NCBI GenBank assembly: GCA_964014485.1
Contig: CAXHAT010000135.1
Span: forward strand, 1 to 22,717
Direction of reading: 5' to 3'
DNA: 22,717 nt
Source of the DNA: an uncultured Deferribacteres bacterium
GTDB lineage: Bacteria > Zhuqueibacterota > Zhuqueibacteria > Zhuqueibacterales > Geothermadaptataceae
The notes under the pieces: model-generated
The model's input: only the letters and a program-made list of their open reading frames with translations
The model's database searches: none
What the model was told of the DNA's origin: nothing
Made by a program: the position numbers and the translations under genes
Shown here: positions 1-22,717 of the stretch, in pieces
Position numbering within the stretch: the stretch's first letter is position 1
Layout: each line of letters opens with the position of its first letter

Positions 1-4
1 TGGA

Positions 5-38
5 GTCTCGTGGGCTCGGAGATGTGTATAAGAGACAG
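5..38 (+). other. Illumina Nextera adapter/Tn5 mosaic end (assembly artefact)
   Basis: Exact GTCTCGTGGGCTCGGAGATGTGTATAAGAGACAG at the contig edge; gives the spurious '[10 protein letters not shown]' ORF. Confidence 0.97.
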
Positions 39-594
39 AAATAAAACTAATCAATCCAAGCGCAACGCCGACGACCACAAGCGCGGCAATTGTATTTTTA
101 AAATAGACGTCCAAAACTTCCAGCATTTGGCGGCGATAAACAACGTTATCAACACCCGGCACACCCTCGATTTTTTGCGCCAGCGCTTGCACCGAATCAA
201 AATGAACATACTTCGGCTTCAAGAAAACCTCAAAGCTCGCCGGCAGCGGATTGTCTTCAATTAAATCGCCGAACTCAGCACCGAACGTCTTTTTGAAAAG
301 TTCCAACGCTTCATCTTTGCCGACAAATTTCAGCGATTCCACTGCCGGGTAGCGTCGCATCGTTCGCTCAATCCTGCGCTGTTCGGCTAACGACGCCTCA
401 TCCTGGAGAAAAACTTCGAACGTAACTCGGGACTTGAGCTCTTGAATAATAGTATAAAGATTCTCAGTTGCGGAATAGAACACCCCAATTAGATAGAGCG
501 AGAACGAAATTGTGATAATGGAAAGAATCCCCGAAGCTTTCGACCGTCGAAGTCCGTTAAATCCTTCCGTAACGCAAAATAAAACAGTGCTCAA
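39..594 (-). CDS. ftsX: Cell division permease FtsX, 5' part (truncated by contig end)
   Basis: Manual translation from TTG at 594, overlapping the ftsE stop: [39 protein letters not shown]...[14 protein letters not shown]; directly downstream of ftsE. Confidence 0.8.
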
Positions 595-1247
595 TCTTCG
601 GTGACGCCTCCCACGATTCGCACAACTCTGTGGTTAAATTTCTCGATCAGATTGAAATTATGCGTCGCCATAACCACCGCCGTGCCGCGAGTGTTGATGC
701 GCTCTAAAATTTCCATGATTTCTTCCGCCGTCTCCATATCGAGATTGCCGGTTGGTTCGTCCGCCAAAAGCACGAACGGATCGTTGACAATGGCGCGGGC
801 AATAGCGACGCGTTGTTGCTCGCCGCCCGAAAGCTCGTTCGGCATTTTGTAACGTTTGTGGCTTATGCCGACCTCGGCCAAGACTCTCAGCACCTTCCGT
901 TTTATGTCGCGGCTGCGCGCGCCCGTTACGCGCAGGACAAACGCGATATTCTCAAAAACGTCACGATCTTCCAACAAACGAAAATCCTGAAAAACAACGC
1001 CAAGCTGTCGTCGCATCAGCGCGACTTCTTTTGCTTTCACGTTCACCGAGTTCAATTGCCCGACTTGAACTTGGCCGTAAGTTGGGAAAACGCCAAAATA
1101 GATTAGCCGCAAGAGCGTACTTTTTCCCGCTCCGCTGGCGCCGCAAACATAGACAAATTCGCCCTGCTCGACGTCAAAATTTGCCTCGCGCAAACCTTCT
1201 CCGCCGGGATAATCCACCCTTGCGTTTGTAATTCGAATCACTCTCAT
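591..1247 (-). CDS. ftsE: Cell division ATP-binding protein FtsE
   Basis: Walker [46 protein letters not shown]; 218 aa; followed by ftsX. Confidence 0.93.
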
Positions 1248-1265
1248 CGCTTAAAGGCTGGTTGT

Positions 1266-1561
1266 TTTTTTGACGGGATGAACGGAATTAACCGGATATT
1301 TTTGTAACCAGTACCACTTAAATAAATCCGGTCTCTCTATCTGACACTTTTTTGTAAACCGCCTTCTCGAACCGTTGAAAGCTCCAGTTTTGTCATTCTG
1401 AAGGAATCTTTGTCATCGCCCAGTACAGATCATGCTCAAAAGTTCAAGGGTTGGATTAAAAAAGATGCTTTCAGCATGACAATTCCGGCCTTTTTCGCCA
1501 GTCTTGGAAGGCTATACAAAAAGTGTCAGGTAGTGAAAAATCCTGTTCATCCTGTCAAAAA
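1266..1561. repeat. Nested inverted repeats / REP-like palindromic intergenic element
   Basis: Outer ttttgacgggatgaac...gttcatcctgtcaaaa; middle ctgacacttttttgta (1341)...tacaaaaagtgtcag (1529); inner tgtcattctgaaggaatct (1391)...agatgctttcagcatgaca (1481). Confidence 0.65.
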
Positions 1562-1578
1562 CAAATCAAGCGCGTCAG

Positions 1579-2001
1579 TTATTTTTGCTGATTATAATCG
1601 AAATTGACCATCCAGCGCACACCGAATTTATCCGTACACGCGCCAAAATATGAGCCCCAGAACATATCGTCCAGCGGCATATCAATATTCCCGCCTTTTG
1701 AAAGTCCATCAAAAATGCGCTTCGTTTCTTCCTTACTCTCCGGGCTGACGGAAATATGGACGTTGTTCCCAACCGACAGTGGCGGTCCCATGCCTTCCAT
1801 CGTATCAGAGCCCATCAGCATGGAAGCGCCGACCGGCAACGAGACGTGCATCACTTTTTCTTGCTGATCAGCGGGCATTTTATCGCTGTCAGGCATATCT
1901 TTAAAACGCTGAAATACAGCGAATTCGCCGCCGAAGACTGACTTGTAAAAATTAAACGCTTCTTCCGTTTCGCCATCAAAATTCAAGTAGGGGTTTAACA
2001 T
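1579..2001 (-). CDS. VOC/glyoxalase superfamily, PhnB-like protein
   Basis: LNPYLNFDG..EEAFNFYKSVFGG, VMHVSL, LMGSD, FWGSYFG..TDKFGVRWMVN. Confidence 0.9.
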   Translation of the reverse strand: MLNPYLNFDGETEEAFNFYKSVFGGEFAVFQRFKDMPDSDKMPADQQEKVMHVSLPVGASMLMGSDTMEGMGPPLSVGNNVHISVSPESKEETKRIFDGLSKGGNIDMPLDDMFWGSYFGACTDKFGVRWMVNFDYNQQK

Positions 2002-2028
2002 AATTATTCTCTCTCTTTTTTTAGGTAA

Positions 2029-2269
2029 CTGATGTTACGCACGGCAACGCACATCCTGAGTCTTAATGCAAATCTCTTCTCATTAGCGCCGGACTTCAGT
2101 CCGGTGACGCGGAAAACGCCCTTCTTTCTCTCTTCCGCCGCGCCAGCGCGGCGGAAGAGAGGAGATAGTCGTCTTCAAAAACTCCGTTCTGAAGAGCGGA
2201 GCTAATGAGAATCAAAAGTTGCCCGCAGGCTCTGATCGTATGTGCCAGACGATGCGTGCGTAACATCAG
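2029..2269. mobile_element. MITE-like element 1 (241 bp)
   Basis: Perfect 15-bp terminal inverted repeat CTGATGTTACGCACG; 8-bp direct repeat TTAGGTAA at 2021-2028 and 2270-2277; palindromic interior. Confidence 0.8.
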
Positions 2270-2284
2270 TTAGGTAAACGTCTC

Positions 2285-3052
2285 TCATCTCTTTCTTAAA
2301 ACAAAATGCACGCGATGCGCATTTTCCTTGCCCGGGCGCTTGGTAAAATCAGTGTATGCGCCGAGAATTCGCCACCCCTCCGCAGCGTGAATCATCCGCC
2401 GAACCTCGTCCAAGGGATACATTTTTTGGACATGCCGCTCGAAATAAGGCGCGTCGTTAATTTGAATTGAAAAATCGTTGTATTGAAATCCCGTTGCGGC
2501 GTTAAAATAGGTGTGGCGCTCGAATTCAATGCCGTCGACTTCATCATTCTCGCTGTAATTACGAAAATTCTCCCGGCAATTCCAGATCGTGCAAACGTCA
2601 AAAATAAAAACGCCGCCGCGTTTCAGCGCCTGCCCGGCGTTTCGAAGAGCTGCAATAAAATCGCTCTCGTTCAGGCAGTAATTGATGCTGTCGTAGAGAC
2701 AAATGATCGCATTGAAATTTTCGCGCACGGAAAAATTCCGCATATCGCCGCACCACAACTTCGCCTGATTTCCAAACGTTCCTAATCTTTTCTGAGCCAA
2801 ATTGAGCATGGGACGCGAGCGATCCATGCCCCAGACTTGCCAGCCGCGTTCGCAAAACATTTCCAAAACCCTGCCTGAGCCGCATGCAATCTCCAAAACT
2901 TCTCCTGGCTCATCCACACGTCGTTCAAGAATTTCATGGACATATTCAAACCAGGGACGATACTGGACGTGCCGCATCAAAAAATCATAAAACGTCGCGA
3001 CTTTTTCATACTCAGGAACCGACACGGCTCCTTCTAACGGTTGCAACTGCAA
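2285..3052 (-). CDS. Class I SAM-dependent methyltransferase (start may be GTG at 3025)
   Basis: VLEIACGSG motif I, GMDRS, GDMRNF, CLYDSINY, LKRGGVFIFD. Confidence 0.9.
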   Translation of the reverse strand: MQLQPLEGAVSVPEYEKVATFYDFLMRHVQYRPWFEYVHEILERRVDEPGEVLEIACGSGRVLEMFCERGWQVWGMDRSRPMLNLAQKRLGTFGNQAKLWCGDMRNFSVRENFNAIICLYDSINYCLNESDFIAALRNAGQALKRGGVFIFDVCTIWNCRENFRNYSENDEVDGIEFERHTYFNAATGFQYNDFSIQINDAPYFERHVQKMYPLDEVRRMIHAAEGWRILGAYTDFTKRPGKENAHRVHFVLRKR

Positions 3053-4016
3053 GTCGAATCGCCTCTAACATGCTTTCGGGAGACGCCACATTTTTCCCCG
3101 CTATTTCAAACGCCGTCCCGTGATCCGGCGACGTTCTCACAAACGGAAGACCGCAAGTATAATTAACGCCTTTGCCCGCCGCAAGCATTTTTACGGGGAT
3201 CAAGCCCTGGTCATGATACATCGTCAAGTAGGCGTCGTATTTTTGTACGGTTCTGATCCGGCTGAAAAGTGCGTCGGCGGGAAAGGGCCCTTCCGCCCGG
3301 ACGCCCTCTTTTCTCAACTTCTCAATTGCAGGCGAGATGACTTCAATCTCTTCTCGGCCAAACTCACCTGATTCCCCGGCGTGCGGATTTAAGCCGGTCA
3401 GCGCAATTTTCGGTTCAGAAATACCAAATCTCGTTTTCAATTCATCATCTAACACACAAGCGACTTTCAAAAGTCGTTCCTGCGTCAGCGCTTGAGGGAC
3501 ATCCTTGAGAGCAAGGTGCGTTGTTGCAACGGCGACGCGAAACTCCCCGGCAATGAGCAGCATGACCGGCGTGGAATCGCCGGAAAGATGCGCCAAAAAC
3601 TCCGTGTGTCCGGGAAATTGAAACCCAGCCATTCTGAGCGCCAATTTAGAAATCGGCGCGGTCACGATTGCGTCTACCCTGCCGTCCATCGCCAATTTTG
3701 CCGCGTACTCGATACTTGCCGCCGCCAATTCTCCGGACTCGCGGGTCGCAGCGCCCGGCTCAAGCGTCCGATCATTTCCTGCAAAAGGCGGTTCAACAAA
3801 ACTTTGGGGGTATTCCGAGATTTTATCAAATTTTACAACGGGGATGGAAAACGCGTCAATTCCGAGACGGTTCCCCCAGGCTTTTATGATTTCGGCGGGA
3901 GAGATCACGCAATAATTTGCGTCTTTCGGCAAGTTAGGATGGCTCAGAGACTTGAGAACCACTTCCGGCCCAATGCCGTTTTTGTCTCCAATGGTAATAG
4001 CGATGCGGGGGTTCAT
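3012..4016 (-). CDS. pdxA: 4-hydroxythreonine-4-phosphate dehydrogenase
   Basis: GDKNGIGPEV, FPGHTEFL, GLNPHAGE, MYHDQGLIP, RTSPDHGTAFEIAGK. Confidence 0.95.
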   Translation of the reverse strand: MNPRIAITIGDKNGIGPEVVLKSLSHPNLPKDANYCVISPAEIIKAWGNRLGIDAFSIPVVKFDKISEYPQSFVEPPFAGNDRTLEPGAATRESGELAAASIEYAAKLAMDGRVDAIVTAPISKLALRMAGFQFPGHTEFLAHLSGDSTPVMLLIAGEFRVAVATTHLALKDVPQALTQERLLKVACVLDDELKTRFGISEPKIALTGLNPHAGESGEFGREEIEVISPAIEKLRKEGVRAEGPFPADALFSRIRTVQKYDAYLTMYHDQGLIPVKMLAAGKGVNYTCGLPFVRTSPDHGTAFEIAGKNVASPESMLEAIRLAVATVRRSRVGS

Positions 4017-4090
4017 ATCGGCGGGTATGATTTAAACTGAAAAATGTAAATCAACTTTCTCTGGCAGAACAATTGTTTTTTTAATGTTAA

Positions 4091-4372
4091 CTGATGTTAC
4101 GCGCAGTTAAGCATTTCCGAGACTCAACCGAAAACAGCATCTCATTACGCCTCGTTCCCAAACTCCGGTTTGGGAATGAAAATGGGCGCGAAACTCCGGT
4201 TTCGAACCAAAGCCCTCAGTCGAAACTGGAGTTTCGAGTGCAATTGCGTTCCCAATCCCGAGATTGGGAACGAGAATTTTGGGCGTCTCGAAATTAGGTT
4301 GGCGGTAGGGCGCCGCCGCCGAATGACTTTAACAAGAGTTTCTACGGCGTCGCTGCTCTCGCGTAACATCAG
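4091..4372. mobile_element. MITE-like element 2 (282 bp)
   Basis: 13-bp TIR CTGATGTTACGCG, sharing 12 bp with element 1; 7-bp direct repeat ATGTTAA at 4084-4090 and 4373-4379. Confidence 0.78.
4151..4274. repeat. REP-like composite palindrome, copy 1
   Basis: ctcgttcccaaactccggtttgggaatga...gaaactggagtttcg...gcgttcccaatcccgagattgggaacgag; reverse-complement homolog at 22527-22645. Confidence 0.8.
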
Positions 4373-4488
4373 ATGTTAAATTATTCTGTCATTGTTATTC
4401 AAAACGCAGAGACGCAAAGGGCGCTGAGAAGCGCAGAAAAAATTGAATTGTGAGTGCATTTTGGACAATGGGCTAATCATGAAGCACC

Positions 4489-4725
4489 TCAAAGCCTGTC
4501 AAAATTCTCCGGCTCAACATCCGGGACGGCGTTCATGACTTTCTCAAAATCTTCACGCCTGCCTTTCGCCGCTTCCGCTTTTAGATAATCCTCGGTCAGC
4601 AATGCGGACATTTTTTCCGCCGCGGCGGCCACCAGAAACTGATTGATTGAAATGCCTTCGGATTTCGCCAAATCCTTGATTTTATTGTACAGCGACACAG
4701 GCAATTTTAATGGGAAGTTTATCAT
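4489..4725 (-). CDS. Ribbon-helix-helix (CopG/HicB-type) antitoxin-like protein, 78 aa
   Basis: MINFPLKLPVSLYNKIKDLAKSEGISINQFLVAAAAEK; ATG overlaps the upstream stop (ATGA). Confidence 0.8.
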   Translation of the reverse strand: MINFPLKLPVSLYNKIKDLAKSEGISINQFLVAAAAEKMSALLTEDYLKAEAAKGRREDFEKVMNAVPDVEPENFDRL

Positions 4726-5084
4726 GCGGCAACACGCTTGGGCAGAGGTGGAATTTGGGGCGAAAATGAAAGACCAACCGCCAGAAAATCGCTCACCGGA
4801 GGCGATGTAATCACTGAAATGACCGCTTGCCACAAGCCGTCCGGCAGGTTCCGTAATTCATGGATCGGAATATTCAACGGCGCGTCGCGATGGAATTCCC
4901 GCATTCGGGAAAAATTGATCAAAGTCAGCCCAACCGCCCGCGGCTCCCGATCCGGCGGACTCCCCGCATCCAACCGAAGTAAAAGATTGTCCGCCAACTC
5001 TACGCCCGTGACATGATCGCTCTTGCCAAAGGAGACGTAAAGCACATCGCCTTCCTGATCGTAGTTGAGTTTTGTATCAGTCAT
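4722..5084 (-). CDS. DUF2283-like protein
   Basis: KLNYDQEGDVLYVSF...GVELADNLLLRLD...AVGLTLINFS pattern; ATG at 5084 (TTG at 5096 alternative). Confidence 0.7.
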   Translation of the reverse strand: MTDTKLNYDQEGDVLYVSFGKSDHVTGVELADNLLLRLDAGSPPDREPRAVGLTLINFSRMREFHRDAPLNIPIHELRNLPDGLWQAVISVITSPPVSDFLAVGLSFSPQIPPLPKRVAA

Positions 5085-5252
5085 TTCTTCGTCCAAAACT
5101 TACTGTTTGGCATTTTGTTTCACTGCATACTATTTTTATAAAAATTACGCTCTCGCTGTCAAAAGCACAACTACAAAATAGCCTTGCGTGCTCTTGAGCG
5201 TATTCCACTCCCTAAAATAACCAAATCATTCAAATCACCAAATAGCCGAGCG

Positions 5253-5363
5253 TGATTGTCCTCAGCGAACTGCTCGAACAGAGATGCTGAAGTCGAAGTC
5301 GAAGCGGTAGTTGTCGCAACTGCCGAAGTAGAAACTGGCAACCCACGCCGAAGAAGCAGTTTT
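5253..5363 (-). repeat. DGR variable repeat VR-B
   Basis: Ungapped 111-nt alignment to TR 8116-8226: 18 mismatches at TR adenines, 2 at non-A positions (both T>C). Confidence 0.93.
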
Positions 5364-6494
5364 CTTGTCCGCCGTCCAGATCCAGCGCTGGGTCGCGTCA
5401 AAAACTTCGTCGATAAACAAGCCGTTTTTGCCCTTCTTCGGCGCCATCAAACTCATGCCTTCCTCCAGCGTCGGCAAGCGCCAGTCGTTAAAGCCGCCGA
5501 ATTTCTCAGCATTCAACGAGTCGATATAATCTTGCGCGCTTTTGAACTTCATGTAATCTTTCGAGCCGCTTTGCTGCCAAGTCAGGCCGGTCGCGTGGTC
5601 AAGTATCGAGACCGCGCCGTTTTTGTCGATTTGCTCGAATTGATTCTGAACACCTTCTCCTGAAGCGTTTTTCCTTTTGTCGTAAAATCCTTTTTCTTGC
5701 AACATTTCCTTAACCGCTTTCTCGGACAACGATTCCGCCGGTTTGGAGCGCAACGATACGGGCGGGGATTTCGAGACTGAGGCTTTGGCTGGCGCGTTTC
5801 TTCGCGTTTCGTTTTGCCGGAGACGGGCTTCCAATTCGGTCAGTTGCTTTTCCCGACGCAAAAGTTTGTCGTTCAGCGCTTCTACTTCGCGCACGGCTTT
5901 TTCCGCCCGTGCCGTTTCGCTTTGCCAGCGCTTTTTCAAGGCCTCGTGTTCAGCACGCAAAACGGCCTTGGCAAGGTCGGCGTTTTTTTGCCTGAGTTCG
6001 GCTTGCAGTTTCGCCAATTCTTCCGCCGGAACCGTCTCGCCGCGCAGCCTGGGTTTGAAATCCTGCACTGGATTGCTCGCATCCCGCGACCAGTTCGGGA
6101 AATCGTGCAAGGATTCGGCGATCTCCTTTTCGAGCGCTTTCAGGCCGTCGATGGATTGTTTGTAAATAATGCAGCGGTAATTGCGGATGTCAAACGGCAA
6201 GTCGTTGGCGCTTTGGGCGCACATGATGGTTTTGTTGCCGATGGCGTGCGCCACGCCCATTTCGTAGAACACGTTGGGATTCATGTCGCTGAGCTCGGCC
6301 ACAACCGCATCGGCGCGGAACAGGTGCTGGATGATTTTTTTGTTAATGTTGAAATGCCCCTTCAGTTCATCCACGCGCACCGCCCGAAATCCGGCGGCCT
6401 CGCACGCAGGCGCGACGGCGTACTTGTATACCTCCAATCGCTCCTCGCTGAACGGCATAATCACAAAGCAGATTTTTTGTTTTTCCTGGGTCAT
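5262..6494 (-). CDS. DGR target B: N-terminal nucleoside deoxyribosyltransferase/TIR-like Rossmannoid domain, coiled coil, C-terminal DUF1566 (Lcl/CLec-fold) domain
   Basis: CFVIMPF...ADAVVAELSDMNPNVFYEMGVAHA...LPFDI; heptad-rich aa ~155-232; DHATGLTWQQ, DWRLPTLEE, WIWTAD, VRAVR. Confidence 0.88.
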   Translation of the reverse strand: MTQEKQKICFVIMPFSEERLEVYKYAVAPACEAAGFRAVRVDELKGHFNINKKIIQHLFRADAVVAELSDMNPNVFYEMGVAHAIGNKTIMCAQSANDLPFDIRNYRCIIYKQSIDGLKALEKEIAESLHDFPNWSRDASNPVQDFKPRLRGETVPAEELAKLQAELRQKNADLAKAVLRAEHEALKKRWQSETARAEKAVREVEALNDKLLRREKQLTELEARLRQNETRRNAPAKASVSKSPPVSLRSKPAESLSEKAVKEMLQEKGFYDKRKNASGEGVQNQFEQIDKNGAVSILDHATGLTWQQSGSKDYMKFKSAQDYIDSLNAEKFGGFNDWRLPTLEEGMSLMAPKKGKNGLFIDEVFDATQRWIWTADKKTASSAWVASFYFGSCDNYRFDFDFSISVRAVR

Positions 6495-6614
6495 TTTTTG
6501 GTTTCAGATGCGGATATCGTCAAGAGCCTTTGATCCCCTTAAATGGTGGAAAAGACGTGAGTTTGAACGGGATAAAATCAATGGGCGGAAAAATAGAAAA
6601 CCGGCGCGTCAATG

Positions 6615-8144
6615 TCAAAGCGTTCTACCGTTAAAGCTCTCTTCGTAGCCGTCTATGATCATGTACGGCAAGCGCTCTTTAGCGTACAAGCACTCTCTCC
6701 CCGTTTGTCGAACCGCGAGTACAGGTATTTTGGCGTGCTCGAGTTTTTTCACCATACGCGGCAGCAATTTGGCTGGAAACCCGCACGCATGGCGATAGCC
6801 CCGCCAACCTTTTATAACGTTCACGTCCAGCGCCGGCGCCAATTCCACGGCTTGCTTACCCAAAACTTCATAGTAGTTTCCGATTTGAATCAAACGGGCG
6901 TAGTTGCCATATTTCCATCCCAGCCAGCTTACTTGCCGTTTGAGCGTCGGCTGTTTGCGAAGACCGGCGTCGAATCGTTTCACTTTTTTGTTCGAAATCG
7001 AGAAATAGCGTTGCAGAAAAGCGTGTTTTTGCCAGAGCTTTTGGAGAAGATTGTCGCAATCAGCGTGTTGAAAATGCCCGAGATAAGCATTGATCGCCGC
7101 CGTCAGCGCATCGATTTCCTCGGAATCGAAACGGTACATCGTAAAGCTCCGCCGCAGTTGCACATTCCTGACGCGAAAAATCTTCAGCTTCGTCTTCAGA
7201 TTCCCAACCGTGCGCCGCCGCACCAGGCAATAATTCGGGCGAACGACAAATCCGCCAAAATCGACCCCGCCGGTAACAAGGCCGAGCTTTGTCGCTTTCG
7301 GGTTCAATTTCAATCGGAGTTTTTCAGCGAGAAACCGCCTGATTTCTTCCTGCCACGTTCTCAATTTCACAGCGTCACAATGCAGAAGAACCAGGTCATC
7401 GACATAGCGCAGATAAAAGCGGCATTTAAGATCGTGTTTCACGAACTGATCCAGCGCGTTGAGATAAACATTGGCGAAAAACTGGCTGGTGAGGTTGCCG
7501 ATGGGCAAGCCGCAATCGGGTCTGGCGTGAAACAGTGATTTATGCGGCGGCAAACGAAAACGCAAATTTTCCCGATCCTTCATTTCGTAATCCTGCGTGC
7601 AGTCGTGGAAAATGACGGTTTCGAGCAGCCATCGCAGATCGGGACGGTGATGCTTTTGCGCCAGCATTTCGAACAGGAGGCGCCGGTCGATGGTCATGAA
7701 GAAGTTGCGGATATCGAGTTTGAGGTAAAACGCGCGCTTCCGGCCGCCGTGCGTGACGCGTCGCTGCATTTTTTGTAATTGATCGACCGCCAAATGCGCG
7801 CCTTTTTCCGGGCGGCAGGCAAAGGAATGGAAGATAAAAGTCTTTTCCCAAATCGGAGAGATGTGATTATAGATCAGATGATGCACCACGCGATCTCTGA
7901 AATCCGCCGCGAAAATTTCACGGCATTTGGGCTTTTCCGTGTAGAAACAAATAGAAGCGGACGGCCGGTAACGGCGCTCCAGCAACTCCTCGGTGAGATC
8001 GACCAGGTTTTGCTCCAGATCGACCTCGAACGCCAGTGCGCTCAGCTTGTTGCGTTTGTTCGCGCGGCAATCGCGCCAGGCGCGGTACACTTGCTGAAAA
8101 TTGAAGAAGGGGTGATGATTTTCCTCAGCGAACTGCTCGAACAT
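6615..8144 (-). CDS. DGR reverse transcriptase with C-terminal MutS domain I-like extension (~509 aa)
   Basis: PKCREIFAADFRDRVVHH, KLDIRNFF, GLPIGNLTSQFFAN (DGR-type signature), YLRYVDD, GVDFGGF; likely ATG at 8144 inside the TR 3' end. Confidence 0.95.
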   Translation of the reverse strand: MFEQFAEENHHPFFNFQQVYRAWRDCRANKRNKLSALAFEVDLEQNLVDLTEELLERRYRPSASICFYTEKPKCREIFAADFRDRVVHHLIYNHISPIWEKTFIFHSFACRPEKGAHLAVDQLQKMQRRVTHGGRKRAFYLKLDIRNFFMTIDRRLLFEMLAQKHHRPDLRWLLETVIFHDCTQDYEMKDRENLRFRLPPHKSLFHARPDCGLPIGNLTSQFFANVYLNALDQFVKHDLKCRFYLRYVDDLVLLHCDAVKLRTWQEEIRRFLAEKLRLKLNPKATKLGLVTGGVDFGGFVVRPNYCLVRRRTVGNLKTKLKIFRVRNVQLRRSFTMYRFDSEEIDALTAAINAYLGHFQHADCDNLLQKLWQKHAFLQRYFSISNKKVKRFDAGLRKQPTLKRQVSWLGWKYGNYARLIQIGNYYEVLGKQAVELAPALDVNVIKGWRGYRHACGFPAKLLPRMVKKLEHAKIPVLAVRQTGRECLYAKERLPYMIIDGYEESFNGRTL

Positions 8145-8226
8145 AGTTGTTGTTGTTGTTGTCGATGTGGTTGTTGTTGCAATTGCCATTGTTGAAATTG
8201 ACAACCCACGCCGAAGAAGCAGTTTT
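8116..8226 (-). ncRNA. DGR template repeat (TR)
   Basis: Reads AAA ACT GCT TCT TCG GCG TGG GTT GTC AAT TTC AAC AAT GGC AAT TGC AAC AAC AAC CAC ATC GAC (AAC)5 TAT GTT CGA GCA GTT CGC TGA GGA AAA TCA; 12 AAY codons; lies between avd and RT. Confidence 0.95.
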
Positions 8227-8402
8227 GTCCCGATGCTTGTCGAGCGGCCGGCAGGCGTTTTTCGCCGCCCGCCAACCAGCCTAATTGCGAAGCCTCCACT
8301 TCTCTCGCAAGAGCTCAGGAGGGCGCTGAAACATGCCGTTGCTGCAAAGCTTGTTTGCGACAACGGCGACCGGGATGCACAATCATCGTATGAGCGCGCT
8401 CC

Positions 8403-8789
8403 TCACGCCGGGGGGCCGGTCATGAGCGATTCCGGCTTTTCCTTCTTCATTGCCGTTCCCAGCCATCCTTCATTTTGTCTGATAATTTCAATGACGAGAT
8501 TGACGCTGTGCTGGTAGGAGTTGGCATTCGGGAACGCCTTGAGATCGCGGCAGAGGCGAATCGTCAATTTCAATTCTTCCAGCGTGTTGCGGTTTTGCAA
8601 AAGCAGTAGGGTTTTATCATGCGCGTCATTTGCCTGACGAATGTTTTGCACCACTCGGCGCGAAAGCCGGCGCAAATCCTCGCCGAGACCGTACTTGTGG
8701 TAACGGCCAAAATTGCGCACCAGTTTCTCGAAGTACAGCGTCAGATCGTACGCCTTTTTATAAATGGGCAAATGTTCGTATCTCGCCAT
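8403..8789 (-). CDS. avd: DGR accessory variability determinant (Avd-like four-helix bundle)
   Basis: 128 aa, basic, HLPIYKKAYDL...F.RYHKYGLGEDLR...LEELKLTIRL...EI.RQ..GW; adjacent to TR and RT. Confidence 0.88.
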   Translation of the reverse strand: MARYEHLPIYKKAYDLTLYFEKLVRNFGRYHKYGLGEDLRRLSRRVVQNIRQANDAHDKTLLLLQNRNTLEELKLTIRLCRDLKAFPNANSYQHSVNLVIEIIRQNEGWLGTAMKKEKPESLMTGPPA

Positions 8790-8832
8790 AATTTAAATGA
8801 CCAAATAATTCAAATCGCCAAATAACCGAGCG

Positions 8833-8946
8833 TGATTGTCCTCAGCGAACTGCTCGAACAAAGACGTTGAAGACGTTGCTGACGACGTGGAAGTAGCTGC
8901 AAAAGCCACTGCTGAAAAGGACAACCCACGCCGAAGAAGCAGAGTA
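8833..8946 (-). repeat. DGR variable repeat VR-A
   Basis: Aligns to TR with one extra NNC codon; 22-24 mismatches depending on gap placement, all at TR adenines. Confidence 0.93.
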
Positions 8947-10638
8947 TTTATCCGCCGTCCATATCCAGCGCTGTTGAGCGCTGAAAATTTCATCAATAAA
9001 AAGACCGCCTGCGTTCTCTTTGGGCTCCATCAAGGACATCGCTTCTTCCAGCGTCGGCAGGCGCCAATCCCTGAATCCGGCGAATTGGATTTGATTGAGC
9101 GAGTCAATATACGCTTGCGCCTGAGCGTATGCCAAGCTCGTTGAGCCGCTTTGCTGCCAAGTCAGGCCGGTCGCCTCGTCTTGTACGATTTTGGCGCCGG
9201 AAATTTCGCGCGCAGTGAATCGATTGTCCAGGCCTTTGCCATTTGGATTATAACCGCGATCGTAAAAGCCGCGGCGTTTGATCATGGCTTCGGCTTCGGT
9301 GCGCGAGAGAAACGATGGTTTTAACCTGCTCAGATTCGTGCGCATCGCAAGCGAATCGCGTTGTTTTGCAGCGTCCAGGTCGAGCGGCAGGGGTAGCGCG
9401 TCTTCGGGCGGGTCTGTTTGCGCGGTTGCGGGGGGCTGCGGCGTCTCTTGCGGTGCGGCGCTGGCTTTATTGCTGGTATAAATCTCGCCGTCCTTCCCGG
9501 ATTGCGCCACCTGGAAGGTCGCGGGCGGTTCGCCGGGTTTGCGCGGCATGTCGTAACTGTTGACGCCGATCGCGACCAGCGGCTCTTCCCGGTTTTTATA
9601 GATCATCGTCACCGGATTGTCCGAAGCCAATTCCGGCGGCGGCCCCGTCCATTCCAGGCGTTCGATATTGTCACCAATCAAGGTTGCTTTCAAGTGAATG
9701 AGCGGTTCGCCGTCCAGGGCGTCGACGGACGGCGGCGGTTTGGGGTAAAATCGGAAGGTAAAGCGCTGGCGCTGCAAGTCTTCCGGCAGGCGCAGCATTT
9801 CCAGTTCGGCAATGTTGCCGGCGCCAAAGCGGTTGCGTCCCGGCGCCATGAACTGGGCGTAGCTTTTGACGTCGTAGTAAAAATTTCCCGCCCCGTCTTT
9901 CACGCGAAAGGCAAAAAAGTCCTCGCTAAAACGCGGATCCTCCGGCTTGATTTTCGGCAGATTGGCAATGCGCGCTTCAAATTCGAAAAAGGTGACGCCG
10001 GTTTCCTGATCGGTCACTCTCCGTGCAGGCAGGGGCAAATGTACGGGCTCGCCGTCGAGATTGAAAACGACGTCCACGGCAAGAGTATCGGCGGGAATTT
10101 GTGACGGACTGGCGGCTTTTCCCTTCAAAATGCGTTGGTCAGGCTCGCCTTCCACTGGTGAAACTTCGCCTTGCACAAGCGGAATTCTGGTGTCGAACTC
10201 AACCGTCAAGGTGTCGCTGAAGTTGCCGTCGAACCCGACCACAACTTTGTGCAGGCCGTCGGTGAGTTTTTGCGGGGTGAGAAATTCGGGATCGAGGGTG
10301 AAACGCCATAGCCAGGTTTCTTCGTCCAGTCTGGTCGGCGTTACGGGATCGAGCAGGCGTACGCCGTCGAATTCGAGTGAGAGCGGCTTGTTTTTGCGCG
10401 CGGCGTTGTTCAGGCACACCACCTGCAAGCCGGAATCGGGGCGTGTAATCGGCTTCAAAAGCGCAAAACGCGGCGGGTCTTCCGGGGCGGGCTTTTGGCA
10501 GATAAAAGGCAACACGCCTACCGCCAGGGCAGCCAGCGCGGGAATCGCGATTTTCCACCATTCAAGGCGATGTTTTTGGCGCTTATGCGCCGTTTCCTCT
10601 GGCGCTGGGCGCTTGTTTTTGGGTTTTCTTCGACTCAC
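8842..10638 (-). CDS. DGR target A: N-terminal membrane anchor, beta-rich middle region, Pro-rich linker, C-terminal DUF1566/CLec domain
   Basis: Basic N-terminus then WWKIAIPALAALAVGVLPFIC; DEATGLTWQQ, DWRLPTLEEAMSL, WIWTAD, VRAVR; GTG start. Confidence 0.85.
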   Translation of the reverse strand: MSRRKPKNKRPAPEETAHKRQKHRLEWWKIAIPALAALAVGVLPFICQKPAPEDPPRFALLKPITRPDSGLQVVCLNNAARKNKPLSLEFDGVRLLDPVTPTRLDEETWLWRFTLDPEFLTPQKLTDGLHKVVVGFDGNFSDTLTVEFDTRIPLVQGEVSPVEGEPDQRILKGKAASPSQIPADTLAVDVVFNLDGEPVHLPLPARRVTDQETGVTFFEFEARIANLPKIKPEDPRFSEDFFAFRVKDGAGNFYYDVKSYAQFMAPGRNRFGAGNIAELEMLRLPEDLQRQRFTFRFYPKPPPSVDALDGEPLIHLKATLIGDNIERLEWTGPPPELASDNPVTMIYKNREEPLVAIGVNSYDMPRKPGEPPATFQVAQSGKDGEIYTSNKASAAPQETPQPPATAQTDPPEDALPLPLDLDAAKQRDSLAMRTNLSRLKPSFLSRTEAEAMIKRRGFYDRGYNPNGKGLDNRFTAREISGAKIVQDEATGLTWQQSGSTSLAYAQAQAYIDSLNQIQFAGFRDWRLPTLEEAMSLMEPKENAGGLFIDEIFSAQQRWIWTADKYSASSAWVVLFSSGFCSYFHVVSNVFNVFVRAVR

Positions 10639-10644
10639 GTCATT

Positions 10645-10721
10645 CAGTATCCAGTGAGCAGTGAGCAGTGAGCAGTGAGCAGTGAGCAGTGAGCAGTATT
10701 CAGTTCACAGTTCACAGTTTA
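10645..10721. repeat. Heptamer tandem array (CAGTNNN)x11 including (CAGTGAG)x6
   Basis: cagtatc, cagtgag x6 (10652-10693), cagtatt, cagttca x2, cagttta. Confidence 0.92.
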
Positions 10722-10725
10722 CTAC

Positions 10726-11997
10726 TCAAGTCTTACGTTTTTTCTTACGTGCCGCCGGAAAGAGCACGTTGTTAAGAATCAGACGGTAGCCAGGCGAATT
10801 TTTGTGGAGAGAAAGCTGCGTCGGTGGGTCGTAGACGAAGTGGCGATAGTCTTCTGGATCGTGACCGCCGTAAAACGTGAATTGCCCGCGCCCAATGTTA
10901 CCGTGAATGTACTTGACTTCTTCCGTGCCCGGAATCTCGCCCAACATCGTCACGCTGTCCTTAATGAGTGAACGCCGGTACCCGGTCGTTTGCCCCATGA
11001 ATCCTTTCACAACGTTGACGTGATTCTGTGTCAGCATGGCCGGAACGGGATCGTACTTGGCGGAGAATTCGAACAAGGTAAAATAATCCGACGCTTCGTT
11101 GCGCGCCAAAGGTAGATGACTCGGCGGCATATCGATGTCGGAATATTCGTAAACCATTGGATTTTTCATCAATTCAAAATTTTCAAAAGCGAGGGTCCAG
11201 GAATAATCGAGCTTTTCCTGCGCGGTCGGGTCGGCGGGATCGCCGTCGTAGATCGTGTCAACCATGTCAACTTTCGCGGCGGCCAGGGCGATATCGAAAG
11301 AATCGGTGGCCGAGCACATGGCGAACAAAAAACCGCCGCCAACGGCGTAATCGCGGATGCGCAAAGCGACGGCACGCTTGAGTTCGCTCACCTTCGCGAA
11401 ACCCAGCTTTTTCGCCAGCGCTTCGTTTTTCGAAACTTCTTCCTGATACCAGGCGGTGTTGTGGTAGCTCGCGTAAAATTTGCCGTACTGGCCGGTGAAA
11501 TCTTCGTGGTGCAAGTGCAGCCAGTCGAAATTTTTCAGCCCGTCCTTGAGCACGTCTTCATCCCAGATTTTTTCGTACTCAATTTCCGCGTAGGTCAGCG
11601 CCATGGTCACGGCGTCATCCCAAACTTGCTTGTTTCCGGGCGTATAAACGGCGATTTTCGGCGCTTTTTCCAGCAGCACCAAGTCCATGTTGTTGGCTTC
11701 AATTTCCGCCTGAATTTGCGCTGCGTCGCTGCCGGAAATTTTGCTGAACGCCACGCCGCGCACGCGCAATTCGTTTTCAAGCTCCCGGTAGTGATCGATC
11801 ATGAACGAGCCGCCGCGATAATTCAGCAGCCAATCGACGCTCACCCCCTGCTTCAAAACCCAAAACGCAACGCCGTAGGCTTTGAGATGATCGGTTTGCT
11901 TCAAATCCATGTAAATCAAAACTTTATTCGCGAGCGCAGGGCCGGCAATCAACAGAAAGGCGATGGTTAGCAAAGTTGCTCTTGTTTTGTTCTTCAT
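10726..11997 (-). CDS. Conserved secreted protein of the family often labelled 'asparagine synthetase B' in Bacteroidota-like genomes (function unverified)
   Basis: Signal peptide MKNKTRATLLTIAFLLIAGPALA; HLKAYG, WLLNYRGGSF, DWLHLHHEDFTGQYGKF, GGHDPEDY, SPGYRLILNNVLFPAA. Confidence 0.75.
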   Translation of the reverse strand: MKNKTRATLLTIAFLLIAGPALANKVLIYMDLKQTDHLKAYGVAFWVLKQGVSVDWLLNYRGGSFMIDHYRELENELRVRGVAFSKISGSDAAQIQAEIEANNMDLVLLEKAPKIAVYTPGNKQVWDDAVTMALTYAEIEYEKIWDEDVLKDGLKNFDWLHLHHEDFTGQYGKFYASYHNTAWYQEEVSKNEALAKKLGFAKVSELKRAVALRIRDYAVGGGFLFAMCSATDSFDIALAAAKVDMVDTIYDGDPADPTAQEKLDYSWTLAFENFELMKNPMVYEYSDIDMPPSHLPLARNEASDYFTLFEFSAKYDPVPAMLTQNHVNVVKGFMGQTTGYRRSLIKDSVTMLGEIPGTEEVKYIHGNIGRGQFTFYGGHDPEDYRHFVYDPPTQLSLHKNSPGYRLILNNVLFPAARKKKRKT

Positions 11998-12004
11998 CCC
12001 GAGT

Positions 12005-12322
12005 TTACTCGTCATTGACGTCATGAATATTATTGGCGTTTTGGGCTTGTCTGAATCTTGAAACCGTCTCCATCGCTGCATCATCAAGAAACTCAGCCCC
12101 ACAATTCGTACAGGAAAATCTCTCCAAATTCGGCAAAATCGCACCATCATTGAGTTTGCATGGACCGCCAGTTCGCATCATTGTTTTTTCACCACATTCC
12201 GGGCACGTTAGTATGGACGGTAGATCTTGCCACCATGCATCGGCGGAAGACGACACTTCCCTAGGCTTGGTCCGTTGTGCACTTTTTTTATTCTGTAGAG
12301 CGCTTTGAGGAAATAATGACAT
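12005..12322 (-). CDS. YgiT/MqsA-type zinc-finger protein (antitoxin-like)
   Basis: CPECG...CTNCGAEFLDDAAM; overlaps the upstream toxin-like gene. Confidence 0.7.
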   Translation of the reverse strand: MSLFPQSALQNKKSAQRTKPREVSSSADAWWQDLPSILTCPECGEKTMMRTGGPCKLNDGAILPNLERFSCTNCGAEFLDDAAMETVSRFRQAQNANNIHDVNDE

Positions 12323-12596
12323 AGAAAACCTCTTGATTCATTTCTTTTTGAATCTTCCCTTTCGTATACACAGCCAGACCGTCGAAGGTCAAACCCTTGA
12401 TAACATAAAGCGTTTCTCGTTTATTTGTTTTAGGGTTTCGTGATCGAAGTTTTTTGAAAATCGACGGTGCGTTCAGAAGCGCTTCGTATACCATTTCTTT
12501 GGTTAAATGGTCAGCGGTCATTTCATTTTCGGCTTTCAAAGTAAAGACAACGCGGCGAGCGATTATAAGTCGTTTTATCCGTATAAATACATCCAT
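12288..12596 (-). CDS. DUF4258/RelE-MqsR-like putative toxin
   Basis: 102 aa basic; VVFTLKAENEM..D.LT...V.EALL...LYVIKG...YVIISSK; paired with zinc-finger gene. Confidence 0.6.
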   Translation of the reverse strand: MDVFIRIKRLIIARRVVFTLKAENEMTADHLTKEMVYEALLNAPSIFKKLRSRNPKTNKRETLYVIKGLTFDGLAVYTKGKIQKEMNQEVFYVIISSKRSTE

Positions 12597-12972
12597 TTCA
12601 CATGAGCTACGAATCGAAACAAAGCCAAACGTTCAAAACCCTTGCAACTAAAATAGTCGAGCGTCGGCAAAAACACAAGCAAACAAAAAAAGCGAAATCT
12701 CAACGACCTGAACCAACATGCAGCATTCCGGCAGTTTACGCCGCTACATTCACGGATCATTGCTCAATCTCATCGGGCAACAAGAATCGAGGCTAGTTTT
12801 GCACAAGGTCAGGAACTTCGTCGCGCCAAAAATGTATGACGGACGAACCGCTTTCCATTGCAACAATTACCCGCCGCCTTGACGATAAGTGTTTGCTCTG
12901 TTGATGGAATATTCTTTATATTCAGCGCCGTTCTTCTCAAGTAATCCCGGTATAAACGAACAACGCAGGTTC

Positions 12973-15900
12973 ATGCAATTTATGCGACCTATTTATTTCC
13001 TCGTTATCGCGCTTTTGCTCACGCTCTTTTGCAGCGATCTTTTTTCGCAAAAATCCGCCGTTTTACACACGGCGACCAGCGCTTCAAACCTGCGCCTTCA
13101 GCTCAAATTTAATTCTCCTGAGCTCGACACCCTTCTCATCGACAACCGCGCCTTTGTCTGCCCGAACCTCGTTTCAGAAAACGGACTTTATTTTCATCAG
13201 ATTGACGGCCTCCCGGTCGCCGGGACGGCGCTGGCCTTGCCGCACGCGAGTCAAAATCCGCGTCTCACCATCACCAATGAAAACTGGGAAAATATTCAGA
13301 CCTCGCTGCCGCTTGCTCCGCCTGCGCAAATTCAGCCGGACGGTGAGTTGACGTATTTTTCTTACCAGGCGCAAACAAGTGATCAAGCCGCGCCAAGTCC
13401 CGCGGTTTCTTTAGACCGCACCGCATGGTTCCGCAATCTCAAAGTCGCTCATCTGACCATTTCTCCGACCCGCCTGCAAAATAATCAACTCCAATATTTA
13501 AGGAGCGCCGAGGTCATTCTGCAATGGGAAAATACGGCGTCCGGAGCTTCGATTCAAAGCTTCGATGCAGGTCGTGAATTTAATGCCGGGCAAGACGATT
13601 TTGACTACGCACAATCCGTCTTGAATAAAAGCGACGCCACCCGATTTCTCAAGCCGCGCGCAAAACCGGCGGCCAAATCTGCAAATTTCGCCAACCGCGA
13701 TTTTTTGTTGGTTCAAGTGACGGAAAACGGCTGGTATCAAATTACCGGCGCGGACTTGACGGCGCAAAATATCAGTCTCTCGGGCTTGCAGTCCGACCAA
13801 ATTCGGATGTACAACAACGGCGGGCGCACGCTGCCGGAAAAGCCGTCTGATACACGGCCTGAAACGTTGATCGAAATTCCGATTTTGGTGAACGACGGCG
13901 GCGACGGCAGTTTCGATCCTGATGATACAATTCAGTTCTTCGGCGCGAGCGTGCATGATTGGGAATACTCGCAAACCGAGGCCAGATGGCGGCGTTTTAA
14001 CAATCCCTATACCAACGAGAACGTTTATTGGCTTTCCTGGGATGCTCAGGAAAGTGCGGCAAAACGATTGGCGGAAATTTCCATCGCGGCAAATGCCGGT
14101 CAGGCAAAAAGTGCGGGGTTGAATCTGCAAAAAATCGAGACCGACATTGTCAATCCCATCAATTCAGGTCGTGATTGGTACGGTCGCGAATTATCGCTCT
14201 CCGACGCCACGGCGAACTACTCTTTTAACCGAACTGCCGGGCAAGCGCTGCAAAACGGACGCATCTATTTACGTGTGGTTTCCAAGACCAGCGGCAGGCA
14301 TACCGTTTCTCTTGGCTGGAATCAAAACTCACTTAACACCTATAGTTTTTTCGGCTCGACCGGCGGCGATTACTTGGACATGAACGGCCAGACCTACACC
14401 GCCAATGTTCCCAACACACTCATTCAAGCCGAAAATACGCTGACCTTAAATTACAGCAATACGCTGCAAACCGGTTCGCTTTTTGTCGATTGGGTGGAGT
14501 TTATTGCGGAAGACGATTTGGCGGTTCAGGACGGTGAATTGACGTTTGCCGCTGCGCCAAGCTCCGGGATCGAAACTTGGCGAGTTACCGGAGCAGGTTC
14601 GGACGCCCGTATTTTTGAAATCTCAAATCCCGTTGCGCCGCGAACGCTCGCATTCACCCAACAAGGCGAGACGCTGATTTTTGCAGATTCGATGAACACA
14701 GCCACGCCTAAAAGGTATTTCATTGCTGATGTGCCGAAAGCGCCCGCGGCATTCGAGCGTTACACCACTTCAGACATTCGCGGCTCGTCAAACACAGCCG
14801 ATATGCTCGTGGTCACGCACAGCGATTTTCTGGACGAGGCCAATCGCTTTGCCGAGCACAAACGCTCAGTTCGCAATTTTGAAGTCGCTGTTGTTGACGT
14901 GAACGTTGTGATGAAGGAATTTGGCTGGGGGCTGATGGACCCGACCGCGATACGTGACTTTGTCGCCTATGCGTTTCACAATTGGCAAAAGCAGCCGCAG
15001 TATCTCGTGCTTTTCGGGGACGGCGTTTATGATTATCGCGGCATTGGGCGCGGCATAAACCAAAACTTTGTGCCGACATTTCAAACGACAGAGCTTGAAG
15101 AACTGGTCAATCGCAACCTTGAAGCCTACTACACTTACGTCAACGGCGACGATCGCGACATGGATTTGTCGATGGGTCGTATCCCGGCGCAAACGATTGA
15201 TGAGGCGCGAAATTTTGTCGACAAACTCATCGAATATGAAACGAAACCGGAATTCGGCTTTTGGCGCACGATTCTGACGATGGTCGCAGATGACGAACTC
15301 GTCACCGGCGGGCGGGACAACGGCGAAGTCATCCATACTAAGGACGCCGAAATTATCGCTGAACGACACACGCCGGATTACCTGAATCTTAGCAAAATTT
15401 ACCTGACCGAATACGAAGGCGTGCGCACAGCTTCGGTTTCCGGGGTTCGCAAGCCGCAAGCTCAACAAGCGCTGATCGACCGCATTAACAGCGGCACCCT
15501 GGTCTTGAATTATGTCGGGCACGGCAATTCAACGCAGTGGGCGCACGAAGTCGTTTTTGAGTTGGCGCAGGATTTCCCTTCGTTGCAAAATGATCGTAAG
15601 TACCCGTTCATCGTCGCAGCGACTTGCGATTTTGGCCGTTACGATAAATTGAATTCGCAGAGTTTTCCTGAAGAATTGCTTTTTGCGCGCGGTAAAGGGG
15701 CGGTTGGCTTGTTCACTTCGAGCCGCGTTGTTTACGCCCAACCAAACGCAACATTTAACAAAGCCTATTACGATATATTGTTCACAGAATCGCCGGGAAG
15801 TATTTCTATTGGCGAAGCGTTGATTTTGGCAAGGATGCAAACTCCGGCGGGATTTGTCGTCAACGATGAAAAATTCACCATTCTCGGCGATCCGTCTCTA

Positions 15901-16962
15901 AGGCTTGCAATCCCGACAAGCTCGGCGCAAATCATCTCCGTTTCTCCCGATACGCTTTTCGCGTTGAACAAAACCAATATCATCGGCACGGTGCAAAGTT
16001 TTAGTGAAGTGCCCATCAGCGCCGGCGAAGTTGAGCTTGTCGTTTTCGACGACAAGAAGCGGGTCAGATATTTAACTTCGCGCAATTCGCCGATTGATTA
16101 CATCCTCCCCGGCAATCTCATTTTTCGCGGCAAGGGCGCTTTGCAAGGCGAGCTGTTCGACATGAATTTCATCGTGCCGAAAGACGTGACCTACGGCGGC
16201 AGAACGGCCAGGATGAGCGTTTACGGCGTGGGCGACAATTGGGAAGCTCTGGGCTATCGTGAATCGATTCCGATCAGCCTGCGCTCCGGCGTGCTTTTTG
16301 ACGAAGAGGGCCCGGAAATTACGGTGAGTTTTTCAGATCGCGAGTTTTTCGCCAGCGGCGATCCGATCACCCGGACCTCGTCAATTATTGCGACCATCGC
16401 CGATTCCGTTTCCGGCGTGAATCTCACCGGTGAAATCGGCCACAAGATCACCTTGACCATCGACGGCGACACAGAAAATCGACTTGATCTAACACAGAAC
16501 TTCGTTTATTTCGAGAACGATTTTTTGAGCGGGCAACTCACGGCGCAGCTTCCCAAAAACCTCGCGCCGGGTTTGCACTTGGCGGAATTGAAAGCATGGG
16601 ACAACTCCAACAACTCATCGCGAAAGCAATTCGAGTTCATTCTGACGGAAGACGGCGAACTGACGCTTTCAGACGTGCTCAACTACCCCAACCCGTTTCA
16701 GGAAAGCACCGCTTTTACGTTTATTCTTAACGCCGACGCCGAAGTCAAAATTTCGGTTTACACAGTTGCGGGACGTTTGATTCAAACGCTGGAAAACATT
16801 GCCGCGACGCCCGGATTCAATCAAGTCCCTTGGGACGGCCTCGACGCGGACGGCGATGAATTGGCGAACGGCGTTTATCTCTATCGCATCGTAGCCAAAA
16901 GCGTTGTAGACGGCGAAGACGTTGTCATTGAGCAAATCGAGAAGCTGGCGATTCAGCGATAA
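12973..16962 (+). CDS. porU: C25 (gingipain-family) peptidase, PorU-like type IX secretion sortase with C-terminal sorting/FlgD-like domain
   Basis: Signal peptide; V..NGWYQITG, DPTAIRDF, YLVLFGDG.YD, GRIP, NYVGHG and ATCDFG (His/Cys dyad), LGDP, KAWDNSNN, NYPNPF, NGVYLYRI; start chosen at ATG 12973. Confidence 0.82.
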   Translation: MQFMRPIYFLVIALLLTLFCSDLFSQKSAVLHTATSASNLRLQLKFNSPELDTLLIDNRAFVCPNLVSENGLYFHQIDGLPVAGTALALPHASQNPRLTITNENWENIQTSLPLAPPAQIQPDGELTYFSYQAQTSDQAAPSPAVSLDRTAWFRNLKVAHLTISPTRLQNNQLQYLRSAEVILQWENTASGASIQSFDAGREFNAGQDDFDYAQSVLNKSDATRFLKPRAKPAAKSANFANRDFLLVQVTENGWYQITGADLTAQNISLSGLQSDQIRMYNNGGRTLPEKPSDTRPETLIEIPILVNDGGDGSFDPDDTIQFFGASVHDWEYSQTEARWRRFNNPYTNENVYWLSWDAQESAAKRLAEISIAANAGQAKSAGLNLQKIETDIVNPINSGRDWYGRELSLSDATANYSFNRTAGQALQNGRIYLRVVSKTSGRHTVSLGWNQNSLNTYSFFGSTGGDYLDMNGQTYTANVPNTLIQAENTLTLNYSNTLQTGSLFVDWVEFIAEDDLAVQDGELTFAAAPSSGIETWRVTGAGSDARIFEISNPVAPRTLAFTQQGETLIFADSMNTATPKRYFIADVPKAPAAFERYTTSDIRGSSNTADMLVVTHSDFLDEANRFAEHKRSVRNFEVAVVDVNVVMKEFGWGLMDPTAIRDFVAYAFHNWQKQPQYLVLFGDGVYDYRGIGRGINQNFVPTFQTTELEELVNRNLEAYYTYVNGDDRDMDLSMGRIPAQTIDEARNFVDKLIEYETKPEFGFWRTILTMVADDELVTGGRDNGEVIHTKDAEIIAERHTPDYLNLSKIYLTEYEGVRTASVSGVRKPQAQQALIDRINSGTLVLNYVGHGNSTQWAHEVVFELAQDFPSLQNDRKYPFIVAATCDFGRYDKLNSQSFPEELLFARGKGAVGLFTSSRVVYAQPNATFNKAYYDILFTESPGSISIGEALILARMQTPAGFVVNDEKFTILGDPSLRLAIPTSSAQIISVSPDTLFALNKTNIIGTVQSFSEVPISAGEVELVVFDDKKRVRYLTSRNSPIDYILPGNLIFRGKGALQGELFDMNFIVPKDVTYGGRTARMSVYGVGDNWEALGYRESIPISLRSGVLFDEEGPEITVSFSDREFFASGDPITRTSSIIATIADSVSGVNLTGEIGHKITLTIDGDTENRLDLTQNFVYFENDFLSGQLTAQLPKNLAPGLHLAELKAWDNSNNSSRKQFEFILTEDGELTLSDVLNYPNPFQESTAFTFILNADAEVKISVYTVAGRLIQTLENIAATPGFNQVPWDGLDADGDELANGVYLYRIVAKSVVDGEDVVIEQIEKLAIQR

Positions 16963-18369
16963 TCAGCGCCAAAACGGAATAAAATACTCACGCGGCTCAG
17001 GTTCTTCGTCGTTCTCTCCCTCTTCTTCATCATCATTTAATTTCGCCGCCAAACTCTGACGCGTCTCTCGTTCAATTTTCAGAAAATTCCTGCCTTTAGG
17101 CAAACCTTCTGTTGGAACATAACCTATCAAGCCGCGCAGCTTTGTTTTGGGGTGAACGTAGAAGAAAAACGAATCCGTCTCGAGAGGTTCGTTATTCAAA
17201 GAAATCTCGAAAAGCTGCAAAAAACACCCGGCAATGCTGTCAGCTTTTGCTGCGATATTTTCGTCGCCGCCGGATGAAAATCGGAGCCCGTCCTGCCCAA
17301 ACGGCTCAATATTGGGGCATATTTTTGCCATCATTTCGTTGTCGTCCCACGCGCGCCACGGCAGAAACAACTTGAGGTACGGCCCGTCGATCACGTCCGA
17401 CTGAATCGTCGGCACGCGGCTGGTGCTGGCCCGGCGCTGGTCTTCATAATGCGCAAAGTCCATCTTGCTGGCCAAATCGTCGTCCGGGAAATAAACATAC
17501 GAATTGAATGAAGCCTGCCGAACGAATACGTCGTTGACCATAAAAATCGAAACGACGAACCCCAAGAATAAAAACATCACAATCGACGCGATTTTCCGTG
17601 AAAGATGACTGGCGAAAACCAAAAATATCGGCGCCGTGACAATGCTGGAAGAGATATAATTATATGTTTTGTAGCACGTGCGCGCGAGTTTAGCCAGTTT
17701 TTCGCTTTTGGTCTCTCTCTTTTCCAGAATGCGGTCAATGATCGCCGCGACCAGAAACGGCGCAAACATGGTCGCCATAAATGCCACAAGCGCGATAAAA
17801 TAGATATTTTTCATCGACCAACCGCCGAACGCCAGCGAGATCAAATAAACGATTCCGAAGCAAAGAGAAATTGCGGCCACGCCGTAAAACAGTGCAAAAA
17901 TAACCTGAAAGGCCGCCGAGAAGAGCGAGCTGCAAAACTTGTCCGCCATCCCCGCCATCTTCTTCAAATTTAACGTCGTCTCGCGCGCCACTTCTTTTTG
18001 GATAGGCTTGAATTTCAACTTCTCCCACTTAACGCCGCTGGGAAAAACGGAGTCCAATCCGACGAGCCCCACCCAAAATGCACGAGAAATCATGTGCATG
18101 AAAAACGTCACAATCAGTGTATAGGAAACTAGCTTGCCGAAATAATAGAGCATCCACGGAACCATGAACAGATTCCGGGAAATGTGCAGCACGGTCGAGT
18201 CGAACATTTCGTCCATCAGGCCGGGCAGATTCAAAAGCGCGAAAATGACCGCTCCTGAAATTAAAAACTCCAACTCCCAGGTTCGAAGGTGCAATTCCCG
18301 CAGCGTTTTGAACGCCTGCGACTTTATTTCTTCCGCCTTGTCCCCCGCTTGATTTTCTTTCTTTTCCAT
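16963..18369 (-). CDS. Multi-pass membrane protein of unknown function
   Basis: TWELEFLISG, SRAFWVGLVGL.SVFP.G, several hydrophobic helices, soluble C-terminus; ATG at 18369. Confidence 0.8.
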   Translation of the reverse strand: MEKKENQAGDKAEEIKSQAFKTLRELHLRTWELEFLISGAVIFALLNLPGLMDEMFDSTVLHISRNLFMVPWMLYYFGKLVSYTLIVTFFMHMISRAFWVGLVGLDSVFPSGVKWEKLKFKPIQKEVARETTLNLKKMAGMADKFCSSLFSAAFQVIFALFYGVAAISLCFGIVYLISLAFGGWSMKNIYFIALVAFMATMFAPFLVAAIIDRILEKRETKSEKLAKLARTCYKTYNYISSSIVTAPIFLVFASHLSRKIASIVMFLFLGFVVSIFMVNDVFVRQASFNSYVYFPDDDLASKMDFAHYEDQRRASTSRVPTIQSDVIDGPYLKLFLPWRAWDDNEMMAKICPNIEPFGQDGLRFSSGGDENIAAKADSIAGCFLQLFEISLNNEPLETDSFFFYVHPKTKLRGLIGYVPTEGLPKGRNFLKIERETRQSLAAKLNDDEEEGENDEEPEPREYFIPFWR

Positions 18370-18858
18370 TCCTTTTTCCACTCCGCTCAATATTACCGCC
18401 TTCCTTAATTTTTGGGTCCTTACGAATCCATCAGCTTCCCAACCGTGCTCACGATCTTGCCCGGAAAGCACCCCAGGAGTCAAACGCTGAAGCGTTTGAG
18501 TTTATTTTACCGTCATCGGCGACTGTCCAAAAACAAGGCGTCTGAATAGCAGACATACCATATGTAGGGTTCAAAATCTTGAACCCCTATGACATGTTGT
18601 ATATCGCTCTGCAAGTGTTATGTTTTTGGACAGTCGCACTCCGACAAAGAGTCCCAGAAGCTTTGCACGCAGCAAAATTTTACTCGGTAATTTTTACATT
18701 ATTCATCTTTTCACAGATTTCCAAAACCCGTAAAACCAATTTTCAAAATCGTCATAAACCATTGTTTATTAAAGCTGAAAATCACATTACAAAACTGTGG
18801 CGTCGCCTTTGCCTAAAGCCAAGCCAGAACAATTAACGATCTCATTCAGGAGGCAAAA

Positions 18859-19149
18859 ATGATAACCGCACAACTGATTATGATCACGTTGGCGAGCCTC
18901 TCTGTAGCACGAGCTTTTGTTGCAAGAGGCGCGCTTGACTATCGGCAGAAATGGTTGAATTATCCGGTCGCTTTTCTCGGCGGCTTCTGCGGCGCCCAAC
19001 TCTTCCCGGTTGAATCGGGAGCGCAGACGGTAAAACTGCTAGCGATTATTTTCGCTTCCGGCGCCGCCGTCATGGTTTACCATGCGCTGCGACAATTTTT
19101 TGTCGTCAAATCCACCGGAACCGCGTGTTCCAGATACAGCGAAATTTGA
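18859..19149 (+). CDS. Small membrane protein (about 3 hydrophobic segments)
   Basis: AGGAGG ribosome-binding site upstream of ATG; hydrophobic segments such as VAFLGGFCGAQLF. Confidence 0.6.
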   Translation: MITAQLIMITLASLSVARAFVARGALDYRQKWLNYPVAFLGGFCGAQLFPVESGAQTVKLLAIIFASGAAVMVYHALRQFFVVKSTGTACSRYSEI

Positions 19150-19168
19150 CGAAATTATTCAGGATATA

Positions 19169-19546
19169 ATGATGAAAACGATAACCAGGGGCATATATCG
19201 AGGCTTTTTGCTGATCATCTTTTGGAGTTTTAGCAGCGTGCTGATTAGCCGTCCTGAAACGACTGCGCAGCACGCCAGCTTTGAAACTGTGACGACTCAG
19301 CCTATCGAAGAATCAAAGACAAATGCGGCGGGTGAAAACGACTCACGCACAGCTTCGGCGCTTGCCTGGTTCTGGCCAGCCGCATTTTTGCTCGGCTGCA
19401 TCATCTTGAGCATCGTGACGCTTTACGTGCGCATTTTGCTCAATCGCGCCGAAATCGGCGATGTGGTTCGAGAGGTAAAAAGCGAGGAAAGCAACAAACG
19501 AAAGGAGTTCAAAATGGATGAAAATTTTCGCCCTGTGCGAAGATAA
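19169..19546 (+). CDS. Hypothetical membrane protein
   Basis: Two hydrophobic segments (GFLLIIFWSFSSVLI; LAWFWPAAFLLGCIILSIVTLYV); ATG at 19169. Confidence 0.55.
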   Translation: MMKTITRGIYRGFLLIIFWSFSSVLISRPETTAQHASFETVTTQPIEESKTNAAGENDSRTASALAWFWPAAFLLGCIILSIVTLYVRILLNRAEIGDVVREVKSEESNKRKEFKMDENFRPVRR

Positions 19547-19609
19547 ATGAATCTGCGGCGGTAAGGTCAGGATGACGACCCGTCGCACCATAAAACCCAG
19601 GTAACAAAT

Positions 19610-19699
19610 TGTCGTTCTGAAAGAATCTTTTAAATCGCAAGTACTGAAATATCGGTAAATTCCAAAACTGGAACGAAAAAAGATTCTTTCAGGATGGCG
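19610..19699. repeat. REP-like inverted repeat, same family as 1391-1481
   Basis: tgtcgttctgaaagaatctttt...aaaagattctttcaggatggcg. Confidence 0.7.
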
Positions 19700-19820
19700 A
19701 GGCGGGATGGACAAGAATTTTAGACGGCGACTCTGCTTCGCCGCATAAGTCAAATTTTTGACAAGAAAGTTTTAACGCATAGCTGCGTTACCTTCCATCT
19801 CCCCTCCAGCCAACGCGAAC

Positions 19821-19852
19821 GAAGCCCGGCTTGCTAATGCGAGTCGGGCTTC
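19821..19852. terminator. GC-rich hairpin between convergent genes
   Basis: gaagcccggcttgc-taat-gcgagtcgggcttc, 14-bp stem with two G-U pairs; no clear U tract. Confidence 0.4.
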
Positions 19853-20825
19853 ATCGTTTTTGCGCAGAAGCTGATTCACGAAGCGTCAAAATTCCGATAA
19901 TCCACAGCGGAACGTGGATAAACAAGGGCAGTCCGCCAAGAAATCCTGCAATGACGCCGAAGCCCATGCACATCCAGCCAATCCATCGCGACATGAATGC
20001 AGTTTTTAGGATGGCGCCGCCAAATGCCGCGAGACCAATGTATGCCAGGATGCTGTAGAGCGCAAACAACACCGCCGCCCACGCCCGCCAGGGTTCAAAC
20101 CATGCCGGCGCCGCGGAAGTGACGCTCCATTCTTGAGCCGCGAGATTCAAAACCGTGAGTCGAAACGCCAGGTGCAACACCCAAAAAACAGCGCCGAACG
20201 CATAGCTCAACAATCCAATTTTTGCAAGGAACCGATCCCCGTTGTTCTCCAAAGTTATCGTGAAAAAAGCCAAACCGAAAAGCGTGACAACGGTTGCAAC
20301 AATAAAATTCACGCTCGTCCACAAATTCCCGGCAGTGTTCGCCGCAATCACATCTAACGCCATGCCTTGAAAGGTTCTCGCACCCACCCAGAAAATCACG
20401 GCGCCCAGGATGAAAAATCCCGCAGCAATCCGAGCCGGTTGACTGGATTCATTATTGGCAAGCGCTTTGAAAGACCAGGCTCCAAACTTGCCGAGTATCG
20501 CGATCACAACAACGAAATGAACCATTGCGACGATGCGGAACGCTTCGATGCTCTCCACGGCGAATTGTTTCGCGAACCAGTCAGCGAGAAACTGGAAGTG
20601 ATAAACCGAGAGGATGAACGAGAGCCAGAGGTAAAGTTCCCCGAGGTTCTTGAGCTTTTCGCGACCTAGCATCGACCAGACCGCCGCAATTACGATCAGG
20701 AGAACGGAGAATCCCAATCCAAAAGCCGCGGTGATGACCCCGTTTTCAATGAGAGCGGCGAATGGTATGATAGCTACGAATAAAACGGGCCCCAGCCATT
20801 TATTTAGAACGAAATCCTTTTTCAC
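19851..20825 (-). CDS. Multi-pass membrane protein of unknown function
   Basis: 324 aa, about 9-10 hydrophobic helices; GGAG upstream of GTG. Confidence 0.75.
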   Translation of the reverse strand: MKKDFVLNKWLGPVLFVAIIPFAALIENGVITAAFGLGFSVLLIVIAAVWSMLGREKLKNLGELYLWLSFILSVYHFQFLADWFAKQFAVESIEAFRIVAMVHFVVVIAILGKFGAWSFKALANNESSQPARIAAGFFILGAVIFWVGARTFQGMALDVIAANTAGNLWTSVNFIVATVVTLFGLAFFTITLENNGDRFLAKIGLLSYAFGAVFWVLHLAFRLTVLNLAAQEWSVTSAAPAWFEPWRAWAAVLFALYSILAYIGLAAFGGAILKTAFMSRWIGWMCMGFGVIAGFLGGLPLFIHVPLWIIGILTLRESASAQKR

Positions 20826-20849
20826 AAAAAATTAAACTCCCGACTCATC

Positions 20850-20972
20850 ATAAAAAAATCGAAGCTGGCGTATTGCAAAATAAACCAAAACACCGCCATG
20901 CTCAGCGCCTGCCCGAAAATATCAATCCCCGACAACGCCTTCTTCCGCAACGACGAAGTGATTTTTGATCAT
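20850..20972 (-). pseudogene. Possible frameshifted 5' remnant of a MacB-type ABC permease
   Basis: GGAG then ATG; MIKNHFVVA / frameshift / RKKALSGIDIFGQALSMAVFWFILQYASFD resembles the MIKNY..IA.RNL.K.K.FS.INI.GLA.G N-terminus of that family. Confidence 0.4.
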
Positions 20973-21141
20973 ACTTTTTTCTCCAGTGATTTTGAATAAA
21001 GGAGTGCGAAGCTTGCTTTGCTTCATACTCAGTTGAATCGCAAGGTAAACCTTGCACTCCTTCCGCCATGCGGAGCGGCAACTCCACCCTTTGAAGGCTT
21101 TTAAGGGTAGCTTTTTTGAAAAACTGAGACTCTATACACCG

Positions 21142-21214
21142 TGTCATACCCGCGCAGGCGGGTATCCAGATTTGGGGCGCCCTTGTCTGGATACCCGCCT
21201 GCGCGGGTACGACA
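21142..21214. repeat. REP-like inverted repeat (29-bp arms)
   Basis: tgtcatacccgcgcaggcgggtatccaga / tctggatacccgcctgcgcgggtacgaca, one mismatch. Confidence 0.85.
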
Positions 21215-21420
21215 AAAGCGGCGCTTTTGTGTAAAAAGGAAAAACCTGTCCTTAGAAGCTTTCGAAGGAGAGAACGGCTCGACGCTTCGCGTCGCTGATG
21301 GAAGCAAGCCGGGTTCATTCAGCCAAAATTCAATAAATTTTCGAGGCGCGCTGACGCGCGTTCTTTGGTGTGCCTCAGCTTTGCAAATGAGAAAATTCAC
21401 GACGAGAGGACGACTTTTTC

Positions 21421-21482
21421 AGGGGGTGGAATAATCAGCGCTCTGCTTTTGGAGAACCGCACTGCATTGTACTCCACCCCCT
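21421..21482. promoter_or_regulatory. Stem-loop downstream of target C
   Basis: agggggtggaata ... tactccaccccct, 12 of 13 pairs. Confidence 0.6.
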
Positions 21483-21513
21483 AAAGAACCAAATAAATCA
21501 AATTGCCAAATGA

Positions 21514-21603
21514 TCAAGATTGTCCGGAACGAACAGCGCGGACGTAGTTGCCGTCGCCGACATGATCGTTGTCGCAACCACCGTAGTTGAAAAGGACAAC
21601 CCA
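21514..21603 (-). repeat. VR-like region of target C (diverged relative to the local TR)
   Basis: TGG GTT GTC CTT TTC AAC TAC GGT GGT TGC GAC AAC GAT CAT GTC GGC GAC GGC AAC TAC GTC CGC GCT GTT CGT TCC GGA CAA; A-site changes plus 8 non-A changes and two fewer codons. Confidence 0.7.
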
Positions 21604-22452
21604 GACGTCCGACGCGCTCTCTTTATCTGCCGTCCAGATCCAGCGCTGCTTTTTGTCAAACGCCGGATCGATATAGAGATCGCCGTTTTTCTCTTCACAC
21701 TCCATTAATGACATCGCTTCTTCCAGCGTCGGTAATCGCCAATCGTCAAATCCGGTGAATTCAACACGGTTAAGGCGCTCAACATAATTTTCGGCGCTGT
21801 TGTAATCAGGCCTATCATCAGAACCTGATTGCTGCCACATCAATCCGCCGGCATGATCAACCACCAGTTTTTCGCCCTGCCTTTCGACCAATTCGAAATC
21901 GTTTGCGAAGCCCTTGCCGTTTTTTTTCTTAAATTTATCGAAAAAATCGTTTTCGACGAGCATCTGCTTCACATCATTATCTGAAAGCTCGTGGCCTGCT
22001 GCTCTGAATCGCGGTCGGCGCGGCAGCGGTTTGGCGAGCGGCGCGATTTGCTGTTTCGGCGTTTCGAGCGGTTCTACATGCAGCGCCGTCAACAATTGTC
22101 GCAGGCTGTTATCGAAATCGTGGAATTGAATGTACAAGCGACTGCTCAGAAGCGCCGGGCGGGGTGCGTCGTCCAAAAGGCAGGGGATAATTTGTTTTTG
22201 CAGCGAGTGGGCGCAAGTCCATTCTTCCTGCACCCAGTGCGAGGCTTTGGCTTTTTTTGACCAGAGCAGGAGCAATGTATCGCACCATTCCAGCGCGTCG
22301 TTAATGCGCTTGGGCAGATTGTCGCCGGCGCGGGTCTGGTTTTGGTCAATCCAGACTTCCAGCCCTGCGGCTTTCAGTTCGCGTTCCAAACGCCGCACAA
22401 CGGCCTTGTCTTCCCAGGCGTGGCTAATAAAAATGCGCGGTTTCTGCGCCAT
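21514..22452 (-). CDS. TIR domain + DUF1566/CLec protein (putative remote DGR target C)
   Basis: RIFISHAWED, VWID, LLLLWS, S.WVQEEW (TIR_2 with putative catalytic Glu), IIPCLLD; DHAGGLMWQQ, DWRLPTLEEAMSL, WIWTAD, YVRAVR. Confidence 0.9.
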   Translation of the reverse strand: MAQKPRIFISHAWEDKAVVRRLERELKAAGLEVWIDQNQTRAGDNLPKRINDALEWCDTLLLLWSKKAKASHWVQEEWTCAHSLQKQIIPCLLDDAPRPALLSSRLYIQFHDFDNSLRQLLTALHVEPLETPKQQIAPLAKPLPRRPRFRAAGHELSDNDVKQMLVENDFFDKFKKKNGKGFANDFELVERQGEKLVVDHAGGLMWQQSGSDDRPDYNSAENYVERLNRVEFTGFDDWRLPTLEEAMSLMECEEKNGDLYIDPAFDKKQRWIWTADKESASDVWVVLFNYGGCDNDHVGDGNYVRAVRSGQS

Positions 22453-22526
22453 GTAAATTTCCCCGAAATCTGATTAAAAGCGAAAAAGCGCGCTGCAAGC
22501 AACATGCTTTTTTGTTGAGGCTTTAA

Positions 22527-22645
22527 CTCGTTCCCAATCTCCCGATTGGGAACGCACTTGCACCCGAAACTCCAGTTTCAAGTGTGTTCCTTGGCTCGAA
22601 GCTGGAGTTTCACGGCTCATTCCAAAACTCCGGTTTTGGAATGAG
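22527..22645. repeat. REP-like composite palindrome, copy 2
   Basis: Closely matches the reverse complement of 4151-4274. Confidence 0.8.
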
Positions 22646-22717
22646 TCGTGAAACTCTTCTATAACCGACATTCCGCACACAAGAATTGGAGATGGAAATC
22701 ATTTCTTTCTCTCATTA

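Follow-up and report, generated by a model that had tools for sequence, protein, structure and literature searches.

Positions 5253..10638 of the window (the whole 22,717-nt stretch of DNA analysed here, from an uncultured Deferribacteres bacterium) carry what, judged by its sequence, is a complete and intact-looking chromosomal DGR, a description that does not imply activity. The best explanation of the locus as a whole is an intact DGR with two diversified targets that would be receptors of a sensor type, and we give this reading a probability of about 0.72. Read along the minus strand, which carries every part, the order is target 1 (598 aa), avd, TR, RT and target 2 (410 aa; Table 1). Target 1, Avd, the TR, the RT/MutS-domain-I-like fusion and target 2 would together make up one operon-like block. 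The original prediction had described a complete, multi-target DGR with its parts in this order on one strand. The ORFs and their coordinates confirm the order. The set of parts is complete: alongside Avd and a TR there is an RT whose closest match is bRT, and each flanking target has a VR, at the 3' end of its Lcl_C/DUF1566 domain, that pairs with the one TR.

Table 1. Features of the DGR cassette and of the third Lcl_C gene in the window
Feature	Position	Strand	Description
Target 1	10638..8842	-	598 aa; K/R-rich N-tail, one TM segment, ectodomain, C-terminal Lcl_C aa 484-598
VR of target 1 (VR598), including 3' IMH-like invariant block	8946..8833	-	114 nt
GACAATC + phased ATTTGR x3, directly 3' of target 1 VR	8801..8840	-	
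avd accessory gene	8789..8403	-	128 aa; PHROG 3206 'Avd protein of DGR' E 1.8e-18
TR core	8226..8116	-	111 nt, 40 A, 12 AAY codons
DGR RT	8144..6615	-	509 aa; RT core aa ~17-323; RVT_1 match
RT C-terminal MutS-domain-I-like extension	6615-7154	-	aa 331-509
Target 2	6494..5262	-	410 aa; predicted N-terminal NDT/TIR-fold aa 1-150, coiled coil aa ~150-235, Lcl_C aa 297-410
VR of target 2 (VR410), including IMH-like block	5363..5253	-	111 nt
GACAATC + phased ATTTGR x3, directly 3' of target 2 VR	5221..5260	-	
Third Lcl_C protein	22452..21514	-	312 aa; TIR_2 E 3e-29 + Lcl_C E 8e-20
VR of TIR_2-Lcl_C gene	21619..21517	-	matches TR2 of contig C74
ATTTGR element of TIR_2-Lcl_C gene	21489-21524	-	

The same arrangement recurs elsewhere. 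A cassette of the form 'Lcl_C target - avd - long RT - Lcl_C target', with both flanking targets present, was found in 7/9 further loci examined, and in these recurring cassettes the downstream target is a TIR-Lcl_C protein in three cases and an NDT-like-Lcl_C protein (71% identical) in one. An Rfam scan of the window returned no family at gathering score. A heptamer repeat upstream of target 1 was considered as a DGR-specific switch, but the genome has 50 such perfect arrays and the idea was dropped.

Comparison of the TR with the two VRs

VR410 aligns with the TR without gaps and shows 20 mismatches, 18 at TR adenines and two T>C changes; 19/20 sit at codon positions 1 and 2. VR598 has 22 mismatches, every one at a TR adenine (22/22), and one extra codon, a 3-nt in-frame insertion within an (AAC)n run; if the template had one more AAC, the count would become 24/24. 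With A at 40/111 TR positions, the hypergeometric P for this bias is 5e-8 for VR410 and 1e-12 for VR598. Formal TR/VR alignment thus returned the very figures that had been predicted (22-24 mismatches, all at A, in one VR, and 18 at A plus two others in the second), and counting gave the 12 AAY codons that had been claimed for the TR.

Each VR runs to the stop codon that closes an Lcl_C (PF07603) domain, and the last 29 nt of the TR overlap the start of the RT gene. A 21-nt block is identical among TR, VR410 and VR598. The base that follows is C in both VRs and A in the TR (8121); five bases further on the TR flank diverges, and the two VR flanks are ~90% alike over 81 nt. The mismatch at 8121 is better read as a fixed IMH/IMH* difference than as a product of mutagenesis.

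Compared with each other, VR598 and VR410 differ at 24-26/32 adenine sites and at only 2/71 non-A sites. The two tips therefore share a scaffold, not a surface, and the proposal that the same hypervariable binding surface is displayed on both sides of the membrane does not stand. Such divergence is what separate retrohoming events on one scaffold should produce. On the model of BPP-1, RT/Avd would reverse-transcribe the TR RNA with misincorporation opposite adenines, and the cDNA would then overwrite the VR with which each target gene ends, replacement beginning at the IMH block. If homing events are mutually independent, the two proteins would draw their tips from a single sequence space (12 AAY codons, 32 mutable A) and would therefore carry different tips at any moment.

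Proteins encoded by the cassette

The RT has Bordetella bRT as its best PDB sequence match (8ub7, E 6e-39 over aa 17-323), with further matches to PADLOC RT PDLC01136 (E 5e-42) and PHROG 1423 (E 5e-109). Its translation shows YVDD and IGNLTSQ, the latter an instance of IGxxxSQ, the DGR-typical RT signature. A search of the genome contigs for close relatives of this RT by peptide patterns gave a single weak match only. The Avd protein scores under the curated cut-offs, with 43 bits for NCBIfam DivGenRetAVD (E 4e-11; cut-off 80) and 38.8 bits for Pfam bAvd (cut-off 40).

Beyond its core the RT carries a C-terminal extension. Searched alone, this region scores 22.2 bits for MutS_I (PF01624) against a gathering score of 20.6, and 12/15 clade members match the same family. 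The AF2 model (pLDDT 87.3) was compared by Foldseek, and all of the matches listed are MutS/MSH proteins or entries titled mismatch-repair protein. As modelled, the RT C-terminus is a MutS-domain-I fold. One alignment contains a Y-Y-E run in which Y94 is nearly invariant and E96 invariant, and which may be the equivalent of the F-x-E (aromatic-X-Glu) mismatch motif of MutS. In the mechanism that we propose, this module probably acts on the mismatch-rich cDNA:VR heteroduplex. An RT with such a built-in module bears on how a mismatch-dense heteroduplex escapes host mismatch repair; in Bacteroides, host MutS is described as cutting retrohoming 5-10 fold (Macadangdang 2024, bioRxiv 10.1101/2024.11.15.621889).

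The two targets have similar tips (Pfam Lcl_C, E 6.2e-21 for target 1 and 2e-19 for target 2) on very different bodies. The sole hydrophobic segment of target 1 is N-terminal (aa 30-48, hydropathy maximum 2.13), and in the N-tail K/R outnumber D/E by 10 to 3. Judged only by hydropathy and the positive-inside rule, target 1 would sit in the membrane in a type-II-like manner, and its Lcl_C tip would lie outside the cytoplasm. Pfam and structural-neighbour searches found no effector domain in it. Its ectodomain has weak Ig-like structural neighbours in the Atlas (TM 0.28-0.37), which we treat as a lead only. Target 2 has no hydrophobic segment (hydropathy maximum 0.79), so that the predicted pairing of a membrane-anchored with a cytoplasmic target agrees with the hydropathy of both proteins.

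What does target 2 carry in place of a membrane anchor? Its N-domain matches Pfam Nuc_deoxyrib_tr (PF05014) at a sub-threshold E of 7e-4, aligned over aa 44-98, and PADLOC 'Effector TIR' PDLC00733 at E 9.8e-12. The AF2 model (pLDDT 92.6) has as its top Foldseek matches a nucleoside 2'-deoxyribosyltransferase (E 5.5e-6, TM 0.61), SPARTA TIR-APAZ and TIR-STING. When a profile of the target 2 family was run against PDB sequences, coiled-coil noise dominated, and NDT and DNPH1 appeared only at E 0.4-0.9. Target 2 is thus modelled as a cytoplasmic effector-sensor fusion in which a nucleoside-deoxyribosyltransferase/TIR-fold domain, for which support at the sequence level is weak, is followed by a coiled coil and an Lcl_C (DUF1566) tip. 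E78, which is invariant in 50 sequences and falls within the stretch that Pfam aligns to PF05014, is the putative catalytic Glu of the N-domain. Among the 120 homologues listed, a hand count found this domain fused to Lcl_C in 76, to FGE-sulfatase in 6, to SIR2_2 in 3 and to TIR_2 in 2.

Further DGRs of the genome and the repeat element after the VRs

The genome holds two more DGRs besides the cassette described above. The TR of the second (TR2, on contig C74) has four matching VRs, one of which lies inside the window and is targeted in trans. This VR, in the TIR_2-Lcl_C gene, aligns with TR2 without gaps and has 14 mismatches at A and 2 at non-A positions, both of these at the IMH end. The TR of the present cassette (TR1) was ruled out as the template of this gene (21514-22452), as it leaves 17 non-A mismatches and 6 gap columns; TR2 fits instead. 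The genome encodes 13 Lcl_C paralogs in all, fused to TIR, NACHT (NACHT+NNH1), nSTAND-like, CHAT or membrane segments, and TIR-superfamily domains occur in target 2 and 4 further Lcl_C paralogs. For the other seven paralogs no TR was found in the assembly.

The least-described feature of the locus is the phased ATTTGR element that follows the VRs. Across the genome (8.4 Mb) the pattern has 8 matches, all at the 3' ends of Lcl_C genes and nowhere else. The element follows 16/16 targets in 8 related loci, and the VRs of the third DGR, which is unrelated, have no such element behind them. It is kept by three Lcl_C paralogs (two on contig C34, one on C5) that have no TR match in the assembly; orphaning therefore happens in this genome. 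TRF reports a period-17 repeat at 8788-8825, overlapping the element of target 1. DNA folds of the 96 nt past the three VRs of the window, made in search of a hairpin or cruciform, were no better than those of shuffled sequences (z -0.62, +0.46, +0.83), and a terminator scan gave no enrichment (10 found vs 11.5 expected). A hairpin of the BPP-1 type is given for only 34% of DGRs in the survey of Wu 2018 (PMC5758913).

In the proposed mechanism the phased element probably marks acceptor sites. Throughout the RT-MutS_I / Lcl_C DGR clade, such sites may be marked by GGACAATC followed by three to four ATTTGR, 8-9 nt apart, instead of a GC hairpin, and a bent-DNA or protein-binding signal is a possible role for the GGACAATC/ATTTGR pattern. 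A specific element after acceptor VRs could explain target choice in DGRs that have no BPP-1-type hairpin. Taken together, the ATTTGR-marked acceptors and the fused mismatch-binding module might allow each of two paralogous DGRs to supply its own repertoire to a family of minimal 'effector-coiled coil-hypervariable tip' receptors, including a previously unnamed NDT-like effector class. This combined reading is tentative, and we doubt it more than we trust it; if true, it would describe a compact, NTPase-free form of hypermutating innate immune receptor.

Relation to known DGRs and rival readings

High novelty does not hold up against the literature. Multi-target cassettes, cytoplasmic and periplasmic targets in one locus, TIR-fused targets, trans-acting templates and MutS-like features are all in print (Wu 2018, PMC5758913; Doré 2024, PMC10907252). 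The present DGR resembles the Thiohalocapsa PB-PSB1 and other 'clade 5' cellular DGRs as these are portrayed in Doré 2024 (PMC10907252): they are chromosomal, with several per genome; two-CLec-target cassettes are possible and distant targets receive their variation in trans; TIR, CHAT, NACHT or nSTAND domains are the fusion partners of the targets; and a cytoplasmic and a periplasmic target can occur in one locus. It departs from them in its Lcl_C/DUF1566-type tips, in an RT with a MutS_I module and in one effector that is predicted to be an NDT-like member of the TIR superfamily. In contrast to the sensor architectures depicted there, both targets of the present cassette are without an NTPase.

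The variable domain points to a second set of relatives, since DUF1566 belongs to the CLec2 class as defined in Wu 2018 (PMC5758913). Legionella pneumophila LdtA and the 'Architecture D' DGRs of that survey share a DUF1566/CLec2-class variable domain with our locus, as well as an Avd alongside a MutS-like function and three-base indels adjoining AAC repeats. In 'Architecture D', however, MSL is a separate small gene, whereas here it is fused to the RT C-terminus, an arrangement that the survey reports for only three RTs; and LdtA is a lipoprotein of the cell surface (PMC5758913), while target 2 of our locus is predicted to be cytoplasmic with an effector domain. Bacteroides Msl DGRs likewise have a MutS-like accessory function, but their Msl stands alone as a protein of its own, and the targets described for them are adhesins at pilus tips (bioRxiv 10.1101/2024.11.15.621889). 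Cyanobacterial DGRs, as presented in Vallota-Eastman 2020 (PMC7517822), also have dispersed CLec paralogs and remote targets recognised via TR homology at the 3' end, and their targets are mostly cytosolic, some with TIR-like domains as here; they differ in host phylum and in that a kinase is the commonest N-domain, and a MutS_I fusion goes unmentioned in the passages on which we draw.

Bordetella phage BPP-1 (mtd-avd-TR-brt) shares the order target-avd-TR-RT, A-to-N mutagenesis, the IMH/IMH* logic and a homologous RT. The BPP-1 element sits in a phage, diversifies one target only and has a GC-rich hairpin behind its IMH; the present DGR is chromosomal, with two local targets, a phased AT-rich repeat without a convincing hairpin, and a TR whose 3' end overlaps the RT start. 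From an uncultured lineage that has been little studied, it would add a clean and complete case to the emerging picture of cellular DGRs as hypermutators of the sensor tips of immune-type proteins. The receptor that we propose, minimal in having just two modules (an NDT/TIR-fold effector and a variable lectin tip), would be simpler than the published NTPase-containing sensors.

What might the targets do? Once bound to a ligand, the tip would trigger clustering or activation of the N-glycosidase-type effector of target 2. We give about even odds that the function is a hypervariable sensor repertoire of a conflict or immune system, which fits the 13 Lcl_C paralogs and their fusion partners, served by at least two such DGRs; targets with TIR, CHAT or NACHT domains are put forward as antigen sensors in Doré 2024 (PMC10907252). 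The same DGR could instead diversify binders for adhesion, nutrient or signal capture, as has been proposed for Legionella LdtA and for cyanobacterial regulatory variable proteins. Target 1, which has nothing beyond its membrane anchor, its tip and a stalk that may be Ig-like, has the build of a typical surface binder. Surface proteins are frequent among the DUF1566 targets covered in Wu 2018 (PMC5758913), and Vallota-Eastman 2020 (PMC7517822) presents cyanobacterial multidomain targets as regulatory. We nevertheless consider this alternative unlikely, if worth keeping in view, as the TIR-superfamily domains of target 2 and four paralogs, and the NACHT, nSTAND-like and CHAT domains of others, are hallmark conflict-system modules.

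The cassette could also be a recently silenced or slow relic, intact in sequence with VRs that are now frozen. Either the two T>C differences of VR410 or the indel of VR598 could mean time since the last homing, the paralogs on C34 and C5 show that orphaning happens in this genome, and the protein collection holds no natural VR variants (both targets and the RT are each the sole member of a 90% cluster). On the other hand, all ORFs of the cassette are open, the RT motifs are present and the IMH block is identical in both VRs; among the DGRs catalogued in Wu 2018 (PMC5758913), non-A differences are found in 23% and indels in 7%, and are ascribed there to the RT itself. We regard a relic as improbable.

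It is very improbable that the DGR belongs to a prophage or some other mobile island and not to the chromosome of the host itself. In favour of such an island, small toxin-antitoxin-like gene pairs lie on either side of the block (4489-5096; 12005-12596), the contig spans only 22.7 kb and the N-domain of target 2 matches phage families of unknown function (phrog_3634, E 1.5e-32). Against it, among the 22 ORFs scanned on the contig, some of which match families of unknown function, none matches a PHROG annotated as virion structure, integrase or terminase, no tRNA was found on the contig, and GC ranges from 0.43 to 0.58 with no step at the DGR block. Housekeeping genes lie 1.2 kb from the block, with ftsEX, pdxA and similar genes as neighbours, which together with the PHROG scan upholds the earlier view of a locus lacking phage and integrase genes in a housekeeping setting. 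As a guide to taxonomy PdxA is uninformative, its matches comprising 80 loci at 39-55% identity scattered over many phyla. Within the order, genomes of a sister family conserve the cassette as well.

Layout and repeats of the cassette

The window cassette (DGR1) is real, complete and well preserved. All of its parts lie on the minus strand of the window, which makes up the whole of contig C135 in an 8.4-Mb assembly (465 contigs, 97% complete), and ORF and repeat mapping agree with the order originally predicted, target, avd, template repeat (TR1), RT, target. The spacing between successive parts is 52, 176 and 120 nt; TR1 and the RT overlap, with the start codon of the RT 29 nt inside the repeat.

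Features of the window, in forward-strand coordinates
Feature	Position	Strand	Basis or remark
Target 1, 598-aa ORF	10638..8842	-	ORF
avd, 128-aa ORF	8789..8403	-	ORF, Avd profile matches
TR1, 111-nt repeat	8226..8116	-	Repeat finding and alignment
RT, 509-aa ORF, ATG at 8144	8144..6615	-	ORF
RT extension, aa 331-509	6615-7154	-	179 residues
Target 2, 410-aa ORF	6494..5262	-	ORF
VR598, variable region of target 1	8833-8946	-	Paired with TR1
Extra VR598 codon	8860-8880	-	Inside VR598
VR410, variable region of target 2	5253-5363	-	Paired with TR1
TIR_2-Lcl_C gene, 312 aa	21514-22452	-	Tip matches TR2, not TR1
GACAATC + ATTTGR x3	5221-5260, 8801-8840, 21489-21524	-	Directly after each window VR

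Repeat finding and alignment paired TR1 (KTASSAWVVNFNNGNCNNNHIDNNNNNYVRAVR; 40 A in 111 nt, 12 AAY codons) with a variable region (VR) in each target. By formal count VR410 differs from TR1 at 20 positions (18 at template adenines and 2 T>C; 19 of the 20 at codon positions 1 or 2), and VR598 at 22, all at template adenines (hypergeometric P for the A bias 5e-8 and 1e-12, respectively). VR598 also carries a 3-nt in-frame insertion within an (AAC)n run; with one more AAC assumed in the template, its count would be 24 of 24 at A. As this count matches the earlier figures (22-24 mismatches, all at A; 18 at A plus 2 others; 12 AAY codons), those figures were correct. The extra codon is consistent with RT slippage, 3-nt indels beside AAC being among those reported in DGRs (Wu 2018, PMC5758913).

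The 21 nt past the last mutated codon are the same in TR1, VR598 and VR410; beyond them both VRs read GGACAATC, compared to GGAAAATC in TR1. The TR1 flank departs 5 bases further on, while the two VR flanks are ~90% alike for 81 nt. This block and its VR/TR base difference follow the logic of IMH and IMH* (an invariant block at the VR end and its non-identical counterpart at the TR end). VR598 and VR410 differ at 24-26 of 32 mutable adenine sites and at 2 of 71 other sites, and so were apparently written independently. The original prediction of the same hypervariable surface on both sides of the membrane therefore has to be restated, with scaffold and sequence space in common and tips that are unlike. 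DGR1 may be active at present.

Receptors and reverse transcriptase

Both targets carry an Lcl_C domain (PF07603, DUF1566; E 6e-21 and 2e-19), and the VRs form the domain ends; DGR targets of this kind are the 'CLec2' class of Wu 2018 (PMC5758913). Target 1 has just one hydrophobic segment, at aa 30-48 (mean hydropathy 2.13), and the tail ahead of it has 10 K/R compared to 3 D/E. Because this tail is K/R-rich, hydropathy and the positive-inside rule predict that everything beyond the segment, tip included, is outside the cytoplasm. The target 1 ectodomain matched no family, and its Atlas model had weakly similar Ig-like neighbours (TM 0.28-0.37). A hydropathy scan found no hydrophobic segment in target 2. 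The predicted topology is thus that of one membrane-anchored and one cytoplasmic receptor, as had been proposed.

Residues 1-150 of target 2 form a widespread, unnamed domain. Counted by hand from the table of 120 homologues listed, its partners were Lcl_C (76), FGE-sulfatase-type lectin domains (6), SIR2_2 (3) and TIR_2 (2). Its AlphaFold model (50 sequences, pLDDT 92.6) matched nucleoside 2'-deoxyribosyltransferases, the TIR domain of SPARTA TIR-APAZ, and TIR-STING (E 5e-6 to 1e-4, TM ~0.6). It also matched PADLOC 'Effector TIR' (E 9.8e-12) and, below cut-off, Pfam Nuc_deoxyrib_tr. Glu78, invariant in the 50-sequence alignment, is a candidate catalytic residue, and a coiled coil lies between this domain and the tip. 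The DGR1 targets may act as immune sensors. Residues 1-220 of target 2 match phage families of unknown function (phrog_3634, E 1.5e-32; phrog_10872; phrog_26406).

The best match of the RT among solved structures was Bordetella bRT (8ub7, E 6e-39, aa 17-323), and its translation contains IGNLTSQ and YVDD. The 128-aa ORF matched PHROG 3206 (E 1.8e-18) and, just under cut-offs, NCBIfam DivGenRetAVD and Pfam bAvd, which identifies it as Avd.

The RT extends past its bRT-like core. Alone, the extension scored 22.2 bits against Pfam MutS_I (gathering score 20.6), and 12 of the 15 sequences in its alignment matched this family (best 6.7e-9). Its model (pLDDT 87.3) predicts a fold like MutS domain I; among the Foldseek matches listed, all were MutS/MSH or entries titled mismatch-repair protein. 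A conserved Tyr-Tyr-Glu sits at what we take to be the position of the MutS mismatch-binding motif. The module could act on mismatch-rich heteroduplex. Three RT extensions with weak MutS_I similarity have been described, and 16 of 372 DGRs have MSL, a separate MutS-like accessory gene (Wu 2018, PMC5758913). Bacteroides DGRs carry Msl, and deletion of host mutS there raised retrohoming 5-10 fold (Macadangdang et al. 2024, 10.1101/2024.11.15.621889). Given these precedents, the RT-MutS_I fusion is a confirmed case of a variant already known but rare.

Related cassettes, paralogs and a shared 3' element

The genome encodes 13 Lcl_C proteins (tblastn). Their N-terminal parts are TIR_2 (4), NDT-like (1), NNH1+NACHT+LRR (1), CHAT (1), nSTAND-like P-loops (2, sub-threshold) and membrane segments or unassigned regions (4). 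A second cassette (DGR2, contig C74) has the same order and RT extension as DGR1, with a 56% identical RT. Its template, TR2, matches four VRs, two on C74, one on C30 and one in the window, each with 14-21 mismatches at adenines and 2-3 elsewhere. The window match is the TIR_2-Lcl_C gene, with 14 A-site and 2 non-A differences, the latter both falling at the IMH end, at which the TR2 sequence is GGATAATC. By this alignment it is evidently a trans target of DGR2, 11 kb from DGR1. The gene was missing from the original prediction.

A third, unrelated DGR (C94, 24817-28356) has a short RT, a TR downstream of the RT and FGE-sulfatase-type tips; its three VRs, on C94 and C428 (1921-2045), show 13-16 A-site differences each. 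For 7 of the 13 Lcl_C proteins no TR was matched in the assembly. Three Lcl_C genes on C34 (22599-26193) and C5 (5634-6782), two TIR-fused and one target-1-like, had no TR match there; either they are orphans or their template was left unassembled.

Directly 3' of the IMH in both DGR1 VRs, GACAATC is followed by three ATTTGR at 8-9-nt spacing. The element also occurs at all four DGR2 VRs and at the three C34 and C5 genes, and motifs like it stand after each of the 16 targets at eight related loci. The pattern has 8 matches in the 8.4-Mb genome, all 8 at Lcl_C 3' ends, a count that informs specificity only, because the pattern was built from these very sites. No element was found in TR1, TR2 or the VR flanks of the third DGR, and no convincing hairpin 3' of the window VRs; GC-rich inverted repeats occur in just 34% of DGRs (Wu 2018, PMC5758913). 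We met no description of the element in the DGR literature compared here, though one may exist elsewhere.

RT matches at E <= 1e-30 were found in 46 of 167 genomes of the phylum, a tally that takes in the unpublished G158 and G162, neither used elsewhere. The long RT has full-length matches in 11 other genomes (48-57% identity). Nine further loci were examined (the C74 locus and eight from other genomes): in seven, avd-RT is flanked by Lcl_C targets on both sides, and in three the downstream target is TIR-Lcl_C. In G155 it is an NDT-like-Lcl_C orthologue, 71% identical, beside a target 1 homologue.

Every headline feature of DGR1 has been described before. Two-target cassettes, which make up 13% of DGRs in Wu 2018 (PMC5758913), are common to that set and DGR1, as are the AAC-adjacent indels. 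With the DGRs of Doré 2024 (PMC10907252) this genome shares remote targets in trans, several DGRs in one genome, fusion of targets to TIR, CHAT or NACHT domains, and a locus that combines a cytoplasmic with a periplasmic target. TIR-like variable proteins also occur in cyanobacteria (Vallota-Eastman et al. 2020, PMC7517822).

Genomic setting

The absence of phage and integrase genes and the housekeeping neighbours claimed originally held up: none of the 22 ORFs scanned matched a PHROG annotated as structural, terminase or integrase, and the neighbours are ftsE/ftsX, a glyoxalase-family gene, a methyltransferase, pdxA and a C25 peptidase. That the DGR1 block lies within a mobile island is an unlikely reading, kept because two toxin-antitoxin-like pairs flank it and the contig is short (22.7 kb), although, besides the PHROG result, no tRNA and no GC step were found on it. 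Of these small overlapping gene pairs, at 4489-5096 and 12005-12596 (-), one joins a DUF2283 protein to an Arc-like protein, and the other has a small ORF beside a YgiT-type zinc-finger protein.

The C25 (gingipain-type) peptidase (1357 aa, 12889-16962, +) has a FlgD-Ig domain and, below threshold, a T9SS sorting tail, consistent with an FCB-group host. The 87-nt gap ahead of target 1 consists mostly of perfect heptamer tandem repeats (10652-10697, CAGTGAG x6.6; 10701-10719, CAGTTCA x2.7); the genome has 50 perfect heptamer arrays with 4 or more copies, of which several have similar units and many lie at contig ends. A dispersed-repeat copy of ~200 nt (1334-1534) is 73% identical to C60 8035-8235, and many other contigs are among the matches listed.

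Follow-up and report, generated by a model that had tools for sequence, protein, structure and literature searches.

Conflict-system sensors diversified by DGRs have been put forward for Thiohalocapsa PB-PSB1 and further clade 5 DGRs (PMC10907252), and fusions of such sensors to TIR, CHAT, and STAND domains are on record (PMC10907252, PMC7517822, PMC5758913). The diversification of intracellular immune sensors by DGRs is so far a proposal without tests, and the examples published to date, multi-domain STAND or vWA/MoxR systems of large size, are hard to reconstitute. For DGR targets of the DUF1566 type (category d), such as Legionella LdtA, the descriptions are of surface lipoproteins or of proteins with adhesion-type extensions (PMC5758913). 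NDT-like effectors are known from the type II retrons: RcaT of Retron-Sen2 and Ec86/Eco1 form dimers and possess a catalytic Glu, their toxicity requires assembly past the dimer, and NAD+ hydrolysis has been reported for Eco1 (10.64898/2026.10.13.758329; 10.1101/2023.08.16.553469). DrHyd domains have been described as NADase effectors equivalent to TIR domains (PMC9503650).

Here, we describe a 410-aa protein that joins an NDT-like domain to a hypervariable lectin-fold head. Its gene lies next to a DGR in the window, that is, the whole stretch of DNA analysed (22,717 nucleotides). The features of the locus are summarized in Table 1.

Table 1. Positions of the DGR cassette, its targets, and the domains of the 410-aa protein in the window
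Feature	Position	Strand	Remarks
DGR target gene	5262..6494	-	410 aa: NDT-like domain, coiled coil, Lcl_C/DUF1566 lectin fold; stop codon 5262-5264
NDT/DNPH1-like (DrHyd superfamily) domain	6045..6482	-	aa 5-150, including the conserved NPVQDFKP tail (aa 141-148)
Glu78, putative catalytic residue	codon 6261-6263	-	within the NDT/DNPH1-like domain
Long single helix	5808..6026	-	aa 157-229; pLDDT >90; predicted parallel, in-register dimeric coiled coil
Linker, disordered	5724..5807	-	aa 230-257; pLDDT 39 at aa 231-240, below 50 at aa 231-241
Lcl_C/DUF1566 lectin-fold domain	5265..5723	-	aa 258-410; ligand-binding by assignment; Pfam PF07603 and Foldseek
VR-B	5259..5363	-	105 nt matching TR; variable codons 386-405 at 5280-5339
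Tandem array, core ATTTGR	5215..5245	-	3 units of ~10 nt, downstream of the VR and GGACAATC junction
DGR reverse transcriptase (RT)	6615..8144	-	RVT_1 E 2.7e-16; C-terminal MutS_I-like region, E 1.1e-3 (Pfam)
Template repeat TR1	8122..8226	-	36 of its 105 nt are A; read in the VR frame, it has 12 AAY codons
Avd-type accessory protein	8403..8789	-	128 aa; Pfam bAvd E 1.5e-9 and 23S_rRNA_IVP E 5.5e-8, both slightly below the curated cut-offs
Co-target A	8842..10638	-	598 aa; N-terminal membrane anchor aa 30-48, C-terminal Lcl_C; VR-A 8839-8942
TIR_2 + Lcl_C gene	21514..22452	-	312 aa; Pfam TIR_2 E 3e-29, Lcl_C E 8e-20

The AlphaFold2 model of the 410-aa protein (70-sequence alignment, mean pLDDT 90.7) consists of a beta-alpha domain (aa 7-135), followed by a 73-residue helix, the linker, and the lectin-fold domain. 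The motifs CFVIMPF (aa 9-15), NPNVFYEMG (aa 72-80), and LPFDI (aa 99-103), on which an earlier sequence-only reading of this DNA had relied, are all found in the translation, and the coiled coil of about 75 aa that it had described corresponds to the single helix. Pfam Lcl_C (DUF1566, PF07603) matched aa 297-410 with an E value of 2e-19, and the Foldseek search related the head to the C-terminal domain of Legionella Lcl (8q4e). The NCBIfam search returned weak coiled-coil or adhesin noise and nothing else.

The maximal Kyte-Doolittle mean over 19 residues was 0.79 for the 410-aa protein, as compared with 2.13 for the 598-aa neighbour, and thus, by this crude measure, neither a signal peptide nor a membrane anchor is indicated, in line with the earlier statement that a signal peptide is missing. 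Judged by hydropathy, the 410-aa protein is soluble and cytoplasmic. It therefore shares with LdtA and its relatives the position of the VR in a DUF1566/Lcl_C fold, whereas its predicted location and its enzyme-like fusion differ from the surface-directed targets of that category, as these are described in PMC5758913.

The N-terminal domain was modelled at a pLDDT of 95.3, and the model, the Z scores, and Foldseek all indicate a five-stranded Rossmannoid fold of the NDT type. The structural matches include MilB (Z 13.8, rmsd 2.8, 133 aligned), NDTs (Z 12.4), and RCL (Z 12.1), as well as the TIR domains of SfSTING (Z 13.8), TIRAP (Z 12.8), and SARM1 (Z 11.3). Since these Z scores are tied, the fold alone cannot tell the NDT branch from the TIR branch. 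The best Foldseek match was a Chroococcidiopsis NDT (E 9e-6), with TIR-domain structures at an E value of 7e-5. In the PDB profile search, the domain matched the Rcl/DNPH1 profile (E 3e-4); the retron effectors were absent from this search, their similarity lying below sequence detection. None of the Pfam TIR models (PF13676, PF01582, PF08937, and PF10137) matched the 410-aa protein at E <= 0.1, the score for Pfam PF05014 was 20.1 bits, under the curated cut-off of 28.8, and the PADLOC model PDLC00733, "Effector, TIR", matched with an E value of 1e-11.

These results indicate that, by sequence, the N-terminal domain sorts with the NDT/DNPH1 (DrHyd) branch of the TIR-DrHyd-SLOG class. The sequence-only reading had called the domain NDT/TIR-like and had named a fold search as a check; that search returned matches of the NDT/TIR class, and not an unrelated fold. 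The label thus holds for the class, while the sequence places the domain on the NDT/DNPH1 side and the TIR half of the label finds no Pfam counterpart. Accordingly, the 410-aa protein resembles the TIR effectors (SPARTA TIR-APAZ, TIR-STING, SARM1, and ThsB) in its Rossmannoid class (Z 11-13.8) and in that four sibling lectin genes hold a true TIR_2 domain in the same position, and differs from them in its sequence signal.

The N-terminal domain belongs to a very large family, for which 23,209 representatives were obtained at E <= 1e-3. Its fusion partners in 82 of the top 150 representatives comprise Lcl_C, FGE-sulfatase, TIR_2, SIR2_2, receiver+EAD7/EAD8, trypsin, CHAT, STAND, WD40, TPR-S, and Roc-COR. 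For 43 of the 82 scanned domain relatives, PF05014 was listed, and in 22 of them it reached its curated cut-off.

Glu78 aligns with the catalytic nucleophile Glu of the GYELG motif in DNPH1/Rcl, which supports the kinship claimed for the domain, and lies in the helix after strand 3, as does the nucleophile Glu of NDT/DNPH1. Asp42 and Asp102 are conserved candidates for a second acidic catalytic residue, which in RcaT is E85 (10.64898/2026.10.13.758329). DNPH1 D80, which assists catalysis, pairs in the pairwise alignment with Ile54, a residue that is invariant, so that the active site is probably not a plain copy of that of NDT/DNPH1. The 410-aa protein is thus similar to the NDTs, DNPH1/Rcl, and MilB (PF05014) in its fold (Z 12-13.8), its YE(L/M)G motif, and its predicted dimer via the catalytic helix. 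Unlike these stand-alone metabolic enzymes, it embeds the domain in a receptor-like protein, below the Pfam cut-off, and carries an extra invariant NPVQDFKP tail as well as, by the pairwise alignment, Ile54 in place of D80.

It is conceivable, and in our view very unlikely, that the N-terminal domain is non-catalytic and serves as a nucleotide-binding sensor or an assembly scaffold to which separate effectors are recruited. The Ile aligned with D80 and the Pfam NDT score below its cut-off would fit such a role, and non-catalytic sensors, such as some SLOG and TIR domains, occur in the TIR-DrHyd-SLOG class (PMC9503650). This is countered by sequence conservation: Glu78 was unchanged in 70/70 homologues, as were Arg40, Asn74, Tyr77, His83, Lys88, and Asp102; Glu78 was also at least 90% conserved in a wider 53-sequence family alignment, and among the 70 homologues the NDT-like domain is the most conserved section of the protein.

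The prediction of a homodimer of the 410-aa protein gave an ipSAE of 0.50, as compared with 0.00 for the best control, a figure that expresses model confidence, in a class of proteins whose dimers are well represented in solved structures. Of 30 proteins solved as pairs, 20 attained this value, as did 1 of 23 proteins solved as single chains; the homodimer runs shared at least 78% of their contacts, with a partner pLDDT of at least 80. The helix contacts (183:183, 190:190, 204:204, and 207:207) correspond to a parallel, in-register arrangement, and the predicted interface takes in aa 68-85 and the contact 84:84, so that the NDT-like domains would be packed via the Glu78 helix. The protein is thus predicted to be a constitutive parallel dimer, and any activating step would be assembly past the dimer. 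Oligomer modelling, which had been suggested earlier together with activation by ligand-driven oligomerisation, therefore supports a homodimer, but not dimerisation itself as the activating step.

The 105 nt of VR-B align with TR1 without gaps, with 17 of the 19 mismatches at TR adenines and 2 elsewhere (binomial P ~1e-6, Fisher P 6e-8). Relative to TR1, 14 codons within 386-405 are changed, and the final 26 nt at the junction are identical. Together with the Lcl_C match, this adenine bias substantiates the earlier assignment of a DUF1566 domain with VR-B. Over 70 homologues, the AAY-coded positions had an entropy of 3.15 bits, as compared with 1.11 bits for the remainder of the VR and 1.15 bits for the NDT-like domain. 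The VR lies at the C-terminus of the lectin fold, the scaffold residues of which (W384, F388, G391, C393, V406, and R407) are conserved.

In the cassette, the TR is located between Avd and the RT, and RT, Avd, and TR are intact. A frame check indicated that the RT likely starts with the ATG at 8144, inside the TR 3' end, while the longest ORF extends to 8363. The same cassette contains a second target, VR-A of co-target A, in which all 18 mismatches to TR1 fall at A, next to a single insertion of 3 nt. By these sequence comparisons, the ORF at 5262-6494 is a genuine target of the adjacent DGR.

In the Bordetella phage DGR, a hairpin or cruciform is found downstream of the VR. The DNA folds of the three downstream regions considered here were no better than those of shuffled sequences (z 0.04, -0.43, and 1.18). 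The ATTTGR tandem array downstream of VR-B is a candidate for the target-side recognition element, and possibly a new one.

The architecture of the 410-aa protein is common to 64 of 88 near-length relatives, which defines a conserved family. The relatives were found in 25 loci from KSB1, Calditrichota, and related MAGs, and an RT match was present in the fetched flank at 5 of these loci; several of those contigs are short. With the TR search confined to the Avd-RT interval, the VR differed from the local TR almost only at A in three of four RT-adjacent loci from other species: 18 mismatches at A and 2 elsewhere in L025, 12 at A and 2 elsewhere in L034, and 17 at A and 11 elsewhere in L036, where 10 of the 11 lie in the 5' flank. 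L029 exhibited 14 non-A mismatches and a 6-nt indel, and L044 retained an RT fragment only.

VR-B could belong to a former target and now be frozen, the architecture being real and diversification having stopped for this copy; we consider this distinctly unlikely. The state of L029 and L044 is consistent with it, as are the 2 non-A mismatches in VR-B and the identity of VR-B in contigs of two runs. The public-run search for the VR-B region covered 3 runs from one study, and no VR-B variants were seen in the contigs of X1 (5251-5472) and X2 (5191-5341), at a depth of 3-6 and in contigs only, so that the read evidence on this point is weak. An apparent 8400-to-5215 joint in X1 was ruled out as a rearrangement, since a 90% repeat downstream of both VRs accounts for it. 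Conversely, the intact RT, Avd, and TR, the identical junction, and the co-target VR-A, all of whose mismatches are at A, argue against a frozen VR-B.

Genome-wide, there are 13 Lcl_C genes and 2 DGRs (2 RTs), and a match to a TR was obtained for 6 genes. The Lcl_C domains are fused to TIR_2 in four genes, to NACHT in one, to nSTAND in two, and to CHAT in one, and unknown domains occur as further fusion partners. The TIR_2 + Lcl_C gene in the window was dropped as a TR1 target in view of 8 non-A mismatches; TR2 (contig C74) matches it instead, ungapped, with 13 mismatches at A and 1 elsewhere. This match makes the gene a distant target of the genome's second DGR.

This repertoire resembles the systems described in PMC10907252 in several respects: a C-terminal lectin-fold VR combined with conflict-system domains, several DGRs and many targets per genome, targets in different cell compartments, and TIR, CHAT, NACHT, and nSTAND partners in one genome. 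In contrast to those systems, as they are described there, the 410-aa protein contains no NTPase, vWA, or adapter, its NDT-like domain is coupled straight to the head via the coiled coil, and the head is of the DUF1566/Lcl_C type instead of the FGE type.

The sibling genes give the 410-aa protein a genomic context that fits conflict systems, in agreement with the sequence-only reading, which had called it a candidate immune receptor. An unlikely alternative is that the protein acts as a receptor in regulation or signalling, the head of which senses self, kin, or environmental ligands, with an NDT-like domain that makes or removes a nucleotide signal and so tunes physiology without killing the cell. 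Cyanobacterial DGR proteins with kinase, TIR-like, GAF, and CHAT domains have been read as tuning regulatory pathways (PMC7517822), relatives of the N-terminal domain are joined to receiver, GAF, and PAS signalling domains, and no defence-system partner genes were found flanking the cassette. However, the TIR_2, NACHT, nSTAND, and CHAT domains of the sibling lectin genes are typical of conflict systems, as are the SIR2_2, EAD7/EAD8, trypsin, and TPR-S partners of the domain relatives (PMC7159879), and the PADLOC effector match points in the same direction.

On balance, with a little better than even confidence, we read the product of the ORF at 5262-6494 as a cytoplasmic homodimeric sensor-effector that is diversified by the adjacent DGR. 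We infer an immune function and activation by clustering, as follows. The two hypervariable heads, flexibly tethered, would bind a cytoplasmic ligand derived from an invader or foreign in some other way, and a repetitive or multivalent ligand would collect dimers into higher-order assemblies or lift an inhibited state. Such assembly would turn on the N-glycosidic cleavage of NAD+ or another nucleotide, which may result in growth arrest or abortive infection. The protein would then be one of the genome-wide set of DGR-addressed lectin sensors with interchangeable modules (TIR, NACHT, nSTAND, and CHAT).

The closest parallel to this activation is found in the type II retron effectors, for which toxicity or defence needs a changed assembly state. 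The two also share the NDT-like domain, the Glu-adjacent helix as a dimer contact, which is predicted for the 410-aa protein, and a gene beside a reverse transcriptase. As those effectors are described, however, their sensor is the msDNA with a DNA-binding domain and their RT makes the msDNA, whereas here the sensor is a hypervariable lectin head and the RT rewrites the sensor gene.

The lectin fusions of this genome match the published proposal of DGR-diversified conflict sensors, and thus the idea is not new. What is new relative to that proposal is that the effector is NDT-like, that the layout has two modules and no NTPase, and that the stalk is a coiled coil. The novelty that the sequence-only reading had left to a search is therefore narrowed to these features, since diversified TIR, CHAT, and STAND sensors had already been described. 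The term "deoxyribosyl" does not occur in the main text of PMC10907252, and TIR, deoxyribosyl, kinase, and DUF1566 are all absent from the main text of Roux et al. (2021). The literature that joins DGRs with deoxyribosyltransferases yielded the retron effectors only, the supplements of the DGR surveys, which may list the architecture, lying outside its scope.

These findings extend the range of effectors linked to DGR heads by the NDT/DrHyd branch and place a head of the DUF1566 type, hitherto described on surface proteins, inside the cell, as judged by hydropathy. Since sensor, stalk, and enzyme-like domain are combined in a single soluble protein with a compact RT/Avd/TR cassette, the question of whether DGRs diversify intracellular immune sensors becomes directly testable. 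More tentatively, and with clearly less than even confidence, the 410-aa protein may be a minimal antibody-like receptor, in which diversified heads on a coiled-coil stalk drive an NDT-like NADase or nucleotidase without an NTPase switch; one TR would serve both this protein and the membrane-anchored co-target, for surveillance inside and outside the cell, and the lineage-specific ATTTGR array would mark genes genome-wide for rewriting. If so, two DGRs could sustain a set of sensors with TIR, STAND, and NDT modules that is scattered over the genome in bacteria of the KSB1/Calditrichota type.

The last gene of the cassette encodes a 410-aa protein in which all of the motifs quoted by the sequence-only reading were found, confirming that observation. 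In a Pfam scan, Lcl_C (DUF1566) matched residues 297-410 (E 2e-19, 70.4 bits), and Nuc_deoxyrib_tr matched residues 44-98 below threshold (E 7e-4; 20.1 bits vs a cut-off of 28.8). The full-length AlphaFold2 model, for which an alignment of 70 homologues with the same architecture was the input, had a mean pLDDT of 90.7 and comprised four segments, as listed in the table. No hydrophobic segment was found in the 410-aa protein (maximum 19-residue Kyte-Doolittle mean, 0.79), in contrast to the 598-aa lectin of the same cassette (target A), which has an N-terminal anchor at residues 30-48 (Kyte-Doolittle 2.13).

Coordinates of the features (nucleotides of the window unless another contig or residues are stated)
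Feature	Position	Strand	Remark
Target A	10638-8842	-	first in cassette order
Avd-like accessory gene	8789-8403	-	second
Template repeat TR1	8226-8122	-	third
Reverse transcriptase (RT)	likely ATG 8144, end 6615	-	fourth
410-aa target gene	6494-5262	-	last
Variable region VR-B	5259-5363		in 410-aa gene
DNA after each variable region	5227-5261, 8807-8841		
ATTTGR arrays	5215-5245, 8795-8840, about 21470-21510		
Two overlapping small ORFs	4489-5096	-	directly 3' of 410-aa gene
TIR_2 + Lcl_C gene	21514-22452	-	312 aa
Template repeat TR2	contig C74, 31523-31631		
Second RT	contig C74, 30033-31697		
NDT-like protein	contig C6, 16256-17023	-	255 aa
NDT-like protein	contig C324, 931-1920	-	329 aa
Five-stranded beta-alpha domain	aa 7-135		AlphaFold2
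Single helix	aa 157-229		AlphaFold2
Disordered linker	aa 230-257		AlphaFold2
Lectin-fold domain	aa 258-410		AlphaFold2

VR-B aligns without gaps to TR1 over 105 nt, and 17 of the 19 mismatches fall at TR adenines (adenines occupy 36 of the 105 TR positions; binomial P for the bias, about 1e-6). In the VR frame, the TR contains 12 AAY codons, and 14 codons (386-405) are changed in VR-B. The variable region of target A, VR-A, differs from TR1 at 18 adenines and at no other position, with one 3-nt insertion. Judged from its sequence, the 410-aa gene is a real target of the diversity-generating retroelement (DGR). The two mismatches away from adenine count against the main reading, that of a diversifying immune receptor, as does the identity of VR-B in contigs of two runs, which come from one study and are of low depth.

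The likely RT start codon sits within the 3' end of TR1 (8122-8144), so that the opening codons of the RT recur in the DNA that follows each VR; small ORFs downstream of the VRs read ..LFEQFAEDNH... A MutS_I-like region was detected at the C-terminus of 6/6 RTs, those of the window, of C74, and of the related loci L025, L029, L034, and L036 in other species (E 1e-3 to 7e-9; five at or above the Pfam cut-off). Such a region was noted in three RTs by Wu et al. (PMC5758913), and it looks typical of the present DGR lineage. In addition, 2-6 tandem units of about 10 nt that share the core ATTTGR form an array 3' of the VR/GGACAATC junction. Such an array occurs after each of the six TR-matched targets of the genome (3-4 copies each) and after 10 of the 11 other-species homologues examined (L024, L028, L029, L032-L034, L036, L038, L042, and L046), including ones with no RT within 7 kb; neither the TRs nor four lectin genes without a TR match are followed by one. 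The array regions downstream of the VRs yielded no hairpin. The array is possibly a target-recognition element of this lineage.

The N-terminal domain (aa 1-150), modelled alone on 53 diverse family members, reached a pLDDT of 95.3 and a pTM of 0.89. In an exhaustive structural search, the CMP N-glycosidase MilB (Z 13.8, rmsd 2.8, 133 aligned) and the SfSTING TIR (Z 13.8, rmsd 3.5, 125 aligned) ranked jointly at the top, followed by TIRAP (12.8), NDTs (12.4), RCL/DNPH1 (12.1), and the SARM1 TIR (11.3). The best Foldseek matches were a Chroococcidiopsis NDT (E 9e-6) and SPARTA TIR-APAZ (E 7e-5). The likeness to NDT and TIR folds proposed from sequence was upheld: the model assigns the domain to the TIR-DrHyd-SLOG class, and since NDT and TIR structures tie at the top of the searches, the fold gives the class and not the branch. 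Sequence, unlike fold, can choose the branch: DNPH1/Rcl was the sole match among solved structures (phmmer, E 0.09; family profile, E 3e-4), no Pfam TIR model matched the protein at E <= 0.1, and the Atlas neighbors of the domain carry the NDT family label. The PADLOC model PDLC00733 ('Effector, TIR') matched aa 23-115 (E 1e-11).

In the alignment with DNPH1/Rcl, VFYEMG corresponds to VGYELG, which places Glu78 on the nucleophile Glu. Glu78 is invariant in 70/70 homologues, as are, among others, Met13, Pro14, Arg40, Asn74, Tyr77, Gly80, His83, Lys88, Asp102, and the NPVQ tail (141-144). In a marked departure from DNPH1, the invariant Ile54 stands where that enzyme has Asp80 in the alignment, and thus no residue was matched to the second catalytic acid. 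The unmatched acid counts against the main reading, as do the sub-threshold Pfam NDT score and the tie between NDT and TIR folds.

Structure prediction of oligomers, suggested by the sequence-only reading, returned a dimer. Two co-modelled full-length copies gave an ipSAE of 0.50 (runs 0.53, 0.48, and 0.50) vs 0.00 for the best of three controls, a value that may come partly from likeness to solved NDT dimers, because these are common among solved structures. Of the proteins solved as pairs, 20 of 30 reached a mark of that level, as did 1 of 23 solved as single chains. Contacts agreed between runs by at least 78%, with a partner pLDDT of at least 80. The in-register helix contacts (183:183, 190:190, 204:204, and 207:207) indicate a parallel coiled coil in the model, and the N-terminal domains meet through aa 49-60, 68-85 (the Glu78 helix; 84:84), 100-105, and 142-148; no contacts past aa 228 were reported. 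These predictions support a parallel dimer.

The NDT-like + Lcl_C architecture is, by sequence comparison, a conserved family. Among near-length relatives of aa 1-140, 64/88 carry Lcl_C and 6/88 have FGE-sulfatase, the alternative lectin fold of DGRs. Relatives are encoded at 25 loci in species-representative genomes, mostly MAGs labelled KSB1, Calditrichota/Caldithrix, Cytophagia, Deferribacteres, or Deltaproteobacteria. At L025, L029, L034, and L036, a full RT and Avd directly precede the gene, in the order seen in the window, and L044 has an RT fragment; that an RT match lies within the fetched flank at only 5/25 loci counts against the main reading. In three of the four full-RT loci, differences between the VR and the local TR are almost confined to adenines (L025, 18 A and 2 other mismatches; L034, 12 and 2; L036, 17 and 11, with the 5' flank holding 10 of these 11), and the fourth pair, in L029 (16 A, 14 other, and a 6-nt indel), looks decayed. 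Across 70 aligned homologues, AAY-coded positions had an entropy of 3.15 bits, against 1.11 in the remainder of the VR and 1.15 in the NDT-like domain, which is conserved more strongly than any other part of the protein.

The NDT-like domain family is very large: at E <= 1e-3 it counts 23,209 representatives, of which 9,185 remain at E <= 1e-10. Partners in a Pfam scan of 82 of the best 150, the longer ones without earlier annotation, were Lcl_C (6), FGE-sulfatase (3), TIR_2 (2), SIR2_2 (4), receiver domains (11, several with EAD7/EAD8, trypsin, or CHAT), STAND-type NTPases, NA-iREase1 with WD40, TPR-S, Roc-COR, Hsp70 and Cpn60 fragments, and GAF/PAS; PF05014 turned up in 43, in 22 of them at or above its cut-off. 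The domain also occurs in 110 plasmid records, annotated as hypothetical, TRAFs-binding, or TPR proteins. The spectrum is that of a conflict-system effector module, matching published accounts of DrHyd and TIR domains (PMC7159879, PMC9503650).

The 8.4-Mb assembly (465 contigs) contains two DGR RT/Avd pairs, in the window and on C74, and 13 Lcl_C genes, with N-termini of TIR_2 (4), NNH1-NACHT-LRR (1), nSTAND (2), CHAT (1), the NDT-like domain (1), and no known domain (4). TR1 matches the 410-aa and 598-aa genes; TR2 matches two genes on C74, an nSTAND gene on C30, and the TIR_2-Lcl_C gene of the window, the 3' end of which differs from TR2 at 13 adenines and one other position. This match from another contig indicates a remote DGR target; it has a true TIR where the 410-aa protein has the NDT-like domain. 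Seven of the 13 genes (on C34, C5, C322, C45, C130, and C128) match neither TR; three of them (two on C34, one on C5) retain the junction and a weakened repeat array resembling those of TR2 targets. There are two explanations: a third TR absent from the 465 contigs, or targets that have become frozen. The cassette neighbors are housekeeping genes (PdxA, methyltransferase, FtsE/FtsX) and a DUF2283/HicB-like pair; no defense genes flank the cassette, which counts against the main reading. The small ORFs of the pair (DUF2283, E 3e-5; weak HicB/CopG-like, E 0.014-0.018) may be of toxin-antitoxin type.

That DGRs diversify conflict-system sensors is a published idea, with TIR, CHAT, NACHT, and nSTAND targets (PMC10907252), TIR-like cyanobacterial targets (PMC7517822), 'Toll-like receptor' and NTPase combinations (PMC5758913), and ternary systems linked to DGRs (PMC7159879). 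In the literature searched, survey supplements apart, no description was found of an NDT/DrHyd-type domain on a DGR target, of the NTPase-free two-module layout with a coiled coil, or of intracellular DUF1566-type heads; the heads count as new because the DUF1566-type target category in PMC5758913 consists of surface or adhesion proteins.

The closest tested precedents are NDT-like retron effectors such as RcaT, which dimerizes via its NDT-like domain, has the catalytic triad F28, E85, and E107, and is toxic only upon further assembly of dimers (10.64898/2026.10.13.758329). Phe15 and Glu78 match the first and third triad positions, by pattern only. The NDT-like domain of the 410-aa protein occurs in two further proteins of the genome, C-terminally in that of C324. 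The C6 protein, whose C-terminal tail resembles a winged helix, has the domain order of the retron effectors RcaT/Ec86, whereas no RT lies near its gene.

The membrane-anchored target A is written from the same TR as the 410-aa gene. In L024, L034, and L044, too, the NDT-like target is accompanied by an upstream lectin target with a membrane anchor, and L025 encodes a clear homologue of the N-terminal region of the 598-aa protein (E 2.5e-83). This arrangement suggests an outside/inside pair on one shared template.

The computation itself yields the DGR addressing, the identities of the domains, the conservation of the Glu, the prediction of a parallel dimer, and the flexible tethering of the heads. 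In the mechanism proposed from them, the hypervariable heads would bind a foreign ligand in the cytoplasm, and the ligand would gather dimers or release an inhibited state; transmission through the stalk is less likely than either, given a disordered linker and a model in which the heads make no contacts. Cleavage of NAD+ or another nucleotide by the NDT-like dimer would follow.

Follow-up and report, generated by a model that had tools for sequence, protein, structure and literature searches.

The window, by which the whole 22,717-nucleotide stretch of DNA under analysis is meant, almost certainly contains a complete, chromosomally located DGR, encoded on the minus strand in the order target-Avd-TR-RT-target, with an RT in which a DGR-type core and a C-terminal homologue of MutS domain I are naturally fused. 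The following features were placed:

about 5253-5367: VR1 of target gene 1, by alignment to TR
5262-6494, minus strand: target gene 1 (410 aa), with a C-terminal Lcl_C domain (DUF1566-type C-type-lectin fold; Pfam, 70.4 bits)
6615-8144, minus strand: DGR RT gene (509 aa plus stop), by open reading frame and translation (Pfam RVT_1, 60.4 bits)
6651-6944, minus strand: MutS domain I-like tail of about 100 aa, RT residues 401-498, by Pfam, profile, hhalign and fold searches
6867-6881, minus strand: GNYYE, the Tyr-x-Glu counterpart of MutS GDFYE (Phe-x-Glu), by translation and alignment to the host MutS
6945-6992, minus strand: linker from RT thumb to tail, RT residues 385-400, by alignment and AF2 model
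7248-7928, minus strand: RT polymerase core (RVT_1 match by Pfam), RT residues 73-299, including PIGNLTSQFFANVYL and the catalytic RYVDDL
8116-8230, minus strand: TR (repeat family D2), by three-way alignment, with A-specific differences from both VRs
8403-8789, minus strand: avd accessory gene (128 aa), by Pfam bAvd (38.8 bits, E 1.5e-9) and 23S_rRNA_IVP (33.4 bits, E 5.5e-8), both scores lying slightly below the cut-offs of 40 and 33.8 bits
about 8833-8950: VR2 of target gene 2, by alignment to TR
8842-10638, minus strand: target gene 2 (598 aa), with a C-terminal Lcl_C domain (Pfam, 75.3 bits)

Compared with TR, VR1 is changed at 18 of the 40 TR adenines and at 5 of the 73 other positions, and VR2 at 23 of 40 and 3 of 73, respectively. 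This concentration of differences on TR adenines implies that the DGR has been active, and the locus is apparently a clean, active example of its kind. Three sequencing runs of a single study contain the stretch, as contigs only; no alternative letters were seen at the VRs across these runs, and no RNA dataset is among them. The only depth peak in the runs, at 8048-8181, was traced to unrelated contigs that match the (AAC)n-like stretch of TR.

The RT gene lies in an uninterrupted frame on the minus strand (6615-8363, 582 aa), which stays open upstream of the ATG and through TR. Translation likely starts at the ATG at 8144, so that TR overlaps the first RT codons and the product has 509 aa; a recorded protein of this length has exactly the same sequence. 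The protein contains PIGNLTSQ besides the catalytic motif, and 8ub7_A, the RT chain of a Bordetella-phage DGR, is hit by the RT family profile with an E value of 1.2e-47. Judged by sequence, it would class as a DGR RT, given a core kin to DGR RTs, a catalytic YxDD and an adenine-specific TR/VR pair. The full-length AF2 model has a pLDDT of 89.8 and a pTM of 0.79.

A sequence-only reading of this DNA had proposed that the RT ends in a module resembling the MutS domain that recognises mismatches. The peptide quoted there is present as written at the C-terminus of the single minus-strand frame, and the interval given for it (6660-6920) falls within the domain as placed here. Searched alone, the tail scores 22.7-23.1 bits for Pfam MutS_I (PF01624; E 9e-5 to 1.2e-4, profile positions 5-86 of 113), above the gathering cut-off of 20.6 bits; a six-frame search of the genome gives 22.7 bits and the whole 582-aa frame 19.7 bits, just below the cut-off. 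The same profile is matched by 25 of 33 family members at E <= 0.01, the best at 9.9e-14. A single-sequence phmmer search of the tail against the PDB was weak and not significant (Taq MutS, E 0.31). The profile of the 33-member family matches residues 16-98 of Taq MutS (1ewq) with an E value of 3.8e-11 and residues 13-98 of E. coli MutS with an E value of about 1e-3. When 19 tails were compared by hhalign with the N-terminus of the host's own MutS, a probability of 96.5% was obtained (E 8.2e-10). This alignment pairs IQIGNYYEVLGKQA with FRMGDFYEMFYEDA and sets Tyr on Phe and Glu on Glu, which bears out the earlier proposal that a Tyr replaces the mismatch-stacking Phe and that the Glu is retained. 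The converse search, with the tail profile as query, finds the N-terminus of canonical MutS at 41-51 bits in 26 of the 29 genomes of the order.

The fold agrees with these matches, and with both lines of evidence the tail is confirmed as a true homologue of MutS domain I. Its AF2 model (pLDDT 90.9) gave 52 Foldseek matches in the PDB at E <= 1e-3; among the matches listed, all were MutS, MSH3 or MSH6, with TMq values of 0.59-0.72 and a best E value of 2e-6. A VIA-align scan of 48,161 chains returned MSH3 (Z 13.9), Taq MutS (13.1) and MSH6 (12.3 and 11.4), the next fold after the MutS family being XPB (Z 5.1). A nuclease or RNase H role of the tail was considered and rejected, since nothing outside the MutS family reached Z 5.2 and tRNA-splicing endonuclease scored 3.2-3.3. 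MutS domains II-V, which comprise the connector, clamp and ATPase, are absent from the RT protein, for which Pfam returns RVT_1 and MutS_I only; the chain ends about 11 residues past domain I. By comparison, the canonical MutS in locus L009 matches all five MutS domains. From its domain content, the RT would thus not qualify as a canonical MutS repair ATPase.

The GNYYE site, which we take to be the counterpart of the MutS Phe-x-Glu mismatch-contact motif, comprises Tyr424 and Glu426 in RT numbering. Across 19 tails, Gly38, Glu42, Gly71 and Arg107 (RT residue 491) never vary, and at position 40 there is a Tyr in 16 tails and a Phe in the other 3. In the 33-member set, 31 rows are filled at these sites; 29 of them have an aromatic residue at position 40, and 29 have the Glu. 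Such conservation at the family level suggests that the mismatch-contact residues are under selection. Taken as a whole, the tail is conserved, if less strongly than the core: pairwise identity averages 0.47 in the tail and 0.62 in the core (36 pairs). All 19 tails are basic, with pI values of 9.1-11.6 (10.0 in the window), and this high pI is peculiar to the tail family, as is a WRG[FY] motif. The tail is open, of full length and equipped with an intact motif in the window, and likewise in a second DGR that the genome carries and at 8 other loci; in the relative L013 it is degenerate and lacks the motif. For the linker, pairwise identity averages 0.38 in 9 related RTs. In the full-length AF2 model it forms a hairpin and a short helix at pLDDT values of about 88-91 with no dip, and the model weakly suggests that the tail is docked on the thumb and not loosely tethered.

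RTs with this tail occur in 10 of the 29 genomes of the window's order, and the RT-MutS_I fusion is common in related bacteria. An index-free HMMER scan for the tail family retrieved 31 representatives at E <= 1e-3 among 1.84 billion, and related loci were sought with a 4-row alignment of full RTs. In a word-index protein search with the tail region, the window's own protein was the sole match (1 among 178 candidates), and phage and plasmid collections, searched with the tail by tblastn, gave nothing at E <= 1. The tail profile found 9 matches in the size class of 45-221 aa, all with PF01624. These short stand-alone matches may be fragments of RT genes; one of them (P0041) bears the source name 'Retron-type reverse transcriptase [Candidatus Magnetoovum chiemensis]'. 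In a sister clade of DGRs from the rumen, the RTs are entirely without the tail, and none of 26 ORFs in 5 of its loci is a split-off MutS_I ORF at E <= 0.01. Neither the window's DGR nor 9 related tail-bearing loci hold a separate MutS_I ORF.

One step of DGR retrohoming is the survival of mutagenised cDNA in cells proficient in repair, and the candidate that most readily suggests itself for coping with mismatch repair is an RT-borne mismatch-sensing domain. The host has such repair to evade, as it encodes a canonical MutS on contig C18 (150.3 bits, 882-aa frame). It is conceivable, with a probability of about 0.4, that the tail binds DNA in cis, as a module that favours mispaired or kinked stretches and that holds the RT-Avd-cDNA particle on the cDNA/VR heteroduplex and stabilises this duplex, hinders the host MutS, or both. 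The adenine-mutagenised cDNA would pair with the variable repeat to give a heavily mismatched duplex, the tail would bind the mispaired or kinked DNA and keep the particle in place, and the duplex would thereby be stabilised and/or escape recognition by MutS. Because the tail comes without ATPase or MutL-contacting parts, it could occupy mismatches without triggering repair. The narrower proposal that the MutS-related domain is an anti-repair device, occupying cDNA/VR mispairs and blocking restoration of the parental sequence by MutS-MutL, is rather unlikely. If it were true, fused tails and MSL proteins would be the first dedicated DGR factors for evasion of mismatch repair, and both could serve as portable parts that make DGR-based directed evolution more efficient where the host is proficient in repair.

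That mismatch repair acts on DGR products is indicated by two recent reports. According to a study of a Bacteroides DGR, deletion of mutS raises VR mutagenesis 5- to 10-fold and repair of the heteroduplex is all-or-nothing (10.1101/2024.11.15.621889); in a study in E. coli, suppression of mismatch repair was used to boost DGR editing (10.64898/2026.07.21.739853). A literature search for binding or genetic data on the RT-fused tail or the stand-alone MSL returned mentions in surveys only. Each tail provides one wedge for the 18-23 changed adenines per VR, so that, if repair is all-or-nothing here as in Bacteroides, shielding would need many molecules or another mode. Isolated MutS domain I without the clamp domains binds DNA weakly. 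The distribution of MutS gives little guidance. The canonical protein is encoded by 10 of 10 tail-bearing and 16 of 19 tail-less genomes of the order, and its presence is thus no discriminator for the shielding idea. In the wider set, MutS was not found in two small tail-bearing assemblies, namely G005, of 2.0 Mb, where the motif is intact, and G007, of 2.4 Mb, where the tail is degenerate, an absence read at the level of the assemblies; it is encoded by G010, the only tail-less rumen-clade genome searched. According to Wu et al. (2018, PMC5758913), a C-terminal extension is missing from about 80% of DGR RTs, and the Bordetella phage DGR does not require MutS. These points, from the single wedge per tail onwards, count against the mismatch-binding reading, as does the lack of a separate MutS_I ORF in the rumen loci.

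Three other explanations of the tail have to be weighed against mismatch binding. It might be a general anchor for nucleic acid, be it TR RNA, cDNA or target DNA, or for the RT-Avd assembly, without mismatch specificity and with the aromatic-x-Glu pair serving folding or generic stacking. This reading, itself somewhat doubtful, would fit the basic character of all 19 tails, which differs from the pI of about 7.2 of stand-alone MSL (Wu et al.), the seemingly rigid position of the tail after the thumb in the AF2 model and the use of unrelated nucleic-acid-binding accessories such as Avd and HRDC by other DGRs (PMC5758913); the sister clade does without the tail, which is hence dispensable there. 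A generic anchor, however, would have no need for an invariant Glu with an aromatic residue two positions earlier, and these are the mismatch residues of MutS. Alternatively, the tail could act during cDNA synthesis, contacting the nascent RNA:cDNA duplex by the thumb, stabilising A:N mispairs and aiding extension past misincorporations, and so would serve processivity or mutagenesis. Adenine mutagenesis by DGRs does yield mispairs in the RT's own product, and the linker that joins tail and thumb is short and confidently modelled, but it is in kinked DNA of B form that mismatches are recognised by MutS domain I, which is not known to do so in an A-form RNA:DNA hybrid. Moreover, most DGR RTs carry out mutagenesis with no tail of this kind (PMC5758913), and a role in synthesis appears improbable.

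The tail could finally be the decaying remnant of an old fusion, devoid of present function. The degenerate tail of L013 with its lost motif, the complete lack of a tail in the sister clade and a conservation below that of the core all lean this way. Decay is nevertheless very hard to reconcile with the full-length, open and motif-bearing tails of the window, of the genome's second DGR and of 8 other loci, with the occurrence of tails in 10 genomes out of the 29 in the order, and with a confident fold that has kept 47% mean identity while the cores are 62% identical. Binding of mismatched DNA by the tail is retained as the preferred reading, at the odds given above.

Several known systems can be set beside this locus. 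The BPP-1 bRT-Avd complex (PDB 8ub7 series) shares with the window a homologous RT core, an adjacent Avd and adenine-specific differences between TR and VR; its RT chain 8ub7_A (328 residues) has no counterpart of the tail, and the family profile matches it over the RT part only (positions 14-320 of 513). The BPP-1 element has been reconstituted in laboratory E. coli (PMC12875486; 10.64898/2026.07.21.739853). Domain I of canonical MutS, MSH6 and MSH3 (PF01624; Taq MutS 1ewq, E. coli MutS 1e3m) shares the fold of the tail (Z 11.4-13.9) and aligned motifs, namely G-x-aromatic-x-E, CGFP (matching AGIP/AGFP) and V-x-Q (matching V-C-E-Q), whereas the tail lacks domains II-V, the ATPase and the dimerisation parts and has Tyr for the stacking Phe. 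Stand-alone MutS-like accessories are also known: MSL is encoded by a separate gene that is always next to avd (112-283 aa, pI 7.2 +/- 1.7; Architecture D in Wu et al. 2018, PMC5758913, with 16 MSL proteins), and the Bacteroides study describes Msl as such an accessory of Bacteroides DGRs (10.1101/2024.11.15.621889). Going by these descriptions, MSL and the tail are both homologues of the MutS mismatch domain recruited by a DGR; MSL is a separate, near-neutral protein, whereas the tail is basic and continues the RT frame with no stop between. The attachment of the tail to the RT alongside Avd, as the sequence-only reading had it, is borne out, but the novelty that it implied was overstated.

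The RT-MutS_I design has been in print since 2018, when Wu et al. (NAR 46:11, PMC5758913) described a MutS_I motif in the C-terminal extension of three related DGR RTs, listed in their Table S1 as FP929063.1 (Ca. Magnetobacterium bavaricum), FR695874.1 (uncultured Desulfobacterium sp.) and AMWB01060384.1 (bioreactor metagenome). Two of the three share the TG-AVD-TR-RT-TG (B1) order of the window and its two C-terminal DUF1566-type targets; the likeness is drawn from published description, architecture and target type. With a post-thumb extension that matches MutS_I, the window RT would fall into this class, as a further example with a different sequence from a different genome. The similarity to MutS_I, which Wu et al. 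termed 'weak', here draws support from profiles of the family, from searches by fold and from the conservation of the motif. What the window contributes is thus not discovery of the design but supporting detail, family-level evidence on the motif and a second such DGR in the same genome.

The C-terminal tail of the window's reverse transcriptase (RT) (RT residues 401-498, 6651-6944, minus strand) belongs to a complete diversity-generating retroelement (DGR), every part of which lies on the minus strand.

Parts of the DGR in the window
8842-10638, minus strand: target gene 2, with a C-terminal Lcl_C (DUF1566-type) domain
8403-8789, minus strand: avd (bAvd 38.8 bits, E 1.5e-9, slightly below the cut-off of 40)
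about 8116-8230, minus strand: template repeat (TR), from repeat comparison
6615-8144, minus strand: RT, with a predicted 509-aa product
5262-6494, minus strand: target gene 1, with an Lcl_C domain

RT and tail form a single minus-strand open frame (6615-8363) that also contains the TR. Translation probably begins at the ATG at 8144, a position common to the related RTs, and a database protein identical in sequence and length to the resulting 509-aa RT is on record. The aligned repeat comprises 40 TR adenines and 73 other positions; the variable repeat (VR) of target gene 1 is changed at 18 and 5 of these, that of target gene 2 at 23 and 3, respectively. Such adenine-concentrated differences are the signature of a DGR and indicate that the element has been active. 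The (AAC)n-like TR stretch (8048-8181; GTTGTT... on the plus strand) reached a depth of 3162-5862 from thousands of unrelated metagenome contigs, and this peak was rejected as a measure of copy number and attributed to a low-complexity artefact. In target gene 1, the Lcl_C domain is preceded by a long helical region and, in front of that, by a weak nucleoside 2-deoxyribosyltransferase match (residues 44-98, 20.1 bits, below the cut-off of 28.8); the target (7326-8714) of the related locus L017 shows the same, and TIR_2-Lcl_C targets are found in the relatives L004 and L007. A 1357-aa protein encoded at 12889-16962 (plus strand), with a Peptidase_C25 (gingipain-type) domain (297.6 bits) and a C-terminal FlgD_ig, bears no relation to the DGR.

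Sequence profiles and structure identify the tail as MutS domain I. The Pfam MutS_I score taken alone is borderline, with 19.7 bits for RT residues 403-481 within the whole frame (cut-off 20.6) and 22.7-23.1 bits (E about 1e-4), above that cut-off, when the tail alone is the query; a single-sequence search of the tail against the PDB gave no significant match (E 0.31). When 1.84 billion representatives were scanned with HMMER without an index, the last 125 RT residues matched 31 proteins at E <= 1e-3, 12 of them at E <= 1e-10, always at the C-terminus and preceded by an RT thumb wherever enough sequence exists. The resulting 33-sequence family profile matched residues 16-98 of Taq MutS (E 3.8e-11) and 13-98 of E. 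coli MutS (E about 1e-3), and its RT part matched the Bordetella-phage DGR RT (8ub7) at E 1.2e-47. Compared individually with PF01624, 25 of the 33 sequences reach E <= 0.01 (best 9.9e-14). Alignment of 19 tails (domain only) with the N-terminus of the same genome's MutS by hhalign gave 96.5% probability (E 8.2e-10, 82 columns). In the reverse search against 29 genomes of the window's order, the tail profile matched the N-terminus of canonical MutS in 26, with scores of 41-51 bits, and RT tails, at 148-172 bits, are separated from this class by a clear gap. The published description speaks of 'weak identity'; the homology shown here is much firmer.

The structural comparison agrees. The AF2 model of the tail (pLDDT 90.9, pTM 0.82) retrieved 52 PDB chains with Foldseek at E <= 1e-3, the matches listed being MutS, MSH3 or MSH6 only. 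When 48,161 chains were scanned without Foldseek, MSH3 (Z 13.9), Taq MutS (13.1) and MSH6 (12.3 and 11.4) came out far ahead of the next-best fold, XPB (Z 5.1). The sequence-only reading, which had proposed a MutS domain I-like module at the RT C-terminus, is thereby borne out by Pfam, family profile, hhalign, AF2/Foldseek and fold scan alike. The full-length RT model (pLDDT 89.8, pTM 0.79) has no confidence drop at the linker (88-91), a hint at a tail docked behind the thumb and not loosely tethered.

In MutS, the Phe-x-Glu motif contacts the mismatch, the Phe stacking on it. The hhalign alignment pairs IQIGNYYEVLGKQA of the tail with FRMGDFYEMFYEDA of the host MutS, and confirms the earlier assignment of a Tyr to the mismatch-stacking Phe with the Glu kept (GNYYE motif, 6867-6881). 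Four residues (Gly38, Glu42, Gly71 and Arg107 in tail numbering) do not vary among the 19 tails, and the motif has Tyr (16 tails) or Phe (3 tails) as its first aromatic. Of the 31 rows filled at this position in the wider set of 33, 29 carry an aromatic residue; the Glu is likewise present in 29/31. Mean identity among nine close RTs (36 pairs) is 47% for the tail and 62% for the RT core.

A scan of species-representative genomes yielded 16 related loci.

Related loci by state of the RT C-terminus
Full tail: 8 loci (L004-L009, L017, L018)
Degenerate tail without the motif: 1 locus (L013)
End after the thumb, rumen bacteria: 4 loci (L010, L011, L014, L016)
Cut by the contig end or broken: 3 loci (L012, L015, L019)

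According to Pfam, all nine tail-bearing loci have Lcl_C targets, eight have bAvd (absent in L013) and seven have MutS_I in the RT at E <= 1e-3 (not L004 and L013). Among their 66 ORFs, no separate MutS_I ORF was found except in L009, where a canonical mutS with all five MutS domains (10811-13462, plus strand) follows the tail-bearing RT 3.3 kb downstream, which may be coincidence. In L013 (RT 1219-3081, plus strand), the tail has other residues in place of the G-x-Y-x-E and contains inserted sequence; Avd was not detected on its short contig. The tail-less rumen loci retain the order target, 128-aa ORF, RT, target, with MutS_I in 0/26 ORFs at E <= 0.01. An unrooted RT-core tree (19 rows, 372 columns) places the window's RT in a clade of nine RTs (support 100/99), all with the tail, and the rumen group in one clade (100/100). 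Excluding the three loci with missing ends, tail presence requires one change on this tree, with gain and loss indistinguishable.

Of the 29 genomes of the window's order, 10 encode an RT tail: 1/10 in its own family (the window's genome itself) and 9/19 in the sister family. Another genome of the order holds a 154-bit tail copy in a 158-aa open frame (G031:C21:36276-36617) with one TGA within the match, which may be a broken RT gene. Record titles of the related loci name KSB1, Cytophagia, Deltaproteobacteria, Myxococcales and Verrucomicrobiota. Four loci (L005, L006, L007, L017), titled KSB1, 'Cytophagia' or unclassified 'bacterium', are the same contigs and coordinates as genomes of the window's own order (G030, G025, G023, G027), so that titles are no safe basis for cross-phylum spread.

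The window's genome (8.4 Mb, 465 contigs) contains three MutS_I matches: the tail and the first two genes listed here.

Further genes in the window's genome
Contig C18: canonical MutS (MutS_I 150.3 bits, 882-aa frame)
Contig C74:26000-35511 (locus L020), 4034-5698, minus strand: second tail-bearing RT (MutS_I 36.4-39.9 bits, stronger than the window's tail)
Window 21514-22452, minus strand: third Lcl_C gene, with N-terminal TIR_2 (102.4 bits) and a VR at about 21518-21620, 13 kb from the window's DGR

The second DGR comprises a NACHT-LRR-Lcl_C target (1027 aa), Avd, TR, RT-MutS_I and an Lcl_C target (483 aa); C74 ends shortly beyond it. The two RTs are 56% identical and are not mutual nearest relatives in the RT tree. 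The C-terminal repeat of the third Lcl_C gene matches the C74 TR (L002 2932-3034) and not that of the window, differing from the former at 13/30 adenines and just 2/73 other positions and from the latter at 17/34 and 17/69. Since its differences are adenine-specific only against the C74 TR, sequence comparison assigns this gene to the second DGR as a remote target.

Behind the RT thumb, then, a MutS domain I homologue is fused without the other MutS domains; it is basic (pI 9.1-11.6 in 19/19 tails) and its counterparts of the MutS mismatch-contact residues are conserved. The sequence-only reading had suggested that it may bind or shield the mismatched cDNA/VR heteroduplex. We tentatively favour a related explanation (probability about 0.4): the tail would bind mispaired or kinked DNA in cis and keep the particle of RT, Avd and cDNA attached to the cDNA/VR duplex with its many mismatches, which might be stabilised and/or kept free of host MutS. 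Literature support may be seen in a Bacteroides DGR, where VR mutagenesis rose 5- to 10-fold once mutS was deleted and repair was all-or-nothing (10.1101/2024.11.15.621889), and in E. coli DGR engineering, where mismatch repair was suppressed (10.64898/2026.07.21.739853).

Against this explanation speaks that each RT carries a single putative wedge for roughly 18-23 changed adenine positions, and that MutS is just as common without the tail (16/19 tail-less and 10/10 tail-bearing genomes of the order). Isolated MutS domain I, moreover, binds DNA weakly. The sister clade functions with neither tail nor stand-alone MutS-like accessory protein (MSL), and two small, possibly incomplete tail-bearing assemblies showed no MutS, among them the 2.4-Mb assembly of L013 with zero MutS_I matches. 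The tail could instead be a generic nucleic-acid anchor, which we consider somewhat less likely. Action on the RNA:cDNA hybrid during synthesis appears improbable, and a remnant without present function very improbable indeed.

Fusions of this kind were already known and are common among the relatives. A C-terminal extension occurs in about 20% of DGR RTs (Wu et al., 2018, PMC5758913), and Table S1 of that study assigns MutS_I extensions to RTs of Ca. Magnetobacterium bavaricum, an uncultured Desulfobacterium and a bioreactor metagenome. The MutS-like accessory genes mentioned in the sequence-only reading are likewise on record there, MSL being defined in 16 DGRs, always with avd. In Bacteroides DGRs, Msl was noted without a functional test (10.1101/2024.11.15.621889), and our literature search found no paper testing the RT-fused or the stand-alone form. 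The target types seen here appear in a study of DGR-diversified antigen sensors (PNAS 2024, PMC10907252), which has 0 occurrences each of MutS and Avd; target gene 1 and the targets of L017, L004 and L007 fit its 'diversified sensor plus effector' proteins. The uncultured Desulfobacterium and bioreactor metagenome DGRs are described with the order TG-AVD-TR-RT-TG and DUF1566 targets (PMC5758913), exactly like the window.

Follow-up and report, generated by a model that had tools for sequence, protein, structure and literature searches.

A stand-alone TIR-lectin gene as a probable target in trans of a second DGR in the same genome

Introduction

The window studied here, which is the whole stretch of 22,717 nucleotides of DNA that was analysed, carries a diversity-generating retroelement (DGR) and, well apart from it, a gene whose end resembles the variable regions (VRs) of that element. 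The question raised by this locus is which template the remote VR was written from, and whether it is still being rewritten. The cassette of the local element, DGR1, was delimited at 5253..10638 on the minus strand from ORFs, Pfam matches and repeat and VR comparisons. It holds, all on the minus strand, a first target (8842-10638, with its VR at 8833-8942), an Avd homologue (8403-8789), the template repeat TR1 (8116..8226, located by repeat search and in-frame comparison), the reverse transcriptase (RT, 6615-8144) and a second target (5262-6494, with its VR at 5253-5363). The remote gene, TIR-CLec, begins 10.9 kb past the cassette end (10638 to 21514), which agrees with an earlier note, made from the sequence alone, that a VR-like CLec end lies about 11 kb from the cassette.

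Results

The TIR-CLec gene (21514..22452, minus strand) is an ORF for a protein of 312 aa with Pfam matches to TIR_2 and Lcl_C, and its AlphaFold model, built from an input alignment of 42 homologues, has a mean pLDDT of 90.3. The N-terminus opens straight into the TIR domain (residues 7-121; 22090..22434, minus strand; Pfam TIR_2 E 3e-29), signal peptide and membrane segment being absent by inspection. A disordered linker was modelled at residues 131-141, and the Lcl_C or C-type-lectin-fold domain (DUF1566; residues 196-308; 21529..21867, minus strand; Pfam E 7.9e-20) bears the VR at its C-terminus. No NTPase domain was found by Pfam in the 312-aa protein. The N-terminal half of the model resembled TIR structures, with Z scores of 18.0 for 4w8h and 15.6 for both ThsB (6lhy) and the SARM1 TIR domain (9hq0), and the TIR matches together spanned Z 10.8-18 with Foldseek E values of about 1e-6. 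The matches listed by Foldseek were TIR structures; the lectin domain was reached by a wider structure search, the C-terminal half being similar to the C-terminal domain of Legionella Lcl (8q4e; Z 12.2, 115 residues aligned, rmsd 2.8).

The TIR domain contains the motif WVQEE with the conserved residue E77, and the WVxxE glutamate to which the earlier note had pointed is therefore present. This residue was invariant in 42/42 aligned homologues and was aligned to the glutamates of the bacterial TIR structures PdTIR (3h16) and 7uxr; the aligned glutamate is, we assume, the catalytic one of TIR NAD+ hydrolases. The PADLOC matches of the protein were TIR effector models, those of the ThsB type being weak (Pfam ThsB_TIR E 6e-6; PADLOC ThsB E 3e-7 and weaker). 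No Pfam match suggestive of a ThsA-like partner was found among the other ORFs of the window or the neighbours of five stand-alone relatives, and no conserved partner gene was seen in the window or around five such relatives.

The relation of the remote VR to the local template was analysed by repeat search and by comparison in codon register. The repeat search clustered 21541-21617 with TR1 (8146-8222) and a local VR (8866-8942). The in-frame comparison gave 16 differences at TR1 adenines, 8 at non-adenines (T>C three times, C>T four times and G>C once) and a 6-nt gap. These results reproduced the reading of the earlier note, which had counted eight non-adenine differences, seven of them third-position C/T changes, two codons fewer than in TR1 (the 6-nt gap) and a TCC in place of the TGA of TR1 (the G>C change), the protein ending in VRSGQS; the diverged 5' part of the gene was likewise recovered. 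TR1 differs from the VR at 8833-8942 by 19 adenine and 0 other differences with a 3-nt insertion, and from that at 5253-5363 by 18 adenine and 2 other differences. TR1 was ruled out as the template of the remote VR because the 8 non-adenine differences and the 6-nt gap stand against 0 and 2 such differences in its own VRs.

The window's own assembly (G000; 8.4 Mb, 465 contigs, 97% complete) was searched at the DNA level with 21514-21640. Four further copies were revealed, of which one is adenine-rich and lies on another contig (G000:C74:31523-31619). This copy, TR2, has a 97-nt homologous core with 27 adenines and is placed between an Avd homologue, Avd2 (C74 31815-32213; Pfam bAvd E 3e-13), and an RT homologue, RT2 (C74 30036-31520; Pfam RVT_1 E 1e-14). 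The element, DGR2, is arranged on one strand in the order of a 1027-aa target upstream, Avd2, TR2, RT2 and a 483-aa target downstream. The RTs of the two elements, RT1 and RT2, share 56% identity, and their Avd proteins, Avd1 and Avd2, share 64%. RT2 retains YVDD and IGNLTSQ, the latter presumably a DGR-type RT motif, and RT2, Avd2 and TR2 are all intact. The earlier note had offered two readings, a formerly diversified allele now fixed or a second, related template elsewhere, the latter to be sought genome-wide as an A-rich copy near another RT; one such copy was found, and both stretches of template written out in that prediction are present in TR2 letter for letter.

A BLASTN search of TR2 against its own genome gave the set of four VRs compared here. 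The VR of TIR-CLec (21518..21614, minus strand) is homologous to TR2 over 97 nt with 11 adenine and 1 non-adenine mismatches. The VR at C74 32306-32402, in the 1027-aa NNH1-NACHT-LRR-CLec protein (NNH1 and NACHT by Pfam), and that at C74 28585-28681, in the 483-aa protein, each show 17 adenine and 1 non-adenine mismatches, and the VR at C30 44988-45084, in a 622-aa protein with weak nSTAND matches in Pfam, shows 15 and 1. In the TIR-CLec VR 11/12 mismatches fall on the 27 adenines among the 97 positions of TR2 (hypergeometric p = 1.3e-6), while its non-adenine sites are identical to TR2 at 69/70 and to the three other VRs at 70/70. Compared in pairs, the four VRs were identical at 70/70 non-adenine sites and at 8-15/27 adenine sites, and the 150 nt upstream of them were just 66-80% identical. 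The adenine-site pattern of the TIR-CLec VR is unique, with 10-13/27 states shared with any other TR2 VR, and 11/27 of its adenine sites are changed as against 15-17/27 in the other three targets. The codons of the template are rich in Asn (...VVNFNNGNCNNNHVDNNNY...), and the present sequence of the gene reads ...VVLFNYGGCDNDHVGDGNY... at this place. The VR being a near-copy of TR2, with differences at adenine sites bar one boundary marker, TIR-CLec is classed from its sequence as a predicted target of DGR2. We consider it probable that the gene is a stand-alone target of this element on the other contig and that its VR has been rewritten through TR2, RT2 and Avd2.

The twelfth mismatch is the boundary marker at 21522..21522 (minus strand), a change from T in TR2 to C in the VR within GGAxAATC at the 3' boundary, where the VR reads GGACAATC, TR2 reads GGATAATC and TR1 reads GGAAAATC. 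The same change was found in all four TR2 VRs; the position is C in 4/4 of these and in both TR1 VRs, and A in TR1. This T/A-versus-C difference at the VR end is read as a putative donor/recipient marker of the IMH*/IMH kind. Past GGAxAATC the sequences of the VR and TR2 are unrelated.

Directly 3' of the VR lies a triple ATTTGR repeat (21489..21511, minus strand), which is a candidate target-recognition element. The pattern ATTTGR-N(1-4)-ATTTGR-N(1-4)-ATTTGR has 6 occurrences genome-wide (8.4 Mb, both strands), each just downstream of one of the 6 VRs, and was absent after TR1 and TR2; in the window 3 matches were obtained, and none in 100 shuffled versions. The strict triple repeat occurs 26 times in 73 related loci (909 kb), and among the 93 CLec gene ends there with at least 90 nt downstream, the strict pattern was present at 20 and a looser [AC]T[TC]TGR form at 32. 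The exact form of the repeat does not appear to be critical, since VRs of relatives with adenine-only mismatches carry CTTTGR variants at variable spacing; the sequence after GACAATC is also variable in them. According to the text of Wu et al. 2018 (PMC5758913), GC-rich inverted repeats follow the IMH in only 34% of DGRs; the ATTTGR triple repeat may, by analogy, be the counterpart of that element in this clade.

The 3' flank of the VR (21320..21517, minus strand) contains an inverted repeat (21422-21430 / 21473-21481) and a terminator-like GC hairpin (21345-21362). By BLASTN this 198-nt flank matched, at 78-79% identity, solely three TIR-CLec/CLec paralogues on contigs C34 and C5. The bases right after GGACAATC are unlike those of the other three TR2 targets, and the short GC hairpin of those targets (CCCGC-GCA-GCGGG) is replaced at TIR-CLec by a different inverted repeat. 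If these bases or the hairpin matter, homing at TIR-CLec may be less efficient. An Rfam search with the conserved flank gave no match above noise, and the consensus fold of its four copies showed almost no covariation.

Discussion

The origin of the VR was traced by segment-wise BLASTN of the gene against its own genome. The TIR part is closest to a paralogue on contig C322 (72%), the lectin scaffold before the VR is closest to the TR2 targets C74_A and C30 (71-74%), and the VR itself matches the TR2 family only; the TR2-type sequence begins and ends at the boundaries of TR2. On this sequence evidence the VR is best read as overwritten by TR2 cDNA where it stands, rather than as brought in by duplication of a target gene, because its 3' flank resembles the C34/C5 paralogues and not the other TR2 targets. 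A template for the VR-like ends of the three C34/C5 paralogues was not found in the assembly. In the proposed mechanism, TR2 RNA would be reverse-transcribed by RT2/Avd2 with random bases placed opposite template adenines, and the cDNA would replace the 97-nt VR at 21518-21614. About 11 codons, which specify Asn in TR2, would be recoded in this way, on the face with which the C-terminal lectin-fold domain binds its ligand. A sequence would be marked as a recipient rather than a donor by the common GGACAATC end together with the ATTTGR triple repeat. The adenine-poor 3' end of the VR, of about 25 nt, seems to set which sibling DGR serves a gene; several positions of this segment differ between TR1 and TR2, and at TIR-CLec it is of the TR2 type. 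Homing at this VR may still occur.

Two other origins were weighed against writing by TR2. One is that the VR was served by the local TR1 and has since diverged; the gene lies close by, 10.9 kb from DGR1, and has the GGACAATC end and the triple repeat in common with the TR1 targets. The contrast of 8 non-adenine differences and a 6-nt gap with the 0 and 2 of TR1's own VRs speaks against it, and TR2 matches the VR at all eight non-adenine positions that differ from TR1; its probability is practically nil. The other is ordinary gene conversion or recombination among CLec paralogues, without reverse transcription. The genome has 13 CLec-tailed paralogues, which could plausibly recombine, and the segments of the gene differ in their closest matches, as in a mosaic. 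The adenine-site pattern of the VR is, however, its own (10-13/27 shared with any TR2 VR), yet every non-adenine site is identical, and the homology stops exactly at the boundaries of TR2. Copying an existing VR would have carried over its adenine-site states, and such a copy is unlikely because the pattern is unique. Recombination is accordingly rated as very improbable, and writing in place by TR2 cDNA is the preferred reading.

A different matter is whether the VR, once written by TR2 cDNA, has become a frozen relic at a site no longer competent as recipient, its allele now fixed. The 11/27 changed adenine sites, against 15-17 in the other TR2 targets, are in keeping with this, as are the departures from the other three targets in the bases next to GGACAATC and in the hairpin further downstream, and the record of the exact protein on 6 contigs, in a 90% cluster without another member. 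Against it, no drift from TR2 is seen at any of the 69 comparable non-adenine sites, even though paralogue flanks differ by 20-34%, both the triple repeat and the GGACAATC end have been preserved, and the spacing and sequence after GACAATC vary also among the adenine-only VRs of relatives. In a collection of 15 billion proteins TIR-CLec was represented by one allele and no variant was found; the same was true of 7 other CLec-tailed paralogues, including all five other DGR1/DGR2 targets, the sole second member being an identical fragment. The cis targets are thus equally without variant alleles in that collection, and for this reason the single-allele result does not discriminate between a frozen and an active site. 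Metagenome DNA gave 0 matches to stretches of the window in two scans, and a DNA search of 30 relatives (including the unpublished G016 and G023, on neither of which any claim depends by itself) gave no close orthologue, the best matches being about 70-80% over parts of the gene. A frozen relic is considered unlikely, with a small share of the probability left to it, and what remains of this option concerns present activity only and not the origin of the VR. As for the distance to be bridged by an active DGR2, the gene is on a different contig from that element, and both C135 (the contig of the window) and C74 end in high-copy repeats; the separation is at least about 5 kb plus a repeat, and the true distance could be as small as that.

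The family to which TIR-CLec belongs is large, with at least 1081 proteins at E <= 1e-10 (2723 candidates). Both TIR_2 and Lcl_C were present in 120/120 homologues listed, many of them from sources named candidate division KSB1, and the closest non-self homologue among the matches listed is about 56% identical. For alignment, 42 of the 120 listed were picked for near-full coverage. In these S71, V74, E77 and W78 are invariant, and the scaffold of the VR (W284, V286, F288, G291, C293 and VRAVR) is conserved, and the columns between these residues are hypervariable. With one genome scanned per species, 73 related loci were obtained, in which there are 28 TIR-CLec genes. Nine of these genes have at least 9 kb on both sides, and of the nine, three adjoin a full RT homologue, one an RT fragment and five none. 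In the RT-adjacent genes the mismatches of the VRs fall at adenines of the local TR in 14/14 (L016), 11/11 (L018) and 14/14 and 20/21 cases (L035). The TR of L018, from JAPDQK (Candidatus Zhuqueibacter pondensis, KSB1), also matches TIR-CLec VRs on two other scaffolds, with 14 adenine and 2 non-adenine mismatches in one and 17 adenine and 1 non-adenine mismatches and a 3-nt indel in the other. Stand-alone TIR-CLec targets served from elsewhere are, on this evidence, a recurring trait of the lineage. A wider proposal is put forward tentatively and at rather less than an even chance: that KSB1-like bacteria keep a dispersed repertoire of one-chain hypervariable immune receptors, each a DGR-diversified lectin-fold sensor joined directly to a TIR effector with no NTPase switch, and that they are served in trans by one or two DGR hubs through a portable label, GGACAATC with three ATTTGR repeats and about 25 nt of template-specific homology, by which new paralogues are captured. 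The mosaic gene of the window, with its 3' flank of the C34/C5 type, would under this dispersed-repertoire proposal be one capture by TR2.

The function of the protein is suggested by its two domains. TIR enzyme domains of this kind are employed in cell-suicide immunity. The diversified face of the lectin domain would bind a ligand that is foreign or signals danger, with the TIR domain as the output. That TIR-CLec is a cytoplasmic one-chain sensor-effector, in which the TIR domain, probably an NAD+-consuming enzyme, is activated when the diversified lectin domain binds its ligand, is held with about equal chances of being right or wrong. The absence of a conserved partner gene fits a self-contained module. 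Signal production and scaffolding are further roles that TIR domains can have.

Comparison with known systems

TIR-CLec has the TIR fold and the aligned glutamate in common with the NAD+-consuming TIR effectors (SARM1 TIR, AbTIR, ThsB, SPARTA TIR-APAZ and Cat1). In those effectors the sensor is Argonaute, SAVED, ARM or a separate ThsA partner, whereas in TIR-CLec this part is played by a lectin-fold domain, diversified by a DGR, within the same chain. The C-terminal domain shares its fold and family with the C-terminal domain of Legionella pneumophila Lcl (8q4e; PF07603/DUF1566), and in TIR-CLec this domain ends in a VR. Lcl of Legionella pneumophila is a surface adhesin domain, and we know of no DGR that diversifies it.

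The TvpA-type targets of the Treponema denticola DGR are surface proteins of the FGE type. In that system, as described in the text of PMC5758913, a single TR serves targets whose genes are not beside the RT, as is the case here; the present target is, in contrast, a TIR fusion of cytoplasmic appearance, and one type of recipient end is common to two sibling DGRs. The survey by Wu et al. 2018 (PMC5758913) reports in its text that 45/372 DGRs have 73 putative non-adjacent targets, which were assigned by adenine-only differences; it also describes indels that lie opposite AAC and, in three related RTs, a C-terminal extension with a MutS_I-like motif. The DGR of Bordetella phage BPP-1 (mtd-avd-TR-brt), in the account of the same paper, resembles the present elements in its C-terminal CLec VR, Avd, TR, RT, adenine-specific mutagenesis and an IMH unlike IMH*. 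It is a phage element acting in cis on a tail-fibre gene with a GC-rich inverted repeat after the IMH, whereas the present target is on another contig than its element and has a recipient end made up of GGACAATC and three ATTTGR repeats.

Close parallels are also the cellular DGRs described in the text of Doré et al. 2024 (PMC10907252), which diversify CLec sensors joined to NACHT, nSTAND1, CHAT and TIR domains and whose trans targets are recognised by identity to the TR at non-adenine sites. The elements of Thiohalocapsa PB-PSB1 and of 'clade 5' described there have, like the present genome, several loci per genome and C-terminal CLec VRs on conflict-domain proteins. In them TIR occurs with STAND NTPases, with CHAT or on neighbouring genes, whereas here it is fused directly to CLec in a protein of 312 aa with no NTPase. 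The STAND/NLR-type sensors of that article carry a central NTPase between effector and CLec; TIR-CLec is without it, while its sibling TR2 target on C74 has NACHT and that on C30 has weak nSTAND matches. The terms 'KSB1' and 'Calditrich' are absent from the text of that article, whereas the sources of the homologues reported here are KSB1-like. Template repeats 'elsewhere in the genome' are mentioned for the FGS domains of conflict systems in the text of Kaur et al. 2020. A direct TIR-Lcl_C fusion as a class of DGR target and the ATTTGR label were not found in the texts of Wu 2018, Doré 2024 and Kaur 2020, and the literature search returned no paper tying DGR to DUF1566 and TIR; in the single paper listed for DGR together with KSB1, no connection is drawn between them.

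Trans targets and DGR targets bearing TIR or NACHT are already published in the article texts considered (Wu 2018; Doré 2024), and TIR-CLec is a known arrangement in a new protein family and phylum. The recent notion that intracellular immune sensors are diversified by cellular DGRs gains a clear example from a phylum that has been little studied, and one in which the template repeat was predictable from the variable region alone and was then found elsewhere in the genome. The two sibling DGRs of this genome have target sets that are cleanly distinct (2 and 4 VRs), and all of their VRs are followed by a common repeat label, which makes the genome a natural experiment on the choice of DGR targets in trans. 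The joining of TIR directly to a variable lectin domain is the simplest sensor form so far in the article texts compared, and TIR-CLec is for that reason an attractive minimal system for ligand-to-TIR switching.

Results and Discussion

The domain content of the second target of DGR1, the window's own diversity-generating retroelement (DGR), was analysed. This gene (window 5262-6494, minus strand) carries an N-terminal TIR-like effector domain, which was matched by the PADLOC model 'Effector TIR' (E 9.8e-12) and weakly by Pfam Nuc_deoxyrib_tr. TIR-family fusions are therefore diversified by both DGRs of the genome. A third DGR of a type unlike these two lies at G000:C94:24000-28588 (locus L015), comprising a 689-aa target with an FGE-sulfatase domain, an accessory gene with an HRDC domain and a 337-aa reverse transcriptase (RT) that is 31% identical to RT1, the RT of DGR1.

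Three further CLec paralogues of the genome were located at C34:22620-23591, C34:25723-26199 and C5:5724-6788 (loci L011 and L012), and two of them contain a TIR domain. Their VR-like ends are 78-81% alike and are followed by the same 3' flank as the TIR-CLec gene of the window. The boundary base of one paralogue is template-like (GATAATC). The template for the three VR-like ends was not found in the assembly; either it is unassembled or the paralogues are truly frozen copies. The 3' flank of the window's gene (21320-21517, minus strand) is conserved over about 190 nt in four paralogues, copies too few for covariation to be assessed, and has no Rfam family. It contains a long-range stem of 9 bp (21422-21430 with 21473-21481) and a GC hairpin (21345-21362).

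An ATTTGR triple repeat was observed after the variable regions of the window (5221-5243, 8801-8823 and 21489-21511, minus strand). All six of its occurrences in the genome are directly after variable regions and nowhere else, and it also follows CLec genes in related KSB1/Calditrichia loci. The repeat, of which no description was found in the literature, is a candidate recipient-site element.

Genome-wide repeats occupy 22527-22717, 4147-4274, 21143-21213 and the first ~40 nt of the window. One is a palindromic, MITE-like element ~125 nt long that recurs dozens of times in the genome; others are short terminal sequences common to ~70 contig ends. These repeats account for the contig breaks. 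The ORF 20902-21318, which overlaps one such repeat, is probably no real gene. The ORF 12889-16962 (plus strand) encodes a gingipain-like Peptidase_C25 protein of 1357 aa that carries an FlgD_ig-type domain at its C-terminus and has no relation to the DGRs.

Pfam analysis revealed a MutS domain I-like module at the C-terminal end of both RTs, just under the cut-off in RT1 (residues 403-481, window 6702-6938, minus strand; E 9e-4) and over it in RT2 of DGR2 on contig C74 (E 5.8e-9). Comparison by eye placed YYE of this module at the position of F-x-E, the mismatch-binding motif of MutS, and the module may bear on the handling of a mismatched cDNA/target duplex. The RT1 ORF has an open N-terminal extension (window 8116-8363, minus strand) that contains the template TR1 in frame, the start codon (MFEQ...) likely lying inside the TR1 3' end; the RT2 frame is also open across TR2.

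The variable region of the 598-aa DGR1 target has one additional codon (3 nt) compared to TR1, within an AAC run (window 8866-8900 versus TR1 8146-8180); the other DGR1 variable region (5253-5363) is indel-free. Indels of this kind opposite AAC are described for DGRs by Wu et al. (2018, PMC5758913), who also note a weak form of the MutS-like module in three RTs.
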